This document shows, piece by piece, positions 1 to 64,000 of a stretch of DNA of 64,000 nucleotides. The DNA lies in the IMG/VR virus record IMGVR_UViG_3300017613_003292, positions 33,021 to 97,020 of that record; one strand, given 5' to 3'. Within the stretch, counting starts at the first letter, position 1, and the number at the start of each line of letters is the position of its first letter. The DNA comes from a virus. Taxonomy: Duplodnaviria; Heunggongvirae; Uroviricota; Caudoviricetes. The notes beneath the pieces were generated by a model. That model saw nothing but the letters and a program-made list of their open reading frames with translations, was not told the DNA's origin and did no database searches. The position numbers and the translations under genes are program-made.

Positions 1-3000
1 TGGAGTCCGTGTGAAGCTATGACTGTTCCATGGCAAACATTACCACTCCTGTCATAGACATTCAAATCGCCTGCGTATTCATCCATAGGCCAATATGCCA
101 CGAGATTTTCATCTGATGGCAGTTTGGGTACTGTCCCGACAGAAAGCGTACCCGCTATATTCAGTTCTGCACCATCCCATTTTATATAATTGGAATCATC
201 TCCAACGTTAATGACATAGTCGGATTCAGTATCATCATAGCCGACAAAGAACCCCTTGGTGTTGCTGGCATAAGTGGACTTGCCATAACTGTGGATATCT
301 CCGCCGGAAGACATTTCTATATAGCCACTGGTAATTCTTGTGCCTGTTTCGAGACGGCGCTTTGTGTCGTCTGCACCTGGAGATACTCCTGATGGATTAA
401 GATATAATGCCTTTATTTCTTCAAGTGTCAGACATCTTGTATAAACCCGACACTGCGCTACCTGGACCTCTGAGTATCTATTCGCTACTCCACCGCCAAT
501 TCGTACTGGTGCGTCGGCTATTTCATTATCATACCCGTCGTTATTTGAGATTGCAGAGTCTGTATCCTTAAGCACACTATTTACGTACAACCTGGATTGG
601 CTGTTACTGAACATACCGACTATATGGTACCATGTATTTGAAGTTGGGAATGCCCATATCGCTATGCTTGTACTGGCAGCAGCTGTGCTGGATTGCGATG
701 CCATATAAAAACGATTATTTTTAGTTTTATAATCTATACCCAGACCATTCTGATAAGTGTCGTGTTTTGTTAAAATGTGATGGTAATATGTTGAATGAGA
801 TACGGTTGATGTTGGGTTGACCCAGCAAGAAAATGTTTTTATGCCATCGAGAGATGAATTTGTTCCTGTATAGACGTACTCACCAGTCCTATGGAAATCA
901 GGACATGTTCCAGCAATCCCTTGTGTCCAGTCGGCAGATGTATCGAGACCAATTCCTGTACCATGATTTTCATAGTGACTATAATCTAAAATTTTACTTG
1001 AGCCTTGTATTCCATCATTTAATGGCCAGTGGCCTACCAAGTCTTCATCTGTTGGAAGATTTGGAACGCTGTCTACTGTAAGCGTTCCTCTGAAATTTAA
1101 TTCACCATCAGAATGGTCATAACTAATACCCGGGTTCCCATTAGAATAATCACCTGCGTAAAAATCTCCAGCGTTATCACCATTAACTGTCATTCTGGCT
1201 GTGAGTGTGCCGTTTGACGTCCACCCCTGGATGCCATAATTATTGATAGCCAGTCCGCCGTCTGTAGGCGGATCAGCTGAAGTTTTTATAACACTGGCTG
1301 AATAGACATGATAATCATACAGATCAATTACTCCGGATGCGAATCTTGGAGCCGTGCCATCTGTAAATAATCTCAGTGTCTCGCCAAGGATGGCATCATA
1401 TCCAATCAAACCGTCTGGTCTGATTTTTACATAATTTGATCCTGCAATAACACTGACTTCTGTCTCTCCGGTGTCTAATTTTATGGTGCCTGTACTATTT
1501 GAAGTCTCAAGTGTGTCTGCTGTAATGGACCAGCCGCCTATTGCCCCGGCTGTCGCTGTGATTGTACCGGCAATAGTTGCTGTCGTGGCGAATAACCTGC
1601 CATTTTCATCTACCCTGAATGGCGCGGAAGCACGGGTTGTATTGCCTGCCCAGAATCGCCAGTCAAGCCCTCCTGATATTTCAGAATTTATTCCAACTTT
1701 ACCACTCTCTACCTGCAATATGTTTTCAGTTATCGACCAGCCGCTGATGTGAGCACCGCTTGTGTCTATTTTAAATATTTCAGTACCAGCCGCGTCATTG
1801 CCTTTTATGCCATATTCTCCAGATGCCACCTGCCCCATTATAACCCGCTCAGTCCCGTCCTCCAGGACTGAAATAGTCGGGTCTGATGGATCTATTATAA
1901 TGGTATTCGTGCTGGTTTCAGTGTCTTGAATTCGTAGACGACCGTAAAGTTTGTTTGGCATAACATTACTGCCGCTGACTTGGTCCGGACCAGCAAACAC
2001 AGGCTGCCATGTAGCTGTTGATTCAGTTAGGGCATCGATGCTTGTTGACGCAGGCACTGAATCCCCCCAGTTTTCAAGGGCAGTTTTCATGGCGGAGACT
2101 GTAAATTGAGGCACGCCCGTGTTGGGGAATTTAATGCTGTCAATCACGACAGTTTTCGCCCCCCCATATTCAGACCCGGACAGGGTAATCACATCATCCA
2201 CTTCGAGGTAAAGATTCTCTAATGTGGTATTGAATGAATACCGTTTGTCCATCCAATACTTTCGTTGCAGCCATAATTCAGCAGCTCGTCTGACATATAT
2301 GGAATTTTGTACATAGGGGTTGGCCAGTGTGTCGTCTGTCAGATATTCATAACTGGCACCGCCATCTGCGATTACAATAGTTTTCGCCAATTCATCCTGT
2401 GGCTGACCTGGCTTTTTAAATGCCGTATAACCTGCATCTGAATCTTCAACCGTTGATCCGGACAAATGCTTGAATGTGGTTGGTCCACCATCAGCAGATC
2501 GCAGAATGTCATTGTCTGTGAATGTCGCTCTATTCGTTCGATCAAATTTGTCCAGACATATCTGGCCACTGCGTTGTTTCAACGTTGAATTACAACAGTT
2601 GAGCAGTCGAGTCAGGACATCTTCACGTTCTTCCGGCATATAGAAGCCGTAATTGTATTCAATGCCCCAAGTACTGTATGTAGCCGCCATGACATCAAAT
2701 GACGTGCCGCTCATAAGACTGGCAGACGCGCCAATATCTGAGAGGAAAGAATTAACTACGCTGGCGGGACTTGTCATGCCAACCGTGTCTGCACGGCTGA
2801 ATTTAACGATATAATTTTCCATCAGACTGCTTGGTTCGCCGTAAGGACCGCCGCAGTAAGAATCCTCGGCAACGTAAGCCTGGAATACTCGATATTCAGT
2901 ACCATCGACGATAAAATTTTCCTGCGGTGCGTAGTCTGTCGCTGTCAGAGTATCACTGACGTCCGGCCAGATAGATAGCGGTGCATCCCGTGGCGTCCTG

Positions 3001-3644
3001 AATTCACTGATCAAATAAGTCGTGTCGGTTAGCCCCAGGCAGTGATACCATTGACCGTATGGACATGTCGATGTCGTAGTTGGATCATATATAATACCGA
3101 TAGGAATATATGCCGTACCAAATACCTTCGGTATGCATACATTGTCATAATCAGAATAATTCTCAGCAGGAATGATGGCTGCCACTTGCTTCGTGTTTGG
3201 CCACACACCATCAAGAAGGCTGGTTAGATAGTCCTTACAATTCAGGTATAATTTTTGTTCAACATCGTCTACTTTATCGATTACATAAATCCATTCTCGA
3301 AATACAGCCGTTTCAAAAATATCGTTAACAGTAGCAGATAAGAGTAATTTTACATTGACTGTATTGAACACATCGCCTGATTTAAAATCATCTTCATCCA
3401 GAGTCTTGCCGGGGTTGACGATAGGGATTTTTATATCACTGGGGGCTATGTGCCCTATGTCACCCCGGTTAGCAGTCTCAGTAATTCCGCCCCATTCATT
3501 ACTTACGACTGTTGCTGTATAAGTGTTGCTGTTATATATGAATTCTTTTGTAGACCATTTATAACTGCCCACTTCAAACAACCAGGTGCGTTCCTGTTGT
3601 GTGGCAGATGCAATATTTGTCTGGGTTGATGAGAATGTAAGCAT
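1..3644 (-). CDS. Tail fiber / receptor-binding protein, >1214 aa, C-terminus beyond window start; ConA-like LamG domain(s) and internal GGWSIT repeats
   Basis: ATG at 3644-3642, 10 nt downstream of the previous gene's TAG. I hand-translated the minus strand and it stays in the same frame down to position 1 (ending ...VYDRSGNVCHGTVIASHGL). No stop is reported, which explains its absence from the ORF track (open-ended). LamG-like motifs: LVGHWPLNDG, LVAYWPMDE, W-x-N-P, FSNSQSRLYVNSV. The translation was done by hand and is approximate. Confidence 0.6.
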   Translation of the reverse strand, partial: MLTFSSTQTNIASATQQERTWLFEVGSYKWSTKEFIYNSNTYTATVVSNEWGGITETANRGDIGHIAPSDIKIPIVNPGKTLDEDDFKSGDVFNTVNVKLLLSATVNDIFETAVFREWIYVIDKVDDVEQKLYLNCKDYLTSLLDGVWPNTKQVAAIIPAENYSDYDNVCIPKVFGTAYIPIGIIYDPTTTSTCPYGQWYHCLGLTDTTYLISEFRTPRDAPLSIWPDVSDTLTATDYAPQENFIVDGTEYRVFQAYVAEDSYCGGPYGEPSSLMENYIVKFSRADTVGMTSPASVVNSFLSDIGASASLMSGTSFDVMAATYSTWGIEYNYGFYMPEEREDVLTRLLNCCNSTLKQRSGQICLDKFDRTNRATFTDNDILRSADGGPTTFKHLSGSTVEDSDAGYTAFKKPGQPQDELAKTIVIADGGASYEYLTDDTLANPYVQNSIYVRRAAELWLQRKYWMDKRYSFNTTLENLYLEVDDVITLSGSEYGGAKTVVIDSIKFPNTGVPQFTVSAMKTALENWGDSVPASTSIDALTESTATWQPVFAGPDQVSGSNVMPNKLYGRLRIQDTETSTNTIIIDPSDPTISVLEDGTERVIMGQVASGEYGIKGNDAAGTEIFKIDTSGAHISGWSITENILQVESGKVGINSEISGGLDWRFWAGNTTRASAPFRVDENGRLFATTATIAGTITATAGAIGGWSITADTLETSNSTGTIKLDTGETEVSVIAGSNYVKIRPDGLIGYDAILGETLRLFTDGTAPRFASGVIDLYDYHVYSASVIKTSADPPTDGGLAINNYGIQGWTSNGTLTARMTVNGDNAGDFYAGDYSNGNPGISYDHSDGELNFRGTLTVDSVPNLPTDEDLVGHWPLNDGIQGSSKILDYSHYENHGTGIGLDTSADWTQGIAGTCPDFHRTGEYVYTGTNSSLDGIKTFSCWVNPTSTVSHSTYYHHILTKHDTYQNGLGIDYKTKNNRFYMASQSSTAAASTSIAIWAFPTSNTWYHIVGMFSNSQSRLYVNSVLKDTDSAISNNDGYDNEIADAPVRIGGGVANRYSEVQVAQCRVYTRCLTLEEIKALYLNPSGVSPGADDTKRRLETGTRITSGYIEMSSGGDIHSYGKSTYASNTKGFFVGYDDTESDYVINVGDDSNYIKWDGAELNIAGTLSVGTVPKLPSDENLVAYWPMDEYAGDLNVYDRSGNVCHGTVIASHGL

Positions 3645-3653
3645 ATCAGACCC

Positions 3654-5336
3654 CTAATCTGTTGTTTCCCATGGATTTGTCATACTGTCAAAATATATTC
3701 CGATAACCACAAATGTAGCTGTAATATTGTAAAGCCGATCGTATTTCTGTGTACCTCTGGGCCTGTCGAAAAATCTGACGACGTAAATATAATTATCGTT
3801 TGGATGTTCCCAGAGGAAAGTCTTGGTTGTTCCCGCCCCTTTATTCTTGGAATGGTAAAAATCCATGACTGTGTTATAATCTGTCGCTGTCAAATCTGTC
3901 CATTTTATACCAAGCCTGAATTGATAATGCTGTCCCATATCAATTCGTTCTTCGGAAGAATCATCAAGTGTCTGAACAAGTTGGGTTCGAATTGGTGTAT
4001 ATGAAATGTTGCCATCACATGATGTAGACAGCATAAACGCGCTGTCAGGCGCAACCCAATGGACAAAATCTCCAGGCGCACCTGTATATTCATGTCGGAA
4101 TATCTGTGCTTCTCCAATACCTGCGCCAATAAGGATGCCTGGGCTGATTTCAAACAATACTTCCCAATACATAGATGCCTGGCCCATTTTTGCATAGTCC
4201 AGACCTTCAATGATATTCACACTGTTTTTTTCTTTCCAGCTGACACCGCCGTCAAATGATTCAAGAATATAAGCATTGTCTCTAGTCTGGTCGTATACGG
4301 ATGCGAGGATGTGCGATTCAGATATTTTGCAAAAACGTCTGAACTGACTTGGGGTTCCTCTGTCGATAGCAGTGTCTTGCAGTGACGCAATTTGTGTCCA
4401 GTTAAGACCAGAGTCTACACTACGCCAAATTTCACAGGCTCCAATTGTCCCGCATAATACTACCCCGTCCGTCTGTCCTTCTTTGATGACACAGAATCTA
4501 TTCGCGTGTTGTTCACCAGCGATGTCGTAAGCCTGTGAAAATGTTGCGCCGCTATTGGTGCTCCTCCAGATTTCTGCCCCACCGCCCGTACCCGCAAGCA
4601 CCACCCCGTCTGTCCCGTGCTGGTATACGGTTTCAAGATGCCTTATTGCGGTCTCTCCTGGAACGCTTCCTGTCTGGCATTGATACCAATTCTCACCACA
4701 ATCTTCGCTTCGATACATTTCTGAAACATCGACGGTCCCGGCCATTAAGATTGAATCTGACCCGCTGGCATTAACGCATGTAATTGTGTAGACTGTATCA
4801 ATAATGGTTTGAACGGCTGTTCCGGTTACATTGCATGTGCCGCCACTGCCTGCCGCAGATATGGCGTCATTGTTTGCTAAAGATCCTGCCACGACATTGA
4901 TGGTCATAGTTCCTGTTGGATCACCGTTTGTACATGCCATGACAGATCCAGTACTTGATCCGCTGTCCCAGGTTACGACTTCTCCAGGCACAAAACTTGA
5001 TCCCCCAAAACCATCATATGAAATTTCATAATTCCTGGCCAGCCTGATTACTTCGGTCCAGCTGTCACCCCTGTCCGAAGTCTTAAAGATACTACCAAGT
5101 ATATGCATCCCGAGAAGACCTGTATTACTGTCTACTACGCAGAATGAGTATGTGTTCCTGAAATCTGAATCGCGGTCTTTAAGGTTTTCAATTTTTGTCC
5201 ATGTCAGGCCGTTATCCGTACTTTTCCATATGCCGCCGTCGTTTCCGCCCAACATTACGGCTGTCCCATCGATAAATTTGTCGCCCGCCATTATACTCAG
5301 GTCCCCTATGTCCTGTTTCATTTCCCAGTTACTCAT
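3654..5336 (-). CDS. BNR/Asp-box repeat beta-propeller protein, putative tail fiber / receptor-binding or glycosidase-like
   Basis: At least six S-x-D-x-G-x-(T/S)-W BNR repeats (KSTDNGLTW, TSDRGDSW, RSEDCGENW, RSTNSGATF, RSVDSGLNW, SFDGGVSW). C-terminal ~50 aa are shared with the next gene. Confidence 0.6.
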   Translation of the reverse strand: MSNWEMKQDIGDLSIMAGDKFIDGTAVMLGGNDGGIWKSTDNGLTWTKIENLKDRDSDFRNTYSFCVVDSNTGLLGMHILGSIFKTSDRGDSWTEVIRLARNYEISYDGFGGSSFVPGEVVTWDSGSSTGSVMACTNGDPTGTMTINVVAGSLANNDAISAAGSGGTCNVTGTAVQTIIDTVYTITCVNASGSDSILMAGTVDVSEMYRSEDCGENWYQCQTGSVPGETAIRHLETVYQHGTDGVVLAGTGGGAEIWRSTNSGATFSQAYDIAGEQHANRFCVIKEGQTDGVVLCGTIGACEIWRSVDSGLNWTQIASLQDTAIDRGTPSQFRRFCKISESHILASVYDQTRDNAYILESFDGGVSWKEKNSVNIIEGLDYAKMGQASMYWEVLFEISPGILIGAGIGEAQIFRHEYTGAPGDFVHWVAPDSAFMLSTSCDGNISYTPIRTQLVQTLDDSSEERIDMGQHYQFRLGIKWTDLTATDYNTVMDFYHSKNKGAGTTKTFLWEHPNDNYIYVVRFFDRPRGTQKYDRLYNITATFVVIGIYFDSMTNPWETTD

Positions 5337-6786
5337 AAGCGATACCTATTAATTTTAGTGTCACATTTATATCCCAAAGATCTGGGGGCTTCTGGGTGTA
5401 TGTGGGGAGTTTGGTACACCTTGCCACATAAGTATATCCGTCTGTCGGATGCTGCCACTTGAAGGTCCGTGTGATACCATTGCCCCTGCTTCGTTCCAGC
5501 ATGTAATTCAAAACTGTTCCGCTGTTTGATGCCGATATGTTTGTCCATTTGACATCAGCAAAGAAAGAAGGAGCCTCATCCAGATCCAGACGTGTTTCAG
5601 TGGCATCTTCAAATGGGATTATTTCCTGATTCTGGCTGATGGTATAAACCATTGCGTCATGCGGCGACAGAGTGAGAGTCCCGGCAATGCAGTCAGATGT
5701 GTCTGCATTGAGATAATCGCCAGGCGCGCCTGTAAGTTTCCAGTGATAGATTGTCCCGGGGTTCCGTCTTGAAGCGACAATGGATGTACCAGTATCGTTT
5801 GCAAAATGTATTTCATTGAGGTAATTAAATGAATCAACATCGTCGTCGATTGTTCGCCAATCCATCCATTTTGCCCAGGTCTCACCTTGATCTCTACTGC
5901 GCCAGATTTCTGATAATAGATTTGTTGTGTCTACTGCAATGGCAAATACCATTTGATTGTCATAAGATGCGGGATCATATAGCGTTCCAAATTGAAAAAT
6001 ATAATCCAGGTTTGATGAATATTCTGAAATTTCAAATTTTTTCGTCCATGTCTCTCCTGAGTCTTCAGATTTCCATATCTGCGCTTCGTTGTATGTGCCC
6101 GCCAAAACGATACCGTCCGTTCTGCCTTCTTTTAAAACCGCAAAAGAATAGACAACACCTTCTCCAGATATATTTTCAACTTCTGTAAAAGACCCCCCAG
6201 ATGTGACGCTTCTGGCAATTGTTGCGTTGTTATTTGTGCCCGCCAGAAGGATACCATTGTTTGATGCTCCGGTTGTATCATCGCATACTTTCACTACGCG
6301 TCTGACATACGATGGAGTTCCGCTCCAGGTGGGAGTCACATCTGTCCAGGTCAATCCGCTGTCAGTTGACTGCCAAAGCTCTGCGTCACCGGCAGCCCCT
6401 CCCGTGCTGCAACATAATATGCCTCCCGTTGAACTTGCATAACAGCATGCGATGTCATGGATATCAGTCGCGGTTTGTGAACCATAACTGTTGGTTGAAA
6501 TCGATGCAAAGCTGTCCCCACCATCCGTACTGCGCCAAAGCAGATAATCCTCTGCACCGGTTCCGCCAGAACCTAAAATGATAACATCATCAGCTGTCTT
6601 CCCAATGCACATATATTTACCGACCGTATTGGTCCCGAATGACAGAGACCAGCTTGCGCCCTGATTGGAAGATTTCCATACCTCGCCTTCAGACCCACCG
6701 CATGCTGCAAGTATTTTTGAATCTGATATTGGAAGGAAGTCATATATGGCATATCCAATATTTTCTGATGCTCTTTTCCAAAGCAT
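5329..6786 (-). CDS. BNR/Asp-box repeat beta-propeller protein, paralog of 3654..5336
   Basis: BNR repeats KSSNQGASW, RSTDGGDSF, QSTDSGLTW, RSVTSGGSF, KSEDSGETW, RSRDQGETW. Similar C-terminal tail (TRTFKWQHPTDGYTYVAR vs TKTFLWEHPNDNYIYVVR). Its stop overlaps the next start by 8 nt. Confidence 0.6.
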   Translation of the reverse strand: MLWKRASENIGYAIYDFLPISDSKILAACGGSEGEVWKSSNQGASWSLSFGTNTVGKYMCIGKTADDVIILGSGGTGAEDYLLWRSTDGGDSFASISTNSYGSQTATDIHDIACCYASSTGGILCCSTGGAAGDAELWQSTDSGLTWTDVTPTWSGTPSYVRRVVKVCDDTTGASNNGILLAGTNNNATIARSVTSGGSFTEVENISGEGVVYSFAVLKEGRTDGIVLAGTYNEAQIWKSEDSGETWTKKFEISEYSSNLDYIFQFGTLYDPASYDNQMVFAIAVDTTNLLSEIWRSRDQGETWAKWMDWRTIDDDVDSFNYLNEIHFANDTGTSIVASRRNPGTIYHWKLTGAPGDYLNADTSDCIAGTLTLSPHDAMVYTISQNQEIIPFEDATETRLDLDEAPSFFADVKWTNISASNSGTVLNYMLERSRGNGITRTFKWQHPTDGYTYVARCTKLPTYTQKPPDLWDINVTLKLIGIAYE

Positions 6787-7157
6787 TATGATACCTTTTT
6801 TAAATCTTCCAGAAGGAACACAGCAGAATCGTTTAAATTCAATCCATTGCCGTATGTTACAGAATCATATGACGCTTCGACAACCAGGTGTCGTCTGACT
6901 GTATTGCGATTCCCGACTTTTGGCAACTCCGTTTCAGTTGTACTTATCTGGAGATCATCTCCAGACAGCACGACGTAGATTGTTGATGCCGGAGTCTCGC
7001 TTTGACTGCTCAGGCTGTTCATGATATTGTTGCTGTCATCTGTAAGCGACCATGATATGGACGCCGGAACGACTGCATTGCCGTCTTCATCCTGAAAATT
7101 CAACGTAACAATGTAGGTTGATTTTTCCTGTGCGATTTCAGTGAGTGTTGTCGGCAT
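6786..7157 (-). CDS. hypothetical protein (123 aa)
   Basis: ORF overlaps neighbouring genes at both ends in the operon-typical way; no recognisable motif. Confidence 0.45.
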   Translation of the reverse strand: MPTTLTEIAQEKSTYIVTLNFQDEDGNAVVPASISWSLTDDSNNIMNSLSSQSETPASTIYVVLSGDDLQISTTETELPKVGNRNTVRRHLVVEASYDSVTYGNGLNLNDSAVFLLEDLKKVS

Positions 7158-7362
7158 TGTTTATCTCCTTGTTTTTATAATACTTGAGCCTTTCATTCAT
7201 GCTTTTTGCCATGGACATCCCGACACGACACTTCATTTTGATGTCGTTGTCTTCGGTCAGCTGGTAGATATCTCGCAGAAACTGGCAGATGGTGTGGTGA
7301 CCGTGCCATCTGGTCTTTTCCATTTCCTTTAGTTCAACCGGCTGATGTCTTTTATACGGCAT
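7138..7362 (-). CDS. hypothetical small protein (74 aa)
   Basis: ORF only; CxxH...H motifs; placement fits the operon. Confidence 0.3.
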   Translation of the reverse strand: MPYKRHQPVELKEMEKTRWHGHHTICQFLRDIYQLTEDNDIKMKCRVGMSMAKSMNERLKYYKNKEINNADNTH

Positions 7363-7387
7363 GGTGGTCTTCCTTATCGTGGTAAAT

Positions 7388-9028
7388 TTATTTCAGTATA
7401 ATCTCTCTGAGCCAGTCCGTGACTCTGTCTTTTGTTCTCCCCCAGTATGGAATTTCTTCTGTCAATGTCCATGAATCTTTAATGCGATTTCGACACCGAT
7501 ACTGGTCAAGTTTGAAACGACCAGGCGTGAGTGTATTGCCGTGTTTTATATCCACAATTGGATGTTTTGACTTGTAATAGGCGTACTCATAATTGTCGAT
7601 ACCCCTTGGCCTTTTTTTCCCCGGCTCGAACCCCATTTTTCGTGTGAAACCTTCCTTTTCGATACGTTTTATTCTCGCTTCGTAATGATTAACCAGCAAT
7701 TCTCTGTATGCTACAAGCCCGGACACCTGTTTGATATCATTAAAATGAAGGGCGTCACCTGTCTTTGAATTCAAAAACCATGCGTTTGAATTATAATAAT
7801 AAACGTCCTTTCGTTCCGGAATAAAATCGAAATGGCTTGGATGGTAGATCACATCGTGTTCGCAGAGGAATACCACGTCAGCCGTAGACCTTTTGAGGCC
7901 TTCCAGAATCTGTTTGAACATACTGAGCACGGAAGATTCATACGGTACAACAAAGTTATTGCCGAATTCGATTGGAAATTGTGAAACCGATATAATCTCT
8001 GCACCGTTGACAGATCTTGCAATTTGATTCCTGGCTGCCATGAGGATGCGCTCCTCACATTTATTATCCGTGTAATATACGATGCCCTTTGTGACGTCTG
8101 ACTTAATTGGCACTACCTTCTTTTCCTGAACGTCCGGCCAGTCCGGGACCGGTGAGAACTTTTCAAGTAGCCATTGAAGGTCATGTTTCGCACCTTCCCA
8201 TGAATTTCCAATCCATAATTCCTTGGATCGTTTCTTGGCTTTTTTGGAGCTGTTCGGATAGGGAAACCCAAACCCATTGCCGGTACGAAACATATGGGCA
8301 AACCACGTCTTTTTATTGACGACCTGCCGACCACCAGATAGCCAGCTCTTGCAAGCGACCTCAACGCCAACTTGACCCCATGAGCCATGTTGTTCATCGA
8401 GTCCCCCAAGGTCCCAGTATCGCTCTTTGTGTAAAAAGAAGCAGGCTCCGATAGCACATAATTGGTCGGATACGTCCCCCTTCGATTCTGGTCTGTCCTT
8501 GTAGTCTCGCCAGTACTGAAATTTGAGGTTGGAGTCGAACCGCATGAAGTCGGATGTTGGATTCCGTTTTTCTTTCCATATGATGACCTTGTCAAAACCA
8601 TGGTTCTCCTTACACGATTTGCACTGTTTAGGTTCTGCTCCCTGGTAAACCTGGTGCCCGCATGCTCTGCACTTCCAATCGAAGGCATGTAGATTGTACA
8701 TTCTTGGTATGACAGTCCAGTCATATTCAATATTTTTCATGAGCTTGACGTCGAATCCTTCATCGAGAGCGCAGTGAGCGTCCAATTTCATGATAAATTT
8801 TGCATCGCTGAGTTTTGCGCCTTCATTTGTGGCAGCTCGTTGTCCGATAGAATCTTTGTGATATATTATTCTCACATCCGGATGAACCGGCACTCCCGGT
8901 TCAGGCCAATACCCGTCAAAAATAGCGATGACTTCAGTGTTTCCCCGTTTTTGTTTCAGGACATTTTGAACCGTCTGGTTCATAAATTCTTCGTTGCGTC
9001 CTGGTATGATAACCGACAAATCAACCAT
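7388..9028 (-). CDS. Two-domain glycosyltransferase (N-terminal GT-A/GT2-like plus a second GT-like domain)
   Basis: N-terminus LSVIIPGRNEE is typical of GT2, with a DAH (DxH) motif. The N-domain is paralogous to 10290..11198 (VIIPARNE, DAHCMF) and the C-domain is paralogous to 9021..9695. Confidence 0.65.
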   Translation of the reverse strand: MVDLSVIIPGRNEEFMNQTVQNVLKQKRGNTEVIAIFDGYWPEPGVPVHPDVRIIYHKDSIGQRAATNEGAKLSDAKFIMKLDAHCALDEGFDVKLMKNIEYDWTVIPRMYNLHAFDWKCRACGHQVYQGAEPKQCKSCKENHGFDKVIIWKEKRNPTSDFMRFDSNLKFQYWRDYKDRPESKGDVSDQLCAIGACFFLHKERYWDLGGLDEQHGSWGQVGVEVACKSWLSGGRQVVNKKTWFAHMFRTGNGFGFPYPNSSKKAKKRSKELWIGNSWEGAKHDLQWLLEKFSPVPDWPDVQEKKVVPIKSDVTKGIVYYTDNKCEERILMAARNQIARSVNGAEIISVSQFPIEFGNNFVVPYESSVLSMFKQILEGLKRSTADVVFLCEHDVIYHPSHFDFIPERKDVYYYNSNAWFLNSKTGDALHFNDIKQVSGLVAYRELLVNHYEARIKRIEKEGFTRKMGFEPGKKRPRGIDNYEYAYYKSKHPIVDIKHGNTLTPGRFKLDQYRCRNRIKDSWTLTEEIPYWGRTKDRVTDWLREIILK

Positions 9029-9695
9029 TGAAATACCCCCATAATGTTTTTGCAGAACCCCATGGTTCTATTGACTGTGCCCTCTGATCATTGTGACCTA
9101 CCCCCCGTCGACCCCCCACCCCCCCTTTATGATTGATAACAAGGGTTGGCAGATAACTTGAATAACGATCAAGCTTTACTCTTGGTAACCCCGACATCCT
9201 TTCCTTTCGCCCGGGTTCCCCCCATTTGTGCAGCTCACCATCGGCAGATTTTTTTGTCGGATACATCCGAAAGCGCTCTTCGAGTGTTTCGATCAATAGC
9301 TTTTTTGGTGCAATGCACATGCACATACCGCATCTTGGCCGATGGAAATAATAAGTTGGATTCACAAACCATTTGTTGACGTTGTATGCGAATACATCTG
9401 TTGGCGGCCTGAGCCTAAAATGATGAATATTGTAAAGACAGTCATCTTCGCAACAGGCTACGTATTCTGTCCTGGCAGACCTGGCGGCTTCAAGAATCTG
9501 CACATAGATATTATAGATACCGACACCGATATTCCCGAGGCATATATTCATGCCAAAATCGATTGGTTTTTGTGATACGCTGATGATAGGTATCCTGGAT
9601 TCTCTAACCACACCATACAAATGCCGCCTTATCCGGAAGGCCATTTTATTATTAATCTCGTTGGCAGTGTAATATAGTATGGTCAAATCATTCAT
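9021..9695 (-). CDS. putative glycosyltransferase-like protein (paralog of the C-terminal domain of 7388..9028)
   Basis: ISVSQKPIDFG...CCEDDCLY aligns with ISVSQFPIEFG...LCEHDVIY in the upstream gene. 8-nt start/stop overlap. Confidence 0.45.
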   Translation of the reverse strand: MNDLTILYYTANEINNKMAFRIRRHLYGVVRESRIPIISVSQKPIDFGMNICLGNIGVGIYNIYVQILEAARSARTEYVACCEDDCLYNIHHFRLRPPTDVFAYNVNKWFVNPTYYFHRPRCGMCMCIAPKKLLIETLEERFRMYPTKKSADGELHKWGEPGRKERMSGLPRVKLDRYSSYLPTLVINHKGGVGGRRGVGHNDQRAQSIEPWGSAKTLWGYFNG

Positions 9696-9696
9696 A

Positions 9697-10293
9697 TTAT
9701 TTTCTTACAAAAAACCACGACCGCACCTCCCTGTGGTTATGGGTAAGATATAAATCCGTGATATGATGACCCTGGCAATAGGCATTGACTGCAAGTATCA
9801 CACCTTGCCTGCACCTGTCTTCATAATCATGCCCCGCGATAATGCCCTGTGGCCTGACCTTTGGTGTCCATTTTACCAGATCCATCATAACATTGTCAAA
9901 ATCATGGAGACCGTCTATGTAAACGAAATCGAGTGTTTCATTATCGAGAAGATCGGCTGCGTCCTGGCTCGGCATTCGCATGTATTTGACATTGTAATCT
10001 TTTAATTTTTCTTGAGTTTCATGAAAAAACCCTTCATTAACCTCTTCTGTAATACGCCTGCCGTATTTCTTCCATGGATCGACGCATGTCAGTTCGATAT
10101 CCGGGATATTTTTACATAATATTTTAGAAAACACTCCCTGTTGCACACCAATTTCGGCCCCCCTTTTTAACCCCTGTTCTCCCATAAATTGAGCCAGAAA
10201 GGATCGATTGCTGCGCTTAAAACCTGTAAATGGTAATACGTCTCTGCTCTTAATTCTGAATGCGCCTCTGATTGCCGTGTCCATTTTACTCAT
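9697..10293 (-). CDS. Class I SAM-dependent methyltransferase (Methyltransf_24/CmcI-like, probable O-methyltransferase)
   Basis: GAEIGVQQG (motif I) and LDFVYIDGLHDFDNV...AGHDY. I placed the start at ATG 10293-10291, which gives an ATGA overlap with the stop of 10290..11198. The ORF track's start at 10368 is an alternative. Confidence 0.55.
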   Translation of the reverse strand: MSKMDTAIRGAFRIKSRDVLPFTGFKRSNRSFLAQFMGEQGLKRGAEIGVQQGVFSKILCKNIPDIELTCVDPWKKYGRRITEEVNEGFFHETQEKLKDYNVKYMRMPSQDAADLLDNETLDFVYIDGLHDFDNVMMDLVKWTPKVRPQGIIAGHDYEDRCRQGVILAVNAYCQGHHITDLYLTHNHREVRSWFFVRK

Positions 10294-21400: not shown

Positions 21401-24339
21401 CCTGGAACTGGAGCGTCCCAAGTGGTGGCCAACCACCCCGCGCCTGCGCCCTTCGCAGCTGTGGCACCGGCAGCGCCACCAATAGCGCCTGCCATTGTCT
21501 CACCCATTGCAGAGTATATAATAGGAACGATGATTTTATTTTTCATCGCAATTGTTATCATTTCCGCAAGGATACTTGCGAACATGCTTTTTATCGTATT
21601 AAAATAATCATCCCAGGCGTTGAGGTTCCCCATGAGCATTGATGCAGTCGCTTTTGTGAATCCTTTTTCCATTCCTTTCGCAATCTCTTGGGTTTTATCT
21701 ATCGCAAATTCTCCCCAGGTTTCCATGTTGAGTCGCATCTGTTCAATAGAGATTATAATACCCTTTCCAAAATCATCTGATGCCCGCACTCTTTGCTCTT
21801 CAAGATCAATTACATTTCGATAAAAAAGTTCTGAAGCTGCTTCGAGATCGCCTATATCTCTCATATAAACCTTAAAATACCTATTCAATGCATCGATTTG
21901 CATATTATAATGAGTATCCGTCATTTTATTTGCCTTATTATAATATGCTTTATGGTATTTTATTTTTTGTTCATATTCCATCTCAACAGGTCGTTGCTGC
22001 ATGGCCTCTAATATGTTAGAAATCTGGTCCTCGCCAAGTTTTAACTCTGTCTGCATATCTCTGAGCCATGCAGCGGTGGCCTGTACTTTATGTTCATTAG
22101 CTTCAATGTATGCAGCTGTTAAAATGCCAGTTTCACGAAATAATTTTTGTTCCCGTTGCATTTCCTTGTCGGCAAATTTCATAACAAGACCAAGTTTCAT
22201 TCTGGTATTAATTTGTTGCCGAAGTTCTTTGTCTACTCCTTGAAGCGTTTTTGTGTAATTATCTATCTTTTTTTGTTCCGCCTTTTTGAAAAAATCTGTA
22301 GCAATGCCGGACGTTTGAAATTTTTGTTGATCTGCTCTTATTCTTTGATGATTCTCCTTGACCCATCGTTGATACTCTTCTTGTTCTTTCATGAGGTTTG
22401 CGTACTTCTCAGCATTTACAATAAGTTCTGTATCTTCAGATTGTTTTAACGCTCGAACTCTTTGGTCATAAAGAGTTTTTTGTTTTGACTGAAATATTTT
22501 TTCTTGACGCGTTGTTGTTATACCCAGCATTGAATAGACATCTTTTGTCGCCGCATCGATTTCTTCTTTACTTACGTTTAATGTTGGTTTTATTTCTATT
22601 TCTAGTGGTAGGCCAGACATATCAAAAATGTTGCCAGGCATAAGATGTGATACCATAGATCCTTCTGCAAAATCACTTAAAGTCCCAAGCCCTGCAATTG
22701 ATGGACCTTTTCCAAGCTCTTCTTTTGCGACCGCTCCAACTTTCTTCCAAAATGCTGTCCATGAAGAAACGTCATTTTCTGGTTGGACTATTTTCCTAAC
22801 TTCCTTCACAGCTTCCGTTATGCGTTCAATGAATTCTTCCCAAAAAGCATCTCCAAGTAAATCCACTGTCAATCCAGCAACTTCTTTTTTTAATCTTTTC
22901 CCAGCACCACCTATCGATTCATTGGCCGCTTTTCCAGATTTTTTCCAAGCCTCTTCAAGTCCCCATGTATGATGAACGGCCTCTTCTATAGCTGTATCAA
23001 CATCAATCACACCTGACCGCATCATTAACATTACACTTGGTAATAATGACAGCGCAGATTCAATATTATTCGTTTCTCTTGCCAATTTTTCAAAGGCTTC
23101 AGCAGTTTTATCAAATTCAGATCCTGTCTGTTCAGCCACTTTTTGAATATCACCTTGCATTTTATCCATAATTTTAGAAGATGCAGAAATGGTAATATGT
23201 AATTTTGCCATTGCTTTTTCAACTTTAAGTGTTTCTGAAAAAAGCAATCTCATTAATTGAAGAAATTCCTGCCATACAAATAATGTGGCGGCAATACCAG
23301 ACATTACAATACTCATTGTTCCCCACTTGGTATTTAAAAATCCTAGACTTTTTGATGTCTCTTGTACACCGCGTTTCATTATTTTCATTGCGTCTTCTGT
23401 TTTATTTCCGGTCTTTCTGGCCTGAAGAGCAATTTTTCTCAATCTGTTTTCTATTTCTTTTAAATCCTTTTTTGTATATTCAGCGCCAAACTGAGTCTTA
23501 AAAGCTGCAAAAGCTTTTTTTACACTCAATCCGTATTGTTGCATTATTTTTGATGCTGCCCTGATACGCTTTGCGCGCGTCATTTCTGTTGTGATTGCCT
23601 TTCTTTGCTGATCATTGAATTTGGCACCCATCCTTGTAAGCTCTCTATACTCTTCTTCAAACTGACTTGCCGCCATCTCTCCCTTACGAAGCTGCTTTGT
23701 ATAGGATTTCATTGCAGATATTGCTTTTAAAGTCTCGTTTGAACTTTTTGACTGTGCTTCAGATAATTTTTTACTCGCAGATTTTCCTTCTCTTTTTTTT
23801 ACGTTGACTTTTCCTTGGGCCTCTGCTTCAGCATTTTTTATTGCAATTAATCTTCTGGCCGCAAAAGCCTCATCCCTTACTTGCTTTAAAGAAATTTTAC
23901 GTAGTTGCGCTTCTTTCCGCATTGCAACTTCTCTTGTCTTATGCGAAGCTTTCAAATCCCGTGTAATTTCTTGAATCGCTTTTATTTCTTCCTTTATTGC
24001 TGCTTTATTTTTTTCATGTTCCTCTCTTACCTTCTTTTTTAATTCAAATTCATGGTCCAATGCACCTTGAACTGCCTTTTTATACGAAGACATTATATGA
24101 ATGGCAGTTTGAGTGTCTTTTATGACAGTATTCCAATGTTCTTTTGTAGCTTTTTTTAAACGCTTTACATCTTCTGTCGCAATTTTATACTGATGAAAAA
24201 GCTGGTTAGTAGACTTCCCTTCCTTTCTTGCGTTTATAATCTGTTGCTTGAGATCCTTAAGCTCTTTTTCAGCAGTCTTAAGTTGCTTTATGAAATTTTT
24301 ATATCCGTAGGATCTAAAGACTAATGGTATCTCAGACAT
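18478..24339 (-). CDS. Tail tape measure protein (1953 aa)
   Basis: Size, position directly after the frameshifted chaperone pair, a long coiled-coil N-terminal half, and a Gly/Ala-rich hydrophobic segment (GAIGGAAGATAAKGAGAGWLATTW). Confidence 0.85.
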   Translation of the reverse strand: MSEIPLVFRSYGYKNFIKQLKTAEKELKDLKQQIINARKEGKSTNQLFHQYKIATEDVKRLKKATKEHWNTVIKDTQTAIHIMSSYKKAVQGALDHEFELKKKVREEHEKNKAAIKEEIKAIQEITRDLKASHKTREVAMRKEAQLRKISLKQVRDEAFAARRLIAIKNAEAEAQGKVNVKKREGKSASKKLSEAQSKSSNETLKAISAMKSYTKQLRKGEMAASQFEEEYRELTRMGAKFNDQQRKAITTEMTRAKRIRAASKIMQQYGLSVKKAFAAFKTQFGAEYTKKDLKEIENRLRKIALQARKTGNKTEDAMKIMKRGVQETSKSLGFLNTKWGTMSIVMSGIAATLFVWQEFLQLMRLLFSETLKVEKAMAKLHITISASSKIMDKMQGDIQKVAEQTGSEFDKTAEAFEKLARETNNIESALSLLPSVMLMMRSGVIDVDTAIEEAVHHTWGLEEAWKKSGKAANESIGGAGKRLKKEVAGLTVDLLGDAFWEEFIERITEAVKEVRKIVQPENDVSSWTAFWKKVGAVAKEELGKGPSIAGLGTLSDFAEGSMVSHLMPGNIFDMSGLPLEIEIKPTLNVSKEEIDAATKDVYSMLGITTTRQEKIFQSKQKTLYDQRVRALKQSEDTELIVNAEKYANLMKEQEEYQRWVKENHQRIRADQQKFQTSGIATDFFKKAEQKKIDNYTKTLQGVDKELRQQINTRMKLGLVMKFADKEMQREQKLFRETGILTAAYIEANEHKVQATAAWLRDMQTELKLGEDQISNILEAMQQRPVEMEYEQKIKYHKAYYNKANKMTDTHYNMQIDALNRYFKVYMRDIGDLEAASELFYRNVIDLEEQRVRASDDFGKGIIISIEQMRLNMETWGEFAIDKTQEIAKGMEKGFTKATASMLMGNLNAWDDYFNTIKSMFASILAEMITIAMKNKIIVPIIYSAMGETMAGAIGGAAGATAAKGAGAGWLATTWDAPVPGTGVGSQLGYIDVSIGEVVSGVAAVKSSVDSLKHLQEGDYGYATYDAMKAGAWTAAAFQVPYALPVAIALEVGDLLGFDDQLEGLFESWGIGAREPYTTTYGEKTMKWGQLPDFGSTFGEAEGIGTQEVRDSIGQAKRDITNAAQIMAVQVYDVLEDWFLTLPDAISGPIFDSMENFTFKLSSIKMNWEEDDPQKLIDQFTAALYEHGTTEVLARLERMPGYSMMADDSIGKMMPGILRKQAIKAQDSGSVEDWKAAAQATKAFTDQLNQIESFVDGIGNSIRALSGDVPDAVFEFENLVAGMNSMKDTAIAMDLNESVIKDIEKIAELSEEKFFSDLADNMDDLRESVLGLDDRTIDEINNKYDDYIDTLAQTGRSIDEVNDAERERTALINEFHQTLIRDVNDLYESIVNPKTEMQEMTESFTDLIEIMISEEVAASDVTNALEQMNKALIFTSKSMDFGSNNPFASLMANIESYLEGRERSDWTLEDWRTEFDSLLDKYNGLDPASEYYFTDALDVLSDQFDALKSIDSKMDEEISALQSLQSNIDTALNDLLYGQASPVTTPGSLETRYGQLLQDAQGSMASEDIQAFVDFATGTFIPYMQTFTGEGANYRLVVDQVASDLGAFGSDIETQLEVLQEIRDKVSTENTLWSLYGALSGWAALSGSGVTSYGSLEDFTSSSIGQTAASVGGYSSVSDMTAASTQVGQGVSMTPIGDVGYMYTAAHQWLPGQFETAFSSFEGMGRDELGFTNINSPYQTSSGIEGLLSGSPHFQREAYFGMDLSAVMADMRSSLNHSEDLVRLFSLAGMSFTSADGYSTLNIYPNPLDASDLTVRYWDGINTYSNPYQPDMDINEYFRYLGSVKDQWPTYAMGGLASSASIFAESGPEWAVPAYTSPYNENFLKSVGIDKVAEGMMTHEDAQQIIGLLNIIAQNSGNPAVVPVNIGADDITGVVNRTVNQNPAYFPAIANKHS

Positions 24340-24753
24340 TTATCTTCTCCGCATAACTCGTGCAGGTCGTGCTGGGTGGTGTGCCTTCGGCTGTGGTTTC
24401 TTTTTGCTTTTGCGCTTCTGGGTTTCGGCCTGAAGCCTCACATCTTCTCTGTCGATGTATTGAATCCATTTGATATACTCTTCGCGCTCGTACTGAATTG
24501 TGATTCTTTTCTCGTCAAGGTAGGCAACGATTTCACTGAGTGGAATAAATCCCATACCGGACATACCGTCAGTATGCCGAGATGTCTTTAGCATACTGAA
24601 GGCTGTCCAGTACAGTCTGAGATCGTCGAATAGGAAGGGTTGAGATTCGAGTATCGGGATGGTTCGGCCAGCCCTTTCTTCATTGAGAAGAAATTCGTAG
24701 TTCTTCTGACCGCCGATTTTGTTGGTCCATTCCAGATACTCTGTCAGTTTTTT
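24340..24753 (-). CDS. Tail assembly chaperone frameshift extension (gpGT-like, -1 frame). Translated only as a fusion with 24744..25196.
   Basis: I checked codon by codon: the -1 frame is open with no stop from the slippery site (24753) down to the TAA at 24340. Confidence 0.55.
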   Translation of the reverse strand, partial: KKLTEYLEWTNKIGGQKNYEFLLNEERAGRTIPILESQPFLFDDLRLYWTAFSMLKTSRHTDGMSGMGFIPLSEIVAYLDEKRITIQYEREEYIKWIQYIDREDVRLQAETQKRKSKKKPQPKAHHPARPARVMRRR

Positions 24754-25196
24754 TCCGCTTCCTCGTCTTCCTCTTCCCTGAACAATTCAATAGATTTTGA
24801 AAGATCGTCAATTTGCTGACGGAAATCTTTGTACTCTGTCAGCAAGTGAATGGCGTTTTCTTCAGTGTATTCCAATTCAACGCCGTCTTCATGCATACCT
24901 TCCCAGTCGAGTAGGATGGTCTTGGCCATGAGTTTTATCAAAATTTCCTCGCTCTTCTTTTCGGGCATGGTATCTCGCCTGAGTTGTTGCTTGAAGGGCT
25001 TGGTCAAACGCGTGAACCATTTGTTGTAATTTGAATTGTTGGCCCTGGCGACCCTTACCTTACATCCGTCGCCAATGGTTTCCCATACGCCGTCCGTTTC
25101 TTTTTTTTCGTCTGTTGAATACTCTTTCTTGATGTCAAAACCCATGATAATTCTCCCCATTTTTTTAATTATTTTCTCTTCCGCCCCCTTAAACAC
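24744..25196 (-). CDS. Tail assembly chaperone (lambda gpG-like), zero frame
   Basis: 150 aa, acidic C-terminus ending ...EEAEKN*, directly upstream of the tape measure gene. It ends in the slippery heptamer A_AAA_AAC. Confidence 0.7.
   Translation of the reverse strand: MFKGAEEKIIKKMGRIIMGFDIKKEYSTDEKKETDGVWETIGDGCKVRVARANNSNYNKWFTRLTKPFKQQLRRDTMPEKKSEEILIKLMAKTILLDWEGMHEDGVELEYTEENAIHLLTEYKDFRQQIDDLSKSIELFREEEDEEAEKN
24747..24753 (-). promoter_or_regulatory. Programmed -1 ribosomal frameshift slippery heptamer A_AAA_AAC (minus strand: GGA AAA AAC TGA)
   Basis: Plus-strand gttttttt at 24747-24754. It sits at the last codons of the chaperone ORF and follows the X_XXY_YYZ rule. Confidence 0.6.
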
Positions 25197-25219
25197 GAAG
25201 GGAGTGTCGGATATCTGCG

Positions 25220-25489
25220 TCAGACTGCCATTTTGACGCGTTTCTTTTGTGATGATGATCCGTGTTGTGCAACCCGGGACAGGGCGTTGGCAGCATGCGA
25301 CCTGTCATGAATTGGATATTTCTTTGAGCCAGGTAATGCAAAACTCTTCTTTTTGAGCCGTTTCCTGCGCCTCGATGTGAGTTTGCCCATGGCTGTATCT
25401 CCTGTCAGGTAAAGGACGGCCCCAGCTGGTATGGGGTAAAACCAGCTGGTGCCGGGATGAGTAGCATGGCCGTCCAAAAATTTCCCCAT
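25220..25489 (-). CDS. hypothetical basic protein (~89 aa)
   Basis: Start taken at the internal Met (MGKFLDGHATHPG...), so it does not overlap the tail tube gene. The ORF track's longer form (to 25597) overlaps 25491..26687. Confidence 0.3.
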   Translation of the reverse strand: MGKFLDGHATHPGTSWFYPIPAGAVLYLTGDTAMGKLTSRRRKRLKKKSFALPGSKKYPIHDRSHAANALSRVAQHGSSSQKKRVKMAV

Positions 25490-25490
25490 T

Positions 25491-26687
25491 TTAGAACGCA
25501 GCGAATTTGTCAATTTGAATGGTACAATCGTATGTCGCATGCCTGATGGCCCGCCATCCGATCTCTTCCATGACATCCGCGTCGGCTCCGCCTGCATTTA
25601 TCCCGTCGGATTCAAATTTAATCCTGGGGAATGTAAAAATGTAGGCATTGCCGTAAGTCCCGGTCGCGGTGTCTTCCAGTTTGAATGTAAGGGAAGTTTC
25701 CGTTCCGTCGACGTACTTGTCGTACATATTCTTATCCGTAAAATAGACACTCATGGACCCTGTCACATCAACTTTGCCTGCGCCGATGTCTGCATTCCCA
25801 AGATCTCCAATGCCTTTCTTTCCACGAACATTGTTGGCCAATGTAAAATTAAGACTTCTGATGATGGCCGTTTCATCAGTTGTCATATCGCCTTCCCGGA
25901 TATTAGCACAGTGGCTGACGGCATTGAGCACGTCGTTTGATGCCGCTTCGTCATCGGTTCCAACGGTAGACAGCTTGGTGCCGGATATAATCGTATCTTT
26001 CCCAATGAAATCAAAAGAGACTGTTGAAATCTGTTCAACCTCAACATTAAAAGTCACTGAATTGACGACCATTCCTTTGAAGTGAAAATAGGTAGCCGGA
26101 CTCATGTCTTCATGTGCACGCTGGATCGAATATGACCTTTCCTTTGTGCTGTTTCGAAGACAAGCAGCGTCAATTCTGATTTCATCGCCCTCAGCTTCAT
26201 CGTCAATCGTTTGAGAAACTACAATTCCAGTAGAACTTGTCACACTGGTAATGAAAAAGAATCCATTGTTTGCAGTTTCAGTCGCACCAGAAAGCCGAAC
26301 CCATTGTCCTGTCATAAGACTGGAAAACGGTGTTCCGCCAGATGCTACAATACGACTGCCTGAAGTTTCAAAGGCAATATCCGAGGATGTCGAGTTCGTA
26401 ACAGACCCTTGCCATCCATTGGCTGGTGTGGCCCATAAGGCACCCTGAAAAAATTCGTCATAGGCGTCATAAGACAACTCTCCGTCAAATCCGCCGCTTG
26501 CTTCGGCTGAAACCTGTACTAAATCTGTGGTTTGGCGATCCGATCTCAACTCGTTGGAGACAATATTGGAAATGTTAAACGCAAGGGACTCGCCGGTCAT
26601 ACGCAGATTGTCCATATGCGTGGATGGCGTGGTGCCCCAGGATGTTTCCTTGATGTACTTCAACGAGGTTCTGTTGGTATCACCCAT
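25491..26687 (-). CDS. Major tail (tube) protein (398 aa)
   Basis: Synteny: it is the gene immediately 5' of the chaperone and tape measure pair. Beta-rich, Ser/Thr-rich sequence. Confidence 0.5.
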   Translation of the reverse strand: MGDTNRTSLKYIKETSWGTTPSTHMDNLRMTGESLAFNISNIVSNELRSDRQTTDLVQVSAEASGGFDGELSYDAYDEFFQGALWATPANGWQGSVTNSTSSDIAFETSGSRIVASGGTPFSSLMTGQWVRLSGATETANNGFFFITSVTSSTGIVVSQTIDDEAEGDEIRIDAACLRNSTKERSYSIQRAHEDMSPATYFHFKGMVVNSVTFNVEVEQISTVSFDFIGKDTIISGTKLSTVGTDDEAASNDVLNAVSHCANIREGDMTTDETAIIRSLNFTLANNVRGKKGIGDLGNADIGAGKVDVTGSMSVYFTDKNMYDKYVDGTETSLTFKLEDTATGTYGNAYIFTFPRIKFESDGINAGGADADVMEEIGWRAIRHATYDCTIQIDKFAAF

Positions 26688-26712
26688 AATAACCTCCTTA
26701 CTTCTTTGTTAC

Positions 26713-29532
26713 TCAAGCAACTTGTTGAAATTGATTCTGCCGTATGGTTTCCACCAATGGCATTAAGTCAAGAGCTTTTAACATTGTCTGGACGTCTCCA
26801 CTCATTTTCTGTTGGAATCCGTCTGATGTATGCGGCAAGACCTTTGCAAGCATCTCGTATGCCGCCCTTCCTTCACTCAACGTGAGATGTGTAAAATGAA
26901 AAAGACAGAACGCATAGGCATCCGGTACATACGAATGAATAAAATGAGTACTCAGAGACTGATTCCTCATATCTCCGAATCTCTGGTATGCGTCAATGTA
27001 TTTTCGCGCATAATCAAGAATGGCCTTTCTGTCTTTATCGATGAGTGCCATCTCAGTTGCAGCCAAGAGCAAATCCAGATCGTCTGGCATATCTTCAAGA
27101 CCAAGCTGTAACCATTCTTTGGCCTTATCAAGTTTTCCAACTTGCATGTAGGCCCTGACAGTTGAGTAAAAAACCGATTCATCAAACTTGATATGCTTTA
27201 ATTCATATCGATGTTTAATGTATTCTTCCGAAAATTCTATCTGTTTGTCCACATATCCGCTGTTTCCGTAGATTTGTGACAGATAAAAATAACATTCATA
27301 ATCTTCCGGATCATCTGCAAGCCTTGCATGGAGCAATGAGGATGTCCGTTTAAATTTTCTTTCTTTCATCTCTGGAGATACGTCGTATCCATAATGGATA
27401 TATTCAATCATGTCGCAGAAAATTGCCGGTCCAAAAAATACCGGTACGTTGTGAATCCGTTTGTCGTATTTAATTGTTCCGCGTTTAAAAAGTTTCGGCG
27501 GATTGAACTGAGCGCCCCGCTTGCCGTCCAGAATGTTGACCAGTGTAAATTTAATTGACCGGATATCATTCGGAATGAGTGCAATCCATTTTTTAAAATC
27601 TGATACCATGCCGTTTTTATTCGATAATTCTTCATCTGTATCAATCAGCATGATCCAATCCTTGGTACAGTGTTCAATAGATTCATTCCTGGAATCTGAA
27701 AAATGGTCGGTCCATGGCCGATGATAAATCTTGCAACCATATTCAATGCAAATCTCATCAAAATTATCTGGGGGATCATCTTCGGTACGTGTGTTTAACA
27801 CGACGATTTCATCGGCTATCGGTTTCACCGATGCCAGACATCTCCGTAAATTCAATTCCGGATTTTCTATTTCAGAGGCTCGTGTCATTAGACACACAGA
27901 CAGTGTCTGTGGCTTGGGTTTATTCCTGGCAAGGTTTGTAAAATTATTTGAAGGTGCCTGCGGTGTCTTGACATTGGCTGACTTTTTCTTTTTATTCTTT
28001 TTCTTTTTATTTCTTATCCGTTTCTTTTTTGGTACCTTCTTATCGATTTTTTCTTCATTCTGTCCGCCGATATGTGTAAAAAGTTTCTTATGAGGATCTT
28101 CCTTTATTTCAAGGAGAGATTTTCGACTTCTTAAATGATAGGCATAAAGCCCCTGCATAACAATTGGTTCATACCCTGCATTCACAAGCTTTATGAAATA
28201 ATCATTGTCAACACCGAGAAATTTATTGCTTCGAAATCGAATAGGCGTCCCGAGAAAATTGTGTTCAACAATTTTGTCCCTTTCTTCAAAACCTCCTGCG
28301 TCCTCCCAGGCTTTCTTATTTGTCAGGATAATGACGCCTGAGAATGCATTTCCAAGCGGTTTTGTGGCGGTCTTACTAAAAGGCTTTACCGAAAGACCAT
28401 GTTCCAGATAAAGTTTGTTTGAATAATCACAATGCGCGCGCATGCTGAGAGAGCTGCCGCCGTCCGGTTCTTTAGGTGCATCATGGCAAAGCTGATCGTC
28501 GCACCAAATTTCATTGGTTCGACAGGTAATCCATCCTGCTTTCTCGCCATATTCCCGAATGGCTCCAAGCATCATGTCATACCAGTCTGTTTTTAAAATC
28601 ATGGCATCATGATCAAGAAATAGCACCCATTCATCATATGTGCTGCGTTCCATGGTTTTATTGTATGCCTGTGCCAGATTCCCGGGTTGAAATGGAACAT
28701 TAATGTCAATGGTGGGGTTGCTCGTATTAACGTAAGGTTCCTGCCCTGCTAAAATTAGGCTTCCCCCTCCATCCCGCTGGTTCCCCTGACGGGCCTCTCT
28801 TTTTAAATATCTTGCCTTGATTTCCTCGCCCTTCAATTTTAACCATGTCCGGGTTGCATTTGGCTGGAATATATCGCACAAACTTCCAAAATCAATGCTG
28901 TGGATATCAATGCCGAGCGTCCATAAACGTTGATTGATTACCTTTGAAGAAGATCCTGCCGATGGAATGCATACCTCGCATTCGTTTATGTATTTCATGA
29001 CCTTGGGGAACCACTGCTCCATGGTCAAATGGGCATCACGATTAGGAGTCTGGACATAATAATCAATCGGTCCAAAAATACGTTCCATATCTTTTTTAGG
29101 ACGACAACCAATGTACATTTTCTTTTTTGGTTTTATATAGTTGTCGATAAAATCATCAAAGAGATCAGGTCTGAATGTGATTAAATAGTGAAACAAAACC
29201 GGTGAATAGAATTCAGTTTCTCCGGTTGTCAAGACACTCTCAACCCTGTCGATCAAATCCTTACTTGTCGGGAATGGCGCAAATAGCCCATCTGCCATGC
29301 CTTCTTCCATTGGGTATTCCATGGACAGGCCTTTAAAATAAATTGGATCGCAGATGTTTAAAGCTTTCTTCATATCCTCACCGAGAAATGGCGTATAATG
29401 ATGCCGCCCAGTGTCCCTGCCAGTACACAAATAGATCTCCCCATCACCGAAACGGGTATAAAAAACACGTTTACTGGTGTCCATTTGTTTTTTTAATACT
29501 TCAAGACTTTCTACTGTTGACAATACTTTCAT
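26713..29532 (-). CDS. Multidomain glycosyltransferase (939 aa): N-terminal domain, GT-A domain, Lys-rich linker, second GT2 domain, C-terminal TPR-like repeats
   Basis: FLDHDAMILKTDWYD (DxD), a KKVPKKKRIRNKKKKNKKKKS linker, LSVCLMTRASEIEN...IMLIDTDEEL (GT2 start plus DxD), and a C-terminal helical-repeat region (YECYFYLSQIYGNSGYVDKQIE...). Confidence 0.6.
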   Translation of the reverse strand: MKVLSTVESLEVLKKQMDTSKRVFYTRFGDGEIYLCTGRDTGRHHYTPFLGEDMKKALNICDPIYFKGLSMEYPMEEGMADGLFAPFPTSKDLIDRVESVLTTGETEFYSPVLFHYLITFRPDLFDDFIDNYIKPKKKMYIGCRPKKDMERIFGPIDYYVQTPNRDAHLTMEQWFPKVMKYINECEVCIPSAGSSSKVINQRLWTLGIDIHSIDFGSLCDIFQPNATRTWLKLKGEEIKARYLKREARQGNQRDGGGSLILAGQEPYVNTSNPTIDINVPFQPGNLAQAYNKTMERSTYDEWVLFLDHDAMILKTDWYDMMLGAIREYGEKAGWITCRTNEIWCDDQLCHDAPKEPDGGSSLSMRAHCDYSNKLYLEHGLSVKPFSKTATKPLGNAFSGVIILTNKKAWEDAGGFEERDKIVEHNFLGTPIRFRSNKFLGVDNDYFIKLVNAGYEPIVMQGLYAYHLRSRKSLLEIKEDPHKKLFTHIGGQNEEKIDKKVPKKKRIRNKKKKNKKKKSANVKTPQAPSNNFTNLARNKPKPQTLSVCLMTRASEIENPELNLRRCLASVKPIADEIVVLNTRTEDDPPDNFDEICIEYGCKIYHRPWTDHFSDSRNESIEHCTKDWIMLIDTDEELSNKNGMVSDFKKWIALIPNDIRSIKFTLVNILDGKRGAQFNPPKLFKRGTIKYDKRIHNVPVFFGPAIFCDMIEYIHYGYDVSPEMKERKFKRTSSLLHARLADDPEDYECYFYLSQIYGNSGYVDKQIEFSEEYIKHRYELKHIKFDESVFYSTVRAYMQVGKLDKAKEWLQLGLEDMPDDLDLLLAATEMALIDKDRKAILDYARKYIDAYQRFGDMRNQSLSTHFIHSYVPDAYAFCLFHFTHLTLSEGRAAYEMLAKVLPHTSDGFQQKMSGDVQTMLKALDLMPLVETIRQNQFQQVA

Positions 29533-29550
29533 AAGAATCTCACCCCATGT

Positions 29551-29955
29551 TTAAAAATTTTCATCCCTGAAAAATGGAATTTCTACATTTAATCGATACC
29601 ATCCCTTGTCTTCACCGTAATCATAATACCTTGCAGCCCGGCAATGAACACTCGCACTGGCGATTGTCGTACTTCGAAAAATAGCACTTGCAGCATCTAC
29701 ATTGGCCTTAACAGTCGATAATCCCTGCCCTCCTGGACTGTAAACATCAATGCTGATATATCCAATGTGACGATGTGTGTTCGATGGCGTGCCGATTGTC
29801 ATTTGCGCCACTGCCCCTGGCAGTACCTTGAATTCTACATATGAAACTCCCTGTCTCGGTTTATATGGTATCCCGGAATACTTTATCGGTGTCCTGGAAT
29901 CCCACCTGTTTTTAAAAGTTTCTTCAAGAATTTTATGTTCGTCGGCAAAACTCAT
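29551..29955 (-). CDS. putative tail terminator / tail completion protein (134 aa)
   Basis: Synteny only, between the connector genes and the tail tube. Confidence 0.3.
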   Translation of the reverse strand: MSFADEHKILEETFKNRWDSRTPIKYSGIPYKPRQGVSYVEFKVLPGAVAQMTIGTPSNTHRHIGYISIDVYSPGGQGLSTVKANVDAASAIFRSTTIASASVHCRAARYYDYGEDKGWYRLNVEIPFFRDENF

Positions 29956-30392
29956 CTTTTTGTTTTCCGTTTTGACGTAGTTTTAAAATTCGCAATAATT
30001 TTATTCAACTGCAACATTTTCATTTCATCTGCGGCTCGATCATATGTTCGATATGGCGGTTGTTTCGCTCCCGGCCAAACACCTGCCATGCGAGCACCAT
30101 CCCATCCGGCGACTAGAACATGCGAGGCATAATGTAACGGATTTTTGAATTCAATCTTATCCGTCGGTTTAATTTCCAACCCGGGACTTAATGGCATTGG
30201 TGTTTTTATACCATTTATATAGAGTTCATGAGACTTGCTGAATTTCCCTATACTGTACTCAGCTGTCTCTGGTGTAGGTGGTGTGTGTTCAAGGATCTCA
30301 AACATTTTTCGAATCATATGCTTATACATATCACTGAGGCTGCCTTCAAGGGCGTCTATATCAGCCTTAAATTGTTGTGATGGTGTCTTCAT
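29952..30392 (-). CDS. putative neck/tail-completion protein (HK97 gp10-like position, 146 aa)
   Basis: Synteny, with a 4-nt overlap. Confidence 0.3.
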   Translation of the reverse strand: MKTPSQQFKADIDALEGSLSDMYKHMIRKMFEILEHTPPTPETAEYSIGKFSKSHELYINGIKTPMPLSPGLEIKPTDKIEFKNPLHYASHVLVAGWDGARMAGVWPGAKQPPYRTYDRAADEMKMLQLNKIIANFKTTSKRKTKR

Positions 30393-30756
30393 GATATGGC
30401 CTTCCCTGCACTGTCCATGTTGCCTTTGCGGGGTCTGATTTAACGTTTACAATCCGATATACTACGCTATCAAGTTCCAATGTGTCCTCATTTTTAGGCG
30501 TGAATTGAATTCCATCGCCTTTGAGTATAATTTTTTTATCTTCAGGTTTGATCACTTCACCGTCTACTTCATATAATGAATACTCAAGGGGAATGGCCCA
30601 TACCTGATAATCCGTACCGCCTTCTTCGGTATTGTCGCCAGAATTCGGTTCATATTCTATGATACCGATGGAGTGATATGGAATATACTGTGCCATGTCG
30701 TCTAATGCGACGAATGCAGATGCGATGGCATCTTGTACGGTATCCTTGAGACCCAT
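30367..30756 (-). CDS. putative head closure / head-tail joining protein (129 aa)
   Basis: Size and position right after the gp6-like adaptor. Confidence 0.35.
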   Translation of the reverse strand: MGLKDTVQDAIASAFVALDDMAQYIPYHSIGIIEYEPNSGDNTEEGGTDYQVWAIPLEYSLYEVDGEVIKPEDKKIILKGDGIQFTPKNEDTLELDSVVYRIVNVKSDPAKATWTVQGRPYHEDTITTI

Positions 30757-30759
30757 AAA

Positions 30760-31266
30760 TTATATCCTTGTCAATATTCTCTTGCGGCCGACTTTCGCGC
30801 CATACCGTCGAACAATATTCCAGACTGATCTTGGCAGTATACCGGACTGCCATCTCTTATCGATTTTTAACTTTACCGATCCAGCCTGTATTTCAGAGAA
30901 TCCAATCGTTCCCGGATCTTCAGATCGATCAGATGAAACCAAATGCATGGCAAGCTCTGCCGTTGCATCGATTAAAAAAGTTGGAATTTCTTCACTTCCT
31001 ATTGAATATCCATCAGGATCAACCACTCCAGACCTTGGCCAACGGAGTGCCTGGCCTTCTGAATATTTTATGCCATACCATTCCATTTCTTCGTCAAGAA
31101 TTCGAGTCGCCCACATCAATGACATCTCTTTTTGGGTGTCACTGGACAGGCTCGTCCAAGTAGAATTGTGCAGTCGCATTTCATGGTATGTGTCTGAATC
31201 GACAATACTGCAATATGAATTTGCAGTTGATGATGCACTGCCTGTCTCAACCACCATGGTTGCCAT
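30760..31266 (-). CDS. Head-tail connector / adaptor protein (gp6-like)
   Basis: N-terminal NSYCSIVDSDTYHEMRL...KEMSLMWATRILDEE matches the characteristic SY.S.AD.D.Y...AL..AT..ID pattern of gp6-like adaptors. Confidence 0.5.
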   Translation of the reverse strand: MATMVVETGSASSTANSYCSIVDSDTYHEMRLHNSTWTSLSSDTQKEMSLMWATRILDEEMEWYGIKYSEGQALRWPRSGVVDPDGYSIGSEEIPTFLIDATAELAMHLVSSDRSEDPGTIGFSEIQAGSVKLKIDKRWQSGILPRSVWNIVRRYGAKVGRKRILTRI

Positions 31267-31814
31267 TACAGTACCCCCTCAAAGATAATACGCCATTTTT
31301 TGTAATTTCTGATTATGTCTGCAATATAATCAGGATTGATGCCTTTGTAATGCTGCAAGATACCAGCACCCACGAGGAACTTTGCGGTCAGTTCACTACA
31401 GACCACTCGACCAAGGGAAATGTTCCTCGCGAGTGGGGGTATCATGAAAAGGAATAAACGGTAGAATGGATAGACATCTTTATAATGTGGTTCAATATTT
31501 TTTTTGCCTGAAATAAATGTGATTGGCGTCATTCCAGTGTGGCGTCCAATCAATACAGGTTTTCCTTTATATGCTTTAAAAATATCTTGATTTTCGACAC
31601 GCCACAAGGATTCCATTGTCGTGCCCCATTTATTTATAATAACACCTGAGTGACTATATTTTGATTCCGCGTCATCTGCCCATATTTTTTGCACAAAATT
31701 AATTGCACGGCCAAGCCACATAGGGTTGGCCGTGCAAAAAATATCGCCAGGACATACGTTTGGGAGTGTTTTATCTTGTATCATGGCATCCCCATAAGAA
31801 GGACTGGGTCGCAC
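31266..31814 (-). CDS. Permuted papain-fold peptidase (YiiX/Peptidase_C92-like, NlpC/P60 superfamily), putative cell-wall hydrolase
   Basis: PGDIFCT...SKYSHSGVII (Ser/His motif) and a catalytic-Cys context VVCSELTAKF. Confidence 0.5.
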   Translation of the reverse strand: MRPSPSYGDAMIQDKTLPNVCPGDIFCTANPMWLGRAINFVQKIWADDAESKYSHSGVIINKWGTTMESLWRVENQDIFKAYKGKPVLIGRHTGMTPITFISGKKNIEPHYKDVYPFYRLFLFMIPPLARNISLGRVVCSELTAKFLVGAGILQHYKGINPDYIADIIRNYKKWRIIFEGVL

Positions 31815-32176
31815 CTGGTTATTCTTAAATGAATGTGAGGAATCATTCCTTTTCCGTATCGTTTTGAGATATCTTGGGCGATGCCGATTATATCCCCTTT
31901 TTCAATTTGAGACCCCACAATTCCTTTTAATGGTCTGAGATAGAAAAGCACGACAGTGATTCTATCCCCTTCTATTTCAAGACCAGAATAATTTTCATGT
32001 GCGTAAGGCCTTGCCTGTCGCGTGACAAGACCGTCAATTGGTGAAAGTACTTTGTGTCCGGGTTTTACAATGAGATCTATACCATCGTGTTTCCTGTCAT
32101 TGCCTCTTGGGGCATTGAACAGCCCAGACCCTTTTACATCGTTCCTAATTTTTCCGCCTGTCGGATTCAACATCAA
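31781..32176 (-). CDS. Peptidase M23 (LytM-type) peptidoglycan endopeptidase
   Basis: HDGIDL (HxxxD), G.V..GD.IG glycine-rich core, and HIHL (HxH). Confidence 0.7.
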   Translation of the reverse strand: MMLNPTGGKIRNDVKGSGLFNAPRGNDRKHDGIDLIVKPGHKVLSPIDGLVTRQARPYAHENYSGLEIEGDRITVVLFYLRPLKGIVGSQIEKGDIIGIAQDISKRYGKGMIPHIHLRITRCDPVLLMGMP

Positions 32177-32433
32177 GGTGCTCCAAGTTTTGCCTTGAGT
32201 AAGAGAAGCGCAATTGCGATAACGGTTGGAATAGATGCCCCGATAAACCCCCAGATTCCAGCTTTTACCTTTATCTCTATAATGTCATCTCTATTTTCTC
32301 TCTGTCGTTTGTCGAGTTCCTTTATTGCATCGCTGTGTCTTTTTAATTCAAAAACAAGCAGACGCTTGTATTCCATGAACTCTCCGTCCAGAGAGTGCAC
32401 ATCTCGCAAGTCCCTGTCAATCTTCGAAATCAT
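32173..32433 (-). CDS. XhlA-like lysis-associated membrane protein (holin-associated)
   Basis: 86 aa: N-terminal coiled-coil (HSDAIKELDKRQRENRDDIIEIKVK), then AGIWGFIGASIPTVIAIALLLL, a C-terminal TM segment typical of the XhlA family. Confidence 0.5.
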   Translation of the reverse strand: MISKIDRDLRDVHSLDGEFMEYKRLLVFELKRHSDAIKELDKRQRENRDDIIEIKVKAGIWGFIGASIPTVIAIALLLLKAKLGAP

Positions 32434-32854
32434 CGCTCATTTCACCAGGCAAATCGGAAGCGTGGGGCACCGTAATACAGATCATTTTGGTGGTCGCTTC
32501 GTTAGTAAATTTGATGGAATGATAAACGCCTTTCGGGACAGACATTGACTCGCCTGCCGAAATGTGAAAAACTTTGCCGCCCATAGAAACATGCATGCTC
32601 CCTTCATAAACAACACATACCTCATACTGAGCATGCGATCTTGGCGATAGTTCTACACCAGGACTCGCAACAATTTCAACACAGCTGACGTTCTGACGTT
32701 TCACAAGATTCCGCACTACTACTGGATCGCCATGGCGGGTATTGATTTTGATATGCTTGTCGCTGGCATGATAAACAAACTGTTTAAAATCCAGTGAGTC
32801 TGAGACTTCTTGAAGCCTTGCGATGTTTGAATCATCAAATAAATGTTCTAACAT
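32417..32854 (-). CDS. Cupin-domain protein (possibly sugar isomerase/epimerase-like)
   Basis: Cupin motif region GGKVFHISAGESMSVPKGVYHSIKF. The functional guess is contextual only. Confidence 0.5.
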   Translation of the reverse strand: MLEHLFDDSNIARLQEVSDSLDFKQFVYHASDKHIKINTRHGDPVVVRNLVKRQNVSCVEIVASPGVELSPRSHAQYEVCVVYEGSMHVSMGGKVFHISAGESMSVPKGVYHSIKFTNEATTKMICITVPHASDLPGEMSDDFED

Positions 32855-32877
32855 CGTAGGTACCTCCCGCTATGATC

Positions 32878-33144
32878 CTATGCCGGATCAGCCTTTTTGT
32901 CGTCAGCCTTTTTGCCGAATTTCTTGTCTGGCTTGGCAGCTTTAACTGGCTCGACTTTGGTTTCTGTTACTTTAGGGGAAGTTTTGACAGGTTCCGGTTT
33001 GGAAGACTTCTTTTTTTCATCTTCATATATTTCCCATGGCGTATGAAGCTTGATGTCGAAGTCCCGTTCATTTATAATTCGAAAGCTTTCTTTGAATTTT
33101 CCGGATTTAAAATGAACTTTAATTGTAGGTAATGATTCTGGCAT
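32878..33144 (-). CDS. hypothetical Lys/Pro-rich protein (88 aa)
   Basis: Strong SD (GGAGGTG) 8 nt upstream of the ATG. Low-complexity KPEPVKTSPK... C-terminus. Confidence 0.45.
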   Translation of the reverse strand: MPESLPTIKVHFKSGKFKESFRIINERDFDIKLHTPWEIYEDEKKKSSKPEPVKTSPKVTETKVEPVKAAKPDKKFGKKADDKKADPA

Positions 33145-33176
33145 CGTAACACCTCCATTCTATTTTTATCATGAAG

Positions 33177-33200
33177 ATGGTGGAGGCGTTTCCGCCCCCA
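33177..33200 (-). terminator. GC-rich stem-loop immediately 3' of the capsid gene (ggtggaggcg-tttc-cgcccccacc); possible attenuating terminator or RNA-stabilising hairpin
   Basis: 10-bp stem with one mismatch. It has no clean U-tract, so it is weak as an intrinsic terminator. Confidence 0.25.
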
Positions 33201-33222
33201 CCATTTAATTCATGCGTTTAAA

Positions 33223-34413
33223 TTAGACGTCACGCCGTACCACAACCGCAAGGTTGGGATCAAGGCACTTCACGCCGTAGAGAATGTCAAGTGTTACGTT
33301 GACTGTGGCCTTACCATCGTCATACCCGAGACGGGATCTGATGGACAGGCCTGTCCGGGGATCTGTTACGACTGCCATTTTCGCTCCAGCCCCCTCGCCT
33401 ATTTCAGGCAATGGCGCTGTTGCAAATCCGAATGCGTTTTTGTGGAACATTAGGCTCGGATTGTAGGCATCTGCATTGTTGCTTGTCAATGTTTCAATCG
33501 TAACTACAGCACTTGCGCTGTAAGCCTGAGTCAGTTTAGGCCAGATCGGAAGGGTCGCGAATACACCTGCTACAGACGTGGTGTCTGCTGTGACAACATA
33601 TCGCTGAGTACCACCAGCGATAATCAGTGTGTCACCTGCCAGGAGAGTCCTGTTGGTAGCAACCGTGAATGAACATGCGATTGAAGAATCGCCTATGGCT
33701 CCGGCAGTACTTAATGTTCCGGCAGTGTCAGACACAGCAACGGTACCAGCGGTATGCGCAGCATGGGTTTGTTGTACAAAATGTTCCACGCCGAACCGGG
33801 TCCCGAGATGGCCTCTCATTGCCGCTTCTTGTTGAGCCGCTTGTTGGCCAACAATTTGAGCTTGATGGAAAATACCCAGGTTGAGAAATTTTGCCTCAAG
33901 ATAGGAATCGAGGGCAAGGCTGACATCCGATGTCTCCATAATGGCACCGGCATTGTCGCGCAGAATCTTCCTGGCATTGATGATATCCGATGCAGCAGGA
34001 TTCGTACTGGATGCGCAGGCGTAATACCATGGCACATACTTCCGAAGGGCTGTAAGGGACGTCTCAATATCGGACGCCAGAGCATATACGGCTGGCGAAA
34101 TATGTTCAGATATGATCTGTTCTGTGGTGTAAGCCAGTTCCTGATCTGTGAGACCAAAACGGACCTGTTTCCACTGATCGACCGTGATTTGAATGTATTT
34201 TGGGGTGACGTCTTGTGCCGTGGATGTTCCACCTACCGTAGTAGAAAACGTCCCTGGCTGACGGATCTGAATTGTGTCGCCCTTGCGGAAAGATTTCCGC
34301 TCATTATCGTATCCTCTGTGAACACGCTTGGCCATGCCGAGTGCATTCTCCAGAACGATAAGGGCTTCTTGTGCGTAAAAAATTGGTTTATACGCGTCTG
34401 TGTTGTTGGACAT
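33223..34413 (-). CDS. Major capsid protein (HK97-fold type, 396 aa)
   Basis: Gene directly downstream of the scaffold-like gene and diverging from terminase/portal. Size and composition fit. A hairpin follows its stop. No motif-level proof. Confidence 0.55.
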   Translation of the reverse strand: MSNNTDAYKPIFYAQEALIVLENALGMAKRVHRGYDNERKSFRKGDTIQIRQPGTFSTTVGGTSTAQDVTPKYIQITVDQWKQVRFGLTDQELAYTTEQIISEHISPAVYALASDIETSLTALRKYVPWYYACASSTNPAASDIINARKILRDNAGAIMETSDVSLALDSYLEAKFLNLGIFHQAQIVGQQAAQQEAAMRGHLGTRFGVEHFVQQTHAAHTAGTVAVSDTAGTLSTAGAIGDSSIACSFTVATNRTLLAGDTLIIAGGTQRYVVTADTTSVAGVFATLPIWPKLTQAYSASAVVTIETLTSNNADAYNPSLMFHKNAFGFATAPLPEIGEGAGAKMAVVTDPRTGLSIRSRLGYDDGKATVNVTLDILYGVKCLDPNLAVVVRRDV

Positions 34414-34471
34414 AGTGAGTTACCTCCTAAAAAACAGAGAAGATGCCCCACTTTAAGGGCAGTCTTCCTGG

Positions 34472-35395
34472 TTATTGGAACTGCACCTTTGCCCCTGTCT
34501 TCGCTGCCGTTTCTTTAACCCGCCGATAATAATCGGGATCTTTCTGATGTTCTGCTGGGATTTTTATCACACCGTCTGATACGTGTGTGGGATCGAGTCC
34601 CTTGTTGTCGCCCGGGCCGCCGTGTGTACCTCTTATAATAGAATGGCGGTTAGGATGACTTTCCAGAATAAGTCCGATTGCTTCATTAAAGTCGGCGGGT
34701 TCTGCCAGTTTGTTTGGATCTTGAGACGCGATTTTCTCGCCCTTTCTGTCATAGGCAACGAATTTTATATCCTTGCCTTCACCCTCGACCTTAAAATATT
34801 TACCAAAAATGTCTACGGCCATGTCTGGCGGCAGTACAGTTTTCGCAGGTTGTCCATCTGTGGAAACGAACCATGGGCTTGATGCAAAATGGTTTCGTTT
34901 GATCAACTCGGTGATCGTATTCTCATGTTTACCGATGGTTTCATTAGAGGTGTCCAGCTTCATTTGAAATTCTTTGAGGAGTTCCTCCTCTTTTTTCTTG
35001 AAGATATCACCGAGTTGCGTTTTCAGTTTTTCTTCAAGTTCCTGGACTTTTTCAGCGCCGATGAGTTCGGATTCATCGAGTTTTTGGACTGTATCGAGAG
35101 CTTTCCTGGCTTCCTCCGGGTCAAGCCCTTCCCAAGTCTCAAGTTTTTGTTGGAGTGCTTCAGATGCTTCACGGTTGGTTTTGCTTTCTGAATTCAATTC
35201 CTTGATTTTTAACAAACTTTGAGATACGTCGAACGCGATTTCCTTCCCGTCTTCGTATACATAAACCGGTTTGTTGTCAGAAATAACCACATGACCGTCT
35301 TCATCCATCTTCAGCGTCATTGGCTTCAATTCGGGATCTGGCATTTCCATGCCTCCTGTTGCTTGATCTGTTGAAAAAATTGGGTTTCCACCCAA
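34472..35395 (-). CDS. putative capsid scaffolding protein (307 aa)
   Basis: First gene of the minus-strand virion operon. Long charged helical/coiled-coil middle region (KLDESELIGAEKVQELEEKLKTQLGDIFKKKEEELLKEFQMKLD). Confidence 0.4.
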   Translation of the reverse strand: MGGNPIFSTDQATGGMEMPDPELKPMTLKMDEDGHVVISDNKPVYVYEDGKEIAFDVSQSLLKIKELNSESKTNREASEALQQKLETWEGLDPEEARKALDTVQKLDESELIGAEKVQELEEKLKTQLGDIFKKKEEELLKEFQMKLDTSNETIGKHENTITELIKRNHFASSPWFVSTDGQPAKTVLPPDMAVDIFGKYFKVEGEGKDIKFVAYDRKGEKIASQDPNKLAEPADFNEAIGLILESHPNRHSIIRGTHGGPGDNKGLDPTHVSDGVIKIPAEHQKDPDYYRRVKETAAKTGAKVQFQ

Positions 35396-35403
35396 AACTT
35401 CTC

Positions 35404-35432
35404 TTGACTTTCTGTAAAAATCTCATCATATA
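35404..35432 (+). promoter_or_regulatory. Candidate sigma-A-type promoter in the divergent intergenic region (TTGACT-17 nt-CATATAT)
   Basis: ttgactttctgtaaaaatctcatcatatataag lies ~80 nt upstream of the TerS-like gene. Confidence 0.3.
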
Positions 35433-35511
35433 TAAGAATAGTCAATAAAAAAATGCACTTTTGCTTAAAAAAATATAAACCACTTTAAGGAAAGGGACAT
35501 AAGATACTGAT

Positions 35512-36306
35512 ATGATTGAACAAGAAAATAAAGATATAAAACGGTTACTTGTTGATAGTGATGTCCTAAAAAGAAAAAAGGCAATTGGGGACCTTCTTTC
35601 GACCCGTCCGGACATGCATACGGCTATTATTGCCTCAAAATTAAAAACAACTAAGGTTCTTGTCAAATCAGATATTAAAGCGCTTATGGAAGAGGGCCAT
35701 CCTGGAGCCGTACAACGTTATGATAATAATTTCTATCGAGTTCAGAAAAAAAATGAAATCGAAAAAACTTTAAAAGAACATCCTTTTACAGATCAGGTTG
35801 CCCTCGCAAGATACATGGATATGAAATTGTCTGACTTTCGGGCAGAAATCGGTGAAATTAAAAAAGATTCCGATAACGTCGAAAAACAGTCAAAAGAAAT
35901 TGTTGTCCGTCGAAATGCCATAAAAGTTTTTATGCAGGAACATCCAGAGCTATCCCTTGCCGAGGCGGCTGTCGAGTTAGAAATTTCTCTCGATCAGATT
36001 GCCCTTGATCAGGAACATTTTGATGATCCAAGATATACCGATCTGCAACGTAAGGTAAAAATTGAAAGTATGCTGGCATCCATTGCCAAAGATATAAAAG
36101 AATGTCAAAGACAGTTTGAACTTTGCGTTGATGTTGATCCAAGATCCGGCACCAGGTGGAAAGAAGAAGGCCGTAAATATAAGGCTTTATATTCAGACCT
36201 GGCCATGCTGCTTCCAAAACAAGGCATTAATGTTAATCTCAGCATTAACCGGTCACAAAATGAACGCGACGCCATTCGCAAGGCAGCGCAACTGACAAAT
36301 AGTTGA
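35512..36306 (+). CDS. putative terminase small subunit / DNA-binding protein
   Basis: Immediately upstream of and overlapping the TerL start. 264 aa, charged, with a helical N-terminus. Confidence 0.4.
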   Translation: MIEQENKDIKRLLVDSDVLKRKKAIGDLLSTRPDMHTAIIASKLKTTKVLVKSDIKALMEEGHPGAVQRYDNNFYRVQKKNEIEKTLKEHPFTDQVALARYMDMKLSDFRAEIGEIKKDSDNVEKQSKEIVVRRNAIKVFMQEHPELSLAEAAVELEISLDQIALDQEHFDDPRYTDLQRKVKIESMLASIAKDIKECQRQFELCVDVDPRSGTRWKEEGRKYKALYSDLAMLLPKQGINVNLSINRSQNERDAIRKAAQLTNS

Positions 36307-37736
36307 TTATGTTTAAAAAACAAAATAAAGACGATATTTCCAAGACAATTAATGACAGTCTTCTTGCCTACGCCACATATATGTGGCCAAACTATATTTG
36401 TGCAAAACATCATATAAAAATTGCGAGCGCCCTTGAAGATGTTGAATCTGGAAAACTTTCACGCCTTATTATTACAATGCCGCCTCGTGCGGGGAAAACT
36501 ATGTTGGTTTCAGAATTCTTTCCAGCGTGGTATTTGGGACGTAACCCAGCGCATCAAGTCATTGCCGCCACCTACTCACACGATAAGGCTGGGGATACGG
36601 GGCGTAAAATTCGGAACCAGCTTATTGAGCCGGATTTCCAGGCAGTCTTCCCGAAGTGCGTTGTTTCGCCTGACAGTAAAGGCGCGAATAAACTCAGCAC
36701 TAAAAATGGTGGGGTCTGTGTGTCGGTCGGTATTGGTGGTGCTATTACTGGCCGTGGTGCTCATCTTTTTCTTATTGATGATCCGATTAAATCCAGAGAA
36801 GAAGCCGACAGTGAGCGTGTCCGAGAACGACTGATTAATTGGTACAAGGGCGTTGTGTATACCAGGCTTATGGGTAAAAATGCAGTTATAATCATCATGA
36901 CGCGTTGGCACTTTTTTGATCTTGTCGGATATCTTCTGGATAAACAGGAAGAAGATGGCGACAAGATGCGTGAAAAATGGACCGTTCTCAACCTTCCAGC
37001 TGTTGCCAATTCAAAGGAAGATCTATTAGGTCGAAAACCTGGCGAGTCCATCTGGCCGGATTATCCTATATTTGACATAGAGCGGCTCAACGAGACAAAA
37101 CGTATTATCGGTTCCAGAGAATGGAATGCTCAGTTTCAACAGCAACCCTTATCTGAAGAAGGTGGTATGGTCCAGTTGAACTGGTTCAAACGGTATCATC
37201 ATAAACAGAAATTGCATGATGTGAGAAAAATTATCTGCTCTTGGGACACAGCTTACAAGGAAACGCAATTGAATGACCCTTCCTGTGGTACCGTATGGGC
37301 CATGATTGGTAATGATTTTTATCTTATTGATATGATCAATAGACATATGGAGTATCCCAAATTAAAAAAAACGGTTGTAAAGCTTTATGAGAAATACTGT
37401 AATCACACTCGCGCAACTGTCCCCGTCCTGATAGAAGATGCAGCAAGTGGACAAAGCTTGATTCAAGAGCTTAAAGAAGACACGTTAATCCCTGTAATAA
37501 AAATTAGACCTGAATCAAATAAAAAAACCCGCCTGTCTGAAGTTACCGCTTTAATTGAATCCGGACGGGTATACCTTCCGGATGATGCCTGGTGGTTGAC
37601 AGATTATGAGACGCAGATGTGCCGGTTCCCACTTGACCAGCATGATGATATGGTTGATTCAACCTCTCAATTTTTAAGATGGGCAGGCAAACCAAAATTC
37701 AAAAGACGACACGGCAGGCAATTGCTGTGGAAATAA
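36303..37736 (+). CDS. terL: Terminase large subunit
   Basis: P-loop-like segment RLIITMPPRAGKTMLVSEF; C-terminal RNaseH-like nuclease region (WDTAYKETQLNDPSCGTVWAMIGNDFYLIDM ... FPLDQHDDMVDS). Confidence 0.85.
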   Translation: MIMFKKQNKDDISKTINDSLLAYATYMWPNYICAKHHIKIASALEDVESGKLSRLIITMPPRAGKTMLVSEFFPAWYLGRNPAHQVIAATYSHDKAGDTGRKIRNQLIEPDFQAVFPKCVVSPDSKGANKLSTKNGGVCVSVGIGGAITGRGAHLFLIDDPIKSREEADSERVRERLINWYKGVVYTRLMGKNAVIIIMTRWHFFDLVGYLLDKQEEDGDKMREKWTVLNLPAVANSKEDLLGRKPGESIWPDYPIFDIERLNETKRIIGSREWNAQFQQQPLSEEGGMVQLNWFKRYHHKQKLHDVRKIICSWDTAYKETQLNDPSCGTVWAMIGNDFYLIDMINRHMEYPKLKKTVVKLYEKYCNHTRATVPVLIEDAASGQSLIQELKEDTLIPVIKIRPESNKKTRLSEVTALIESGRVYLPDDAWWLTDYETQMCRFPLDQHDDMVDSTSQFLRWAGKPKFKRRHGRQLLWK

Positions 37737-37748
37737 GGAGATATTCCA

Positions 37749-39317
37749 ATGACAACAGATGCCTATTACGATAAATACAATGAAGAAATTGATGAAAAGA
37801 ATAACATTTATAAAAATAATATTGATGACTGGAAACTTTATGGACTGTCCTATAAAGGCGGAGATGAATTTATTGAATATTCTCTGCATAAACATGATCG
37901 TGAATCATATGCAAACCATGTTGAACGACAAAATGAAGGGATTTGTTTTAATTATTCATCGGCTATTATTGACCTGTTTAATTTTTACCTGACGGAGAAA
38001 CCTTCTTCCAGAGAATTTGAAGCCATTACCTTGCGCGGTCGAAAAAATCCAAAACAGGACTCAGATATAAAGAACCGTATAAAACGATCAATTGGTCAGT
38101 TCGATAAAAAGGATACCCAATGGTTAATGTTTTTACAGGATGCGGATCTACACAACAAAAATTTCGACGTATTTTTGAACCATACCCAAAAAATTGCATC
38201 GATTTATGGCAGTGCCGGTATTTTGATTTCGAAACCAAACGTTTCCTACCAGACCCGGGCCGAAGAGATCAAAAATCGTGTGTACCCTTTTGTAACCGTT
38301 TTTAGACTGCCGGATATTTACGACTGGGAGTTTACAAGAAATATCAATAGCGGTCGGTTTGAGCTGTCTTATCTCAAACTTAAGGAGTCTGATACTGAAT
38401 ATTTAATATGGTTTAAAAGCAAATGGGAGCGTTGGCAAAAAATTGAGAATGAAACAAAACTCATAGATTCTGGCGAAAATCCATTGGGTGAAATTCCATT
38501 CGTTTGGGTTCCTAATATCACAAGCCTCGACAGCTGGTATATCGGTGAATCTGACATAAAAGAGATTAGTCGCATTTCAGCATCAATTATTAGAAACATA
38601 TCCTGCGGTGAAGAAATGCTGAAATTTTGTGGATTTCCAATGCTTGTCCTTCCAAAAGAGGCCGAGGGGTATGACACTGACGACGGAGAAGAAGACCAAC
38701 CTTCCGGCCCACGAGCGGTCCTTGAGAAAGATCCGGAATACGGTACAAATGGATCTCCAGAGTGGCTTGAGCCTCAAATTCTCGATGCTACCGAAGCCAA
38801 CCTTGCGTGGACAGACCGTAAGGTTGATGAAATTTATAGAATTGCACATCTTTCTGGTGTGCACGGTCAAAGAAAATCTAATAATGAGGTTGCATCTGGC
38901 CTTGCTTTGAGGTATGAATTCCAACAGTTAAATTCTGTGCTTCTCCAAAAAGCACAAAATCTTTCAGAGGCTGAATTGCAGGTTATTAAATACTGGCTTA
39001 AATGGCAGAACCATGGCGAGATGATCGATAACATTACTGTAACTCGACCAAAATCTTTTTCAGTCGATGAGCTGGCACTTGACATCGATAACCTTTTCTC
39101 TGCAATTTCAGAAATCCCGAGCGAACATTTTAAGAAACTGGCATTAAAACACATTTCTCTTCAAATGCTGCCTGACATGAAAGACGCTGACATCGAAAAG
39201 GTGACAAAAGAAATTGATAAGAATGCAAAGCTTGACAAACCAGAAGCTCAGAGTGCTTCCCAAAAAAATGATCCCAAAAAAAAGGATGATTTAAAAAAAA
39301 TTGACAAGGAAGAATAA
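37749..39317 (+). CDS. Portal protein (522 aa)
   Basis: Gene immediately after TerL; size and acidic composition fit. Confidence 0.6.
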   Translation: MTTDAYYDKYNEEIDEKNNIYKNNIDDWKLYGLSYKGGDEFIEYSLHKHDRESYANHVERQNEGICFNYSSAIIDLFNFYLTEKPSSREFEAITLRGRKNPKQDSDIKNRIKRSIGQFDKKDTQWLMFLQDADLHNKNFDVFLNHTQKIASIYGSAGILISKPNVSYQTRAEEIKNRVYPFVTVFRLPDIYDWEFTRNINSGRFELSYLKLKESDTEYLIWFKSKWERWQKIENETKLIDSGENPLGEIPFVWVPNITSLDSWYIGESDIKEISRISASIIRNISCGEEMLKFCGFPMLVLPKEAEGYDTDDGEEDQPSGPRAVLEKDPEYGTNGSPEWLEPQILDATEANLAWTDRKVDEIYRIAHLSGVHGQRKSNNEVASGLALRYEFQQLNSVLLQKAQNLSEAELQVIKYWLKWQNHGEMIDNITVTRPKSFSVDELALDIDNLFSAISEIPSEHFKKLALKHISLQMLPDMKDADIEKVTKEIDKNAKLDKPEAQSASQKNDPKKKDDLKKIDKEE

Positions 39318-39988
39318 TGCCAGTCTATCGCGAACAAATCAGGCCATTTATAGAATTAACAGAATGTGAAGATTATCTTGAAATTGGATTTGGAGATGGC
39401 ATTCATTTTAAAAGTGTGCCTGTTGAACAGAAAACCATTATTTCGCCCATTTGTCATGCTACTTATCCTCACCGAGCATACCCAATGGAATCTGACTTGG
39501 CATTTGAATTGGAAGAATTCAAAGACGAAGGTCCGTTTGAGGTAGCTTTTATCGATGGTCTTCACAATTATCCCCAAATTGTTAGGGATTTGCATAATGT
39601 CTTGCCTTATATGACAACTGATGGTGTAATTCTTTGTCATGATATTAATCCATTTGTTATGGATAAAAATATTATCGAACTTGCGACGACGTATCCAAGA
39701 CCGCAAGAGGCTATGGGGTGGCTTGGGGATGCATGGAAAATATTATTCCATGTAAAATATACAATGCCACATCTTGACTATGCCGTTATTTCAGATTTTC
39801 CTGGATTTTTAGTTTTGTGGGAAACAGAATCTGAACGCAAAATTGAATATAAAAAATATGGATCTGATGATCCAGATTATCCATATAAGGATAAAACAAT
39901 TGAATTTGGCATAAAACATCAAAATGAATTTTATTTTGGCACGATTGAAGAGGCTGTAAAGCGATACGAACATTTCTTTATAGGATAA
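39317..39988 (+). CDS. Class I SAM-dependent methyltransferase (Methyltransf_24-like)
   Basis: YLEIGFGDG (motif I) and VAFIDGLHNYPQIVRDL...CHD. Its start overlaps the portal stop. Confidence 0.55.
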   Translation: MPVYREQIRPFIELTECEDYLEIGFGDGIHFKSVPVEQKTIISPICHATYPHRAYPMESDLAFELEEFKDEGPFEVAFIDGLHNYPQIVRDLHNVLPYMTTDGVILCHDINPFVMDKNIIELATTYPRPQEAMGWLGDAWKILFHVKYTMPHLDYAVISDFPGFLVLWETESERKIEYKKYGSDDPDYPYKDKTIEFGIKHQNEFYFGTIEEAVKRYEHFFIG

Positions 39989-39990
39989 AT

Positions 39991-40677
39991 ATGAACTTTT
40001 CTATTCTGCTTCCCACCCGTGGTCGTCCAGACCGCGTTGAAACATTTCTTGATTCAATTGAAGACACAGCTGATAACGTCGATAGAATTGAGGTCGTTAT
40101 ACGGATTGACCGTGATGATGATTTGATGATGCGACATAAATTCAAACCACGGTCTCTTGTATTCAGACTCCTTATCGGCCCAAGAGCCAAATGTCTTTCC
40201 GATTGCTGGAATGAATGCTGGCGACATTCAAAGAATGATATTCTCATGCTCGCCGGTGATGACTTAATTTTCAGAACACCTTTGTGGGATAGTGAAATCC
40301 GTCGTGAAATAAAATCCTTCCCTTATAATATCGGATTAGTATACGGTGCGGATAATAACCCGTATCGCAGAAAAAATGCGACCCATCCTTTTGTTCATAG
40401 AACATGGACGGAACTTGTCGGATACTTTACACCACCCAACCTGGACTATGGTAATGATACATGGCTTGAAATGGTTGCAAAAAAGATAAACCGGATTACA
40501 TTCAGGCCAGACATTTTGATTGAACACATGCATTACCGATATAAAAAACGAAATCGTGACCAGACAGATGTTGATCTTAGAAATAGATATAAGTCCTGGG
40601 GTGGTGGAGAAAAATTCTATACCCTTGAGCATTTAATAGATCATGACGCTGAAAAATTGAAAAGGAGTATTTCGTGA
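39991..40677 (+). CDS. Glycosyltransferase (GT-A fold, GT2-like)
   Basis: FSILLPTRGRPDRVETFLDS is the typical GT2 N-terminus; acidic AGDDLIF. Confidence 0.5.
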   Translation: MNFSILLPTRGRPDRVETFLDSIEDTADNVDRIEVVIRIDRDDDLMMRHKFKPRSLVFRLLIGPRAKCLSDCWNECWRHSKNDILMLAGDDLIFRTPLWDSEIRREIKSFPYNIGLVYGADNNPYRRKNATHPFVHRTWTELVGYFTPPNLDYGNDTWLEMVAKKINRITFRPDILIEHMHYRYKKRNRDQTDVDLRNRYKSWGGGEKFYTLEHLIDHDAEKLKRSIS

Positions 40678-40760
40678 TTTTTTCTATTTTGCTTCCTACC
40701 CGTGGCAGGGGAAAATTTAATGAACTACAAGGGAAAAGAAAGAATAAGAAAGGGATATAA
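40678..40760 (+). pseudogene. Remnant duplicate of a GT N-terminus (IFSILLPTRGRGKFNELQGKRKNKKGI*) in the intergenic spacer
   Basis: ttttctattttgcttcctacccgtggcagggg at 40684-40715 is ~85% identical to 39997-40028 (ttttctattctgcttcccacccgtggtcgtcc). Confidence 0.35.
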
Positions 40761-41750
40761 ATGGATTACGAACCTGATCCTTATGTTTTTAAAAAGGATG
40801 AAACGATAGGCTTTGGTGAAGCACTCTCAACTTCTACATTTAACAATTGGTCACAACTTGTAACCGACAACCCTCCATGGCCGTTTACGGCCAAGGCGAG
40901 GTTCCCTTCATTGGCTGATTTCTCTGCATACCAGGGTCAGATTCCAGAGGGATGTTTGTGCCTCATAGATGGGACAGATATTCCCGACAGATTTAGATTC
41001 TCTGACTATTACTATATTAGAACACTGCTTTATAACGACTATTACTATCAACTTTTTATGTACAAACGGAAGGGTTCAAATGTTAACGTTGAGGTTCCAA
41101 AGATTCCGTTTGGGGATAATGTGAAGTCCTTTTCTATTGCGTTCATGTGTACTGATGACATGCCATATGTAGGACAACTCATTTCTACTGTAAAGTATTA
41201 TCATAATCTAATTTCAATTTCCCTGGATATCAAAGCTGACATAAATGTTGCTTTTTTTGGCGAAAGAATACCATCGGAGATAGAATCAATTTGTAATTAT
41301 AAATTATTCCCATTAGATACTTTTCATATTGCGTATGCTCGCAACTGTAGTATTGATATGTGTAAAAAGCAACATATTTTTATAACTGACATTGATAAGT
41401 TGTTTCCATATGATAGCATGCGGCAAATTATCGAGTACTACCATACACTACCTCACCAGGGCATATTAAATATTAGGCAAAGCCGGTTGGACCCACCAAA
41501 TCTATTTGGAAATCGTTTGGTACTTGAAAGTACTGGTGGTTATTGGGATCTTTTTAGGGCAGGATATTGTGAGGACGATGAGATGCTTATCGAACTGGCA
41601 AGGCAGGGGATAATGCCAGTAGTCATACATGTTCCATATGCCCATGAAAAACATCCTACTTCAAAAAGAACAACCGAGGTTACTTATAATGAGAATAGAA
41701 TGATTCTTCGTAAAATTCTTTTAGATGGACGAGGGTATATTTATAAATAG
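40761..41750 (+). CDS. putative glycosyltransferase-like protein (GT-A-like, 329 aa)
   Basis: IFITDIDKLF (DxD-like) and an FMCTDD segment. It follows the GT N-terminus remnant and may be its decayed partner. Confidence 0.4.
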   Translation: MDYEPDPYVFKKDETIGFGEALSTSTFNNWSQLVTDNPPWPFTAKARFPSLADFSAYQGQIPEGCLCLIDGTDIPDRFRFSDYYYIRTLLYNDYYYQLFMYKRKGSNVNVEVPKIPFGDNVKSFSIAFMCTDDMPYVGQLISTVKYYHNLISISLDIKADINVAFFGERIPSEIESICNYKLFPLDTFHIAYARNCSIDMCKKQHIFITDIDKLFPYDSMRQIIEYYHTLPHQGILNIRQSRLDPPNLFGNRLVLESTGGYWDLFRAGYCEDDEMLIELARQGIMPVVIHVPYAHEKHPTSKRTTEVTYNENRMILRKILLDGRGYIYK

Positions 41751-41759
41751 GGGGTAGTA

Positions 41760-42584
41760 ATGCTTTATGTATATGGAGGGGCTGGGTTTGTAGGAAGAAA
41801 TCTTATAAAAAGAACATCGTATGACGCCGTACCAATTCCAAGAAATCAATATTCTGTGCAATCAAGTAAAACTGATGATATTTTATATCTAATCAGTACT
41901 GTCCACAACTATCACATCCATTCGGATATCCATAAGGACGTCGATGTAAATTTAACTACTTTTCTGACCGTGTTAGATAACGCCAGAAAGAATGGATGTC
42001 GTACCTTCAATTTTATATCTTCCTGGTTTGTGTATGGAGATTGTGAATTACCAGCAACAGAAACAACATATTGCAACCCTAAGGGTTTCTATTCAATAAC
42101 AAAACGTACCGCAGAACAATTATTGATTTCATATTGCGAGACATTCAATATAAATTATAGAATTCTTAGATTGTGTAATGTGTATGGGGAGGATGATGAT
42201 AAGGTTTCGATCCAACGAAATGCGATGCAGTTCCTTATAAAAGAATTGATTGCCGGTAACGATATCAAATTGTATGACGGTGGATCTACAATAAGGGATT
42301 ATATGCATGTTGATGATGTTGCTGATGCTATAGATATTTGTCTTAAGTATGCTCCAATTAATACTGTTGTAAATATCGGAAGTGGTAGGAAGATATTCTT
42401 TAAGGATATCATGAGACAGGCAAAAGAAATTTCTGGTTCAAAGGCTAATATTTTATCTATGGAGCCTACCGATTTCCATAAGGTTAGCGGTGTAAAAGAT
42501 TTTTACATGGATACAACTGTATTGAAAAGTTTGGGGTTTAAACAAAAGATTTCAATCCATGATGGTATTACGAGGCTGCTTTGA
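41760..42584 (+). CDS. NAD-dependent epimerase/dehydratase (extended SDR), sugar-nucleotide modifying
   Basis: GGAGFVGRNL (GxxGxxG) and YSITKRTAE (YxxxK). Confidence 0.7.
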   Translation: MLYVYGGAGFVGRNLIKRTSYDAVPIPRNQYSVQSSKTDDILYLISTVHNYHIHSDIHKDVDVNLTTFLTVLDNARKNGCRTFNFISSWFVYGDCELPATETTYCNPKGFYSITKRTAEQLLISYCETFNINYRILRLCNVYGEDDDKVSIQRNAMQFLIKELIAGNDIKLYDGGSTIRDYMHVDDVADAIDICLKYAPINTVVNIGSGRKIFFKDIMRQAKEISGSKANILSMEPTDFHKVSGVKDFYMDTTVLKSLGFKQKISIHDGITRLL

Positions 42585-43639
42585 AAAAAATAAATCAATA
42601 CACTGAATTCAATTTTGACAATCCGTTCGGAAGCCAGGCAAAGATGTTGTACCATATTGATCGGTTGTTTAGTTATACGAAATGTGGTGATACCTGGCCC
42701 GTCTTTCTTGAGATAAACTTGACTGATACATGCAACCTTTCATGTTCATGGTGCATCTCAGAAAATCGGTTGGACAGCACGATTGATACAAGCAAGTTGA
42801 AAGAATTTTTAAACAGCTTCAAAGAACACGGTGGGAAAGCGGTGACTTTTAGCGGTGGTGGTGAGCCTACACTTCATCCGGATTTCCACGAAATAGTTAC
42901 GCACGCAAGGACTGCCGGACTCGAACTTGGCTTGATGACAAATGGGTTCTTTCCAAAGAAATATATAGATTTGATTGGGAATAATTTTAAGTGGATCAGG
43001 TTTTCTCTTGATACGGTTGATCATGACAAATATAAAAAATGGAAAAATGTAAATGCTGTGTTGACAGTTTTGAACAACATAAGGCTGTTGAGCGAAAAGA
43101 ATGTCAAGGTTGGCGTGAATTGTAATGTTAATGCAGAGATGACCGTTAAGGATGTTTTGGATTTAATAGATACGGTCTCACCTCAATGTAATTATATTCA
43201 ATTCAGACCCGTCCTGCCCAGATATTTCAAAAGAGAAAAATCTGATTTAAATTCATCTGTATGGACTTATCTTCAAAAGAATTTTGTAACCAATCCAAAG
43301 ATAAATTTTAGCTTTGACAAACTGAAGGATGTTATGACTGAGAATTGGTTTCCATTTAATAGTTGTGAAGGTCATTTCTTTTCTCCAGCTTTGAATTCTG
43401 ATGGCAACCTTATGGTTTGCATGTATCATTTTGGAGACGAAAGATTTGCTTTTGGGAATATATATGAATCTGATTTTGGGAATATTTGGAATAGCAGTAG
43501 AAGAAAAAATGTTATACGTTTTATTAGACAGCTGGATTATCGTAACAATTGTCAAGTCTGTTGTAAACTGTGTGAACTGAATAAATTTATCTTTTTCTTA
43601 ACAAACCCAAACAATGATATGGATATTAACTTTTTATAA
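42581..43639 (+). CDS. Radical SAM enzyme (with C-terminal Cys-rich SPASM/twitch-like region)
   Basis: CNLSCSWC (CxxxCxxC) near the N-terminus, a glycine-rich SAM region FSGGGEPTLHP, and additional C-terminal Cys clusters. Confidence 0.7.
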   Translation: MKKINQYTEFNFDNPFGSQAKMLYHIDRLFSYTKCGDTWPVFLEINLTDTCNLSCSWCISENRLDSTIDTSKLKEFLNSFKEHGGKAVTFSGGGEPTLHPDFHEIVTHARTAGLELGLMTNGFFPKKYIDLIGNNFKWIRFSLDTVDHDKYKKWKNVNAVLTVLNNIRLLSEKNVKVGVNCNVNAEMTVKDVLDLIDTVSPQCNYIQFRPVLPRYFKREKSDLNSSVWTYLQKNFVTNPKINFSFDKLKDVMTENWFPFNSCEGHFFSPALNSDGNLMVCMYHFGDERFAFGNIYESDFGNIWNSSRRKNVIRFIRQLDYRNNCQVCCKLCELNKFIFFLTNPNNDMDINFL

Positions 43640-43699
43640 GTCTAATCGATTTCCAAAAAAACGTATGGAAGATATTCAGAAATTAAGGAGTGCTATGGT

Positions 43700-44548
43700 A
43701 TGAAAATTTATGCGGTATATCGTATCCTATACGGAGAAGACTTTGTTGAAGAATCCATATTATCAATTGCAGATTATGTTGATAAAATTTTCGTATTTTA
43801 TGATACAAGGCCTTGGGGCCAGATAATGGAAGTAGAATACATGGGAGATAAAATCGTAATCCCCGAAAAGATAGACAATGTCATGGATAAAATAAAAGGA
43901 ATGAATCATTCAAAAATTGAAATATTGTTTGCACGGTATGAAACGAACAAGAATATCGTTACAAATTATGTCAATGACATAATTCTTCCGAATTATGATG
44001 CACCAGATGTAATATGGTTTATTGAACCGGATCATGTTATCCATGAAAAAACCGGACCAAAAATATTAGATAGCATTAAACAAAATGAAATAAACCAAAA
44101 ATATAATTGCATGTTTACAAAACAACATGAAATTTGGCGAGGTTTCCGACATGAAGTCTATCCTGAAAGAAAGAGACGCCTTTCTACTGTTATATGGCAT
44201 TTAAATTCACTACGAGACAAAAAAATGCCAGAGACCGGTAGACATGCTGATGCCAAAAATAAAAAAATAGATACTACCTTTCTCGAACACAAAATTCATA
44301 ACTATGGCTTTGCCGTTTCTGAAAAAACAATGTATTGGAAACATATCATTACAATTGGTTTTTCGAGATACATAGGTGATGCAATGCCGAATATTTCATG
44401 GTATAATGAAAAATGGCTTAAGTGGGACTATAAAACAAATAATGACTGCCTTGAAATTTCTAAAGGAAGAGAATGCAATATAAAAACAACGGTTCCATAT
44501 GATATAAACGGCCATCCCTCACTAATGAAAAACTTTACTAGGGAATAA
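43700..44548 (+). CDS. hypothetical protein, possible GT-A-like glycosyltransferase (282 aa)
   Basis: Context plus an IWFIEPDH acidic motif; weak. Confidence 0.35.
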   Translation: MKIYAVYRILYGEDFVEESILSIADYVDKIFVFYDTRPWGQIMEVEYMGDKIVIPEKIDNVMDKIKGMNHSKIEILFARYETNKNIVTNYVNDIILPNYDAPDVIWFIEPDHVIHEKTGPKILDSIKQNEINQKYNCMFTKQHEIWRGFRHEVYPERKRRLSTVIWHLNSLRDKKMPETGRHADAKNKKIDTTFLEHKIHNYGFAVSEKTMYWKHIITIGFSRYIGDAMPNISWYNEKWLKWDYKTNNDCLEISKGRECNIKTTVPYDINGHPSLMKNFTRE

Positions 44549-45094
44549 ATGAACAAAAAAGAACATGTGGAACAACTTATCGGATTTGAATATAAAGGAA
44601 TACCAGTATCACAACAGAAGGCGTCCATCCCTCTCATAGTAAATATTGTCACTGAATTTAATATTAAAAATATCATTGAACTCGGAACTTTGTATGGCGG
44701 ATCGTCTGTAATATTAAAAGACAGTTGCCCAGATATAAATTTATATACTTTTGATAAAAAAGATTTAAGACATAACATCGTAAAGAAAAGAAAAGATATT
44801 ATATTTTACAAAGAAGACATCCTTAAAAAAGATCAACCAAGCCCAAATGTAATAAAATTGCTTGAATATCCAGAACCAGCAATTTTGTTTTGTGACAATG
44901 GAAATAAAAAAGAAGAAGTCAGAACATATACAAAATATTTAAAACATAGAGATATAATTGGCATGCATGATTGGGGAACAGAGATATTCTTGGAAGACAT
45001 CTCTGATATAATTGATAGGTATCAATTACATCCAATACATAAAAATATTTTCAAAACTAATGGCTTTCTTGTTAGATTTTTTCAAAAAAAATAA
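44549..45094 (+). CDS. putative SAM-dependent methyltransferase (181 aa)
   Basis: IIELGTLYGGSS (motif I-like) ... MHDWG; ATGA overlap with the upstream gene. Confidence 0.4.
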   Translation: MNKKEHVEQLIGFEYKGIPVSQQKASIPLIVNIVTEFNIKNIIELGTLYGGSSVILKDSCPDINLYTFDKKDLRHNIVKKRKDIIFYKEDILKKDQPSPNVIKLLEYPEPAILFCDNGNKKEEVRTYTKYLKHRDIIGMHDWGTEIFLEDISDIIDRYQLHPIHKNIFKTNGFLVRFFQKK

Positions 45095-45139
45095 ACCACA
45101 AGAAGTATTGAGCTTCAATAAAAAAAGGGAGACTTTATT

Positions 45140-46474
45140 ATGAATATCGGTTTTGTTGGACTTGGAAAGCTGGGGCTGCCGTGTGCATTGGTGATTGCAT
45201 CAAAAGGCCATAAAGTGTGTGGCTATGATGTCGATGAAAAAATTGCTGATTATTTAAAAGAAAAACAAATTCCATACCAGGAGGAGGGAGTTCCAGAACT
45301 GTTGAAAACAGAAACAGTTGACTTCGTATCTATGGAAGAGGTTGTCGGACGATCTGATATCATTTTCGTTGCTGTGCAGACGCCGCATGAGGAATTATAT
45401 GAAGGCACTACCCGCCTGCCAGATGAACGGGTTGATTTTGACTATCGTTTTCTTGTAAACGCCATGACGCAAATCAGTAATATTGCAGCTGAAAAAGAAA
45501 AACCAATTACAGTCGTTATTATATCGACTGTTCTTCCTGGAACAATTTCACGCACCATTTACCCTGTTATAAGCGACTATATCGATCTCATGTACAATCC
45601 CTTCTTTATTGCCATGGGAACCACGGTCAGAGATTTTTTTAACCCGGATATTATTTTGATTGGCGATCATTATGTACGAGCAGATGACGGCATTGAAAAA
45701 AATATTCTGATTGATTTTTACAAAACAGTTATAAACGTACCCGTACTTTATAAAGTTATGTCTATTGAGAGCGCTGAGCTGACAAAAGTAGCATACAATA
45801 CCATTATCACTTCAAAAATTAATATTGCCAATACGATTATGGAAATCTGTCACAAGATTTCATACGCCGATGTTGACGAGGTGACTGATGCGCTCAAAGA
45901 CTGCCATCTCAGGATTACCAGCCCGAGATATATGGATGGTGGAATGGGTGATGGCGGTGGCTGCCATCCAAGAGACAACATTGCCATGTCCTGGCTTTCC
46001 CGAAAATTGAATTTGAGCCATGACGTTTATGAAGATCTGATGAAAACCCGGGAAGCCCAGACTGAATGGTTGGCAGATCTTATCATAGAAGAATGTAAAA
46101 AAGTCGACTTGCCACCTGTTTTACTTGGATATGCCTTCAAGCCTGAAACTAATATCACAACCGGGTCCCCGGCGTTGTTACTTGAAAAAATCATGGAAGA
46201 AAAAGAATTTCCATTTTATGCCAAACATGACCCCTATTATGAAAATTTTGAACTTATTAAACGGTTTGTTTCAAGGACCCCTGCTGTATATTTTATTGGC
46301 ACACAACATTTGCTGTTCAGACAGTTATCATTTAAAGAAAAATCCGTACTAATTGACCCCTTCAGATACATGCCATATGTGGTACCGCAGATAAAAAACA
46401 TCAAATATGTCTATATTGGGAGTCATGAAGCCGGGACTGGAATAAAAGATGAAAATTATACATCCTATCTCTAA
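45140..46474 (+). CDS. UDP-glucose/GDP-mannose 6-dehydrogenase family (nucleotide-sugar dehydrogenase)
   Basis: N-terminus MNIGFVGLGKLGLPCALVIASKGHKVCGYD is the classic NAD-binding start, with catalytic-Cys region GGGCHPRD. Confidence 0.75.
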   Translation: MNIGFVGLGKLGLPCALVIASKGHKVCGYDVDEKIADYLKEKQIPYQEEGVPELLKTETVDFVSMEEVVGRSDIIFVAVQTPHEELYEGTTRLPDERVDFDYRFLVNAMTQISNIAAEKEKPITVVIISTVLPGTISRTIYPVISDYIDLMYNPFFIAMGTTVRDFFNPDIILIGDHYVRADDGIEKNILIDFYKTVINVPVLYKVMSIESAELTKVAYNTIITSKINIANTIMEICHKISYADVDEVTDALKDCHLRITSPRYMDGGMGDGGGCHPRDNIAMSWLSRKLNLSHDVYEDLMKTREAQTEWLADLIIEECKKVDLPPVLLGYAFKPETNITTGSPALLLEKIMEEKEFPFYAKHDPYYENFELIKRFVSRTPAVYFIGTQHLLFRQLSFKEKSVLIDPFRYMPYVVPQIKNIKYVYIGSHEAGTGIKDENYTSYL

Positions 46475-46652
46475 TGTTGTTCCAATCAAGGATGCTCAAT
46501 GGCAAGATTTGCTTCGGGATATGAAAAATTTTGTAGAGAATCAAAAAAAAGAGCTTGCTGTTGTAGAACGTAAAAATCGATCTTTGAAAAGACGAAATTT
46601 TAATTTAAAAGTCGCAAATATAGATTCAAGCAAGAAAATTGACGATTTTTAG
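46449..46652 (+). CDS. hypothetical small protein (67 aa)
   Basis: ORF overlapping the end of the dehydrogenase gene; last plus-strand gene before the convergent junction. Confidence 0.3.
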   Translation: MKIIHPISNVVPIKDAQWQDLLRDMKNFVENQKKELAVVERKNRSLKRRNFNLKVANIDSSKKIDDF

Positions 46653-46955
46653 TTGACGCATATAGTGTGCAGCAAGTTTTGTTATTACAATTTGGTTTTC
46701 TAATAACCAATTAGAGGAATAATCAAGAAAATTTTTTTTATTTTCTATTATCCAAAAGAAAACAATCTTGTTGATATTTAAATTTTCAGCGTTTTCAAGA
46801 TAGACGGGATCTGCGCCTGAAGAAGTTTCGACATAGATAAGAAATATTTTTTTGTTTAACTTTTCACCATGGCAGTTAAGTAGCAAATATGTATGAAATG
46901 CTTTTGGACTTTTTAAAGCCATGCTCATTATATTGTGTGGTATTTTTACACCCAT
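46626..46955 (-). CDS. hypothetical protein (109 aa)
   Basis: ORF abutting the VWA gene; its stop is 1 nt from the next start. Confidence 0.4.
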   Translation of the reverse strand: MGVKIPHNIMSMALKSPKAFHTYLLLNCHGEKLNKKIFLIYVETSSGADPVYLENAENLNINKIVFFWIIENKKNFLDYSSNWLLENQIVITKLAAHYMRQLKIVNFLA

Positions 46956-48251
46956 TTATTCTATTTCCAGACCTATAACTTCTCCAAAAGGCGCTGCACG
47001 ATAACCACTTTTCATTGTTTCTTCGCCGCTGGTGCAGAGCCATAAAACCGGATACGACGGTTCTTCCGGGTAGGAACTGCAATATCCATCTGTGAAATAT
47101 ATCACTGCCTTGGGTTCCTGGTCATTTTCTTCAATCCATTCAAATCCAGGCTTAAAGCTTGTACCGCCACCACCCTCGAATTCTAACTCAACCGGCAGGT
47201 CGTCATTGGTTAGGTGCTGAACATTCGCAACTCGGGTATCGACATAAATCACATCAATTTTAAGGTTGGGAAAGTCTTCAAGTACGCCTGAAATTTCCGA
47301 TGCGTATCGTTCTTTTTCTTTTTTAGAAACAGACCCTGAACTGTCAATGATAAATCCTATATTACCAACGTCTTCTGAATACATACCAGGTAATGCAATA
47401 CCCTGTTCTCTGGTTACATGACCATATCTTGTATTTGGATGCATCCATGAATAATCGTTTTTTGTTTTTTCTTCCAGAAAATCTCGAAGCAATTCCGTAT
47501 AATGGATTTTTGGAGCCTTCATGGCCCCAACCATTTCTTCAAGCCATGCTGGTACGTTACCTTGCATTTTCTGGGCAATAGCCGCCTGAGATACACTGTC
47601 TTTCCATTCTTTTTCCAGGTATTCTCGTTCCTGATCTGTCATGCTGTCCAGACCATTAGCATCTTCAATGACACCGCAACCACCCGGATCTTGCGTTGGT
47701 TGATCGTTATCTTTTCCATCTTTACCCTGACCATCACTTGGTTGATCGCCTTTACTCTGTTGATTTTTATTTGATGGGTCGCCATTTCCATCACCGTCAC
47801 TGTCGTCAGATGGTTGACCCGGCCCGTCATTTTTTCCTTCAGCGTGTATAATTTCATAAATTTGTTCGGCAGTCATATCACGGAATTCTTCAGATTTATA
47901 TGGATTACCCGGCAGATCAAACCCAGCCTTGTCGAGAATTAAATTCACTGCGTGATCGCAGGCAATTTGCCAAAAATGCGGTTTCCGCTCTTTGCGTCTG
48001 AGGTGGTGCATAAGAGCGACATGCATGACTTCATGGGCAATGACGCCATTCAGCTCATCATGGGACAATTCCATGGCAAATTCAGGATTGTATTTGAGGA
48101 TTTCGCCATTTGTGGCGAAGGTAGGAATTCTTGGATCTTCGTCCAAGGTCATTTTCAATGCAACGTTACCAAAAAATGGCTCGTGCATGAGCAGGGTGGA
48201 CCTGCTTTTTATGATTCTTAGGTTTGCCTCTGAAATATAACGCTTTGACAT
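46956..48251 (-). CDS. VWA-domain protein with N-terminal putative metallopeptidase domain (DUF2201-like)
   Basis: HEVMH (HExxH) in the N-terminal domain, an acidic low-complexity insert (DGPGQPSDDSDGDGNGD...), and a C-terminal MIDAS FIIDSSGSVS (DxSxS). Confidence 0.6.
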   Translation of the reverse strand: MSKRYISEANLRIIKSRSTLLMHEPFFGNVALKMTLDEDPRIPTFATNGEILKYNPEFAMELSHDELNGVIAHEVMHVALMHHLRRKERKPHFWQIACDHAVNLILDKAGFDLPGNPYKSEEFRDMTAEQIYEIIHAEGKNDGPGQPSDDSDGDGNGDPSNKNQQSKGDQPSDGQGKDGKDNDQPTQDPGGCGVIEDANGLDSMTDQEREYLEKEWKDSVSQAAIAQKMQGNVPAWLEEMVGAMKAPKIHYTELLRDFLEEKTKNDYSWMHPNTRYGHVTREQGIALPGMYSEDVGNIGFIIDSSGSVSKKEKERYASEISGVLEDFPNLKIDVIYVDTRVANVQHLTNDDLPVELEFEGGGGTSFKPGFEWIEENDQEPKAVIYFTDGYCSSYPEEPSYPVLWLCTSGEETMKSGYRAAPFGEVIGLEIE

Positions 48252-48269
48252 GTTCGTAGGTTTCCTTCT

Positions 48270-49262
48270 TTATGTTATCATTGTGTTTTTTGTTTTTTTA
48301 CCCCGTGCCTGATCTGGATCAACGCCCGTAATGCCCATGATGTCATGCATGATTTGAGATGTTTCATCTGTAAGATCTTCTCGAAGTTTTTCGCTGTTTT
48401 TGATATCGTCCATGTCATAACTGCAAAGTTTATTTTTAATTTCTTCACTCATGCGTTCAAGTTCTGTATTTCCTGCAATGTTGAGTGTTTTGAGAATTAT
48501 AAGTAAATCTTCGATATTGGTGACAATAGACTTATGATAGGCCTTGGCATCCTTATTGGACATTTTATTGTGCATGTCCCGGACAACATCGAATAGCCTG
48601 AACCATAAATCATTCATAGCCTTATGTAAATCTTCTTCCACATTGCTATTTATTTCAGCCTTTATGATTTCAAGATCGTCATAAACCAAATCTTTTATAT
48701 CATTAAGATGATCTCCGGACGGCACTGGTTGGACATCAAGTTCAAATACAAAATGATAATCCAATTCTTTGACATCCGGATATTCCTGTTGATTATACAA
48801 TGTCTGACCAAGTCGTTTTTCAGAACGTTTTAAAACGTTGGCGTAGTCTGCTTTAAAATTATCACGGGCGTTGAAAAATAACGTTTTTAATGTGTTCATT
48901 GCCGATACGAAATCCATATATTCTTTTGACGGCAATAATCTGTTTTTTCCGCGCCATGGCAAAGAATGCTCTCTATAATAAGCCCTGGCTTCAGCCGCAG
49001 CTCTTCTGATGTCTGAAATGTCATCTGAATCATATAATTTTTTATGGTAATAACCCGCATCGTATGATGTGGAAAACACTTGTTGAACAGATACCGTTGC
49101 CGCTTCATCTTTTATGGATTGACCTGGCAAGCCGATTTCAAGTGTGATAAGCATAGCTGTTTGTGACAAAATTTTTGCTTTGTCAATATTGGTATTTGAA
49201 CCAAGCAGTGTGCCATCCGGTGCATATCCAAATTTCAGTGGCAATTGATATTTATTCGTCAT
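48270..49262 (-). CDS. hypothetical protein (330 aa) between the VWA and MoxR genes
   Basis: ORF only. Confidence 0.5.
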   Translation of the reverse strand: MTNKYQLPLKFGYAPDGTLLGSNTNIDKAKILSQTAMLITLEIGLPGQSIKDEAATVSVQQVFSTSYDAGYYHKKLYDSDDISDIRRAAAEARAYYREHSLPWRGKNRLLPSKEYMDFVSAMNTLKTLFFNARDNFKADYANVLKRSEKRLGQTLYNQQEYPDVKELDYHFVFELDVQPVPSGDHLNDIKDLVYDDLEIIKAEINSNVEEDLHKAMNDLWFRLFDVVRDMHNKMSNKDAKAYHKSIVTNIEDLLIILKTLNIAGNTELERMSEEIKNKLCSYDMDDIKNSEKLREDLTDETSQIMHDIMGITGVDPDQARGKKTKNTMIT

Positions 49263-49277
49263 AATATATCTCCAGAA

Positions 49278-49529
49278 TTACATTGACCCGAGAACTATTT
49301 CTATGTCGATTCGATTTTCTTCTTCATCTATGATGAAGTTGCCTTCCAGTCGAACGCCATTTTTTTTGTAAAAATTATCCAGCAGGGTCATAAAACTTTC
49401 TTGGATTTTTGTTACGTCTTCCCGGATTTTATCGCCGGGACGAATTTGTTTTTCAGACAAGGAATTCATGGTGCGCCTCGCTCCATCTAATAAAAGCTTT
49501 GGTTTGCTGAACGTCCGAATCATGTTCAA
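49278..49529 (-). CDS. hypothetical small protein (83 aa; overlaps the MoxR 3' end by 77 nt, so the start is uncertain)
   Basis: ORF only. Confidence 0.25.
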   Translation of the reverse strand: MNMIRTFSKPKLLLDGARRTMNSLSEKQIRPGDKIREDVTKIQESFMTLLDNFYKKNGVRLEGNFIIDEEENRIDIEIVLGSM

Positions 49530-50457
49530 TGCATTGCATGATCATTTTTACACTGAATTCCGGTGGAATCCGTTCAGAATAAGTACAGATTGATTCCATA
49601 TTGGTTTTTGACGCTTGGGCTGCGACCGCACCAGTCAATGCATACATGACGCTGGGCTGGTCTTCCGGCACTTCCGCTGTATCCGGATTGAGAAAAATCG
49701 ATTTAACATTTGGTAATTCTGTCCAGATTTTCAAGAATGCCATAAATTCCAGACGATACCCATCACCGATAGCGCCGCTGACGAGTTCATCTGTTATGTC
49801 AAATGGCAATTGCATTTTGAGAATTTCAGACACATTGAAATTCGTCCGTGGCGATGGTGTGTTTCTGAGATCATTTGTCGGTTCAAAATCGTTCAGAAGA
49901 TCGGGTTTCCATCTGATGAATGATATCACACGTTCGTCGATCTCGTTGTCAATTGCCCATCGAACCCATTGATCCTGATCGGTATCGAGTTCTATGATAG
50001 ATGTAAATCGGGATTTTAACGGCTCGATCAATCTTTGAACACCGGCTTTATCTTCTCGTCTGTTGGTTGCCGCAATGAAAATGACGTCATTTGATACTTG
50101 ATGACCATTTACTTGGCGACCGAGAATGAGCTGCATGGCAGCTGCTTGAACTGTTAATGGAGCCTGTCCCAGGTCATCCAGGAAAAATATGATTGGTTTT
50201 TTTGTCGTGATTAACCGGTTCAATTCTTTAAAGGGCACGAAAGACGCTTCATTTGTTTCCGGGTTGAAGAATGGATACCCTTTATAATCCGTTGGATCAC
50301 CGACCACTGGATGCGATAGAATCAATTCATATCCAAGTGCATTCGCAGCTGCTTGAACAATTTCAGTTTTGCCGATACCCGGAGATCCTGTCAGCAGAAT
50401 CGGCTTTCTCTTTTCGCAGAATTTTTTCAATACTTCGGTCAACTCCTTTGGCTTCAT
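49453..50457 (-). CDS. MoxR-like AAA+ ATPase (AAA_5/CbbQ-NirQ-GvpN family)
   Basis: Walker A LLTGSPGIGKTE, Walker B IIFFLDDL, and sensor region ATNRRED. Confidence 0.75.
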   Translation of the reverse strand: MKPKELTEVLKKFCEKRKPILLTGSPGIGKTEIVQAAANALGYELILSHPVVGDPTDYKGYPFFNPETNEASFVPFKELNRLITTKKPIIFFLDDLGQAPLTVQAAAMQLILGRQVNGHQVSNDVIFIAATNRREDKAGVQRLIEPLKSRFTSIIELDTDQDQWVRWAIDNEIDERVISFIRWKPDLLNDFEPTNDLRNTPSPRTNFNVSEILKMQLPFDITDELVSGAIGDGYRLEFMAFLKIWTELPNVKSIFLNPDTAEVPEDQPSVMYALTGAVAAQASKTNMESICTYSERIPPEFSVKMIMQCIEHDSDVQQTKAFIRWSEAHHEFLV

Positions 50458-50526
50458 AGCATCTCCTTCATTTTGGTTTGTGAATCCATAAAAAAATAAA
50501 TCATAAAATAATAATCGATAAATACT

Positions 50527-50790
50527 TCATGTGTTTTCGTAATTTGATTCGAATTTATAACACCACTCCTTCAAATCTTTACCTGTCTTTTCGTCTGTTC
50601 CAGAAACGACGGCAAAGGCATTACATAGACCGTCAAGAGAATTCAAAAATTTTTCAATGTCTTTTTTCTCAATTATGATGTCAAGGTATTTGAAGGATAA
50701 ATTGACGCGCTCCCCCATCCCATTTCCCCCCTCAAAAAAAGGTGCGGGGAAGGAGATATCCTTCTCCTCCCCCGCGATTGTCATTATCAT
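50527..50790 (-). CDS. hypothetical protein (87 aa)
   Basis: ORF; it contains a GA/CT-rich imperfect palindrome near its 5' end. Confidence 0.4.
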   Translation of the reverse strand: MIMTIAGEEKDISFPAPFFEGGNGMGERVNLSFKYLDIIIEKKDIEKFLNSLDGLCNAFAVVSGTDEKTGKDLKEWCYKFESNYENT

Positions 50791-51130
50791 CTATGATATT
50801 TCAAGTATCATTAACAGATGCCGCCGTTTGATTGGCAGTTTCAGTTTCAGCAGCTGACAATTTATAATAATTTAAACTCCGTGTAATACCATTATACGAC
50901 CAACCCATAATTTTTTTGTGGAGGGCTGGGAGGGAGCCGAACCCTCATTCCGGAGATGTTTTTATGTCAGGGCTTTACTAACTACCGTTCTGGCGTAAAA
51001 TTGTGGGCAATACGCTAAAACTTTATCGCGACGCTGCTTATAGTCAACTCGGGAACGCTCCCTGATCTGACTCATGCGCCACTTGAATGATGATAATCAT
51101 AAAGATAAGCTTGGCCCACTTTACCCGGGA

Positions 51131-51898
51131 CTATCCCAGGATATAATTGAATATCGAAGACGCAATCTCTCCTTTTGAAACGTCTTGTGTATTTGCGCGC
51201 ATTCTTGCTTCTTTTACAGCAATAAGCATTTTGTCAATGCGTTCCAAATATACTGCCTTATCTGCTGATGTGATCATGCCAGACCATATCATCAATTCAT
51301 ATTTTCCGACGTCTTTCTGAACCGTCCATTTTTCAATCTGGGCAGGATGTTTATCGGTTGCCGGGTAGAGAACTTTAAATTCAATGTCCTGTTTGGTTTT
51401 GAATTTTGTTTGTGGTTCTTTGAGTTTATAAATACCAGTCCCAAGATCAGTGTCTATCACCCATTCATGCCCCGGCTCAAGCGTTGGTATCTGAAGAAAC
51501 ATATCCCGAATAGATTTTAATTTCTTTTCCATCCCGAGCAAAAACGTAACCGGAGCGTTTTCGATGATAGTCTCCCCCTCAACAATCACATGCGCGACCG
51601 CTTTCTGGTTTGCGCATTCTTTTTGGAATACTGCATTCCAATACTCTTCAACCACTCCACGAACGTATTCAAGCTTGGAGGGTACCGTCTCTTCAAGACG
51701 TTGTGTTTCAGGAATGAAATTGGTTTCAATTTCATCGTCTGAATCTCTGAGAGCTGTCAATGTCCGTTTGTTTCCCCTGAAAAGGCTGGCTTTTTTGTTG
51801 AATGTATCTTTTGCTTCCTGGATAATTATCTTCGCGCGTTTTTCCAGGTCTGACTCTGCCGCTAACAATTCATGAAGTTTCCCCATTTTTTCCCCCAT
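51131..51898 (-). CDS. hypothetical protein (255 aa)
   Basis: ORF with SD. Confidence 0.5.
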   Translation of the reverse strand: MGEKMGKLHELLAAESDLEKRAKIIIQEAKDTFNKKASLFRGNKRTLTALRDSDDEIETNFIPETQRLEETVPSKLEYVRGVVEEYWNAVFQKECANQKAVAHVIVEGETIIENAPVTFLLGMEKKLKSIRDMFLQIPTLEPGHEWVIDTDLGTGIYKLKEPQTKFKTKQDIEFKVLYPATDKHPAQIEKWTVQKDVGKYELMIWSGMITSADKAVYLERIDKMLIAVKEARMRANTQDVSKGEIASSIFNYILG

Positions 51899-51917
51899 TT
51901 TTATGATAATAATAAAA

Positions 51918-52706
51918 TTATTTAAACCATATTTTTACCCACTGTCTTTTGGGTTGAATATGTACTGTTAAACCACCAATAGCAACTGGTGGGTATCCTT
52001 TTTTTTCTGAATATGTTGAGTCATATGTACTTGAATATGTTTTCAAGAATGTTCCGCATATGCCAAATAAAATTGGTTTAGATATGAGTGATTTTCCTGC
52101 AATTCCAAGCCTTGGAATTTCGTCATATTGTTTTTTGTGAACATGACCATACAGGAATAAATCTGCATCCCAATACGCAGTATCTTTAGAATATTTGGTA
52201 ATATCCGCACCCTGTGTTCTGCTTCCGCCGCCCCAGCCGTGATGCCATTTTATTTTAATTGTACGACCGCCACCGCCCTCAGCTCTCAGTTTTAAATTGA
52301 TAAACCCTGAATACCCAAGATATTCGCAATCTAATTTTTCACAGACGCGCCAGATTAAATCTGTCCCTGCTCTTAGAATAACTGTGTCTTCATGATTACC
52401 ACGGCCAAGACCAATGATACGATCTCTATATGGCCATAACATTTTAACGGCTTTATCAACCTGTGCGTCGAGAATTGCCGTTCTTTCTGTGCTGTCTGCG
52501 TGTTTTGCGTAACGTGGATCTGTAACGATAATACTATCCAGTAGATCGCCGCCGCCCATGAAGTATGTTTTGTCGTCAGAATCTGCAAGGTATTCGATGA
52601 ATGCTTTTTCGTCGCAGTATGAATTCCCCAAATGAACATCGAATATTGGTTTGAGTTTGATTACGTCGCCATAGGTGTATGGAATGTGGTAAGGAACAAT
52701 CTTCAT
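51918..52706 (-). CDS. Calcineurin-like metallophosphoesterase (Ser/Thr phosphatase or nuclease-type)
   Basis: Motifs DVHLGN, GGGDLLD, GRGNHED, LYGHVH (D-x-H / GD / GNHE / GHxH). Confidence 0.7.
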   Translation of the reverse strand: MKIVPYHIPYTYGDVIKLKPIFDVHLGNSYCDEKAFIEYLADSDDKTYFMGGGDLLDSIIVTDPRYAKHADSTERTAILDAQVDKAVKMLWPYRDRIIGLGRGNHEDTVILRAGTDLIWRVCEKLDCEYLGYSGFINLKLRAEGGGGRTIKIKWHHGWGGGSRTQGADITKYSKDTAYWDADLFLYGHVHKKQYDEIPRLGIAGKSLISKPILFGICGTFLKTYSSTYDSTYSEKKGYPPVAIGGLTVHIQPKRQWVKIWFK

Positions 52707-52824
52707 GACTACCTCTCAGTTGAAGTTATTGCCGCACCCCATTTATTCAATGGCTATGTTCTTCATCCCTTTAACTTGTCATAAAATCACCATTTTATGG
52801 TAAAGTCAAGGGTTTATGCATTTT

Positions 52825-53295
52825 TTAATTTTCTTTTAATTTATATTTAAATTTGTAACCGCAGTTTTTACAATGTTTTTGAAATTTCCCAAACCATAAT
52901 GGTCGACGGCAGTTAGGACACAAAGGGCCTTTTACTGCCCCGCAATCTGAACATCCTTTAACTTCATAGTGCTTGTAATACCGGTAGACGTTATATTTTG
53001 GCGGAGATCCTTTTGGATACCCCTTATGTTTTATAGTATATTTACAATTGCAAGGATGACCAATATTTGTTGAAGGTCTCCACATGAACCCTTCATTTTC
53101 TACCAGATACCATTTTTCTCGACCACAATTTGTACAATACCGGACGCCTTCTATTACCAAGTTTTCAGAACCGCATATTCCGCAATGACGAAACATGCGA
53201 CGGGCATCTGAACATTGAGTTGGTTTTTTTTTGCGTTTACCTTTTTTGGGACGTTCTTGCTCGTCTATTTCTGTGGTTTCCGGATTTTTAATCAT
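52825..53295 (-). CDS. Triple zinc-ribbon protein (156 aa)
   Basis: CGICGS...CTNCG, CSDCG...CPNCRR, and CKNCG motifs; basic N-terminus KKGKRKKKP. Confidence 0.55.
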   Translation of the reverse strand: MIKNPETTEIDEQERPKKGKRKKKPTQCSDARRMFRHCGICGSENLVIEGVRYCTNCGREKWYLVENEGFMWRPSTNIGHPCNCKYTIKHKGYPKGSPPKYNVYRYYKHYEVKGCSDCGAVKGPLCPNCRRPLWFGKFQKHCKNCGYKFKYKLKEN

Positions 53296-53546
53296 TCTTC
53301 ATAATCGTCCTGATCCTGGAACATCATTAAATAGTCTGAAACGTTTCGCCTTATATAATCCAGCAATCCAAGAGCTGAAATGGTTGAATCCTGAGTTATA
53401 CTGTTACTACCGCCACCGCACCAATTCATGGCCAGTGTACGGTCTTTTTTTGTATATGCAATGAAACAATCTTCAATGTTTTCATAGTCTTCAAGAATAG
53501 TCCTTAATGTTGCGGCAACAGTGTGTTTATCGAATTCAATGATCAT
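53292..53546 (-). CDS. hypothetical acidic protein (84 aa)
   Basis: ORF with a 4-nt overlap. Confidence 0.4.
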   Translation of the reverse strand: MIIEFDKHTVAATLRTILEDYENIEDCFIAYTKKDRTLAMNWCGGGSNSITQDSTISALGLLDYIRRNVSDYLMMFQDQDDYEE

Positions 53547-53642
53547 CGTTTGGTCTCCATAAAATAGAAGTCCTCCCCATATTGATAATCATAGCATATT
53601 TTTAATTTTTCTAAAAATGATTTCCTATTTTAAATTAATCTT

Positions 53643-53716
53643 TGGGGTGAGGGCGGGATTTGAACCCGATCCCCGGGGCCACAACCCAGTGCTTTAACCA
53701 ATTAAGCTACCCCCAC
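53643..53716 (-). tRNA. tRNA-His (anticodon GTG), CCA encoded, no encoded G-1
   Basis: Folded by hand: acceptor GTGGGGG/CCCTCAC, D-arm GCTT-AATTGGTTA-AAGC, anticodon stem CTGGG/CCCGG with loop TTGTGGC, T-arm with TTCAAAT, discriminator C, then CCA. Confidence 0.7.
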
Positions 53717-53804
53717 AACAAGATTTGAATAATAAAGGGGCTTGGGGATTAGTGTGATCATCACCGTAATGCATCCCCTGGGAGTAAGGCCCCTACAATT
53801 CGGA

Positions 53805-55259
53805 TTATTTTGTCGTAGCCATATTCAAACCACGGTCATAATTCAACCGTCTGGCTGCATCAAGTGTCATGAGTTTCATGAAATTTTTGACCTCAGTGTC
53901 GTTACCAGTCGAGACGCCACTGTTGCCTCCGAATACATTTGTCGGAACTTTTCTTTTGGAATAGGCATCTGCCCACACCTTTTGGATCTCAATTTCTGCC
54001 ACCAGTTTTTGCTGTAGTGCATTGTCAGCTTGGATGACCTTACGTTTTTTATATGCTTCAGCATCGGCCGCAACTTTTACAGCAGCAGCATCGATTTTGG
54101 CTTTATCCAGAAGAATTTTTGATGTTTGTTTCTGAACTTCGGCCTGTTCTTTTTGTCGGTTGGCAACGATCAGTGCCTGCATTTTATTGGTCTCTTCTGA
54201 GGTTGTAATGTCAATCTGTTCCACCTTTTTCTGAGCCTGACGTTCTGCCACCTGACGTTCACCCTTTGCAACAGCCAGATACTTTTGTTCTTCTTCCTGA
54301 ATTCTCTGTTCTCTGGCAATGGCACGATCTGCGGAAGCCTGCTGTTTCAGCTTCATGCGCTCAATAAATTTTTCATTTGGTTTCATGGCTGTTACGCGGG
54401 CTTCATGAACACTGATGCCGAAAGATGTAAATTTCTGTGTTTTTCTGAGCGGCTGCCCGTCTGAACCATATAATTTATTTACGACAAAAACCACCTTGCC
54501 TTGGTCGTCGAATTCATCCTGATGTTTGGGATCAGATGCGTTGGCTTCTGATTTCTGGGCGGTGACTGACCTTTCAACCACCTCTTCCCGTTTTACCATA
54601 TAGATCCCTTTCTGCATTTGATTTTCAAATTCATTGATGAACTCAGTCCTGCCGCCTGAAAAATAATTCTCAGCAGTAATCAAAGATCCTGTGGCCTGTA
54701 ATGTTTCCTGGAATGCTGGAATCAAAGCAACTCGTAATAGATTCTCGGGCGTTCTATACTCACGGGCCATCTTCAGAAATGTTTCATCATCGACAGGCAA
54801 TCTGAACCGTGCCATAGCCATGGCGTCTGCATCCACCTGATCAAGAAATGTAACATTTTGCGGTGGCAGGCTGGCGCTGGCAACGTTTTCTGCACCTTCA
54901 GCATTCACGCCGTCAGCCGTGTCGGTATCTGCCAATACCGTCATGGCTTTTTTCCACTGATTTTTCTTTCCAAAGAGATATAGACTGTATCCAATGGATT
55001 TGACGACCCGTTCCTGGCCGGTAATAGTCCTAACGTGATAGGTATACCCGGGTTCGGCGTAAAAGAAGACACTGTTGAATGTGCCCATAAAGAAGCATAT
55101 GGCCGCGAAAGTAATAATACCGGTTCTTACAAAGCCCGGCATTGGAAATGTGTAATTCGAATTGCCGTCTTTGCGTGCCGTATTTTCAGATTTGATTTTG
55201 ATAACGGTCAATATGACGACCGCAATGATCAGAAGAATTCCAAGTAGAATCCAAAGCAT
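53805..55259 (-). CDS. SPFH/Band-7 (flotillin/prohibitin-like) membrane protein
   Basis: N-terminal TM (WILLGILLIIAVVILTVI), a second hydrophobic segment, a central SPFH-like region, and a long C-terminal coiled-coil (ERQAQKKVEQIDITTSEE...). Confidence 0.6.
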   Translation of the reverse strand: MLWILLGILLIIAVVILTVIKIKSENTARKDGNSNYTFPMPGFVRTGIITFAAICFFMGTFNSVFFYAEPGYTYHVRTITGQERVVKSIGYSLYLFGKKNQWKKAMTVLADTDTADGVNAEGAENVASASLPPQNVTFLDQVDADAMAMARFRLPVDDETFLKMAREYRTPENLLRVALIPAFQETLQATGSLITAENYFSGGRTEFINEFENQMQKGIYMVKREEVVERSVTAQKSEANASDPKHQDEFDDQGKVVFVVNKLYGSDGQPLRKTQKFTSFGISVHEARVTAMKPNEKFIERMKLKQQASADRAIAREQRIQEEEQKYLAVAKGERQVAERQAQKKVEQIDITTSEETNKMQALIVANRQKEQAEVQKQTSKILLDKAKIDAAAVKVAADAEAYKKRKVIQADNALQQKLVAEIEIQKVWADAYSKRKVPTNVFGGNSGVSTGNDTEVKNFMKLMTLDAARRLNYDRGLNMATTK

Positions 55260-55384
55260 GATGTTTCCCCCATTTTTTTAAGTTTTCAATGTAATTTTCA
55301 TTATGTGTAATTCAAAAGCTCCAACTTTATATACAACTGTTTTATTTTTTTTATCACCCCCATCCTTATTGAATTTTGTTACTT

Positions 55385-55531
55385 TTATTTTCTTTTTTTA
55401 ACAGGCTTTTTGATACCTTTTTTCCCTCCAGTCATTGCTCCTTGTCCTGGCCCTCTACGTCTACCCTTACCACCTCCACGACCGTCTCTTAGACCTTGGC
55501 CTTTCGGCCCCGTTCTATCTTTATTTGGCAT
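55385..55531 (-). CDS. small Gly/Arg/Lys-rich basic protein (48 aa; below ORF-track cutoff)
   Basis: Hand-translated as MPNKDRTGPKGQGLRDGRGGGKGRRRGPGQGAMTGGKKGIKKPVKKRK. It is preceded by a copy of the conserved junction motif with its SD. Confidence 0.35.
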   Translation of the reverse strand: MPNKDRTGPKGQGLRDGRGGGKGRRRGPGQGAMTGGKKGIKKPVKKRK

Positions 55532-55537
55532 TTTTTT

Positions 55538-55560
55538 CCCTTCCGTGCGGTGTGTTAATC
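55538..55560 (-). promoter_or_regulatory. Conserved junction motif copy a (minus: GATTAACACACCGCACGGAAGGG..ATG)
   Basis: Contains the stop TAA of the upstream micro-ORF, a CCGCACGG core, and the SD for the 55531 start. Confidence 0.5.
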
Positions 55561-55625
55561 TGATATTTTCACAATTTTACCCTTCAACCCCCATATCCTC
55601 ATAGCGTCAACACTAAATAATCTTT

Positions 55626-55715
55626 TCATAGGCACATAGCTTCAACCGCTGTATTGTCAGCGTTGCCCTGAGCCATCATTTCGCTCCAAAATTTACAACC
55701 TTCACATTTTTTCAT
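55626..55715 (-). CDS. micro-ORF, 29 aa CxxC peptide (MKKCEGCKFWSEMMAQGNADNTAVEAMCL)
   Basis: Preceded by a degenerate motif copy (CCACACACAAGGGGATGAG). Its stop overlaps the ATG of the 24-aa micro-ORF inside repeat unit a. Confidence 0.25.
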   Translation of the reverse strand: MKKCEGCKFWSEMMAQGNADNTAVEAMCL

Positions 55716-55732
55716 CTCATCCCCTTGTGTGT

Positions 55733-55800
55733 GGGGATAGCCCCTGCCTTGCAAGTAAGAAATCGCCTGGAATGCGTGTCTACAAGGACTATCCCCATAA
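55733..55800 (-). ncRNA. Large imperfect hairpin (outer stem GGGGATAG/CTATCCCC, inner CCTTG/CAAGG), possible structured RNA element
   Basis: ggggatagcccctgccttgcaag...ctacaaggactatcccc on the plus strand; intergenic within the small-gene operon. Confidence 0.2.
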
Positions 55801-55898
55801 ATTATTCAGCGTTATTACCGGATGCGCTGCCCCCGGTTACTGCATTAGTTCTTTACGGCATTCAGCCAACTCTGGCGAAACCTTCAAATGGCATCACT

Positions 55899-55918
55899 CC
55901 CCTTCCGTGCGGTTAATC
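55899..55918 (-). promoter_or_regulatory. Conserved junction motif copy b (GATTAACCGCACGGAAGGGGAGTGATG)
   Basis: Contains the TAA stop of 55913..56137; the following ATG opens only a 10-codon ORF. Confidence 0.45.
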
Positions 55919-56137
55919 TTCAATTTCGTCATAATATTCTTGCCAATCCGGGTCTGTTTTTATAAAAGCCCGTTTAACCGCTGGATGGCGAAAATAAAGA
56001 CTGTCTCCCTGGCAATCCCAATCCAAGTTCTCAAGTATATTTATTACACGTTCTAAAATATCTTCGGTTTTTAGGTTTTCATTAAAAAGTGCTTCGCAAA
56101 CTGTATCGAAAATTTCTGTTCCTGAACACCATCCCAT
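55913..56137 (-). CDS. hypothetical acidic protein (74 aa)
   Basis: ORF; start preceded by motif copy c with a GGGGGAG SD. Confidence 0.45.
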   Translation of the reverse strand: MGWCSGTEIFDTVCEALFNENLKTEDILERVINILENLDWDCQGDSLYFRHPAVKRAFIKTDPDWQEYYDEIED

Positions 56138-56142
56138 AATCT

Positions 56143-56170
56143 CCCCCTTCCGTGCGGTGTGGATTAATCT
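56143..56170 (-). promoter_or_regulatory. Conserved junction motif copy c (GATTAATCCACACCGCACGGAAGGGGGAGATTATG)
   Basis: Best match to the consensus; immediately upstream of the ATG at 56137. Confidence 0.5.
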
Positions 56171-56221
56171 GATATTTTCACAATTTTACCCCTCAACCCC
56201 CATATCCTCATAGCGCCAACA

Positions 56222-56470
56222 CTAAATAATCTTTTCATCGCTGGTCTCCTCTCTTAATTGTCTTATAGAAACATCACGATGCGGAGTAAGCAAAGAGTGG
56301 TGCTGTTTATGCCACAAGACATTTCCATGAAATATACGAGGCAAATCAACACGAGGAAACTCAGCGAGACACCCTTCAAATCCGTTTGGTCGTGCGATGT
56401 TCATGTTAAGCACCACTGGCATGTTGCCAGCTAATTTTATAATTAACCAATATCTTATTTTTTCAGTCAT
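56222..56470 (-). CDS. hypothetical protein (83 aa; start at MTEKIRYW with SD CCCAGGAGG)
   Basis: Start taken at the internal Met of ORF-track entry 56222..56542. The upstream part of that entry belongs to a separate 54-aa Zn-ribbon ORF in another frame. Confidence 0.4.
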   Translation of the reverse strand: MTEKIRYWLIIKLAGNMPVVLNMNIARPNGFEGCLAEFPRVDLPRIFHGNVLWHKQHHSLLTPHRDVSIRQLREETSDEKII

Positions 56471-56627
56471 CGCTGGCCTCCTGGGTGGGTTTAATTGGTT
56501 CAAAATTCCAACCACATTGATCGCATTCACCGTGATAGCCATCTAAAAATTCTTTTTCGCCAATTAACAATTTTGCCCGCACAAGGGTTTTACAAGTGTG
56601 ACACTCAATATTTTTAAATTTATCCAT
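56463..56627 (-). CDS. small Zn-ribbon protein (54 aa; MDKFKNIECHTCKTL...GECDQCGW...)
   Basis: Hand-translated. Its stop TGA overlaps the start region of 56222..56470, and it is preceded by motif copy d. Confidence 0.35.
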   Translation of the reverse strand: MDKFKNIECHTCKTLVRAKLLIGEKEFLDGYHGECDQCGWNFEPIKPTQEASDD

Positions 56628-56633
56628 TCACTC

Positions 56634-56656
56634 CCCTTCCGTGCGGTGGTTAATCT
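56634..56656 (-). promoter_or_regulatory. Conserved junction motif copy d (GATTAACCACCGCACGGAAGGGGAGTGAATG)
   Basis: Contains the TAA stop of 56650..56994 and the SD for the ATG at 56627. Confidence 0.45.
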
Positions 56657-56994
56657 GTTATAACAAACCATATAAGTGTTAATGGGTCATTATCACCTAT
56701 CCCTTTATAAATTTTAATTAATTCCCTCTGCAAACCTGTTACTGTCCGACATTCTGGTTCATGTTCTAATTTTAGCATAGATGGTATAATTGATTTAAGT
56801 GTATAACACTCAACCTTTGAAATAATTGCATAGTATAAATGAGTTAATGGTTCTCCTTGGGAATCAACATCCCATATTTCAACACTATCACCGTGACGTA
56901 ATTTTGCCCACTTCAAGCCTTTGCGAACAGTTAAATTAATACCATCATTAAATCTAACTTTGCCGTTTATTCCTTGAAATAATAACTGTTTCAT
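56650..56994 (-). CDS. hypothetical protein (114 aa; possibly ASCH/PUA-like)
   Basis: ORF; start preceded by motif copy e. Confidence 0.45.
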   Translation of the reverse strand: MKQLLFQGINGKVRFNDGINLTVRKGLKWAKLRHGDSVEIWDVDSQGEPLTHLYYAIISKVECYTLKSIIPSMLKLEHEPECRTVTGLQRELIKIYKGIGDNDPLTLIWFVITD

Positions 56995-57001
56995 TCACCC
57001 C

Positions 57002-57024
57002 CCCTTCCGTGCGGTGTGGATTAA
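57002..57024 (-). promoter_or_regulatory. Conserved junction motif copy e
   Basis: ttaatccacaccgcacggaagggggggtgaATG (minus strand); contains the TAA stop of 57021..57335. Confidence 0.45.
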
Positions 57025-57335
57025 AAGCTGTGTCTCCCTTCACCCCTGCATTTCCAACATTGGCTTGTGCCTGAGTGACAGGGGCCATGTGTTGTAATAT
57101 TCCCTGTCCCATTACATATTTCGCATATCACTTTTTCTTTTTCTGCTGTTATTTTAGACTTCAATCTTTTATTTTCTTCGATAAGTGGATTCGGAATGGC
57201 ATCATACCCATGAGCCATATCATATTGTTCGTGTGCAATTTCCACATCACGGGCAATGCTAAATATTTGCTCTTGTGTCGCTGAGATTCCGACTTCATCA
57301 AGAGCTTGGCTTACACATTCTTCCCAATATTCCAT
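57021..57335 (-). CDS. hypothetical protein with C-terminal Zn-binding motif (CEICNGTG...CWKCRGEG)
   Basis: ORF; motif copy f upstream. Confidence 0.5.
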   Translation of the reverse strand: MEYWEECVSQALDEVGISATQEQIFSIARDVEIAHEQYDMAHGYDAIPNPLIEENKRLKSKITAEKEKVICEICNGTGNITTHGPCHSGTSQCWKCRGEGRHSF

Positions 57336-57340
57336 TTCAT

Positions 57341-57360
57341 CCCCCTTCCGTGCGGTTAAT
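57341..57360 (-). promoter_or_regulatory. Conserved junction motif copy f
   Basis: GATTAACCGCACGGAAGGGGGATGAAATG (minus strand); contains the TAA stop of 57356..57664. Confidence 0.45.
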
Positions 57361-57571
57361 CTAAAAACACCACACTCTCCACCAATGCGCCATTGTGTTT
57401 AACTTTAATTTTTCCATCTTTCCAAATAGCAAACCACGGAACGGCTACCATTTTTCCACATTCCATAATAACTGTAATTTTATCACAATTATCATGATTT
57501 ATAGATTGGTTAACATTATTGGGCCACCACAATTCTTTTACCTCTTGGCCTTCATAAAATCTGTTTTCCAT
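57356..57571 (-). CDS. hypothetical protein (71 aa from MENRFYEGQE...)
   Basis: Motif copy g and its SD lie directly upstream of this internal Met. The longer ORF-track form (to 57664) would overlap the 41-aa membrane peptide gene. Confidence 0.4.
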   Translation of the reverse strand: MENRFYEGQEVKELWWPNNVNQSINHDNCDKITVIMECGKMVAVPWFAIWKDGKIKVKHNGALVESVVFLD

Positions 57572-57576
57572 TTCAT

Positions 57577-57602
57577 CCCCCTTCCATGCGGTGTGGTTAA
57601 TC
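57577..57602 (-). promoter_or_regulatory. Conserved junction motif copy g (variant CCGCATGG)
   Basis: GATTAACCACACCGCATGGAAGGGGGATGAAATG (minus strand). Confidence 0.4.
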
Positions 57603-57722
57603 AAATATCCATCCCAAAACAGTGCGAATAATTCGTAACTCTCCGTGTGTCCACGCTTGGGCAATCATATCAAGCAGACCAATTCCGCCCAAAACAAAAA
57701 ATATGTTCCGTAAATATCTCAT
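57597..57722 (-). CDS. 41-aa hydrophobic peptide (MRYLRNIFFVLGGIGLLDMIAQAWTHGELRIIRTVLGWIFD)
   Basis: Hand-translated. Its start is preceded by motif copy h and its stop TAA lies inside motif copy g, so it fits the operon grammar exactly. Confidence 0.3.
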   Translation of the reverse strand: MRYLRNIFFVLGGIGLLDMIAQAWTHGELRIIRTVLGWIFD

Positions 57723-57724
57723 AT

Positions 57725-57750
57725 CCCCCCTTCCGTGCGGTGTGGATTAA
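57725..57750 (-). promoter_or_regulatory. Conserved junction motif copy h
   Basis: GAATTAATCCACACCGCACGGAAGGGGGGATATGAG (minus strand); contains the TAA stop of 57747..58361. Confidence 0.45.
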
Positions 57751-58361
57751 TTCTTTCTGTGTGCTTTCCAAACCATTCGTGTCAATCGCCTTTCTTGTTT
57801 CTCTCCGGCAGTATCCAAGGCAGCAGCCCTGGCAGCATTCCTGGCAGCATCCCAGGCAGCATCCCTGACAACATCCCAGGCAGCAATCCTGGCAGCATCC
57901 CAGGCAGCAGCCCTGACAGCAACCCTGGCAGCATCCCCGGCAACATCCCAGGCAGCATCCCTGACAGCAACCCCGGCAGCATCCCTTAATGACTCGTCTT
58001 GTGTCTTTAAATATTTTACAACCACATCAGGCGCATCCCACAGGTGAATTACATCTAAAGCACGCATACATGCGAATTTACGCAGCAATTTTTTACCATT
58101 AATCCACCATAATACCTTTCTGCACTCTGCCACGGTTTTGTCATCTTCATGAATCATTTCACCGGCAAGTTCAACCCGACAAATAATAGGGCCGGGAGCA
58201 TATTTTAAAGCATCGGTGATTTTTTTAGAAGCGTGTAGGCCGCAATGACACATTTTAAGGTCGCCTTTATGCACAAGCCATTGTCCTTTGCGTGCAAGGC
58301 GACCATCGTCATAACCAAGCCTTCTGGTCTCTCTCATAAAATGCCATGCTTTCATATTCAT
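57747..58361 (-). CDS. Protein with conserved N-terminal domain and C-terminal AAWDAAR-type pentapeptide tandem repeats (204 aa)
   Basis: C-terminus RDAAGVAVRDAAWDVAGDAARVAVRAAAWDAARIAAWDVVRDAAWDAARNAARAAALD, encoded by 15-bp DNA tandem repeats. Confidence 0.55.
   Translation of the reverse strand: MNMKAWHFMRETRRLGYDDGRLARKGQWLVHKGDLKMCHCGLHASKKITDALKYAPGPIICRVELAGEMIHEDDKTVAECRKVLWWINGKKLLRKFACMRALDVIHLWDAPDVVVKYLKTQDESLRDAAGVAVRDAAWDVAGDAARVAVRAAAWDAARIAAWDVVRDAAWDAARNAARAAALDTAGEKQERRLTRMVWKAHRKN
57800..57975. repeat. 15-bp tandem repeat (gcagcatcccaggca-type, ~11 copies)
   Basis: Seen directly; all three frames on each strand are open across it (listed overlapping ORFs PGSIPGS... and LPGMLPG...). 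Confidence 0.85.
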
Positions 58362-58410
58362 ATCCCTCCTGGCATACCGTATATTTTATCCCCCCTCTTT
58401 CATTTAATTA

Positions 58411-58485
58411 TGGTCGGAGAGGCAGGATTTGAACCTGCGGCCTTGTGGCCCCAAACCACACCGTCTTCCGCTGACTTACTCTCCG
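58411..58485 (-). tRNA. tRNA-Pro (anticodon TGG)
   Basis: Hand fold: acceptor CGGAGAG/CTCTCCG, anticodon stem TGTGG/CCACA with loop TTTGGGG, T-arm GCAGG-TTCAAAT-CCTGC, discriminator A, CCA encoded. Confidence 0.7.
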
Positions 58486-58677
58486 TTAAAGATCAAACAA
58501 ACCAAGTTGATCTACAATGCTGTAGTAAATACTCCCTCCCATAAAAGCGTAAAGAAATTCTGGTGCAAAAAATGGATGTGTATAGAACAACGGCATTGTC
58601 TTAGCTGCGACCATTATTATCATACATATAACGAGTGCTGTTATTATTTTAAAAATGATCACGCATGACCGTTTCAT
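58486..58677 (-). CDS. small membrane protein (63 aa, two hydrophobic segments)
   Basis: ORF starts right after tRNA-Pro; IITALVICMIIMVAA TM segment. Confidence 0.3.
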   Translation of the reverse strand: MKRSCVIIFKIITALVICMIIMVAAKTMPLFYTHPFFAPEFLYAFMGGSIYYSIVDQLGLFDL

Positions 58678-58689
58678 GAAATCACTACC

Positions 58690-58992
58690 TCATGTTGTTA
58701 TTTTTTCTAATTTTTCTCTAATTTTTTTTCGCTTTGAGTAATCAATTTTAAGATATCTATAGACATCCGTGAATATATGAATGTCATTTTGAATCCATAA
58801 CCCGGAACGATCTTTTCTTGATATAAGATAATATCCAATCCTATCATTGTTATTATTTAATGGGCGTATAGACAACATAACTCTAACGCGGTATTTTTTA
58901 AAATTGACACCATTCATAATAAAATAAATCATCAGAGCTTTTGGACTGTCAATTAAATTTTTCATAATATCAGGCGGTATCGGCATTGTCAT
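58690..58992 (-). CDS. hypothetical protein (100 aa)
   Basis: ORF. Confidence 0.45.
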   Translation of the reverse strand: MTMPIPPDIMKNLIDSPKALMIYFIMNGVNFKKYRVRVMLSIRPLNNNNDRIGYYLISRKDRSGLWIQNDIHIFTDVYRYLKIDYSKRKKIREKLEKITT

Positions 58993-58997
58993 ATTTT

Positions 58998-59417
58998 TTA
59001 AATTATTTTTTCAAGGGAATAAAGCTCAGACCACAGATTGCCACAGACACGACAAGTTACTTCCCATTGAATTTTGGGAATAGCTTTTCTATTTTCGTCC
59101 CATTGTCCTTCAATATATTCAATATTTTTTGCTGAAAAATTTTCAATTCCGATTGCGCCGCAATGCGGACATTCATTTTTATTCCGCGCATGCATTTTTT
59201 GATCGATGAATCGATTTTTATTCCATTCATGCAGCCGAGGAAATTCAATACCCGCATCTCGTGCTATTCCGTCTAAATATTCAAGCGTTTCGATGTATCC
59301 ATAATTCCCTTCTGCCTGACAGGATTCGCAGATATAACCATTCATTTGACCACTGTCATTTATTATTAATCGACCACATCGTTTGCAGGCTGGCATAATT
59401 CCTCTGATAGATGGCAC
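58998..59417 (-). CDS. Zn-ribbon protein (139 aa; true start probably a few codons in, as the first codons overlap tRNA-Gln)
   Basis: CKRCG...CESC and CPHCG...CRVCG motifs. Confidence 0.45.
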   Translation of the reverse strand: MPSIRGIMPACKRCGRLIINDSGQMNGYICESCQAEGNYGYIETLEYLDGIARDAGIEFPRLHEWNKNRFIDQKMHARNKNECPHCGAIGIENFSAKNIEYIEGQWDENRKAIPKIQWEVTCRVCGNLWSELYSLEKII

Positions 59418-59487
59418 GCCGGGCAGGGTTTGAACCTGCGGCCTTCGGAATCAAAGTCCGATGTTCTCCCAGCTGAACTACCGGCGT
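59412..59487 (-). tRNA. tRNA-Gln (anticodon TTG)
   Basis: Hand fold: acceptor ACGCCGG/CCGGCGT, D-arm GTTC-AGCTGGGA-GAAC, anticodon stem TCGGA/TCCGA with loop CTTTGAT, T-arm GCAGG-TTCAAAC-CCTGC, discriminator G, CCA. Confidence 0.7.
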
Positions 59488-59489
59488 TC

Positions 59490-59912
59490 TTATAGCATGT
59501 TTGTATTTAGAGATTTCGGCTTTGCATTTTCCTTCATTTGCTGTTCAAGTTTTTTGCGTTCTTTCTTTAACCCTCGATACTGATCCAATACCATGATTGG
59601 CATTTCTCCTTTAGGATATCTATCCTCAATTTTCCATATCCGTTGATCCAGAAAGTCCAAGCGGTCTTGGATAATTTTATTTTCAAGTCTGTTTTCTAAT
59701 GCCTGAATTGCACGTTCGACGTCTTTGGCGTGAGCAAACCTTTCATCAAGGCATATCCATCCGCCGATAAGACTCCCAAGTATGACGATTGCTGATGCGG
59801 TTCCGATAATTTTTTTCATTATTTTTTCGCAATATGGAATAGTTGTTCCTGGATAAACATCAAAGATCTTGCAATTGTGTCTATGATACACTCGCCATTC
59901 CACCAGGCACAC
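59490..59912 (-). CDS. Membrane-anchored coiled-coil protein (i-spanin-like or holin-like topology; probable start at MKKIIG, ~59819)
   Basis: MKKIIGTASAIVILGSLIGGWI TM segment followed by a ~80-aa helical/coiled-coil region (ERAIQALENRLENKIIQDRLDFLDQRIWKIEDRY). Confidence 0.4.
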   Translation of the reverse strand: MCLVEWRVYHRHNCKIFDVYPGTTIPYCEKIMKKIIGTASAIVILGSLIGGWICLDERFAHAKDVERAIQALENRLENKIIQDRLDFLDQRIWKIEDRYPKGEMPIMVLDQYRGLKKERKKLEQQMKENAKPKSLNTNML

Positions 59913-60014
59913 TCTTCTTCGAGACAGTCTGGTGAGCGGTCAAACCCGGGAGAATACTTCAATGGACATTTTTTCATTATATTTTTATTCCTTTATTATT
60001 TCAATCAATTTTTT

Positions 60015-60089
60015 TGGTAGCGGAGGCGGGAATCGAACCCGCGTAAATAAGGATATGAACCTTATGAGTCACCATTACTCTACTCCGCA
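60015..60089 (-). tRNA. tRNA with CAT anticodon (Met, or Ile2 if lysidine-modified); U1:U72 mismatch
   Basis: Hand fold: D-arm GAGT-AATGGTG-ACTC, anticodon stem TAAGG/CCTTA with loop TTCATAT, T-arm GCGGG-TTCGATT-CCCGC, 3' ...CTCCGCT-A-CCA. The 5' end begins T-GCGGAG, so the first pair is unpaired. Confidence 0.6.
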
Positions 60090-60310
60090 ATGATTTCATT
60101 AAAATTACTTTTTGCTATAATGGAAGTAATTTCGAATATTGTTCCGCATTTTTCACATCGCGCGACCGCTTTGAATACCTCTTCATTGCTGTAGATTTTT
60201 GTTTCCCTATATGCCATAACATTCATTAATATTTTACAATATCGGCACTTAAATCTTTCAATCGCCATCTTTGTAATTTTATCAACCCTGTTCTGATCCA
60301 TCAGTTTCAT
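60080..60310 (-). CDS. small Zn-ribbon protein (76 aa; CRYC...CEKCG)
   Basis: ORF; its 3' end overlaps the tRNA 5' end by ~10 nt. Confidence 0.4.
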   Translation of the reverse strand: MKLMDQNRVDKITKMAIERFKCRYCKILMNVMAYRETKIYSNEEVFKAVARCEKCGTIFEITSIIAKSNFNEIIAE

Positions 60311-60312
60311 TA

Positions 60313-60654
60313 TTATTCCTCCAGGAATGGCTCAGACATTGTTTTTATATATTGACATTCCACATCTCCGCACATGCAATGTTTTGCATACTTTTCTTTA
60401 TGCATTTCCAGATCACCGATAATGTTTGAACCGCACCATCCGCCGTCATTCCTGTGTGACTCAAATTCTCTTTTGCCCCAGCGTGCTGGCATTTCAGTTT
60501 GATATTCAATAACTGCTCGGACTTTTATACGCTTTTTTATCAGCACACATTTAGAATCGTGTTCTTCACCGATTTTTTTGTCGCAATAAAAGCACCTTCC
60601 GTCCATTTTTGCCGGTCTTTGTGCCTTTTCTGTTACAATAAATTTTTCTGGCAT
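60313..60654 (-). CDS. hypothetical Cys/His-rich protein (113 aa)
   Basis: ORF; multiple Cys (CFYCDKK, CMCGDVEC). Confidence 0.45.
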   Translation of the reverse strand: MPEKFIVTEKAQRPAKMDGRCFYCDKKIGEEHDSKCVLIKKRIKVRAVIEYQTEMPARWGKREFESHRNDGGWCGSNIIGDLEMHKEKYAKHCMCGDVECQYIKTMSEPFLEE

Positions 60655-60667
60655 ACTACCCCGCTTT

Positions 60668-61030
60668 TTAATGTATGGTCATACCTGATCTTTGAAAAAT
60701 TTTAGCAAGGGCATCAATTTCTTCATCATTGACACCATCAATTTTATTTTTCTCTACCAGGTATGATGATATTGACACTGCCGTATGCAGTGCACCAATC
60801 ATGTATAGATTATGCGGATTTTCGACCAATGACTGCATCTGCCCTGACATAAGCGCCTGTAAACATGTTGAGAGTGATGCGTTTTTTTCAGCTGCAATTT
60901 TCCCATAACTTATTGCCTTGACGTAGGCACTTTCAATCCCTTCTTTCATTTGTGCCATTTTTTTACCGAGGAGATCCAATTCTTTATCTATACTATCGAG
61001 TTTTTTTGTAAGCTCTTCTTTTTTTTTCAT
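60668..61030 (-). CDS. hypothetical helical protein (120 aa)
   Basis: ORF. Confidence 0.45.
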   Translation of the reverse strand: MKKKEELTKKLDSIDKELDLLGKKMAQMKEGIESAYVKAISYGKIAAEKNASLSTCLQALMSGQMQSLVENPHNLYMIGALHTAVSISSYLVEKNKIDGVNDEEIDALAKIFQRSGMTIH

Positions 61031-61061
61031 TTTCTATTCTCTTTATAATTGGTAATAACCA

Positions 61062-61368
61062 TTAAAGCCGCTGTCATTGCGCCATGCAACATGTCACTGT
61101 CAGGTTTGCGAAACAAAAGGTGCATTCACCGTTCGATGACTTAAATATACGCCTGTTTTCTTTGAAACCCATTAACCAAACACTCGTTTCTTTTCTATTT
61201 TTTCATCTTTATAGTTACATAGTGATACTTTTCAGAAACTTTAGTCAATAAGTCGCGACAGCTACCAGTTTATGACGGCCTTGTGGCCCCATGGGCATTA
61301 ACCTGCTTAAGCTTGACATTTCCCGATAAAAAATCGCGAGTTCAGATTATTCAAGACAGCGGCTTTAA
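61062..61368. repeat. 14-bp perfect inverted repeat (ttaaagccgctgtc / gacagcggctttaa) flanking a ~280-bp AT-rich non-coding segment
   Basis: Arms at 61062-61075 and 61355-61368. The interior carries a 16-nt copy of the tRNA-Pro anticodon-arm sequence (cggccttgtggcccca). Confidence 0.6.
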
Positions 61369-61850
61369 TCGTCATTATCAAATGTTTTTAATACTTTTTC
61401 CATCATTGATTTCATATTTGTTTTAAATTCTGAAATTTCCGATGAATCTGTGTCTTTGGCTTCTTTCATTCGTTTTATAACCTGGGCTTCCGTAATGGAC
61501 AGCACGCCTTTCATCATCATCGCCGCTTCCGCATGCAAAACAGCCACGACGACCAGCGTTATTTCGATTGACAGCCCAGACATGGCTTCTTTTAATTTTA
61601 CCCTGGCATCTGCTATTTCATTGCCTCCTGACTTTGTCAGGTACAGTTCAACGAAATTCACATAATGGCCTTTCTGTCGTTCGTTAAATTGTCCCATGTC
61701 CACATTGTCCAGGGCCATTCTTGTGATGTATTTTCTCTGGTTGACGATGAATTTTTCATGCCATTCATTCATAGCTTTCTTATATTCTTCGAAATCTTCA
61801 GCATCAAACATGCCGTCCATCACATCTATAAAATCCTTTTCTTCGGACAT
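61365..61850 (-). CDS. hypothetical protein (161 aa)
   Basis: ORF. Confidence 0.45.
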   Translation of the reverse strand: MSEEKDFIDVMDGMFDAEDFEEYKKAMNEWHEKFIVNQRKYITRMALDNVDMGQFNERQKGHYVNFVELYLTKSGGNEIADARVKLKEAMSGLSIEITLVVVAVLHAEAAMMMKGVLSITEAQVIKRMKEAKDTDSSEISEFKTNMKSMMEKVLKTFDNDD

Positions 61851-61985
61851 TCATTTTACCTTTTCTGTTTTTTGTCCGGTTCCATGACCGGTTTTATATC
61901 GTATGGGTTTCTGTCTGCTTTTGTTGAAAATTTTATATTTTATTTTTAATGGATTGTAATTGTTGGTTGCCTATTGGTTCATGAT

Positions 61986-62342
61986 TTAAATATTGGTTTT
62001 ATCCGGATCGATAATTTTCAGGATTACCCATGGTTTGGGTTTTTCCCAACATTCAATCCCGGTTGCCGGATGGAATGTCAGGTGTTCAATCTCAAGTGAA
62101 AATCCTTCCGGCGCTTTCAGATCATCCGGATTCAATGGTTTTGTCTTTTCATTCCCATCCCCGGAACCTTCAATGCCTTCAGAATGGAACATTCCCGCAA
62201 ATCGACCGTCTTTTAATTCATAGAATACCCGGACACCCGGGACTTCAATTTTCTTTCCCAGCATTGTCACCTCGACTTTCTGGCATGGATTCAAAAACCC
62301 TTCGTGAGGGTCTACCAGGTTGTAAAGATTTAATAACGTCAT
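61986..62342 (-). CDS. hypothetical protein (118 aa)
   Basis: ORF. Confidence 0.4.
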   Translation of the reverse strand: MTLLNLYNLVDPHEGFLNPCQKVEVTMLGKKIEVPGVRVFYELKDGRFAGMFHSEGIEGSGDGNEKTKPLNPDDLKAPEGFSLEIEHLTFHPATGIECWEKPKPWVILKIIDPDKTNI

Positions 62343-62577
62343 TTGTCTCCTCCTGCGGAGTTGTCATATCGATCCACCAGAGCTTAAACTTTTGCCATAA
62401 GGTTTTGTCCGCGAATCGCATGTATACATAATTTCTTTCGAGTATTATTTCATATTTTACAATCCTGTGTCCTTTTATATCCATATTTCTAAGGAATTCC
62501 CAAAATTCCGGATATTCCATTTGGATTGGATAGCCTTTAATATTTGTGGATTTTTCGGCTGATATGATTACCGACAT
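62245..62577 (-). CDS. hypothetical protein (110 aa; 5' end overlaps the previous gene, so the start is uncertain)
   Basis: ORF. Confidence 0.35.
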   Translation of the reverse strand: MSVIISAEKSTNIKGYPIQMEYPEFWEFLRNMDIKGHRIVKYEIILERNYVYMRFADKTLWQKFKLWWIDMTTPQEETNDVIKSLQPGRPSRRVFESMPESRGDNAGKEN

Positions 62578-62619
62578 TTACATTCCCTTCAAATTTTTCA
62601 ATGACCATTTTTTAGATAT

Positions 62620-62985
62620 TTATGGACAATATCCTTTGCCCATGGTAATTAACCCTGCCAATACTGCCATATTGAACATTTCATCCATCGCTGTTACTCC
62701 GGTTGCCTCAATTCCTTCTATCAGGAATGACACTCCATCCATGACGTGCACATCATTTTCTTCGCTCACATCTACCAGACCCTTCATGAGCGTTACCAAT
62801 TGGTCTTTAAATCCGTCATTTCCCAATCTGTTTTTGACTCGAAGCACCGCGCAATATCCGTGGAATCCATAGGTACATGATTCATGCTGGGATTTATGCC
62901 CAGCAAAAAGTCCCACACGAGCATGGCCGACGTGTATTTTTTTGTTTTCCGGGTCGTCTTTCTGCATTGGAAAGCAGCCCTCCAA
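62620..62985 (-). CDS. hypothetical protein (121 aa) with weak resemblance to QueD/PTPS T-fold motifs
   Basis: GHAR...ESCTYGFHGY loosely resembles the AAHRL / C-x4-HGH Zn-site motifs of 6-carboxytetrahydropterin synthase. The second His is replaced by Tyr. Confidence 0.35.
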   Translation of the reverse strand: MEGCFPMQKDDPENKKIHVGHARVGLFAGHKSQHESCTYGFHGYCAVLRVKNRLGNDGFKDQLVTLMKGLVDVSEENDVHVMDGVSFLIEGIEATGVTAMDEMFNMAVLAGLITMGKGYCP

Positions 62986-63149
62986 AACTTAAAGTTATGC
63001 TTTATAAAAAAATATGATTTTATCTGAAATAACATGATATCTCTTATTGACATTATGTCAAGGATTTTATATCATTTTACCGACTACCACAGCTTATTTT
63101 ACTGCTCTACATCCATTCCCATTCTTCTTAAGTTTGCCCACCCAAACCC

Positions 63150-63177
63150 GGCTCCGGGATTCCCCAATCCCGGAGCC
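63150..63177. other. Perfect 12-bp inverted repeat hairpin (ggctccgggatt-cccc-aatcccggagcc) in an intergenic region
   Basis: Seen directly. No flanking U-tract on either strand, so it is more likely a protein-binding or structural site than a terminator. Confidence 0.5.
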
Positions 63178-63315
63178 TCACCTTCCGGTTCAACCATCGT
63201 CATCCGGACTTAATATCGTCAGTAAAAATAATCGTTCAATAAAAAACAAAAAAATAATCAAACTCGTCGCAGATGAGATTGATCCTCGCTGCAATCAAAC
63301 TTGCCATTGGCAAGA

Positions 63316-63522
63316 TTAATTATTTTCCTTGTCCATAATATCCTTCAATCGATGGACCTTCTTGTCTCGACCATCTATATATCCCGCCCGGTATCCACCC
63401 CAGTATCCGGACACCATGTCCCAAGATACCACATACCGGCAGTTATCACAACGACCGTGTGGCCTTGAAGACAAGCTATTCATGAATACTCTCATATCTC
63501 CATCGCATTCTGGGCATTGCAT
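63316..63522 (-). CDS. small Zn-ribbon protein (68 aa; CPECDG...CDNCRY)
   Basis: ORF. Confidence 0.4.
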   Translation of the reverse strand: MQCPECDGDMRVFMNSLSSRPHGRCDNCRYVVSWDMVSGYWGGYRAGYIDGRDKKVHRLKDIMDKENN

Positions 63523-63779
63523 ATTTTTTCCTTTTTTTTAGTTTTTATATCAATCAAATGGCATGAGATATATAAGAATAACCGCGAAAATTAAAAATGG
63601 TATCCATATCGGTGACAATACCCACCACCATGACCAATCTATCTTTTCCAATAATTTTAATACAATGAATACTATTGCCAAAACGCCAACAAACCCGATG
63701 CCACCAGATGAATTGTTATCTGACATTTATTCTCCTTAATTTGTCTTTAATTGTCCATGTCATCATCTAAACCTAAATC

Positions 63780-63992
63780 TCACACAACAGAAGAACCTAA
63801 ATCTCCCCCAGTATCTTTGTCATCGGCTCTCCTGTTCCACATTTCTATAGCTTCCTGTTCTGTTTCCCACCCGCCATCTATATTTGCACCGCATGAACCG
63901 CACCAAGGGATAAAATTGTCTGCCCCCGTACTGTTATGAACCACTTTTTCAATGTAGGTAAATCCGACTCCGCAGAATGGGCACGGCTTCAA
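63780..63992 (-). CDS. lar: Lar-family restriction alleviation protein (anti-restriction)
   Basis: MKPCPFCG...CGSCGA...EAIEMWNRR matches the Lar family signature (KPCPFCGG ... C..CGA ... EAI..WNRR). Confidence 0.55.
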   Translation of the reverse strand: MKPCPFCGVGFTYIEKVVHNSTGADNFIPWCGSCGANIDGGWETEQEAIEMWNRRADDKDTGGDLGSSVV

Positions 63993-64000
63993 ATCAGTCA

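What the first reader, a model, noticed from the sequence alone, without database searches (positions are those of the whole stretch)
26713..29532. 939-aa multi-GT/TPR protein inserted between head-tail connector genes and the major tail protein
A fusion of at least two GT-A domains (FLDHDAM and IDTDEEL DxD motifs), a poly-Lys linker, and a C-terminal TPR-like module sits exactly where tail completion or terminator genes usually abut the tube gene. TPR modules typically recruit protein substrates, so the simplest hypothesis is that this enzyme glycosylates the adjacent Ser/Thr-rich major tail protein (25491..26687) or capsid proteins during assembly.
Basis: inference. Interest (0 to 1): 0.6.

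Follow-up and report, generated by a model that had tools for sequence, protein, structure and literature searches.

The report
Triple glycosyltransferase in phage tail operon
A gene wedged between the tail-terminator and tail-tube genes of an uncultured phage encodes one protein carrying three different sugar-adding enzymes, which most likely belongs to a large phage-encoded kit for coating the virus's own structural proteins with sugars, something shown experimentally so far only in phages of mycobacteria.

Summary
The 939-aa ORF (26713..29532, minus strand) is real and lies between the tail terminator and the tail tube gene. All are confirmed, and there is a third catalytic domain: an N-terminal GT-D (DUF1792) fold. 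The C-terminal GT-A+TPR module is related to SunS/ThuS and GmaR, which glycosylate peptides or proteins. The catalytic motifs of all three domains are invariant in the family. The three-domain fusion is rare, and in all 9 distinct loci found it lies upstream of the tube gene, after the terminator where that gene was found. Related phages, including cultured Nanhaivirus, lack it.

Virion-protein glycosylation is the best reading (about 0.55). The tube-specific argument is weak: tube Ser+Thr content is the same in relatives without the enzyme.

- a post-portal nucleotide-sugar, methyltransferase and radical-SAM cluster;
- a 915-aa (SESP)n protein with 45% Ser in the tail module;
- next to that protein, two enzymes like animal polypeptide GalNAc-transferases.

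The repeat protein is the better acceptor candidate. I rate this a new variant of a known kind. No experiment supports any acceptor.

The parts
26713..29532 (-). Whole 939-aa tri-domain glycosyltransferase gene (tri-GT). Soluble, with no membrane segment.
   Evidence: The highest 19-residue Kyte-Doolittle mean is 1.09. GC is 0.41 and codon usage matches the core structural genes.
28783..29532 (-). Domain 1, aa 1-250: GT-D (DUF1792) fold glycosyltransferase with an R-F-G-D30-G-E32 'DxE' metal motif.
   Evidence: Pfam GT-D matches 4 of 8 family members, best E 3e-9. Foldseek matches 4pfx, 4phr and 5v4a at E ~6e-7, prob 1.0. A profile alignment places RFGDGE on the VRFGDGE of 4pfx. R27, G29 and D30 are invariant. 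The query alone gives no Pfam hit.
28123..28719 (-). Domain 2, aa 272-470: GT-A fold glycosyltransferase with the invariant D307-H-D309 motif.
   Evidence: Weak Pfam GT2 and phrog glycosyltransferase hits. The AlphaFold model shows a beta/alpha GT-A core. The motif is invariant.
27913..28122 (-). Disordered Lys-rich linker, aa 471-540. Variable in the family and absent in most homologues.
   Evidence: pLDDT 23-31. The alignment shows a gap in 5 of 8 homologues. A 15-nt tandem repeat at 27982-28011 encodes the Lys run.
27379..27912 (-). Domain 3a, aa 541-718: GT-A (GT2) catalytic domain with the invariant D631-x-D633-E-E motif, related to SunS/ThuS/GmaR.
   Evidence: Pfam GT2 at 55.9 bits. PDB phmmer: SunS E 1e-13, GmaR E 6e-12, ThuS E 1e-7. 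The only NCBIfam hit is the SunS family model, 49 bits, below its cut-off.
26716..27378 (-). Domain 3b, aa 719-939: TPR-like helical repeat domain, the presumed acceptor-recognition module.
   Evidence: About 10 helices with pLDDT 75-92. Together with the preceding GT-A domain (3a) it aligns with full-length SunS/ThuS over about 400 columns. TPR_19 and TPR_14 match 5 of 8 family members.
29551..29955 (-). Tail terminator gene, the upstream neighbour.
   Evidence: phrog_179 E 8e-17. PF13554 E 1e-10.
25491..26687 (-). Major tail tube gene (Phage_tube_2 type, 398 aa), the downstream neighbour and one candidate acceptor.
   Evidence: PF18906 E 1e-51. Its cultured relatives are annotated as tail tube. 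It has a perfect AAGGAGGT ribosome-binding site, against a weak one for the tri-GT.
11263..14010 (-). 915-aa Ser/Pro/Glu repeat protein, (SESP)n, with 410 Ser (45%). It lies in the tail module and is the most obvious candidate O-glycosylation acceptor.
   Evidence: In 122 SESP units, codon positions 1-2 are essentially fixed and position 3 is free, and Ser uses both TCN and AGY codons. Related SESP-repeat genes occur in other viral contigs; the one in L089 shares the 44-aa N-terminus at 75% identity.
7388..9028 (-). 546-aa enzyme like the polypeptide GalNAc-transferases (GT27), near the repeat protein. It has a D83-A-H85 motif, a Gal/GalNAc-T-like motif and H245.
   Evidence: PDB phmmer matches GalNAc-T2/T10/T1/T9 at E 3e-6. 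The AlphaFold model has pLDDT 90.5. The 39 best Foldseek PDB hits are all ppGalNAc-Ts, best E 7e-15.
10290..11198 (-). 302-aa paralogue of the N-terminal domain of the 546-aa enzyme (KVDAHC, WYAHW). It lies directly after the repeat-protein gene.
9697..10368 (-). 223-aa protein that looks like a Methyltransf_24-type methyltransferase, inside the repeat-protein cassette.
   Evidence: tblastn places it on the Pfam-annotated Methyltransf_24 gene of L073. In L078 its homologue overlaps a match to the window's post-portal methyltransferase.
39317..46474 (+). Post-portal sugar cluster. In order: Methyltransf_24; small GT2; unknown; SDR epimerase/dehydratase; radical SAM/SPASM; unknown; weak CmcI-like methyltransferase; nucleotide-sugar 6-dehydrogenase.
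   Evidence: In protein P0011 a homologue of the window's methyltransferase (31% identity) is fused to GT-D + GT-A domains like those of the tri-GT.
32417..32854 (-). 145-aa cupin between the capsid and adaptor genes. It may be a sugar isomerase or epimerase, but membership of the system is uncertain.
   Evidence: Cupin_2 E 1e-10, with weak mannose-6-phosphate isomerase hits.

Best explanation
The gene encodes a soluble cytoplasmic enzyme with three active glycosyltransferase domains. It is made from the late structural operon, and I propose that it builds short glycans directly on phage structural proteins before or during assembly.

Proposed mechanism (inferred, not shown):
1. The C-terminal GT-A+TPR module, a relative of SunS/ThuS/GmaR, recognises a protein acceptor through its helical repeat domain. 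It transfers the first sugar to a Ser, Thr or possibly Cys side chain, or it acts on a residue already primed by the neighbouring GalNAc-transferase-like enzymes.
2. The N-terminal GT-D and central GT-A domains then extend the glycan. This is the same domain pair as streptococcal dGT1, which extends the O-glycan of the serine-rich adhesin Fap1.
3. Donors and tailoring come from the phage's own post-portal cluster: a nucleotide-sugar dehydrogenase, an epimerase/dehydratase, methyltransferases and a radical SAM enzyme.

The acceptor is unresolved. The two serious candidates are the 915-aa (SESP)n tail protein and the major polymeric proteins (tail tube, capsid).

What is shown: the domain architecture, the conservation of the catalytic motifs, the conserved gene position, and the co-occurring sugar genes. 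What is inferred: activity, the order of the steps, the donor sugars and the acceptor.
For: Architecture and catalytic motifs:
- Three GT domains, each with an invariant metal or nucleotide-sugar motif across 8 homologues that are 37-49% identical to the window protein.
- No membrane segment.

Relatives that act on proteins:
- The only PDB sequence relatives of domain 3 with E < 0.01 are SunS, ThuS and GmaR.
- The only NCBIfam hit is the SunS peptide S-glycosyltransferase family.
- GmaR puts GlcNAc on flagellin, a filament subunit, and its TPR domain is proposed to recognise that substrate (PMC9638930).
- dGT1 is GT-D + GT-A and extends a protein O-glycan (PMC5063993).

Gene position:
- In 9 distinct loci the three-domain gene lies just upstream of the tube gene, after the terminator where that gene was detected. 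Sugar-tailoring genes often share the slot: SAM methyltransferase, hexapeptide acyltransferase, radical SAM/SPASM and a GT4.
- The gaps to its neighbours are 18 and 25 bp, there is no convincing internal promoter or terminator, and codon usage matches the core genes.
- Three of the closest stand-alone relatives of domain 3 were looked up. Two lie in structural modules of other phage lineages: after the capsid gene in L072, and between tail genes beside an acyltransferase in L074. The third (L073) lies in a GT/methyltransferase/sulfotransferase cluster of unknown context.
- GT2-TPR-only variants occur in the window's own clade (L009, L012, L015).

Links to the rest of the kit:
- P0011 fuses GT-D + GT-A with a homologue of the window's post-portal methyltransferase.
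- Radical SAM/SPASM enzymes recur next to relatives of the gene (L004, L025, L040).
- In contig L089 a GT-A+GT-D fusion sits inside the cassette of the (SESP)n protein. Its GT-D domain is 37% identical to the tri-GT's, E 9e-51.

Precedent:
- Mycobacteriophages glycosylate capsid and tail tube with their own enzymes (Freeman 2023, as cited in PMC12363180, and PMC12619734).
- In Corndog the methyltransferase + GT cassette sits in the structural operon straight after the portal gene (gene order; portal identity of gp34 is from my own knowledge). The window's post-portal cluster is in the same place.
Against: - There is no experimental evidence. No isolate exists, and cultured phages have no homologue beyond SunS-level similarity.
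- No feature of the tube or capsid sequence tracks the presence of the enzyme. Neither protein has a Ser/Thr-rich tail.
- The (SESP)n protein has its own adjacent GT27-like enzymes. It occurs in long contigs where no GT-D relative was detected, so it does not need the tri-GT.
- The nearest cellular relatives of the GT-D domain are stand-alone enzymes in bacterial GT/methyltransferase clusters. This fold is therefore not specific to protein glycans.
- One relative (L040) lies beside DNA-metabolism genes.
- The AlphaFold model of the tri-GT has only moderate confidence (mean pLDDT 67, 8-sequence alignment).
Confidence: 0.55

Rival explanations
1. The enzyme specifically glycosylates the adjacent major tail tube protein (and perhaps the capsid), giving a sugar-coated tail as in mycobacteriophages.
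For: - The three-domain gene lies just upstream of the tube gene in all 9 loci.
- L015 has a GT2-TPR gene between terminator and tube. In L074 a GT2-TPR gene lies among the tail genes, before the presumed chaperone and the tape measure gene.
- GmaR is a precedent for modifying a polymerising filament subunit.
- Mycobacteriophages glycosylate their tube and capsid.
- The tube has a roughly 90-aa insertion rich in Ser/Thr/Ala that is probably surface-exposed.
Against: - Tube S+T content (17-26%) and the insertion are the same in relatives without the enzyme.
- No alignment column co-varies with the enzyme.
- GT2-TPR-only copies sit after the capsid gene, away from the tube, in L009, L012 and L072.
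- Adjacency in a phage late operon is weak evidence for a substrate relationship.
Confidence: 0.22
2. The enzyme works mainly on the 915-aa (SESP)n tail protein. The GT27-like enzymes next to that gene add the first sugar, and the tri-GT extends the chains, producing a mucin-like glycoprotein fibre on the tail.
For: - The protein has 410 Ser in an (SESP)n array, a classic O-glycosylation substrate.
- GT27-like enzymes lie next to it.
- The tri-GT's GT-D + GT-A pair matches dGT1, which extends the glycan of a serine-rich repeat protein.
- In L089 a GT-A+GT-D fusion is inserted in the orthologous cassette.
- In L082 SESP repeats are fused to a C-terminal domain shared with two window tail proteins, which suggests a virion fibre.
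Against: - The tri-GT lies 12.7 kb from the repeat gene, while dedicated GTs sit right beside that gene.
- Contigs carrying the repeat protein were not among the contigs with GT-D relatives.
- All other tri-GT contigs are too short to show whether they carry a repeat protein.
- If the GT27-like enzymes initiate, the TPR module would have no obvious role.
Confidence: 0.25
3. The enzyme modifies a host envelope glycan (O-antigen, teichoic acid, capsule or S-layer glycan). This would block superinfection or stop progeny sticking to debris, as prophage TarP or Gtr enzymes do.
For: - Foldseek also matches the wall-teichoic-acid enzymes TarP, TarS and RmlT at E ~1e-6.
- The cellular GT-D relatives sit in bacterial glycan clusters.
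- PHROGs files the matching families under 'moron / host takeover'.
Against: - The gene is embedded in the late structural operon with 18-25 bp gaps, not in a lysogeny or moron position.
- No integrase or flippase turned up among the ORFs I annotated.
- Its position next to the tube gene is conserved across phages only 33-47% identical, which is hard to explain for a host-directed function.
- The sequence-level relatives are protein and peptide glycosyltransferases, not the teichoic-acid enzymes.
Confidence: 0.12
4. The enzyme glycosylates phage DNA (hypermodified bases). The Lys-rich segment would help it bind DNA.
For: - Phage GT-A enzymes can hypermodify DNA with glycans (bioRxiv 10.1101/2023.12.21.572611).
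- Lys-rich segments recur in the family, as a linker in two homologues and as a C-terminal tail in two others.
- One GT-D relative (L040) lies beside UDG and primase genes.
Against: - No thymidylate-synthase-like, 5mYOX/TET or C5-methyltransferase gene was found among the window ORFs I scanned. DNA-modifying GTs usually cluster with such genes.
- The Lys-rich segment is missing in most homologues.
- A TPR module and SunS/GmaR affinity point to protein acceptors.
- About 33 kb of the parent contig is outside the window, so absence is not proven.
Confidence: 0.07
5. It is the maturation enzyme of a glycocin-type bacteriocin, as SunS is in the SPbeta prophage.
For: The best sequence and fold matches are SunS and ThuS. 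Small ORFs of 67-72 aa follow the gene in two relatives.
Against: - It scores 49 bits against the 350-bit cut-off of the SunS family model.
- The window has only 25 bp between the gene and the tube gene, so there is no precursor peptide there.
- No ABC transporter or thiol-disulfide oxidoreductase gene is nearby.
- The small ORFs are not conserved.
Confidence: 0.03

Closest known systems
SunS / ThuS glycocin S-glycosyltransferases (PDB 7msn, 7msp, 7msk; NCBIfam TIGR04195). SunS is encoded by the SPbeta prophage.
   Same: GT-A (GT2) catalytic domain followed by a TPR-like helical domain. The DxD motif aligns (WIMLIDTDEE against WIYFIDADN). These are the best sequence matches (E 1e-13) and fold matches (E 2e-15, about 400 columns). 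They are cytoplasmic and act directly on a polypeptide.
   Different: Identity is only about 20-25%, and the score is 49 bits against a 350-bit family cut-off. There is no precursor peptide or exporter. Here the module is fused to two further GT domains and sits in a virion structural operon. Whether the linkage is S- or O- is unknown.
GmaR, the Listeria flagellin O-GlcNAc transferase (PDB 22ao; PMC9638930)
   Same: GT2 domain followed by TPR repeats (E 6e-12 over aa 545-735). GmaR modifies the subunit of a helical filament in the cytoplasm, and its TPR is proposed to recognise the substrate.
   Different: GmaR has an anti-repressor domain and a thermosensor role that are absent here. It has a single catalytic domain.
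dGT1 of Streptococcus parasanguinis (DUF1792/GT-D + CgT GT-A; PDB 4pfx, 5hea; PMC5063993)
   Same: The same N-to-C pair of folds, GT-D then GT-A, in one polypeptide. The DxE motif is conserved. dGT1 extends an O-glycan on a serine-rich repeat protein, and the window encodes a serine-rich repeat protein.
   Different: Sequence similarity is marginal (profile E ~0.09). There are no aSec/Gtf1-2 partners. The nearest cellular relatives of this GT-D are stand-alone enzymes in Bacteroidota glycan clusters.
Mycobacteriophage virion glycosylation (Che8 gp108-110, Corndog gp35-38, Myrna; Freeman et al. 2023, known here through citing papers)
   Same: Phage-encoded glycosyltransferases and a methyltransferase. 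In Corndog they sit inside the structural operon straight after the portal gene. They modify the capsid and tail tube.
   Different: There is no detectable sequence relationship: BLASTP gives no meaningful match and hhalign probability is below 4%. Those are separate small enzymes rather than a three-domain fusion. Their glycans sit on C-terminal tails that the window's tube and capsid lack. The phage lineage is different, with P22-type coat and T5-type tube, distantly related to Nanhaivirus.
Animal and apicomplexan polypeptide GalNAc-transferases (GT27). This entry concerns the neighbouring 546-aa and 302-aa enzymes, not the finding itself.
   Same: The DxH motif, the Gal/GalNAc-T-like motif and the third Mn-binding His are conserved. 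The 39 best PDB fold matches are all ppGalNAc-Ts. The genes sit next to a mucin-like Ser/Pro repeat gene.
   Different: There is no lectin domain. A 4-Cys insertion and an unrelated C-terminal domain are present. The enzymes are cytoplasmic. The donor sugar is unknown.
Chlorovirus PBCV-1 A064R, a three-domain enzyme that helps build the capsid-protein glycan (from my own knowledge, not tested here)
   Same: A virus-encoded, multi-domain, cytoplasmic glycosyltransferase that decorates a virion protein. The relative P0011 (GT-D + GT-A + methyltransferase) has a similar GT-GT-MT layout.
   Different: It comes from a eukaryotic giant virus, its domain folds and order differ, and no sequence comparison was made.

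Membership tests
Glycosyltransferase family 2 / GT-A fold (Pfam PF00535) | Score above the Pfam gathering threshold | tested here: met
   55.9 bits against 23.3 for aa 559-637. All 8 family members match, best E 1e-26.
Glycosyltransferase family 2 / GT-A fold (Pfam PF00535) | DxD metal and nucleotide-sugar motif | tested here: met
   D307-H-D309 and D631-x-D633 are invariant in 8 homologues. The second aligns with the DxD of SunS.
GT-D fold (DUF1792, Pfam PF08759) | Match to the family model | tested here: inconclusive
   The query alone gives no hit at E <= 10. Four of 8 homologues match, best E 3e-9, and PF22882 GT-D-like also matches. A profile search against PDB gives 4pfx at E 0.09.
GT-D fold (DUF1792, Pfam PF08759) | GT-D three-dimensional fold | tested here: met
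   Foldseek matches 4pfx, 4phr and 5v4a at E 6e-7 to 5e-6, prob 1.0, TM (target) 0.53-0.57. The model is of moderate confidence in this domain.
GT-D fold (DUF1792, Pfam PF08759) | DxE metal-binding motif | tested here: met
   RFGD30-G-E32 aligns with VRFGDGE of 4pfx. D30 is invariant and position 32 is always E or D.
SunS-family peptide S-glycosyltransferase (NCBIfam TIGR04195) | Score above the curated equivalog cut-off | tested here: not met
   49.4 bits against a cut-off of 350.
SunS-family peptide S-glycosyltransferase (NCBIfam TIGR04195) | GT-A domain followed by a TPR-like domain | tested here: met
   Foldseek aligns about 400 columns with full-length SunS/ThuS at E 2e-15.
SunS-family peptide S-glycosyltransferase (NCBIfam TIGR04195) | Adjacent glycocin precursor peptide, exporter and disulfide-bond genes | tested here: not met
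   The neighbours are the terminator and tube genes, with 18 and 25 bp gaps.
SunS-family peptide S-glycosyltransferase (NCBIfam TIGR04195) | Sugar transfer to a Cys thiol | not testable with these tools
   This needs biochemistry.
Phage virion glycosylation system of the mycobacteriophage type (Che8 / Corndog) | Homology to the validated enzymes (Che8 gp108-110, Corndog gp36-38) | tested here: not met
   No tri-GT domain or sugar-cluster protein scored better than E 0.057, and the one lower E-value (tube vs Che8 gp109, 0.002 over 42 residues) is a chance match. hhalign probability is 3.8% and 0.2%.
Phage virion glycosylation system of the mycobacteriophage type (Che8 / Corndog) | Phage-encoded GTs, with a methyltransferase, placed in or beside the structural operon | tested here: met
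   The tri-GT lies between terminator and tube. A methyltransferase + GT2 cluster starts at the portal stop codon, as in Corndog gp34-38.
Phage virion glycosylation system of the mycobacteriophage type (Che8 / Corndog) | Glycans carried on C-terminal tails of the capsid and tube subunits | tested here: not met
   The tube ends ...IQIDKFAAF and the capsid ends ...VVRRDV. Neither has a Ser/Thr-rich extension. The defining feature itself comes from PMC12619734.
Phage virion glycosylation system of the mycobacteriophage type (Che8 / Corndog) | Glycosylated virion proteins shown by mass spectrometry or glycostain | not testable with these tools
   The phage is uncultured.
Phage DNA-hypermodifying glycosyltransferases | Clustering with thymidylate-synthase-like, 5mYOX/TET or C5-methyltransferase genes | tested here: not met
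   None was found among the window ORFs I scanned. The criterion comes from the preprint read. About 33 kb of the parent contig was not seen.
dGT1-type dual glycosyltransferase of serine-rich-repeat adhesin pathways | GT-D followed by GT-A in one polypeptide | tested here: met
   Aa 1-250 form GT-D and aa 272-470 form GT-A. For the dGT1 architecture see PMC5063993.
dGT1-type dual glycosyltransferase of serine-rich-repeat adhesin pathways | A serine-rich repeat protein substrate encoded in the same genome | tested here: met
   The 915-aa (SESP)n ORF at 11263..14010. That it is the substrate is inference.
dGT1-type dual glycosyltransferase of serine-rich-repeat adhesin pathways | Accessory Sec system and the GtfA/B (Gtf1/2) initiating pair | tested here: not met
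   No such genes appeared among the annotated window ORFs. The feature itself is from my own knowledge of SRRP loci.

The most novel reading that the evidence does not exclude
The phage makes its own mucin. In this reading, the 915-aa (SESP)n tail protein is O-glycosylated in the bacterial cytoplasm. Phage enzymes of the animal polypeptide-GalNAc-transferase type start the chains. The three-domain enzyme extends them, using phage-made nucleotide sugars. The result is a densely glycosylated brush or fibre on the virion. This would be the first mucin-type glycoprotein system in a bacterial virus, and the first virion glycosylation outside actinobacteriophages. The three-domain enzyme would act as a single-polypeptide glycan assembly line.
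Probability: 0.3. Interest if true: 0.85.

Novelty: new variant of a known kind. Interest (0 to 1): 0.68.

Why it matters
Virion glycosylation by phage-encoded enzymes has been shown only in mycobacteriophages, where it shields particles from antibodies. This locus suggests that unrelated environmental phages reached the same end with different enzymes:
- a rare fusion of three glycosyltransferase folds (GT-D, GT-A, and SunS/GmaR-like GT-A+TPR) fixed in the tail operon;
- a phage-borne nucleotide-sugar pathway;
- GalNAc-transferase-like enzymes beside a mucin-like repeat protein.

If confirmed, it would do three things. It would extend phage glycobiology beyond Actinobacteria. It would provide a compact cytoplasmic protein-glycosylation enzyme for glyco-engineering. 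It would raise the question of what a sugar coat does for a phage outside an animal host, for example adhesion to exopolymers, protection from proteases or grazers, or masking from host defences.

The GalNAc-transferase-like family next to the repeat protein is very abundant in metagenomes (more than 5,400 homologues). The wider phenomenon may therefore be common even though the three-domain fusion is rare.

Tried and rejected
- **Tube composition.** I compared Ser+Thr and Cys content in 23 relatives with and without the enzyme and found no difference. A Cys near the C-terminus (C388) is present in 9 of 10 phages with a GT against 2 of 13 others (5 confirmed to lack it, 8 of unknown status). 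It follows phylogeny and lies in a conserved terminal strand, so I did not pursue it.
- **Capsid alignment.** No feature tracks the enzyme.
- **Homology to the validated mycobacteriophage enzymes.** None found.
- **Cultured phage relatives.** There is no nucleotide match. Protein matches reach only SunS level. The 517-aa and 546-aa tail-module proteins have no match at all.
- **Promoter and terminator scan around the gene.** Promoter-like sites are at the level expected by chance; terminator-like sites number 24 against about 11 expected, but none convincing lies on the coding strand at the gene's junctions. This gives no evidence for a separate transcription unit.
- **Host inference.** The two lines of evidence conflict. 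The nearest cellular GT-D relatives are mostly Bacteroidota, but strong Shine-Dalgarno sites (AGGAGGT) precede the capsid and tube genes, and to my knowledge Bacteroidota make little use of Shine-Dalgarno sites. I leave the host open.
- **Co-occurrence of the tri-GT and the (SESP)n protein.** This could not be tested. All other tri-GT contigs are 26 kb or shorter and stop at or just past the tape-measure gene. A search centred on the 344-aa tail protein found nothing. Contigs with the SESP repeat were not among those with GT-D relatives.
- **The 873-aa ORF antisense to the repeat gene (11297..13918, +).** I reject it as an artefact of the repeat. Codon-position analysis supports the minus-strand frame.
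- **The Freeman 2023 paper.** It could not be read. Its content is taken from citing papers.

Full report
**1. The observation**

The ORF at 26713..29532 on the minus strand is 939 aa and starts with ATG. Eight full-length homologues align from the first residue, so the start is right. Upstream lies a tail terminator (29551..29955; phrog_179, PF13554). Downstream lies a 398-aa tail tube gene of the Phage_tube_2 type (25491..26687; E 1e-51), followed by the tail assembly chaperones and a 1,953-aa ORF in the tape-measure position. Further upstream are the head-tail adaptor, the head-closure gene and a P22-type coat protein. The gaps on either side of the ORF are 18 and 25 bp. The Lys-rich linker is real but disordered, and it is absent from most homologues.

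**2. Anatomy of the protein**

The protein has three catalytic domains, not two.

- **Aa 1-250: GT-D (DUF1792) fold.** The query alone does not reach any Pfam model. Four of 8 homologues match GT-D, best E 3e-9. The AlphaFold model matches the three solved DUF1792 structures (Foldseek E ~6e-7, prob 1.0). The RFGD30-G-E32 motif aligns with the metal-binding DxE of 4pfx.
- **Aa 272-470: GT-A domain** with invariant D307-H-D309.
- **Aa 541-939: GT2 GT-A domain** (Pfam 55.9 bits, invariant D631-x-D633-E-E), followed by about ten helices.

The third module is related in sequence to only three solved proteins with E below 0.01: SunS, ThuS and GmaR (E 1e-13 to 1e-7). It aligns in fold with full-length SunS and ThuS over about 400 columns (E 2e-15). 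The only NCBIfam hit is the SunS peptide S-glycosyltransferase family, but at 49 bits against a cut-off of 350. The module is therefore a relative, not a member, of that family.

No membrane segment is present. The model is of moderate quality (mean pLDDT 67, 8 sequences). I use it for fold assignment only.

**3. Distribution and gene position**

The fusion is rare. A search of 5.8 billion proteins returned 12 homologues. Among 1.84 billion cluster representatives there were about four full-length ones. The stand-alone GT2-TPR module, in contrast, is very common, with 6,736 representatives at E < 1e-30.

In nine distinct loci the three-domain gene lies just upstream of the tube gene (window, L001, L002/3, L100, L004, L101, L005, L006, L025). 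The terminator gene precedes it in every locus where that gene was detected. Sugar-tailoring genes often share the same slot: a SAM methyltransferase, a hexapeptide acyltransferase, a radical SAM/SPASM enzyme and a GT4.

Relatives whose tube protein is 40-45% identical lack the gene, and in them the terminator abuts the tube gene. One of these (L019-22) has a capsid protein 58% identical to the window's. The cultured Nanhaivirus phages Pan1 and R5C also lack it. Its GC content and codon usage match the core genes, so it is not a recent arrival. It has a weak ribosome-binding site, while the tube and capsid genes have perfect ones. That fits an enzyme made in smaller amounts than the structural proteins.

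**4. Evidence on what it acts on**

*Family affinities.* SunS and ThuS glycosylate a peptide. GmaR transfers GlcNAc to flagellin, a filament subunit, and its TPR domain is proposed to recognise that substrate (PMC9638930). The GT-D then GT-A order matches dGT1, which extends the O-glycan of the serine-rich adhesin Fap1 (PMC5063993).

*Position of stand-alone relatives.* I looked up three of the closest stand-alone relatives of the third module. Two lie in structural modules of other phage lineages: after the capsid gene in L072, and between tail genes beside an acyltransferase in the lambda-like L074. The third (L073) lies in a GT/methyltransferase/sulfotransferase cluster of unknown context. 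GT2-TPR-only variants occur after the capsid region or before the tube gene in the window's own clade (L009, L012, L015). Another GT-D-containing fusion (L038) lies between the connector and tail genes of an HK97-type siphophage.

[quoted passage not shown] Corndog's methyltransferase + GT cassette sits directly after the portal gene (the gene order is; that gp34 is the portal is from my own knowledge).

Together these make virion-protein glycosylation the best explanation.

**5. The tube-specific argument fails its tests**

The tube protein has 21% Ser+Thr. Tube proteins of 22 relatives span 17-26% with no difference between phages with and without the enzyme. No alignment column of the tube or capsid tracks the enzyme. 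Neither protein has the Ser/Thr-rich C-terminal tail that carries the glycans in mycobacteriophages. Adjacency to the tube gene is the only specific evidence for that acceptor.

**6. What else is in the window**

- **Post-portal cluster (39317..46474).** Directly after the portal gene, starting at its stop codon, lie eight genes: a Methyltransf_24 enzyme, a small GT2, an SDR epimerase/dehydratase, a radical SAM/SPASM enzyme, a nucleotide-sugar 6-dehydrogenase and three proteins of unknown or weakly supported function. Its GC content is lower than that of the core genes.
- **A gene fusion links this cluster to the tri-GT.** Protein P0011 joins GT-D + GT-A domains homologous to those of the tri-GT with a methyltransferase 31% identical to the window's. 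Radical SAM/SPASM enzymes recur beside relatives of the tri-GT.
- **A mucin-like repeat protein (11263..14010).** In the tail module this ORF encodes 915 aa, of which about 800 are (SESP)n repeats: 410 Ser (45%), 21% Pro and 14% Glu. Across 122 SESP units, codon positions 1-2 are essentially fixed while position 3 varies freely, and Ser is encoded by both TCN and AGY codons. This frame is therefore under selection at the protein level. The gene's start overlaps the stop of the upstream tail gene.
- **GalNAc-transferase-like enzymes beside it.** Directly downstream are a 302-aa GT-A, a methyltransferase-like protein, a 224-aa protein of unknown function and a 546-aa enzyme. The 546-aa enzyme matches animal polypeptide GalNAc-transferases in sequence (E 3e-6), including the DxH motif, the Gal/GalNAc-T motif and the Mn-binding His. 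Its high-confidence model (pLDDT 90.5) has ppGalNAc-Ts as all 39 of its best PDB fold matches (E 7e-15).
- **The module recurs.** SESP-repeat genes followed by these GT genes (the methyltransferase-like gene too in five of six) recur in six other viral contigs; the 517-aa upstream gene was detected only in L089. In one of them (L089) a GT-A+GT-D fusion is inserted in the cassette, and its GT-D domain is 37% identical to that of the tri-GT.

**7. How this changes the reading**

The (SESP)n protein is a much more obvious O-glycosylation substrate than the tube. The GT-D/GT-A pair of the tri-GT has a natural role in extending its chains.

The link is not obligatory, however. The repeat protein always has its own enzymes next to it. 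It also occurs on long contigs where no GT-D relative was detected. All other tri-GT contigs are too short to show whether they carry a repeat protein.

I therefore keep the acceptor open:
- virion-protein glycosylation overall, about 0.55;
- within that, roughly equal weight on the repeat protein and on the tube or capsid.

**8. Rivals**

- **Host envelope glycan modification (about 0.12).** Weak fold matches to TarP, TarS and RmlT and the bacterial glycan-cluster context of cellular GT-D relatives favour it. The late-operon position and the conserved synteny argue against it.
- **DNA glycosylation (about 0.07).** The recurrent Lys-rich segments and one relative beside UDG and primase genes favour it. 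Against it, the window ORFs I scanned contain no thymidylate-synthase-like, 5mYOX or C5-methyltransferase gene, and such genes normally accompany DNA-modifying GTs. About 33 kb of the parent contig was not available.
- **A glycocin role (about 0.03).** The absence of a precursor peptide and exporter, and the sub-threshold family score, argue against it.

**9. Comparison with known systems and novelty**

In function, the closest system is mycobacteriophage virion glycosylation. The enzymes are unrelated in sequence, the phage lineage is different, and the glycan-bearing tails are absent.

In mechanism, the protein combines two known solutions in one polypeptide: a SunS/GmaR-type protein-directed GT-A+TPR module and a dGT1-type GT-D + GT-A extender. 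Structure searches against viral proteins show GT2-TPR-like folds and other multi-domain GTs in many uncultured phages and giant viruses, all uncharacterised.

I rate it a new variant of a known kind. Full-text searches of the held paper library found no description of a phage serine-rich repeat tail protein or a phage GT27-like enzyme. The library is incomplete.

**10. Limits**

- Nothing here is experimental.
- The host is unknown, and the two lines of evidence conflict: Bacteroidota-like GT-D relatives against strong Shine-Dalgarno sites.
- The tri-GT model is only moderately confident.

Noticed in passing
window 11263..14010 (-): A 915-aa ORF in the tail module, of which about 800 aa are (SESP)n repeats (45% Ser, 21% Pro, 14% Glu), with short non-repeat N-terminal, middle and C-terminal segments. 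The codon-position pattern shows selection on this frame. It looks like a mucin-like or serine-rich-repeat virion protein and is the best candidate glycosylation substrate in the window.
   Followed up: yes
window 7388..9028 (-) and 10290..11198 (-): Two enzymes related to animal polypeptide GalNAc-transferases (GT27) flank the repeat-protein cassette. DxH, the Gal/GalNAc-T-like motif and the Mn-binding His are conserved. The AlphaFold model has pLDDT 90.5, and its 39 best PDB fold matches are all ppGalNAc-Ts. The 546-aa enzyme also has a 4-Cys insertion and a second domain with an invariant E-H-D. Its family has more than 5,400 metagenomic homologues, the top 120 of them nearly all 50-66% identical, mostly over the full length.
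   Followed up: yes
window 39317..46474 (+): An eight-gene sugar cluster begins at the portal stop codon. It contains a methyltransferase, a small GT2, an SDR epimerase/dehydratase, a radical SAM/SPASM enzyme, a nucleotide-sugar dehydrogenase and three proteins of unknown or weakly supported function. GC is 0.28-0.40, lower than the core genes, which suggests a separate acquisition. It is in the same topological position as the Corndog methyltransferase + GT cassette.
   Followed up: partly
window 9697..10368 (-) and 9021..9695 (-): A 223-aa protein resembling Methyltransf_24 enzymes and a 224-aa protein of unknown function lie between the two GT27-like genes. Both are conserved in the related cassettes of other contigs.
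   Followed up: partly
window 32417..32854 (-) and 31781..32176 (-): A cupin (possibly a sugar isomerase or epimerase) and an M23-peptidase-like protein are encoded between the capsid and head-tail adaptor genes. The M23-like gene is conserved in L001; the cupin was not detected there.
   Followed up: no
tri-GT aa 495-530 (window ~27940..28050), and the C-termini of homologues P0006 and P0008: Lys-rich runs recur in the family but in different places: an interdomain linker in two homologues and a C-terminal tail in two others. Their role is unexplained. They could be flexible linkers, or could bind DNA or acidic protein surfaces.
   Followed up: partly
window 11297..13918 (+): An 873-aa ORF antisense to the repeat gene, together with several shorter ORFs in other frames, are artefacts of the repeat. 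The GC-rich, GC-skewed composition of 12-14 kb comes from the Ser, Pro and Glu codons.
   Followed up: yes
L014:20-4611: A relative without the tri-GT carries the GT27-like + methyltransferase cassette in its head module, directly upstream of the head-tail adaptor gene. These cassettes therefore move between slots of the structural operon.
   Followed up: no
L082:560-3256; L077 and L080 (one 56.6-kb contig): One related phage encodes at least five SESP-repeat ORFs. One of them is fused to a C-terminal domain similar to the C-termini of window tail proteins 3654..5336 and 5329..6786, which suggests the repeats are part of fibre proteins.
   Followed up: partly
L072:3808-5025; L074:8001-9215: Two of the three closest stand-alone GT2-TPR relatives that I looked up lie in structural modules of unrelated phage lineages. 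One follows the capsid gene. The other lies between tail genes next to a hexapeptide acyltransferase.
   Followed up: partly
window-wide: upstream of 33223..34413, 25491..26687, 37749..39317: Strong Shine-Dalgarno sites (AGGAGGT) precede the highly expressed genes. The nearest cellular relatives of the GT-D domain, however, are mostly from Bacteroidota, which to my knowledge make little use of such sites. The host remains unassigned.
   Followed up: partly
window 53643..60089 (-): Four tRNA genes (His-GTG, Pro-TGG, Gln-TTG, Met-CAT) are scattered among small early genes.
   Followed up: no
window 46956..50457 (-) and 53805..55259 (-): A DUF2201 metallopeptidase/VWA protein lies two genes from an AAA ATPase, and an SPFH/Band-7 protein lies nearby. 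They have no evident link to the glycosylation genes.
   Followed up: no

What the first reader, a model, noticed from the sequence alone, without database searches (positions are those of the whole stretch)
39317..46474. Seven-kilobase glycan biosynthesis/tailoring island immediately after the portal gene
Packed in one plus-strand operon right behind terL and the portal gene are: two CmcI-type methyltransferases, three GT-A-like glycosyltransferases, an SDR sugar-nucleotide epimerase/dehydratase, a radical SAM enzyme, and a UDP-glucose 6-dehydrogenase. Add the >=5 GT domains in the virion operon and the phage carries a near-complete pathway to make and attach a modified (methylated, possibly uronic-acid or deoxy) glycan. 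The radical SAM plus SDR pairing suggests an unusual sugar, since C-methylation, epimerisation or deoxygenation all use such enzymes. Its placement inside the structural gene block points to virion glycosylation rather than host-surface modification, but the target is unknown.
Basis: partly seen in the sequence, partly recalled or inferred. Interest (0 to 1): 0.75.

Follow-up and report, generated by a model that had tools for sequence, protein, structure and literature searches.

The report
Phage sugar-making island beside portal gene
An uncultured tailed phage carries eight genes for making, attaching and methylating unusual sugars right after its portal gene, and it also encodes a 915-residue serine-rich tail protein that may be the sugar-coated target, although no glycan has been measured.

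Summary
Coordinates 39317-46474 are eight tightly packed plus-strand genes directly after terL and portal:
- one clear and one tentative class-I methyltransferase
- three GT-A glycosyltransferases, two of which needed family or fold evidence
- a short SDR
- a radical SAM enzyme with one auxiliary Fe-S cluster
- a nucleotide-sugar 6-dehydrogenase whose substrate is not resolved

The island is a mosaic. Genes g3-g5 are shared with the closest relative at 79% nucleotide identity. The g1-g2 and g6-g8 blocks are window-specific insertions. Island GC is 36%, against 42% for the rest of the window.

The SDR-then-radical-SAM pair is a fixed two-gene cassette. The SDR sits directly upstream in 16 of 17 non-redundant loci, all read as phage-like, and nothing else is conserved. 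No cultured phage has a close homologue and its chemistry is unknown.

No island or virion glycosyltransferase has a membrane segment, so this is not a gtrABC-type seroconversion cassette.

A candidate target exists. ORF 11263-14010 is a 915-residue (SPSE)n protein, 47% Ser+Thr. It lies in the tail module, immediately upstream of two glycosyltransferases and a methyltransferase. Relatives share its N-terminal anchor and carry Ser-rich tails of different sequence.

I favour virion glycosylation at about 0.5. It is not shown. This is a new variant of a known kind.

The parts
36303..37736 (+). Large terminase (context; first recognisable gene of the plus-strand string)
   Evidence: Pfam Terminase_6N 5.4e-15, Terminase_6C 2.6e-14
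37749..39317 (+). Portal protein (context; its stop overlaps the g1 start by 1 nt)
   Evidence: phrog_145 portal 3.6e-44; tblastn to annotated portals at 23-29% identity
39317..39988 (+). g1: class-I SAM methyltransferase (Methyltransf_24). It lies in window-specific insertion 1.
   Evidence: Pfam 8.3e-11; motifs EIGFGDG and IDGLH. The homologue in relative L002 lies elsewhere in that genome.
39991..40677 (+). g2: GT-A (GT2-like) glycosyltransferase. It lies in window-specific insertion 1.
   Evidence: phrog_14945 glycosyltransferase 8.6e-31; Pfam GT2 1.2e-4; absent from L002
40761..41750 (+). g3: rare GT-A-like glycosyltransferase (C-terminal ~210 aa) with an uncharacterised N-terminal ~110 aa. 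Part of the core shared with L002.
   Evidence: 43 relatives in the full HMMER search; 15 of 36 members hit Pfam GT2; PDB profile search puts TarP on top at 3e-3; D210/D212 near-invariant; 82% aa identity to L002
41760..42584 (+). g4: short extended-SDR of the nucleotide-sugar epimerase/reductase type. It has no TDE dehydratase motif and is translationally coupled to g5.
   Evidence: Pfam Epimerase 9.2e-34; best PDB match 4zrm UDP-glucose 4-epimerase 1e-20; motifs GGAGFVG, SSWFVYG, YSITK; 4-nt overlap with g5
42581..43639 (+). g5: radical SAM enzyme with a CX3CX2C motif and one Cys-rich auxiliary (twitch/partial SPASM) cluster site. It belongs to an uncharacterised family found on phage-like contigs.
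   Evidence: Pfam Radical_SAM plus SPASM. More than 250 homologues, with none of the 120 listed on a contig above 171 kb. Invariant C51/C55/C58 and C262/C280/C324/C328. AF2 pLDDT 90. Fold neighbours are SuiB, SkfB, DesII, anSME and BlsE.
43700..44548 (+). g6: GT-A fold glycosyltransferase of a family with no Pfam model; relatives are often fused to TPR repeats. It lies in window-specific insertion 2.
   Evidence: 130 homologues, many ~465 aa with C-terminal TPR; AF2 pLDDT 95.3; top Foldseek hits are SunS/ThuS glycocin S-glycosyltransferases at 1e-8, then SpsA; invariant E109 and D111
44549..45094 (+). g7: probable class-I methyltransferase (tentative). It lies in insertion 2.
   Evidence: CmcI 3.6e-3 and Methyltransf_24 0.18, both below cut-off; pairwise E=1e-3 over 132 aa to the Methyltransf_24 protein at 9697-10368; ELGTLYGG motif
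45140..46474 (+). g8: nucleotide-sugar 6-dehydrogenase (UDP-Glc/GDP-Man dehydrogenase family). It lies in insertion 2.
   Evidence: Pfam N-terminal and central domains; phrog_9148 8.1e-81; TIGR03026 181.7 bits against a cut-off of 189.8; AlgD 2.3e-29 versus UGDH 1.4e-27; GGGCHPRD
26713..29532 (-). 939-aa multidomain protein just upstream of the tail tube gene: unknown N-terminal domain, GT-A, Lys-rich linker, GT2, then a TPR-containing C-terminus
   Evidence: Pfam GT2 6.7e-15 (2 stretches) and weak TPR hits; phrog_13126 5.7e-20 and phrog_14179 1.6e-5; tail tube at 25491-26687, Phage_tube_2 1e-51
11263..14010 (-). 915-aa serine-rich (SPSE)n repeat protein with a conserved ~45-aa N-terminal anchor. 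This is the candidate O-glycosylation target.
   Evidence: Translation; 47% Ser+Thr; imperfect DNA repeats at 65-88% match. Relatives have the same anchor on the operon strand with different Ser-rich tails.
10290..11198 (-). GT2 glycosyltransferase immediately downstream of the Ser-rich gene
   Evidence: Pfam GT2 3e-14
9697..10368 (-). Methyltransf_24 methyltransferase in the tail module
   Evidence: Pfam 2.8e-18
9021..9695 (-). 224-aa protein paralogous to the C-terminal domain of the next gene; function untested
   Evidence: BLASTP 31% identity, E=6e-19 to residues 316-496 of 7388-9028; no family hit
7388..9028 (-). 546-aa protein with an N-terminal GT2 domain and a C-terminal domain shared with 9021-9695
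   Evidence: Pfam GT2 3e-11
14010..15563 (-). 517-aa tail-module protein directly upstream of the Ser-rich gene (context; used to find relatives)
   Evidence: 30 related metagenome loci; no Pfam hit

Best explanation
The island is a phage-borne, fully cytoplasmic sugar workshop.

Proposed roles:
- g8 oxidises a host nucleotide-sugar to a uronic acid.
- g4 (SDR) and g5 (radical SAM with one auxiliary cluster) work as an obligate pair and convert a nucleotide-sugar into an unusual sugar. My preferred guess is radical dehydration followed by NAD(P)H reduction, which is a deoxygenation in the manner of AprD4/AprD3.
- g2, g3 and g6 (GT-A) transfer sugars.
- g1 and g7 methylate them.

Together with at least four more GT domains and a methyltransferase in the tail module, these enzymes most likely O-glycosylate the phage's own virion proteins. 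The leading candidate is the 915-aa serine-rich fibre-like protein at 11263-14010.

Shown: gene identities, the fixed SDR-rSAM cassette, the mosaic structure, the absence of membrane components, and the existence and conservation of the Ser-rich protein family.

Inferred: substrates, the radical SAM chemistry, and the glycosylation target.
For: - Gene identities.
- SDR-rSAM cassette: the SDR lies directly upstream in 16 of 17 non-redundant loci, with a gap of -34 to +3 nt in 15 of those 16. No other neighbour is conserved.
- Nucleotide-linked substrate: the rSAM core is closest to nucleotide-acting enzymes, namely MoaA 1e-14 and viperins and the pVip HMM 3e-24. Fold neighbours include the sugar enzymes DesII (TMq 0.62-0.67) and BlsE (TMq 0.67, TMt 0.71). 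A HAD + sugar-phosphate nucleotidylyltransferase fusion lies beside the cassette in three loci.
- SDR type: it lacks the TDE dehydratase motif and keeps Ser/Tyr/Lys, as expected of a reductase or epimerase.
- No membrane segments in any GT or MT.
- Protein-directed hints: g6's best structural matches are the peptide glycosyltransferases SunS and ThuS, and its relatives are often TPR-fused. The 939-aa GT next to the tail tube gene also carries TPR.
- Ser-rich protein: it sits directly upstream of GT-MT-x-GT in the tail module. Its family keeps an N-terminal anchor while the tail varies between SPSE, SSSSESQS and poly-Ser. That is the pattern expected if composition, not sequence, is selected.
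- Other phages: sugar-tailoring genes, including distant rSAM relatives, are embedded in virion modules of unrelated phages (MW202801; L033).
- Precedent: mycobacteriophage virion glycosylation (Freeman et al. 2023, as cited in PMC11256854 and PMC12619734).
Against: - There are no chemical data of any kind; the phage is known only from a metagenome.
- The capsid and tail tube proteins lack the Ser/Thr-rich C-terminal tails that are glycosylated in mycobacteriophages.
- The site behaves as a variable cargo site with lower GC. That is typical of accessory genes aimed at the host.
- Only one genome links the Ser-rich protein with the GTs, because relatives' contigs break inside the repeats.
- The nucleotide-sugar dehydrogenase is not a conserved partner of the cassette. 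It occurs only in the window and in L012.
- The top Foldseek hits for g5 are peptide-modifying enzymes (SuiB, SkfB).
- Soluble GT2 enzymes can also act on lipid-linked intermediates at the inner face of the membrane.
Confidence: 0.5

Rival explanations
1. Host cell-surface remodelling. The enzymes alter the infected or lysogenised cell's LPS, capsule or other envelope glycan, for example to block superinfection or change receptor display. This is how comparable cyanophage clusters are usually interpreted.
For: - Cyanophages carry up to 13 GTs plus NDP-sugar epimerases and a radical SAM gene, read in the literature as cell-wall synthesis or modification genes (PMC12801897).
- The island is a variable, low-GC cargo site.
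- g6-family genes also occur on bacterial chromosomes.
Against: - No membrane-spanning component, flippase, polymerase or polyprenyl-phosphate transferase is present among the island or virion-module GTs.
- GT genes are interleaved with tail genes and a Ser-rich structural-module protein.
- No integrase or other lysogeny gene was seen among the ORFs I scanned in this window; smaller ORFs were not scanned and the remaining part of the 97-kb contig (~33 kb) is unseen.
Confidence: 0.25
2. DNA hypermodification. The GTs attach sugars to hydroxymethylated bases of the phage genome to evade restriction, and the island supplies the unusual sugars.
For: - Virus-encoded GTs that decorate DNA with diverse glycans are documented (Pyle et al. 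2024, cited in PMC12619734).
- All the enzymes are soluble.
Against: - No thymidylate-synthase-like or dCMP hydroxymethylase gene was found among the window ORFs scanned.
- TPR-fused GTs and the SunS-like fold point to protein or peptide acceptors.
- The GTs sit in virion modules, not with replication genes.
- The remaining part of the 97-kb contig (~33 kb) was not available, so this is not excluded.
Confidence: 0.08
3. The radical SAM enzyme acts on a protein rather than a sugar. It could work like anSME (Ser to formylglycine) or like a RiPP maturase on the Ser-rich or another virion protein, with the SDR handling a separate step.
For: - Top Foldseek neighbours are the peptide-modifying SPASM enzymes SuiB and SkfB, and anSME is also among the hits.
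- A Ser-rich protein exists in the same genome.
Against: - Strict translational coupling to a nucleotide-sugar-type SDR across 16 of 17 loci.
- The model shows only one long N-terminal helix (residues 16-35), not an RRE-like peptide-recognition domain.
- A nucleotidylyltransferase lies beside the cassette in three loci.
- The core is most similar to MoaA and viperin.
Confidence: 0.07
4. Synthesis of a small glycosylated metabolite (an aminoglycoside- or nucleoside-antibiotic-like compound) rather than a glycoconjugate on a macromolecule.
For: The nearest characterised sugar radical SAM enzymes (DesII, BlsE, BtrN) all come from antibiotic pathways.
Against: - No aminotransferase, cyclase, export or resistance gene lies in the island.
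- There are seven or more GT domains in the window (three in the island, four in the virion module), several inside the virion module.
Confidence: 0.04

Closest known systems
Mycobacteriophage virion glycosylation (Che8, Corndog and Myrna type; Freeman et al. 2023, seen here only through citing papers PMC11256854 and PMC12619734)
   Same: The phage encodes its own soluble glycosyltransferases (some with a methyltransferase) that decorate its own structural proteins. In some of those phages the GT genes lie among structural genes.
   Different: - There the glycans sit on C-terminal tails of the capsid and tail tube subunits. Here those proteins lack such tails, and the candidate acceptor is a separate 915-aa Ser-rich protein.
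- Here the phage also encodes nucleotide-sugar tailoring enzymes, including a radical SAM/SDR pair.
- The host and lineage are unrelated, and nothing has been tested.
Glycan gene clusters of marine cyanophages and pelagiphages (P-SSM2, S-SCSM1, S-SCSM2R; HTVC008M)
   Same: Many GTs, NDP-sugar epimerases, methyltransferases, a radical SAM gene and a UDP-Glc/GDP-Man dehydrogenase family gene are clustered in a phage genome.
   Different: - Those clusters are in myoviruses, mostly outside the virion module, and are interpreted as host cell-wall modification.
- Their radical SAM genes are only partial or distant matches to g5 (31-39% identity over about a third of the protein).
- No Ser-rich acceptor has been noted for them.
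Glycosylation of serine-rich repeat adhesins (GspB, Fap1 with GtfA/B and further GTs) and of SD-repeat proteins (SdgA/SdgB) in Gram-positive bacteria (own knowledge)
   Same: A long alternating Ser-x repeat protein is encoded next to several glycosyltransferases that would build short O-glycans on the serines.
   Different: - No GtfA/GtfB (GT-B) pair, no accessory Sec system and no cell-wall anchor.
- The protein is in a phage tail module.
- My recollection that the 939-aa protein's N-terminus resembles the GT-D (DUF1792) domain got no support from a PDB sequence search.
Seroconversion cassettes of temperate phages (gtrABC, O-antigen acetylases and polymerases)
   Same: Phage-encoded GT genes that change a glycan.
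   Different: Those depend on integral membrane proteins (GtrA flippase, GtrB bactoprenol glucosyltransferase, a serotype-specific Gtr). None of the proteins here has a membrane segment.
Sugar-modifying radical SAM enzymes: DesII, BlsE, BtrN and the AprD4/AprD3 pair; also viperin
   Same: - Radical SAM core with (except viperin and DesII) an auxiliary cluster.
- Fold similarity: BlsE TMq 0.67, DesII 0.62-0.67.
- Core sequence similarity to viperin and MoaA.
- Pairing of a radical enzyme with an NAD(P)-dependent reductase recalls AprD4/AprD3 deoxygenation (own knowledge).
   Different: - Sequence similarity is confined to the core, with 15-20% identity in fold alignments.
- g5 scores far below every curated family cut-off.
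- It has a distinct conserved N-terminal motif (NPFGSQAKM..H.DR) and a compact C-X17-C ... CxxCC auxiliary motif.
- The family was found only on contigs of 171 kb or less, read as phage-like.
Virus-encoded glycosylation machinery of giant viruses (chloroviruses, mimiviruses; own knowledge)
   Same: The virus supplies its own nucleotide-sugar enzymes, GTs and methyltransferases to glycosylate capsid or fibril proteins in the cytoplasm.
   Different: Those are eukaryotic viruses with unrelated structural proteins. No radical SAM step has been described there, to my knowledge.

Membership tests
Radical SAM superfamily, SPASM/twitch subgroup | CX3CX2C motif binding the SAM-cleaving [4Fe-4S] cluster | tested here: met
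   C51-X3-C55-X2-C58 is invariant in 40 family members; Pfam Radical_SAM 2.6e-19
Radical SAM superfamily, SPASM/twitch subgroup | C-terminal Cys-rich domain for auxiliary Fe-S cluster(s); full SPASM has 7-8 Cys for two clusters | tested here: inconclusive
   Pfam SPASM 3e-9, but only C262, C280, C324 and C328 are invariant and C327 near-invariant. That is enough for one cluster (twitch-like), not two. Cluster content needs spectroscopy.
Prokaryotic viperin (pVip) | Full-length match above curated cut-off, including the C-terminal nucleotide-binding extension | tested here: not met
   NCBIfam viperin_w_prok 64.8 bits against a cut-off of 180. The PADLOC pVip hit (3e-24) covers only the core, residues 45-215. 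The C-terminus is a Cys-rich domain instead.
Extended SDR nucleotide-sugar epimerase/dehydratase family | N-terminal GxxGxxG NAD(P) motif and catalytic Ser/Thr-Tyr-Lys (YxxxK) | tested here: met
   GGAGFVG at residues 6-12, SSW at 87, YSITK at 111-115; Pfam Epimerase 9.2e-34. The N-terminal Rossmann part is about 35 aa shorter than in solved relatives.
NDP-hexose 4,6-dehydratase (RmlB/Gmd type) | Thr-Asp-Glu catalytic motif before the VYG strand | tested here: not met
   g4 has SSWFVYG. Only the partners in L017, L018 and L020 have SSDEV. TIGR01181 gives 87 bits against a cut-off of 365.
UDP-glucose/GDP-mannose (nucleotide-sugar) 6-dehydrogenase family | N-terminal NAD domain, central domain with catalytic Cys (GGxCxxKD), C-terminal nucleotide-sugar binding domain | tested here: met
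   N-terminal domain 7e-28, central domain 1.4e-14, C-terminal domain weak at 7e-3; GGGCHPRD at 272; TIGR03026 181.7 bits against a cut-off of 189.8
UDP-glucose 6-dehydrogenase specifically | Substrate specificity for UDP-glucose | tested here: inconclusive
   The best solved relative is GDP-mannose 6-dehydrogenase (2.3e-29), with UDP-glucose dehydrogenase at 1.4e-27. All equivalog models score far below cut-off.
GT-A fold glycosyltransferases (GT2-like) | Rossmann-like GT-A fold with a DxD-type metal/nucleotide-sugar motif | tested here: met
   - g6: AF2 pLDDT 95, Foldseek to SunS, SpsA, TarP and others at E down to 1e-8, invariant E109-x-D111.
- g3: family members hit GT2, D210-x-D212.
- g2: phrog_14945 8.6e-31.
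CmcI / rhamnosyl O-methyltransferase family (PF04989) | Match to the family model above its cut-off | tested here: not met
   g1 matches Methyltransf_24, not CmcI. g7 matches CmcI at 17.5 bits against a cut-off of 23.2. Both look like class-I MTases of a related group; their substrates are unknown.
Seroconversion / O-antigen modification cassette (gtrABC type) | Integral membrane flippase, bactoprenol-linked GT and membrane-bound serotype-specific GT | tested here: not met
   The maximum 19-residue hydropathy is below 1.4 for all GTs and MTs. The only value above 1.6 is the Rossmann strand of g8. No such Pfam families were found.
Phage virion glycosylation system (mycobacteriophage type) | Phage-encoded GTs | tested here: met
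   Three GT-A genes in the island and at least four GT domains in the virion module
Phage virion glycosylation system (mycobacteriophage type) | Glycans covalently attached to virion proteins | not testable with these tools
   This needs purified particles or co-expression plus mass spectrometry. Only a candidate acceptor was identified.
Phage virion glycosylation system (mycobacteriophage type) | Ser/Thr-rich C-terminal extensions on capsid and tail tube subunits as acceptor sites | tested here: not met
   The capsid and tail tube sequences end without such extensions.
DNA glycosylation hypermodification systems | Enzyme making 5-hydroxymethyl-pyrimidine nucleotides (thymidylate-synthase-like) encoded by the phage | tested here: inconclusive
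   None was found among the window ORFs scanned, but the remaining part of the 97-kb contig (~33 kb) is outside the window.
Serine-rich repeat protein glycosylation (GtfA/GtfB type) | GT-B GtfA/GtfB initiating pair and accessory Sec export | tested here: not met
   No GT-B (Glycos_transf_1 or GT4) hits in the window; all GT hits are GT-A/GT2. The resemblance is limited to the acceptor's Ser-x repeat.

The most novel reading that the evidence does not exclude
The phage builds a mucin-like fibre on its tail. The 915-residue (SPSE)n protein would be densely O-glycosylated by seven or more phage GT domains with methyl-capped glycans. Those glycans would contain a sugar made by a previously undescribed SDR + radical SAM pathway restricted to phage-like contigs, for example radical deoxygenation or decarboxylation of a nucleotide-sugar. 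That would be a bacterial-virus counterpart of the glycosylated fibrils of giant viruses, and it would give a new radical SAM reaction in nucleotide-sugar chemistry.
Probability: 0.3. Interest if true: 0.85.

Novelty: new variant of a known kind. Interest (0 to 1): 0.65.

Why it matters
Virion glycosylation has been shown experimentally only for a few actinobacteriophages. There it shields particles from antibodies.

This locus offers a directly testable case from a different, uncultured phage lineage, because the sugar-making genes, the transferases and a candidate acceptor are all in one genome.

Separately, the SDR-radical SAM cassette is widespread: more than 250 homologues, found so far only on contigs of 171 kb or less that I read as phage-like. 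It has no characterised member. Solving its reaction would add a new step to nucleotide-sugar biochemistry and would explain a recurrent accessory module in environmental phages.

If the target instead proves to be the host envelope, the locus is still a useful example of a membrane-independent phage glycan module.

Tried and rejected
- Close relatives in cultured phages: megablast of 36303-46474 found nothing. The best protein match to g5 has 25% identity.
- Exact look-up of g5 and of its 100% identical copy P0001 gave no contig, so the source contig could not be read beyond the window.
- IMG/VR scans with single proteins (portal, g5) found nothing. An alignment-based scan was needed.
- GT-D (DUF1792) idea for the N-terminus of the 939-aa protein: no support from PDB sequence search or Pfam. 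Dropped.
- 9021-9695 as a fifth GT domain: hhalign against the g6 and g3 family profiles gave probability below 1%. It is only a paralogue of the C-terminal domain of 7388-9028.
- Strand of the Ser-rich ORF: the antisense frame, (DGDS)n, is also open, its wobble positions coincide with the sense frame, and codon statistics could not decide. It was settled by relatives that keep the N-terminal anchor on the operon strand, with other Ser-rich tails whose antisense frames are not DGDS.
- Promoter and terminator scan: counts were no higher than in shuffled sequence, so it was not used.
- Known defence system: PADLOC gave only the core-level viperin similarity.
- Genomic context of a bacterial g6-TPR homologue: uninformative, with no glycan cluster around it.
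- PDB sequence searches for g1 and g2: no useful hits.
- Literature searches for a described SDR/radical SAM nucleotide-sugar pathway, and for Ser-rich glycosylated phage fibres: nothing matching in the held library.

Full report
**1. What is there**

The window is part of a tailed phage genome.

On the minus strand lies a long virion operon:
- P22-type coat protein, 33223-34413 (1e-25)
- small head-tail genes
- tail tube, 25491-26687 (Phage_tube_2 1e-51)
- 1953-aa tape-measure-like protein
- tail and fibre genes with BNR/sortilin and lectin-like domains

A plus-strand gene string diverges from it:
- a 264-aa protein
- terL, 36303-37736
- portal, 37749-39317 (phrog_145 3.6e-44; annotated portals at 23-29% identity)
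- eight further genes ending at 46474, where convergent minus-strand genes begin (DUF2201 metallopeptidase/VWA at 46956-48251, then an AAA ATPase)

Gene spacing runs from -4 to +83 nt, and most starts have purine-rich RBS-like sequences. A consensus promoter/terminator scan was uninformative.

**2. Gene by gene**

- g1 is a class-I methyltransferase: Methyltransf_24 8e-11, with EIGFGDG and IDGLH motifs.
- g2 is a GT-A glycosyltransferase: phrog_14945 8.6e-31, Pfam GT2 1.2e-4.
- g3 had no family hit. A word-seeded search found only one relative. A full HMMER scan found 43.
  - 15 of 36 of these match Pfam GT2.
  - The family profile's best solved matches are the GT-A enzymes TarP (3e-3) and TarS-type glycosyltransferases.
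  - D210-x-D212 is near-invariant.
  - I read g3 as a divergent GT-A domain with an extra N-terminal ~110 residues of unknown role.
- g4 is an extended SDR: Epimerase 9e-34, best solved match a UDP-glucose 4-epimerase at 1e-20.
  - It has GGAGFVG and YSITK.
  - It has SSWFVYG in place of the Thr-Asp-Glu motif of 4,6-dehydratases.
  - Its first Rossmann segment is shortened.
- g5 is a radical SAM enzyme with a SPASM-model match.
- g6 had no Pfam, PHROG, NCBIfam or PDB sequence hit.
  - It has 130 homologues, many fused to C-terminal TPR repeats or a methyltransferase domain.
  - An AlphaFold model built on 33 sequences is confident (pLDDT 95.3).
  - The model has a GT-A fold.
  - Its best matches are the glycocin S-glycosyltransferases SunS and ThuS (E 1e-8 to 4e-6). 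After those come SpsA, heparosan and chondroitin synthases, and TarP.
- g7 is only tentatively a methyltransferase: CmcI 3.6e-3, and pairwise E=1e-3 to the tail-module Methyltransf_24 protein.
- g8 is a nucleotide-sugar 6-dehydrogenase with the catalytic GGGCHPRD. Its substrate is open, because GDP-mannose dehydrogenase is marginally the best solved match.

Three labels were too specific: 'CmcI-type', 'UDP-glucose' and 'near-complete pathway'. On the last, no nucleotidylyltransferase is present.

**3. The island is a mosaic at a variable site**

The only close relative found is L002, a 16.5-kb JGI contig. Its gene order is terL (with an intein), portal, g3, g4, g5, and then directly the DUF2201 gene.

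Nucleotide alignment shows:
- the g3-g5 core (40734-43656) at 79% identity, higher than the flanking structural genes (69-75%)
- 39317-40733 (g1, g2) as a window-specific insertion
- 43657-46954 (g6, g7, g8 and a small minus-strand ORF) as a second window-specific insertion
- a g1 homologue elsewhere in L002, in the opposite orientation

Island GC is 35.8%, against 42.2% for the rest of the window.

The position after the portal is conserved between the two relatives, but the content there is fluid. That weakens 'placement' as an argument about function.

**4. The SDR-radical SAM cassette**

g5 has more than 250 homologues at about 45-60% identity, nearly all ~350 aa. None of the 120 listed lies on a contig longer than 171 kb.

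I read contexts from metagenome look-ups and IMG/VR. After removing duplicates there are 17 loci, all of which look phage-like.
- In 16 of them an SDR gene lies directly upstream of the radical SAM gene.
- In 15 of those 16 the gap is -34 to +3 nt.
- No other gene family recurs across lineages.
- A fused HAD-phosphatase/sugar-phosphate nucleotidylyltransferase is adjacent in three loci.
- A dehydrogenase like g8 appears in only one other locus.

The family alignment shows:
- an invariant CX3CX2C
- four invariant and one near-invariant C-terminal cysteines, enough for a single auxiliary cluster
- a conserved N-terminal NPFGSQAKM..H.DR motif

Evidence on the closest known enzymes:
- Profile search of the PDB puts MoaA, SkfB and viperins first, with BlsE, BtrN and DesII further down.
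- A PADLOC viperin model matches the core at 3e-24, but the curated viperin model is far below its cut-off.
- The AlphaFold model (pLDDT 90) resembles SuiB, SkfB, DesII, anSME and BlsE. BlsE gives the best mutual TM-scores, 0.67 and 0.71.

My inference is that the pair acts on a nucleotide-linked sugar. The SDR lacks the dehydratase motif but keeps the reductase/epimerase triad. Viperin, DesII and AprD4 are radical lyases/dehydratases (own knowledge). On that basis the simplest model is radical dehydration by g5 followed by NAD(P)H reduction by g4, giving a net deoxygenation. Decarboxylation of a uronate (BlsE-like, using the g8 product) and oxidation/epimerisation are alternatives. This is a hypothesis, and I put the deoxygenation version at roughly one in three.

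No cultured phage has a close homologue, and I found no description of this pathway in the held literature.

**5. What is the target?**

Five observations bear on this.

(a) None of the island proteins or the virion-module GTs and MTs has a predicted membrane segment. No flippase, polymerase or lipid-carrier transferase is present.

(b) GT genes sit inside the virion operon at two places.
- A 939-aa protein lies immediately upstream of the tail tube gene. It has two GT-A domains and a TPR-containing C-terminus.
- A GT2 / Methyltransf_24 / 224-aa / GT2 block lies at 7388-11198.

(c) Directly upstream of that block is ORF 11263-14010. Its 915 residues are almost entirely SPSE / SPSTSPSASE / SPSVSPSASM repeats, with 410 Ser and 189 Pro. 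Its start overlaps the stop of the preceding tail gene.
- The antisense frame is also open and encodes (DGDS)n. Codon statistics could not decide between the two frames.
- I therefore searched metagenomes with the upstream 517-aa protein and found 30 related loci.
- In these, the next gene on the same strand begins with the same ~45-residue duplicated [WF]-[SD]-x-G anchor (MAVNDPIWSYGKS...DDDIWSYGKDELRHEY).
- The tail that follows the anchor differs between lineages:

| Loci | Tail after the anchor |
|---|---|
| L051 | SPSE repeats |
| L032, L034 | SSSSESQS[IV]S repeats |
| L040, L053 | near-pure poly-Ser |
| other loci | non-Ser repeat or folded modules |

- This settles the reading frame. 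It also shows a family with a fixed anchor and exchangeable distal modules.
- Several of those distal modules are serine-rich with unrelated repeat units. That is the signature of selection on composition, as in mucin-like O-glycosylated domains.

(d) g6's nearest structures are peptide glycosyltransferases, and its relatives are frequently TPR-fused. That hints at protein acceptors.

(e) Sugar-tailoring genes, including distant g5 relatives, are embedded in virion modules of unrelated phages.
- In podovirus MW202801 the order is capsid gene, radical SAM, GT, PhyH, MT, NodB, GT, then a tail gene.
- In L033 the order is head-tail connector, GT9, radical SAM/deacetylase, split transketolase, then radical SAM/SPASM.

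Against virion glycosylation:
- there are no chemical data
- the capsid and tube lack Ser/Thr-rich tails
- only one genome links the Ser-rich protein to the GTs, because relatives' contigs break in the repeats
- similar cyanophage clusters are read as host cell-wall genes

I put virion-protein glycosylation at about 0.5, and the Ser-rich protein as a principal acceptor at about 0.4.

**6. Comparison with known systems**

The closest functional precedent is mycobacteriophage virion glycosylation, known to me here through citing papers. The closest genomic precedents are the GT/epimerase/radical SAM clusters of cyanophages and the HTVC008M cluster. The acceptor resembles bacterial serine-rich repeat adhesins only in its Ser-x periodicity; the defining GtfA/B and accessory Sec components are absent.

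The locus is therefore not a member of the gtrABC, SRRP or viperin families. It is a new variant within the known kind 'phage-encoded glycan machinery'. Two elements appear undescribed:
- the fixed SDR-radical SAM cassette
- the anchor-plus-serine-rich-tail protein family in tail modules

**7. Verdict**

- The mechanism is inferred, not shown.
- Interest is 0.65. It is not categorically new, but it is a compact, testable system with one enzyme pair of unknown chemistry and a plausible mucin-like phage fibre.

Noticed in passing
window 11263-14010 (minus): A 915-aa protein made almost entirely of SPSE-type repeats (47% Ser+Thr; GC 55% in a 42% genome). It has a conserved N-terminal duplicated W-S-x-G anchor. 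The antisense frame is also open. Relatives show that the Ser-rich frame is the real gene.
   Followed up: yes
L029-L058 (relatives of window 14010-15563): The gene after the 517-aa tail protein forms a family with a fixed ~45-aa anchor and swappable distal modules: SPSE repeats, SSSSESQS repeats, poly-Ser, beta-strand-like LDTLVITEYAATV repeats, or non-repeat domains. Contigs often end inside the Ser repeats.
   Followed up: partly
window 26713-29532 (minus): A 939-aa protein directly upstream of the tail tube gene: unknown ~250-aa N-terminal domain, GT-A, Lys-rich linker (KKKRIRNKKKKNKKKK), GT2, then TPR. My recollection of a GT-D/DUF1792-like 'RFGDGE' motif at its N-terminus found no support.
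   Followed up: partly
window 9021-9695 and 7388-9028 (minus): The 224-aa protein is a paralogue (31% identity, E=6e-19) of residues 316-496 of the neighbouring 546-aa GT2 protein. The shared domain (YYT.N ... ISVSQ.PI.FG ... CE.D) has no family assignment. A homologue follows the anchor-family gene in L052.
   Followed up: partly
L002 1907-2917 and 3758-5165: The closest relative's terL carries an intein (Intein_splicing/LAGLIDADG) that is absent from the window. Its portal is called as two ORFs (173 and 287 aa), which could be a frameshift or an assembly error.
   Followed up: no
window 46626-46955 (minus) and 46449-46652 (plus): Small ORFs fill the gap between g8 and the DUF2201 gene. This stretch belongs to the window-specific insertion (it is absent from L002).
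   Followed up: no
window 46956-50457 (minus): A DUF2201 metallopeptidase/VWA protein, a 330-aa unknown and an AAA ATPase converge on the island. They are conserved in L002. Their role is unknown.
   Followed up: no
window 3-6786 (minus): A protein of more than 1217 aa runs off the window start and has Phage-tail_3 and concanavalin-like (Laminin_G_3) domains. Two BNR/sortilin beta-propeller proteins follow. These are probably glycan-binding host-recognition proteins.
   Followed up: no
L028 (MW202801.1 19640-24303): An unrelated 40-kb podovirus has a distant g5 homologue (25% identity) immediately after its major capsid gene. It is followed by GT, PhyH dioxygenase, methyltransferase, NodB-like deacetylase and GT, and then tail genes.
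   Followed up: partly
L033 3232-7648: A phage related through the 517-aa tail protein has a GT9, a radical SAM/polysaccharide-deacetylase fusion, a split transketolase (TPP) and a g5-like radical SAM/SPASM gene, all right after a head-tail connector gene.
   Followed up: partly
L027 (Pelagibacter phage HTVC008M 126811-132312): A 456-aa hypothetical protein with partial similarity to g5 (residues 25-145) lies next to a methyltransferase, a carbamoyltransferase, a NadE-like gene and a UDP-Glc/GDP-Man dehydrogenase family gene.
   Followed up: no
L003 and L010 SDR partners; L017, L018, L020 SDR partners: In two loci the SDR's YxxxK lysine aligns with Arg or Asn. In three loci the adjacent SDR has a dehydratase-like SSDEV motif instead. 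The partner SDR is therefore not one orthologous group throughout.
   Followed up: no

What the first reader, a model, noticed from the sequence alone, without database searches (positions are those of the whole stretch)
55385..58361. Nine copies of a conserved ~25-nt stop-spacer-SD junction motif organising an operon of small genes
Between 55.4 and 58.4 kb every gene junction on the minus strand carries (G)ATTAA(TC)CACACCGCACGG-AAGGGGG(AG)-N2-4-ATG. The TAA inside GATTAA is the stop of the upstream gene; a 13-nt invariant spacer with the CCGCACGG core (near-palindromic with its complement CCGTGCGG) follows; then a G-rich SD and the next start. There are eight close copies (55538, 55899, 56143, 56634, 57002, 57341, 57577, 57725) and one degenerate copy (~55721). 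Selection on more than an RBS is implied, because the spacer is conserved while the SD and start context vary. Possibilities include a binding site for a translational repressor/activator, a target for a phage endoribonuclease (in the manner of T4 RegB cutting GGAG in early intergenic regions), a promoter fused to its RBS as in T7-like middle/late units, or recombinogenic promoter-stem-loop cassettes that shuffle small accessory genes. Using the motif as a grammar let me recover four genes missing or mis-delimited in the ORF track: a 48-aa basic protein, a 54-aa Zn-ribbon protein, a 41-aa membrane peptide, and a 29-aa CxxC peptide.
Basis: seen in the sequence. Interest (0 to 1): 0.65.

Follow-up and report, generated by a model that had tools for sequence, protein, structure and literature searches.

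The report
Repeated start-site motif joining small phage genes
A block of small accessory genes in an uncultured phage uses one near-identical 20-30-base joint (stop codon, CCGCACGG, very strong ribosome-binding site, start codon) eight times; this resembles the still-unexplained "start-associated sequences" of mycobacteriophages, and the same core recurs in two other uncultured phage lineages.

Summary
Eight copies of CCGCAYGGAAGGG lie on the minus strand between 55538 and 57740 and nowhere else in the 64 kb. None of 100 shuffles reaches that count. Each copy sits between a TAA stop and the next ATG. The core is 98% identical between copies; the flanks are 34-46% identical.

The motif keeps register with the start codon (5-7 nt) but not with the stop (0-6 nt). 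Its 3' half, GGAAGGGGG, is the strongest Shine-Dalgarno in the window. CCGCAY lies outside any Shine-Dalgarno pairing.

I found no stable RNA fold, Rfam family, sigma-70 promoter, terminator or antisense partner. The closest available relatives, and homologues of one block gene, lack the motif.

Two other uncultured phage lineages (GC 65% and 53%) carry CCGCACGGAAG at several gene junctions. Two permuted control 14-mers gave no such arrays.

Best reading: an mRNA-level, start-associated translation cassette for co-transcribed small early or accessory genes. It is analogous to cluster K mycobacteriophage SAS but is not a member of that family. The trans-acting partner is unknown; a CsrA-type protein is a testable candidate. 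Identical joints also mark recombination breakpoints. A phage-polymerase promoter and an RNase site are not excluded.

The parts
57720..57749 (-). Junction M1: TAA stop of g1, TCCACA, core CCGCACGGAAGGG (57728-57740), GGGAT, ATG of g2
57569..57599 (-). Junction M2: TAA of g2, CCACA, core CCGCATGGAAGGG (57579-57591), GGATGAA, ATG of g3. This is the only copy with a substitution in the core.
57333..57358 (-). Junction M3: TAA of g3 directly abutting the core (57343-57355), GGATGAA, ATG of g4
56992..57023 (-). Junction M4: TAA of g4, TCCACA, core (57002-57014), GGGGTGA, ATG of g5
56625..56652 (-). Junction M5: TAA of g5, CCA, core (56634-56646), GAGTGA, ATG of g6
56135..56166 (-). Junction M6: TAA of g8, TCCACA, core (56145-56157), GGAGATT, ATG of g9
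55892..55915 (-). Junction M7: TAA of g9 abutting the core (55900-55912), GAGTG, ATG of a 10-codon stub ORF (55862-55894)
55529..55557 (-). Junction M8: TAA of g11, CACA, core (55538-55550), AAAAAA, ATG of g12. The G-run is shortened here and the predicted Shine-Dalgarno is the weakest of the eight (-6.8 / -10.0 kcal/mol).
55713..55736 (-). Degenerate copy CCCCACACACAAGGGGATGAG + ATG of g10. It has the CA-rich leader and G-rich Shine-Dalgarno but no CCGCACGG.
57747..58361 (-). g1, 204 aa, DUF7666 domain plus 12-nt tandem repeats. First gene of the block, downstream of tRNA-Pro.
57597..57722 (-). g2, 41-aa hydrophobic peptide
57356..57571 (-). g3, 71 aa. Homologues elsewhere (49-72% identity) have ordinary junctions. 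There is a weak homologue in lineage (c).
57021..57335 (-). g4, 104 aa, CxxC zinc-finger-like C-terminus, phrog_27975
56650..56994 (-). g5, 114 aa, no homologue other than itself in 5.8 billion proteins
56463..56627 (-). g6, 54-aa four-cysteine zinc-ribbon protein
56222..56470 (-). g7, 82 aa. Overlaps g6 (ATGACTGA). Its junction carries a different repeat, AGGAGRCCAGCGATGA.
   Evidence: D9
56164..56238 (-). g8, 24-aa ORF MKRLFSVGAMRIWGLRGKIVKISD, copy 1 of an 80-nt duplication
   Evidence: D3
55913..56137 (-). g9, 74 aa, phrog_11183
55626..55715 (-). g10, 29-aa CxxC peptide
55555..55629 (-). g11, copy 2 of the 24-aa ORF. Homology to copy 1 starts at the ATG and ends inside motif M8.
   Evidence: D3
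55385..55531 (-). g12, 48-aa glycine/arginine/lysine-rich basic protein, weak DUF5320 N-terminal match. Last gene of the block.

Best explanation
The motif is a start-associated translation-initiation cassette that acts on the mRNA. The 13 small minus-strand ORFs between tRNA-Pro (58411-58485) and the SPFH gene (55259-53805) are most likely read from one polycistronic transcript. That is an inference from the absence of internal promoter or terminator signals.

Eight junctions carry the same module:
- the stop codon of the upstream gene;
- 0-6 nt of C/A-rich filler;
- the invariant CCGCAY;
- a 9-nt extended Shine-Dalgarno, GGAAGGGGG;
- 5-7 nt between the 13-nt core and the ATG.

Shown:
- the module keeps register with the start codon, not with the stop;
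- its 3' half gives these genes the strongest predicted Shine-Dalgarno pairing in the window;
- the stop lies 18-26 nt upstream of the next ATG.

Inferred:
- A terminating ribosome, or a fresh 30S subunit, is captured efficiently, so a set of unrelated small early or accessory genes is translated strongly, uniformly and in a coupled way.
- The invariant non-Shine-Dalgarno half (CCGCAY) is a recognition element for a trans-acting factor, host- or phage-encoded, that lets the whole set be switched together. [quoted passage not shown]

As a side effect, or a second function, the identical 20-25-nt joints act as short homologies where gene cassettes are duplicated or exchanged.
For: - The core is 98% identical across 8 junctions, while the coding flanks are 34-43% identical and the 6 nt after the core 46%. 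The flanking genes are unrelated. The copies are therefore not simply relics of gene duplication.
- The core-to-ATG distance is 5-7 nt, whereas the stop-to-core distance is 0-6 nt.
- All copies point the same way and lie only in the block.
- The predicted Shine-Dalgarno/anti-Shine-Dalgarno duplex is -12.1 kcal/mol on average (E. coli-type 16S tail) or -15.3 (UUUCU tail), against -7.8 +/- 3.2 for 49 other genes in the window. Mann-Whitney p = 5e-4 and 1e-5.
- There is no excess of sigma-70 promoter-like or terminator-like sites inside the block.
- Homologues of g3 on six other contigs (L554, L556, L676-L679) have ordinary junctions, so the motif belongs to this genome's block and not to the gene.
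- CCGCACGGAAG recurs at several gene junctions in two other uncultured phage lineages. Lineage (b), L064/L105, GC 65%, has six copies, embedded in the 3' ends of upstream ORFs in different reading frames. Lineage (c), L025/L035/L036/L069/L098/L211, GC 53%, has 2-3 copies within 0.2-0.8 kb on L035 and L098, 1-17 nt after a TAA stop where the stop was read (L098), and a separate canonical Shine-Dalgarno downstream.
- In both lineages the copies sit among small non-structural genes.
- Two permuted control 14-mers gave no junction arrays.
- An 80-nt duplication ends inside the motif (D3).
Against: - There are no transcript or ribosome data, so the single-operon assumption rests on absence of signals only.
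- No close relative carrying the family-(a) motif was found, so purifying selection cannot be shown by comparing orthologous junctions.
- The nearest relative, L120, has a similar small-gene block without the motif.
- Three junctions in the block work without the motif, and M7 precedes only a 10-codon stub.
- No trans-acting factor is identified. No protein is shared by all three lineages in the DNA held.
Convergence by chance cannot be rigorously excluded with two controls.
Confidence: 0.45

Rival explanations
1. The motif is an operator for a CsrA/RsmA-family protein, or a sponge for one. CACGGAAG fits the CsrA/RsmE site CANGGANG, with the hexaloop-type ACGGAA closed by C-G and flanked by CC...GG. 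Host CsrA, or a phage mimic, would bind over each ribosome-binding site and tie translation of the whole block to host physiology. Alternatively the eight-site transcript would titrate CsrA, as the CsrB/RsmZ RNAs do.
For: - The sequence fits the A(N)GGAX loop and the ACGGAU hexaloop of the hcnA ribosome-binding site described in PMC4005645.
- RNAfold places GCACGGAA in a loop closed by CC/GG in 4 of 8 copies.
- The only substitution in the core is at the N position, C to T in M2.
- A conserved host protein would explain why lineages with GC 42-65% share the same core.
- In de-duplicated IMG/VR hits, 14-mers keeping CAC before GGAAGGGG lie at start sites in 22 of 88 and 21 of 87 cases, against 6 of 77 for CGC-GGAAGGGG.
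- The closest SPFH homologues with a source name are mostly gammaproteobacterial. That this class usually has csrA is my own knowledge.
Against: - The match covers only 8 nt, and GGA is part of most Shine-Dalgarno sequences.
- The predicted hairpins are no more stable than shuffles, with z-scores from -0.98 to +0.71.
- It does not explain why CCG and the G-run are invariant rather than covarying.
- The hosts of all three lineages are unknown.
- No CsrA homologue was detected in the window or in the related loci, using query sequences recalled from memory.
- Some (b) and (c) copies lose the C or the GGA.
Confidence: 0.12
2. The motif is mainly a recombination linker or cassette boundary. The identical 20-25-nt joints would exist because they let small accessory genes be swapped, duplicated or deleted by short-homology recombination between co-infecting phages. 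Any effect on expression would be secondary.
For: - The 80-nt duplication (56159-56238 and 55550-55629, 95% identical) starts at the ATG of a 24-aa ORF and ends inside the motif at GGAAGGG (D3).
- M7 is followed by a 10-codon stub and a 170-nt gene-free gap, as expected after a deletion.
- The block is made of ORFans and patchily distributed genes.
- The region before the core varies by indels of CCRCA-like units.
Against: - A linker needs no fixed register with the start codon and need not be a maximal Shine-Dalgarno.
- The left end of the duplication is not at a motif.
- No related genome with the same joints was found that could act as an exchange partner.
- Thirteen invariant nt is short for homologous recombination. 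That is my own knowledge.
Confidence: 0.12
3. The motif is a promoter for a phage-encoded RNA polymerase or sigma-like factor, fused to the ribosome-binding site. Transcription would start at the GG of GGAAGGGG, giving each small gene its own short-leader mRNA.
For: - Its length (about 20 nt) and strict orientation fit.
- G-rich initially transcribed sequences resemble those of T7, T3 and SP6 promoters, and ATTAATCCACAC loosely resembles T3 ATTAACCCTCAC. Both are my own knowledge.
- In lineage (c) the distance from the core to the start codon varies from 8 to 24 nt, as a leader would.
- Lineage (b) encodes a small protein like sigma-70 region 4.
- About 33 kb of the source genome is unseen (one search reports a 97-kb contig).
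Against: - Eight promoters in 2.3 kb is an implausible density.
- The part upstream of CCGCAC has 0-6 nt indels, so there is no fixed -17 to -5 register.
- There is no AT-rich melting segment.
- No RNA polymerase or sigma factor was found among the 42 window ORFs screened.
- In lineage (b) the motif lies within coding sequence at overlapping stop/start junctions typical of coupled operons.
Confidence: 0.08
4. The motif is a processing site for a sequence-specific endoribonuclease, in the manner of T4 RegB. Cleavage would cut the polycistronic mRNA at each joint, either inactivating early messages or releasing monocistronic units.
For: - The position is intergenic and overlaps the Shine-Dalgarno.
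- The genes are small and probably early.
- The orientation is strict.
Against: - The RegB target GGAG is present in only 3 of 8 copies.
- No nuclease gene was recognised in the block.
- There is no conserved hairpin of the kind used by Cas6- or RNase III-type enzymes.
Confidence: 0.06
5. The CCGCAC half, with its filler, is a translation enhancer that pairs with 16S rRNA next to the anti-Shine-Dalgarno sequence. It is complementary to 16S nucleotides 1522-1531 (UGCGGUUGGA), the 3' strand of helix 45.
For: - For the commonest long form and for the short form, the best duplex anywhere in E. coli 16S rRNA is at 1516-1534 (-15.7 and -13.9 kcal/mol).
- Only 7 of 2000 random window 12-mers, and 41 of 2000 shuffles, pair as well with that segment.
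- The short form UUAACCGCA pairs over 9 consecutive positions, which would explain the conserved GATTAA.
- The target is nearly universal. That is my own knowledge.
Against: - The two complementary blocks are in the wrong order for a continuous duplex with the Shine-Dalgarno helix.
- The target strand is base-paired in helix 45 of the mature 30S subunit. That is my own knowledge.
- For copies M2, M5 and M8 and for lineages (b) and (c), this is not the best site in 16S.
- The hypothesis is post hoc.
Confidence: 0.05
6. The motif has no function of its own. A strong ribosome-binding site with a few hitch-hiking upstream bases would have spread recently through the block by gene conversion or serial insertion. 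The resemblance to lineages (b) and (c) would be coincidence.
For: - The array is known from one genome only.
- The closest relatives lack it.
- Part of the motif is explained as an optimal Shine-Dalgarno.
Against: - The flanks within 6 nt on either side have diverged by substitutions and indels, while 103 of 104 core positions are identical.
- The same 11-14-nt core forms arrays in two further lineages, but two permuted controls do not.
- In lineage (b) the motif is maintained inside coding sequence in different reading frames.
Confidence: 0.08

Closest known systems
Start-associated sequences (SAS) of cluster K mycobacteriophages (Pope et al. 2011, PMC3203893; 2025 survey PMC12699233)
   Same: - A short asymmetric repeat in one orientation, a few nt upstream of start codons.
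- It contains the Shine-Dalgarno core plus conserved positions that cannot pair with 16S rRNA.
- It is confined to non-structural genes of unrelated families.
- The stop codon of the upstream gene often lies in or next to it.
- The function has not been tested experimentally.
   Different: - The sequence is different (GGGATAGGAGCCC against CCGCAYGGAAGGGGG).
- SAS has 11-19 copies spread over half a genome, and these are conserved across a cluster of related phages. Here there are 8 copies in 2.3 kb of one genome, absent from the nearest relatives.
- There is no ESAS-like 17-bp inverted repeat here.
- The host is not an actinobacterium as far as can be judged.
26-bp SAS-like repeat of Citrobacter phage Mordin, FelixO1-like (PMC4611695)
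   Same: Eight copies upstream of the starts of hypothetical genes in one arm of the genome of a phage of a Gram-negative host.
   Different: The sequence is different (CCAACAATCCTAAACTGGAGAATCTA). No stop-codon linkage or cross-lineage recurrence is reported.
Stoperators of cluster A mycobacteriophages (L5), as cited in PMC3203893
   Same: A 13-bp asymmetric site, oriented with transcription, in short intergenic spaces that often overlap stop codons.
   Different: Stoperators are DNA sites for the phage repressor and are spread genome-wide. Here the motif keeps register with the start codon, includes the Shine-Dalgarno and is confined to one block. No repressor has been identified.
T4-type PeSL cassettes (promoter-early stem-loop; Arbiol et al. 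2010, own knowledge)
   Same: Repeated regulatory joints flank small accessory ORFs in a plastic region, and there are signs of recombination at the joints.
   Different: PeSL consists of a sigma-70 early promoter plus a stem-loop. Neither was detected here.
T4 RegA translational repressor and RegB endoribonuclease targets (own knowledge)
   Same: One phage factor acts on the initiation regions of many early mRNAs.
   Different: RegA sites are AU-rich and poorly conserved. RegB cuts GGAG, which is present in only 3 of 8 copies here. No homologue of either was recognised.
CsrA/RsmE binding sites (PMC4005645)
   Same: ACGGAA flanked by C...G matches A(N)GGAX in a loop, and it overlaps the Shine-Dalgarno. 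Multiple sites on one RNA recall the CsrB/RsmZ sponge RNAs.
   Different: There is no evidence of binding and the hairpin is weak. The invariance of CCG and the G-run goes beyond what CsrA recognition requires.

Membership tests
SAS (cluster K mycobacteriophages) | 13-bp consensus GGGATAGGAGCCC with up to 2 mismatches | tested here: not met
   The core here is CCGCAYGGAAGGG. The SAS consensus is taken from PMC3203893.
SAS (cluster K mycobacteriophages) | The repeat ends a few nt (typically 3-7) upstream of the start codon, which is mostly ATG | tested here: met
   The core ends 5-7 nt before an ATG in 8 of 8 copies.
SAS (cluster K mycobacteriophages) | Single orientation and restriction to non-structural genes of unrelated families | tested here: met
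   All copies are on the minus strand within 55.5-57.8 kb, outside the structural modules, and next to unrelated small ORFs.
SAS (cluster K mycobacteriophages) | Contains the Shine-Dalgarno core plus conserved positions with no pairing partner at the 16S 3' end | tested here: met
   GGAAGGGGG pairs with the anti-Shine-Dalgarno sequence. CCGCAY lies 5' of the paired stretch.
SAS (cluster K mycobacteriophages) | Conserved at the same gene families across related genomes | tested here: not met
   The nearest relative L120 and six contigs carrying g3 homologues lack the motif.
Stoperator (cluster A) | Sites dispersed through the genome in both arms, bound by the phage repressor | tested here: not met
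   The motif is confined to 2.3 kb of the 64-kb window. No repressor was identified.
T4 PeSL cassette | Sigma-70 early promoter followed by a stem-loop at each cassette boundary | tested here: not met
   Promoter-like sites number 20 against 12.7 +/- 3.7 in shuffles, and only one weak 9-of-12 match touches a joint (M8). Terminator-like sites number 3 against 4.0. Fold z-scores run from -0.98 to +0.71.
T7-type single-subunit RNA polymerase promoter | Fixed-length conserved sequence of about 23 bp spanning -17 to +6, with an AT-rich -4 to -1 | tested here: not met
   There are 0-6 nt indels between TTAA and the core, and the bases before the putative +1 are GCAC.
T7-type single-subunit RNA polymerase promoter | The phage encodes the cognate RNA polymerase | tested here: inconclusive
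   None was found among the 42 window ORFs screened. About 33 kb of the 97-kb source contig is not in the window.
CsrA/RsmE binding site | A(N)GGA(X) presented in a hairpin loop, usually overlapping the Shine-Dalgarno | tested here: inconclusive
   The sequence ACGGAA with a C-G closing pair is present in 7 of 8 copies and AUGGAA in the eighth. The predicted CC/GG stem is weak and no better than shuffles.
CsrA/RsmE binding site | The host or phage encodes a CsrA-family protein that binds the RNA | not testable with these tools
   The host is unknown. No CsrA-like ORF was found in the window or in the related loci by BLASTP with queries recalled from memory.
T4 RegB target | GGAG tetranucleotide in the Shine-Dalgarno of early genes | tested here: not met
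   GGAG occurs in M5, M6 and M7 only.
Known RNA families (Rfam 15) | Covariance-model match | tested here: not met
   Apart from tRNA-Pro, the only hit is a sub-threshold nuoG match of 22.7 bits against a gathering score of 33.

The most novel reading that the evidence does not exclude
CCGCACGGAAG(GGG) is a portable mRNA operator that phage lineages of very different base composition (42%, 53% and 65% GC) have each installed in front of batteries of small early or anti-host genes. They would do so because a conserved host component recognises it. The candidate is a CsrA-family protein; less likely, it is the 16S rRNA segment next to the anti-Shine-Dalgarno sequence. The phages could then either couple accessory-gene translation to host physiology or soak up the host regulator.
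Probability: 0.12. Interest if true: 0.8.

Novelty: new variant of a known kind. Interest (0 to 1): 0.5.

Why it matters
Start-associated repeats were described in 2011 and are still unexplained. This case separates the parts cleanly: a maximal Shine-Dalgarno, plus an invariant hexamer that cannot pair with the anti-Shine-Dalgarno sequence.

It also shows the same core in three phage lineages with very different base composition. That points to a conserved recognition partner rather than lineage-specific drift.

The element is about 25 nt long and sits in front of small genes, so simple reporter and binding assays can test it without culturing the phage. If a host factor is involved, it would be a general handle by which phages control, or exploit, translation of their accessory and anti-defence genes. 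The motif also works as a practical grammar for calling very small phage genes.

Tried and rejected
1. **Stable RNA structure or riboswitch.** Ten junction RNAs folded no better than shuffles. Rfam gave no family.
2. **Sigma-70 promoters or intrinsic terminators at the joints.** No enrichment.
3. **A trans antisense RNA encoded in the window.** No complementary site outside the block, even allowing G-U pairs and 2 mismatches.
4. **Close relatives for comparative analysis.** There was no near DNA match in 50,697 phage records. The family-(a) patterns are absent from IMG/VR. The metagenome scan gave 74 single, chance-like hits. The source contig could not be fetched.
5. **Relatives found through proteins.** The SPFH neighbour led to L120, which has a small-gene block but no motif. 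g5 is an ORFan. g3 homologues have ordinary junctions. g4 has only distant homologues, in Caulobacter and Vibrio phages.
6. **Host or prophage identification in bacterial genomes.** 120 single hits across many phyla, consistent with chance in GC-rich DNA.
7. **The canonical-Shine-Dalgarno variant CCGCACGGAAGGAG.** No new junction arrays.
8. **A protein shared by the three motif-bearing lineages, as a candidate trans factor.** Only two weak small-protein matches between the window and lineage (c), and none with lineage (b).
9. **Phage-encoded CsrA or a Mu Com-like protein.** Nothing convincing (queries recalled from memory).
10. **Literature search for the sequence itself.** The only hits are unrelated engineered 4.5S RNA constructs and a CRISPR primer paper.
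11. **Isolates related to lineages (b) and (c).** None.

Full report
**Observation**

Reading 55200-58600 on the minus strand and pattern searches confirm eight copies of CCGCAYGGAAGGG. All are on the minus strand between 55538 and 57740. With up to two mismatches the window holds 9 matches, against 1.6 +/- 1.2 in dinucleotide-preserving shuffles, and none of 100 shuffles reaches 9. The ninth match (6397) is an unrelated 2-mismatch hit. The repeat finder recovers the same eight-member family (D2). A degenerate copy, CCCCACACACAAGGGGATGAG-ATG, lies at 55713-55736.

**Anatomy**

Pairwise identity is 98% in the 13-nt core: one C-to-T change in 104 positions. It is 88% in the last codon plus stop (GATTAA in 6 of 8). 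It falls to 46% in the 6 nt after the core, 43% in the 13 nt before the stop and 34% in the 13 nt after the ATG.

The core ends 5-7 nt before the ATG in all copies. The stop lies 0, 0, 3, 4, 5, 6, 6 or 6 nt before the core. The motif is therefore in register with the start, not with the stop. Intergenic distances are 18-26 nt.

Three overlapping junctions lack the motif. The filler length varies. GGAAGGG is as invariant as CCGCAY.

**Context**

The window is part of an uncultured tailed phage of about 42% GC. It encodes:
- a major head protein, portal, terminase and tail tube;
- a sugar-modification cluster;
- four tRNAs.

Its capsid protein is only 42% identical to those of Dinoroseobacter phage R5C and Pseudanabaena phage Pan1. 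There is no near DNA match among 50,697 phage records.

The motif block lies between tRNA-Pro (58411-58485) and an SPFH/Band-7 gene (55259-53805). It contains 13 minus-strand ORFs of 10-204 codons:
- a DUF7666 protein;
- a 41-aa hydrophobic peptide;
- zinc-ribbon and CxxC proteins;
- a 48-aa basic glycine/arginine-rich protein;
- a 24-aa ORF present twice;
- ORFans.

In the closest SPFH relative (L120, 72% amino-acid identity) the equivalent position holds a different set of small genes. These include a Tad3 anti-Thoeris homologue. The region therefore looks like an accessory or anti-host gene locus.

**What the motif is not**

- Ten junction RNAs from this phage and from lineage (b) fold no better than shuffles, with z-scores from -0.98 to +0.71.
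- Rfam gives only tRNA-Pro and a sub-threshold nuoG hit.
- Sigma-70 promoter-like and terminator-like sites are not enriched, and only one weak promoter-like match (9 of 12 positions) touches a joint, at M8.
- No complementary sequence for an antisense RNA exists elsewhere in the window.
- No RNA polymerase, sigma factor, integrase or CsrA-like gene was recognised among the ORFs screened. About 33 kb of the 97-kb source contig is unseen.

**What part of it is**

G-rich Shine-Dalgarno sequences are used throughout the genome: GGGGG occurs 60 times on the minus strand and 5 times on the plus strand. The motif's GGAAGGGGG is the extreme case.

Predicted duplexes with the 16S 3' end average -12.1 kcal/mol for an E. 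coli-type tail and -15.3 for a UUUCU tail. The 49 other genes of the window average -7.8 +/- 3.2. The difference is significant (p = 5e-4 and 1e-5).

CCGCAY and the C/A-rich filler lie 5' of the pairing stretch and are not explained by this.

**Comparative evidence**

Family-(a) versions of the motif are absent from IMG/VR. The metagenome collection gave only single, chance-like hits.

Homologues of g3 (49-72% identity) on six other contigs have ordinary junctions. The motif is therefore a property of this genome's block and not of the genes.

The 14-mer CCGCACGGAAGGGG does detect two other uncultured phage lineages with junction arrays.

- *Lineage (b)*: L064 and L105, GC 65%. It has six copies of GCCCGCCGCACGGAAGGGGAGAAGTGATG-like sequence. 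These lie inside the last codons of upstream ORFs in different reading frames and end in overlapping stop/start codons.
- *Lineage (c)*: L025, L035, L036, L069, L098 and L211, GC 53%, on contigs of 25-67 kb (five of them 62-67 kb). Two of these loci hold 2-3 copies within 0.2-0.8 kb. The copies have the form TAA-(1-17 nt)-CCGCACGGAAGGGG followed by a separate canonical AAGGAGAG Shine-Dalgarno. The core ends 8-24 nt before the start.

So CCGCACGGAAG can be separated from the working Shine-Dalgarno. In both lineages the copies sit among small non-structural genes near recombination and nucleotide-metabolism genes.

Lineage (c) shares two weak small-protein homologues with the window, one of them g3. 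Lineage (b) shares none.

Two control 14-mers with a permuted hexamer were also scanned: CACCGC-GGAAGGGG and GCCCAC-GGAAGGGG. They gave 101 and 120 loci. None contained a junction array; the only multi-copy cases were paralogous coding repeats. The canonical-Shine-Dalgarno variant CCGCACGGAAGGAG found no further arrays.

**Mechanism**

The best-supported reading is an mRNA-level, start-associated translation cassette.

- *Shown*: register with the start codon; maximal Shine-Dalgarno strength; a stop 18-26 nt upstream; strict orientation; restriction to one block of unrelated small genes; invariance of a hexamer that cannot pair with the anti-Shine-Dalgarno sequence.
- *Inferred*: the block is one transcript; terminating or fresh ribosomes are captured efficiently, so the genes are translated strongly and in a coupled way; CCGCAY is a recognition element for a trans-acting factor that switches the set together.

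One concrete candidate is a CsrA/RsmA-family protein. CACGGAAG fits CANGGANG, and ACGGAA can sit in a loop closed by C-G, like the ACGGAU loop of the hcnA ribosome-binding site (PMC4005645). The only core substitution is at the N position. In de-duplicated IMG/VR hits, 14-mers that keep CAC before GGAAGGGG lie at start sites three times more often than the CGC control (22 of 88 and 21 of 87, against 6 of 77). This is a lead, not a demonstration. The match covers 8 nt, the hairpin is weak and the hosts are unknown.

A second lead concerns 16S rRNA. The long and short forms of the upstream half pair best, within all of E. coli 16S rRNA, with 1516-1534 next to the anti-Shine-Dalgarno sequence. 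However, the order of the two complementary blocks is wrong for a continuous duplex. That strand is also paired in helix 45, and the result does not hold for three of the copies or for lineages (b) and (c).

**Recombination**

An 80-nt duplication, 95% identical, carries a 24-aa ORF. It starts at that ORF's ATG and ends inside the motif (D3). M7 is followed by a 10-codon stub and a 170-nt gene-free gap containing a 15-16-bp hairpin. The filler varies by CCRCA-like indels. The joints are therefore breakpoints of rearrangements. Whether that is their purpose or a by-product is open.

**Comparison with known systems**

The closest known kind is the start-associated sequence (SAS) of cluster K mycobacteriophages (PMC3203893) and the SAS-like 26-bp repeat of phage Mordin (PMC4611695). 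SAS function was still untested in 2025 (PMC12699233).

The present motif shares position, orientation, gene class and the "Shine-Dalgarno plus unpairable conserved bases" architecture. It fails the sequence criterion and is not conserved among the nearest relatives, so it is an analogue and not a member.

Stoperators, PeSL cassettes, T7-type promoters and RegB targets each fail at least one defining feature that was tested here.

**Verdict**

This is a real, non-random and probably functional junction motif. It is a new variant of a known but unexplained kind of phage element.

Two findings raise its interest above a routine strong ribosome-binding site. The same core recurs in lineages of 42%, 53% and 65% GC. 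And the Shine-Dalgarno half separates cleanly from the non-Shine-Dalgarno half. No mechanism is proven.

Noticed in passing
window 57790-58010 (minus strand, inside g1 57747-58361): Twelve tandem 12-nt units encode (W/R)DAA-type tetrapeptide repeats in the C-terminal half of a DUF7666 protein (D1).
   Followed up: no
window 56159-56238 and 55550-55629: An 80-nt direct duplication, 95% identical, carries a 24-aa ORF (MKRLFSV[G/D]AMRIWGL[R/K]GKIVKISD). Each copy overlaps the end of a different upstream gene. The homology ends inside the junction motif (D3).
   Followed up: partly
window 56235-56250 and 56467-56482: A second repeated junction sequence, AGGAG(A/G)CCAGCGATGA, occurs at the two overlapping junctions g7/g8 and g6/g7 that lack the main motif (D9).
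   Followed up: no
window 55716-55900 (minus strand): A gene-free gap of about 170 nt follows a 10-codon stub ORF after M7. It contains a 15-16-bp hairpin (arms 55732-55746 and 55783-55797). The overall fold is not significant (z = -0.82) and there is no Rfam match.
   Followed up: partly
window 39317-46474 (+ strand); also 7388-11198 and 26713-29532 (- strand): A large sugar-modification gene set sits inside a phage: GT2 glycosyltransferases, an NAD epimerase/dehydratase, a radical SAM/SPASM enzyme, UDP-glucose dehydrogenase and methyltransferases. The + strand cluster has low GC of 34-38%.
   Followed up: no
window 11263-14010: A 915-aa ORF lies in a local GC peak (55%, positive GC skew). 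An 873-aa ORF runs on the opposite strand. Neither has a Pfam match.
   Followed up: no
window 53643-53716, 58411-58485, 59412-59487, 60015-60089: Four tRNA genes (His, Pro, Gln, Met) are interspersed among the small minus-strand genes around the motif block.
   Followed up: no
L120 2658-3227: The closest SPFH-gene relative carries a Tad3 (anti-Thoeris) homologue in the small-gene block that corresponds to the motif block.
   Followed up: no
L534 6740-6920 (bacterial genome contig): Two copies of GCGGGGGTC(T)CCCCCGCACGGAAGGGGAAGC, a hairpin followed by the motif core, lie 130 nt apart in a non-coding region upstream of an efflux-like gene. There is no Rfam match.
   Followed up: partly
L556 340-402: At the junction after the closest g3 homologue there is a 7-bp hairpin (TAGACCA...TGGTCTA) with the loop CAGACACGGCACA. 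A CA-rich leader and a G-rich Shine-Dalgarno follow. The CA-rich/G-rich start-region style seems typical of this phage group even without CCGCACGG.
   Followed up: no
L064 11705-11800: In lineage (b), one motif copy lies 96 nt inside an ORF that has its own good Shine-Dalgarno and ATG. It is followed in frame by GTG ATG. This could be an internal start or a fused leader.
   Followed up: no
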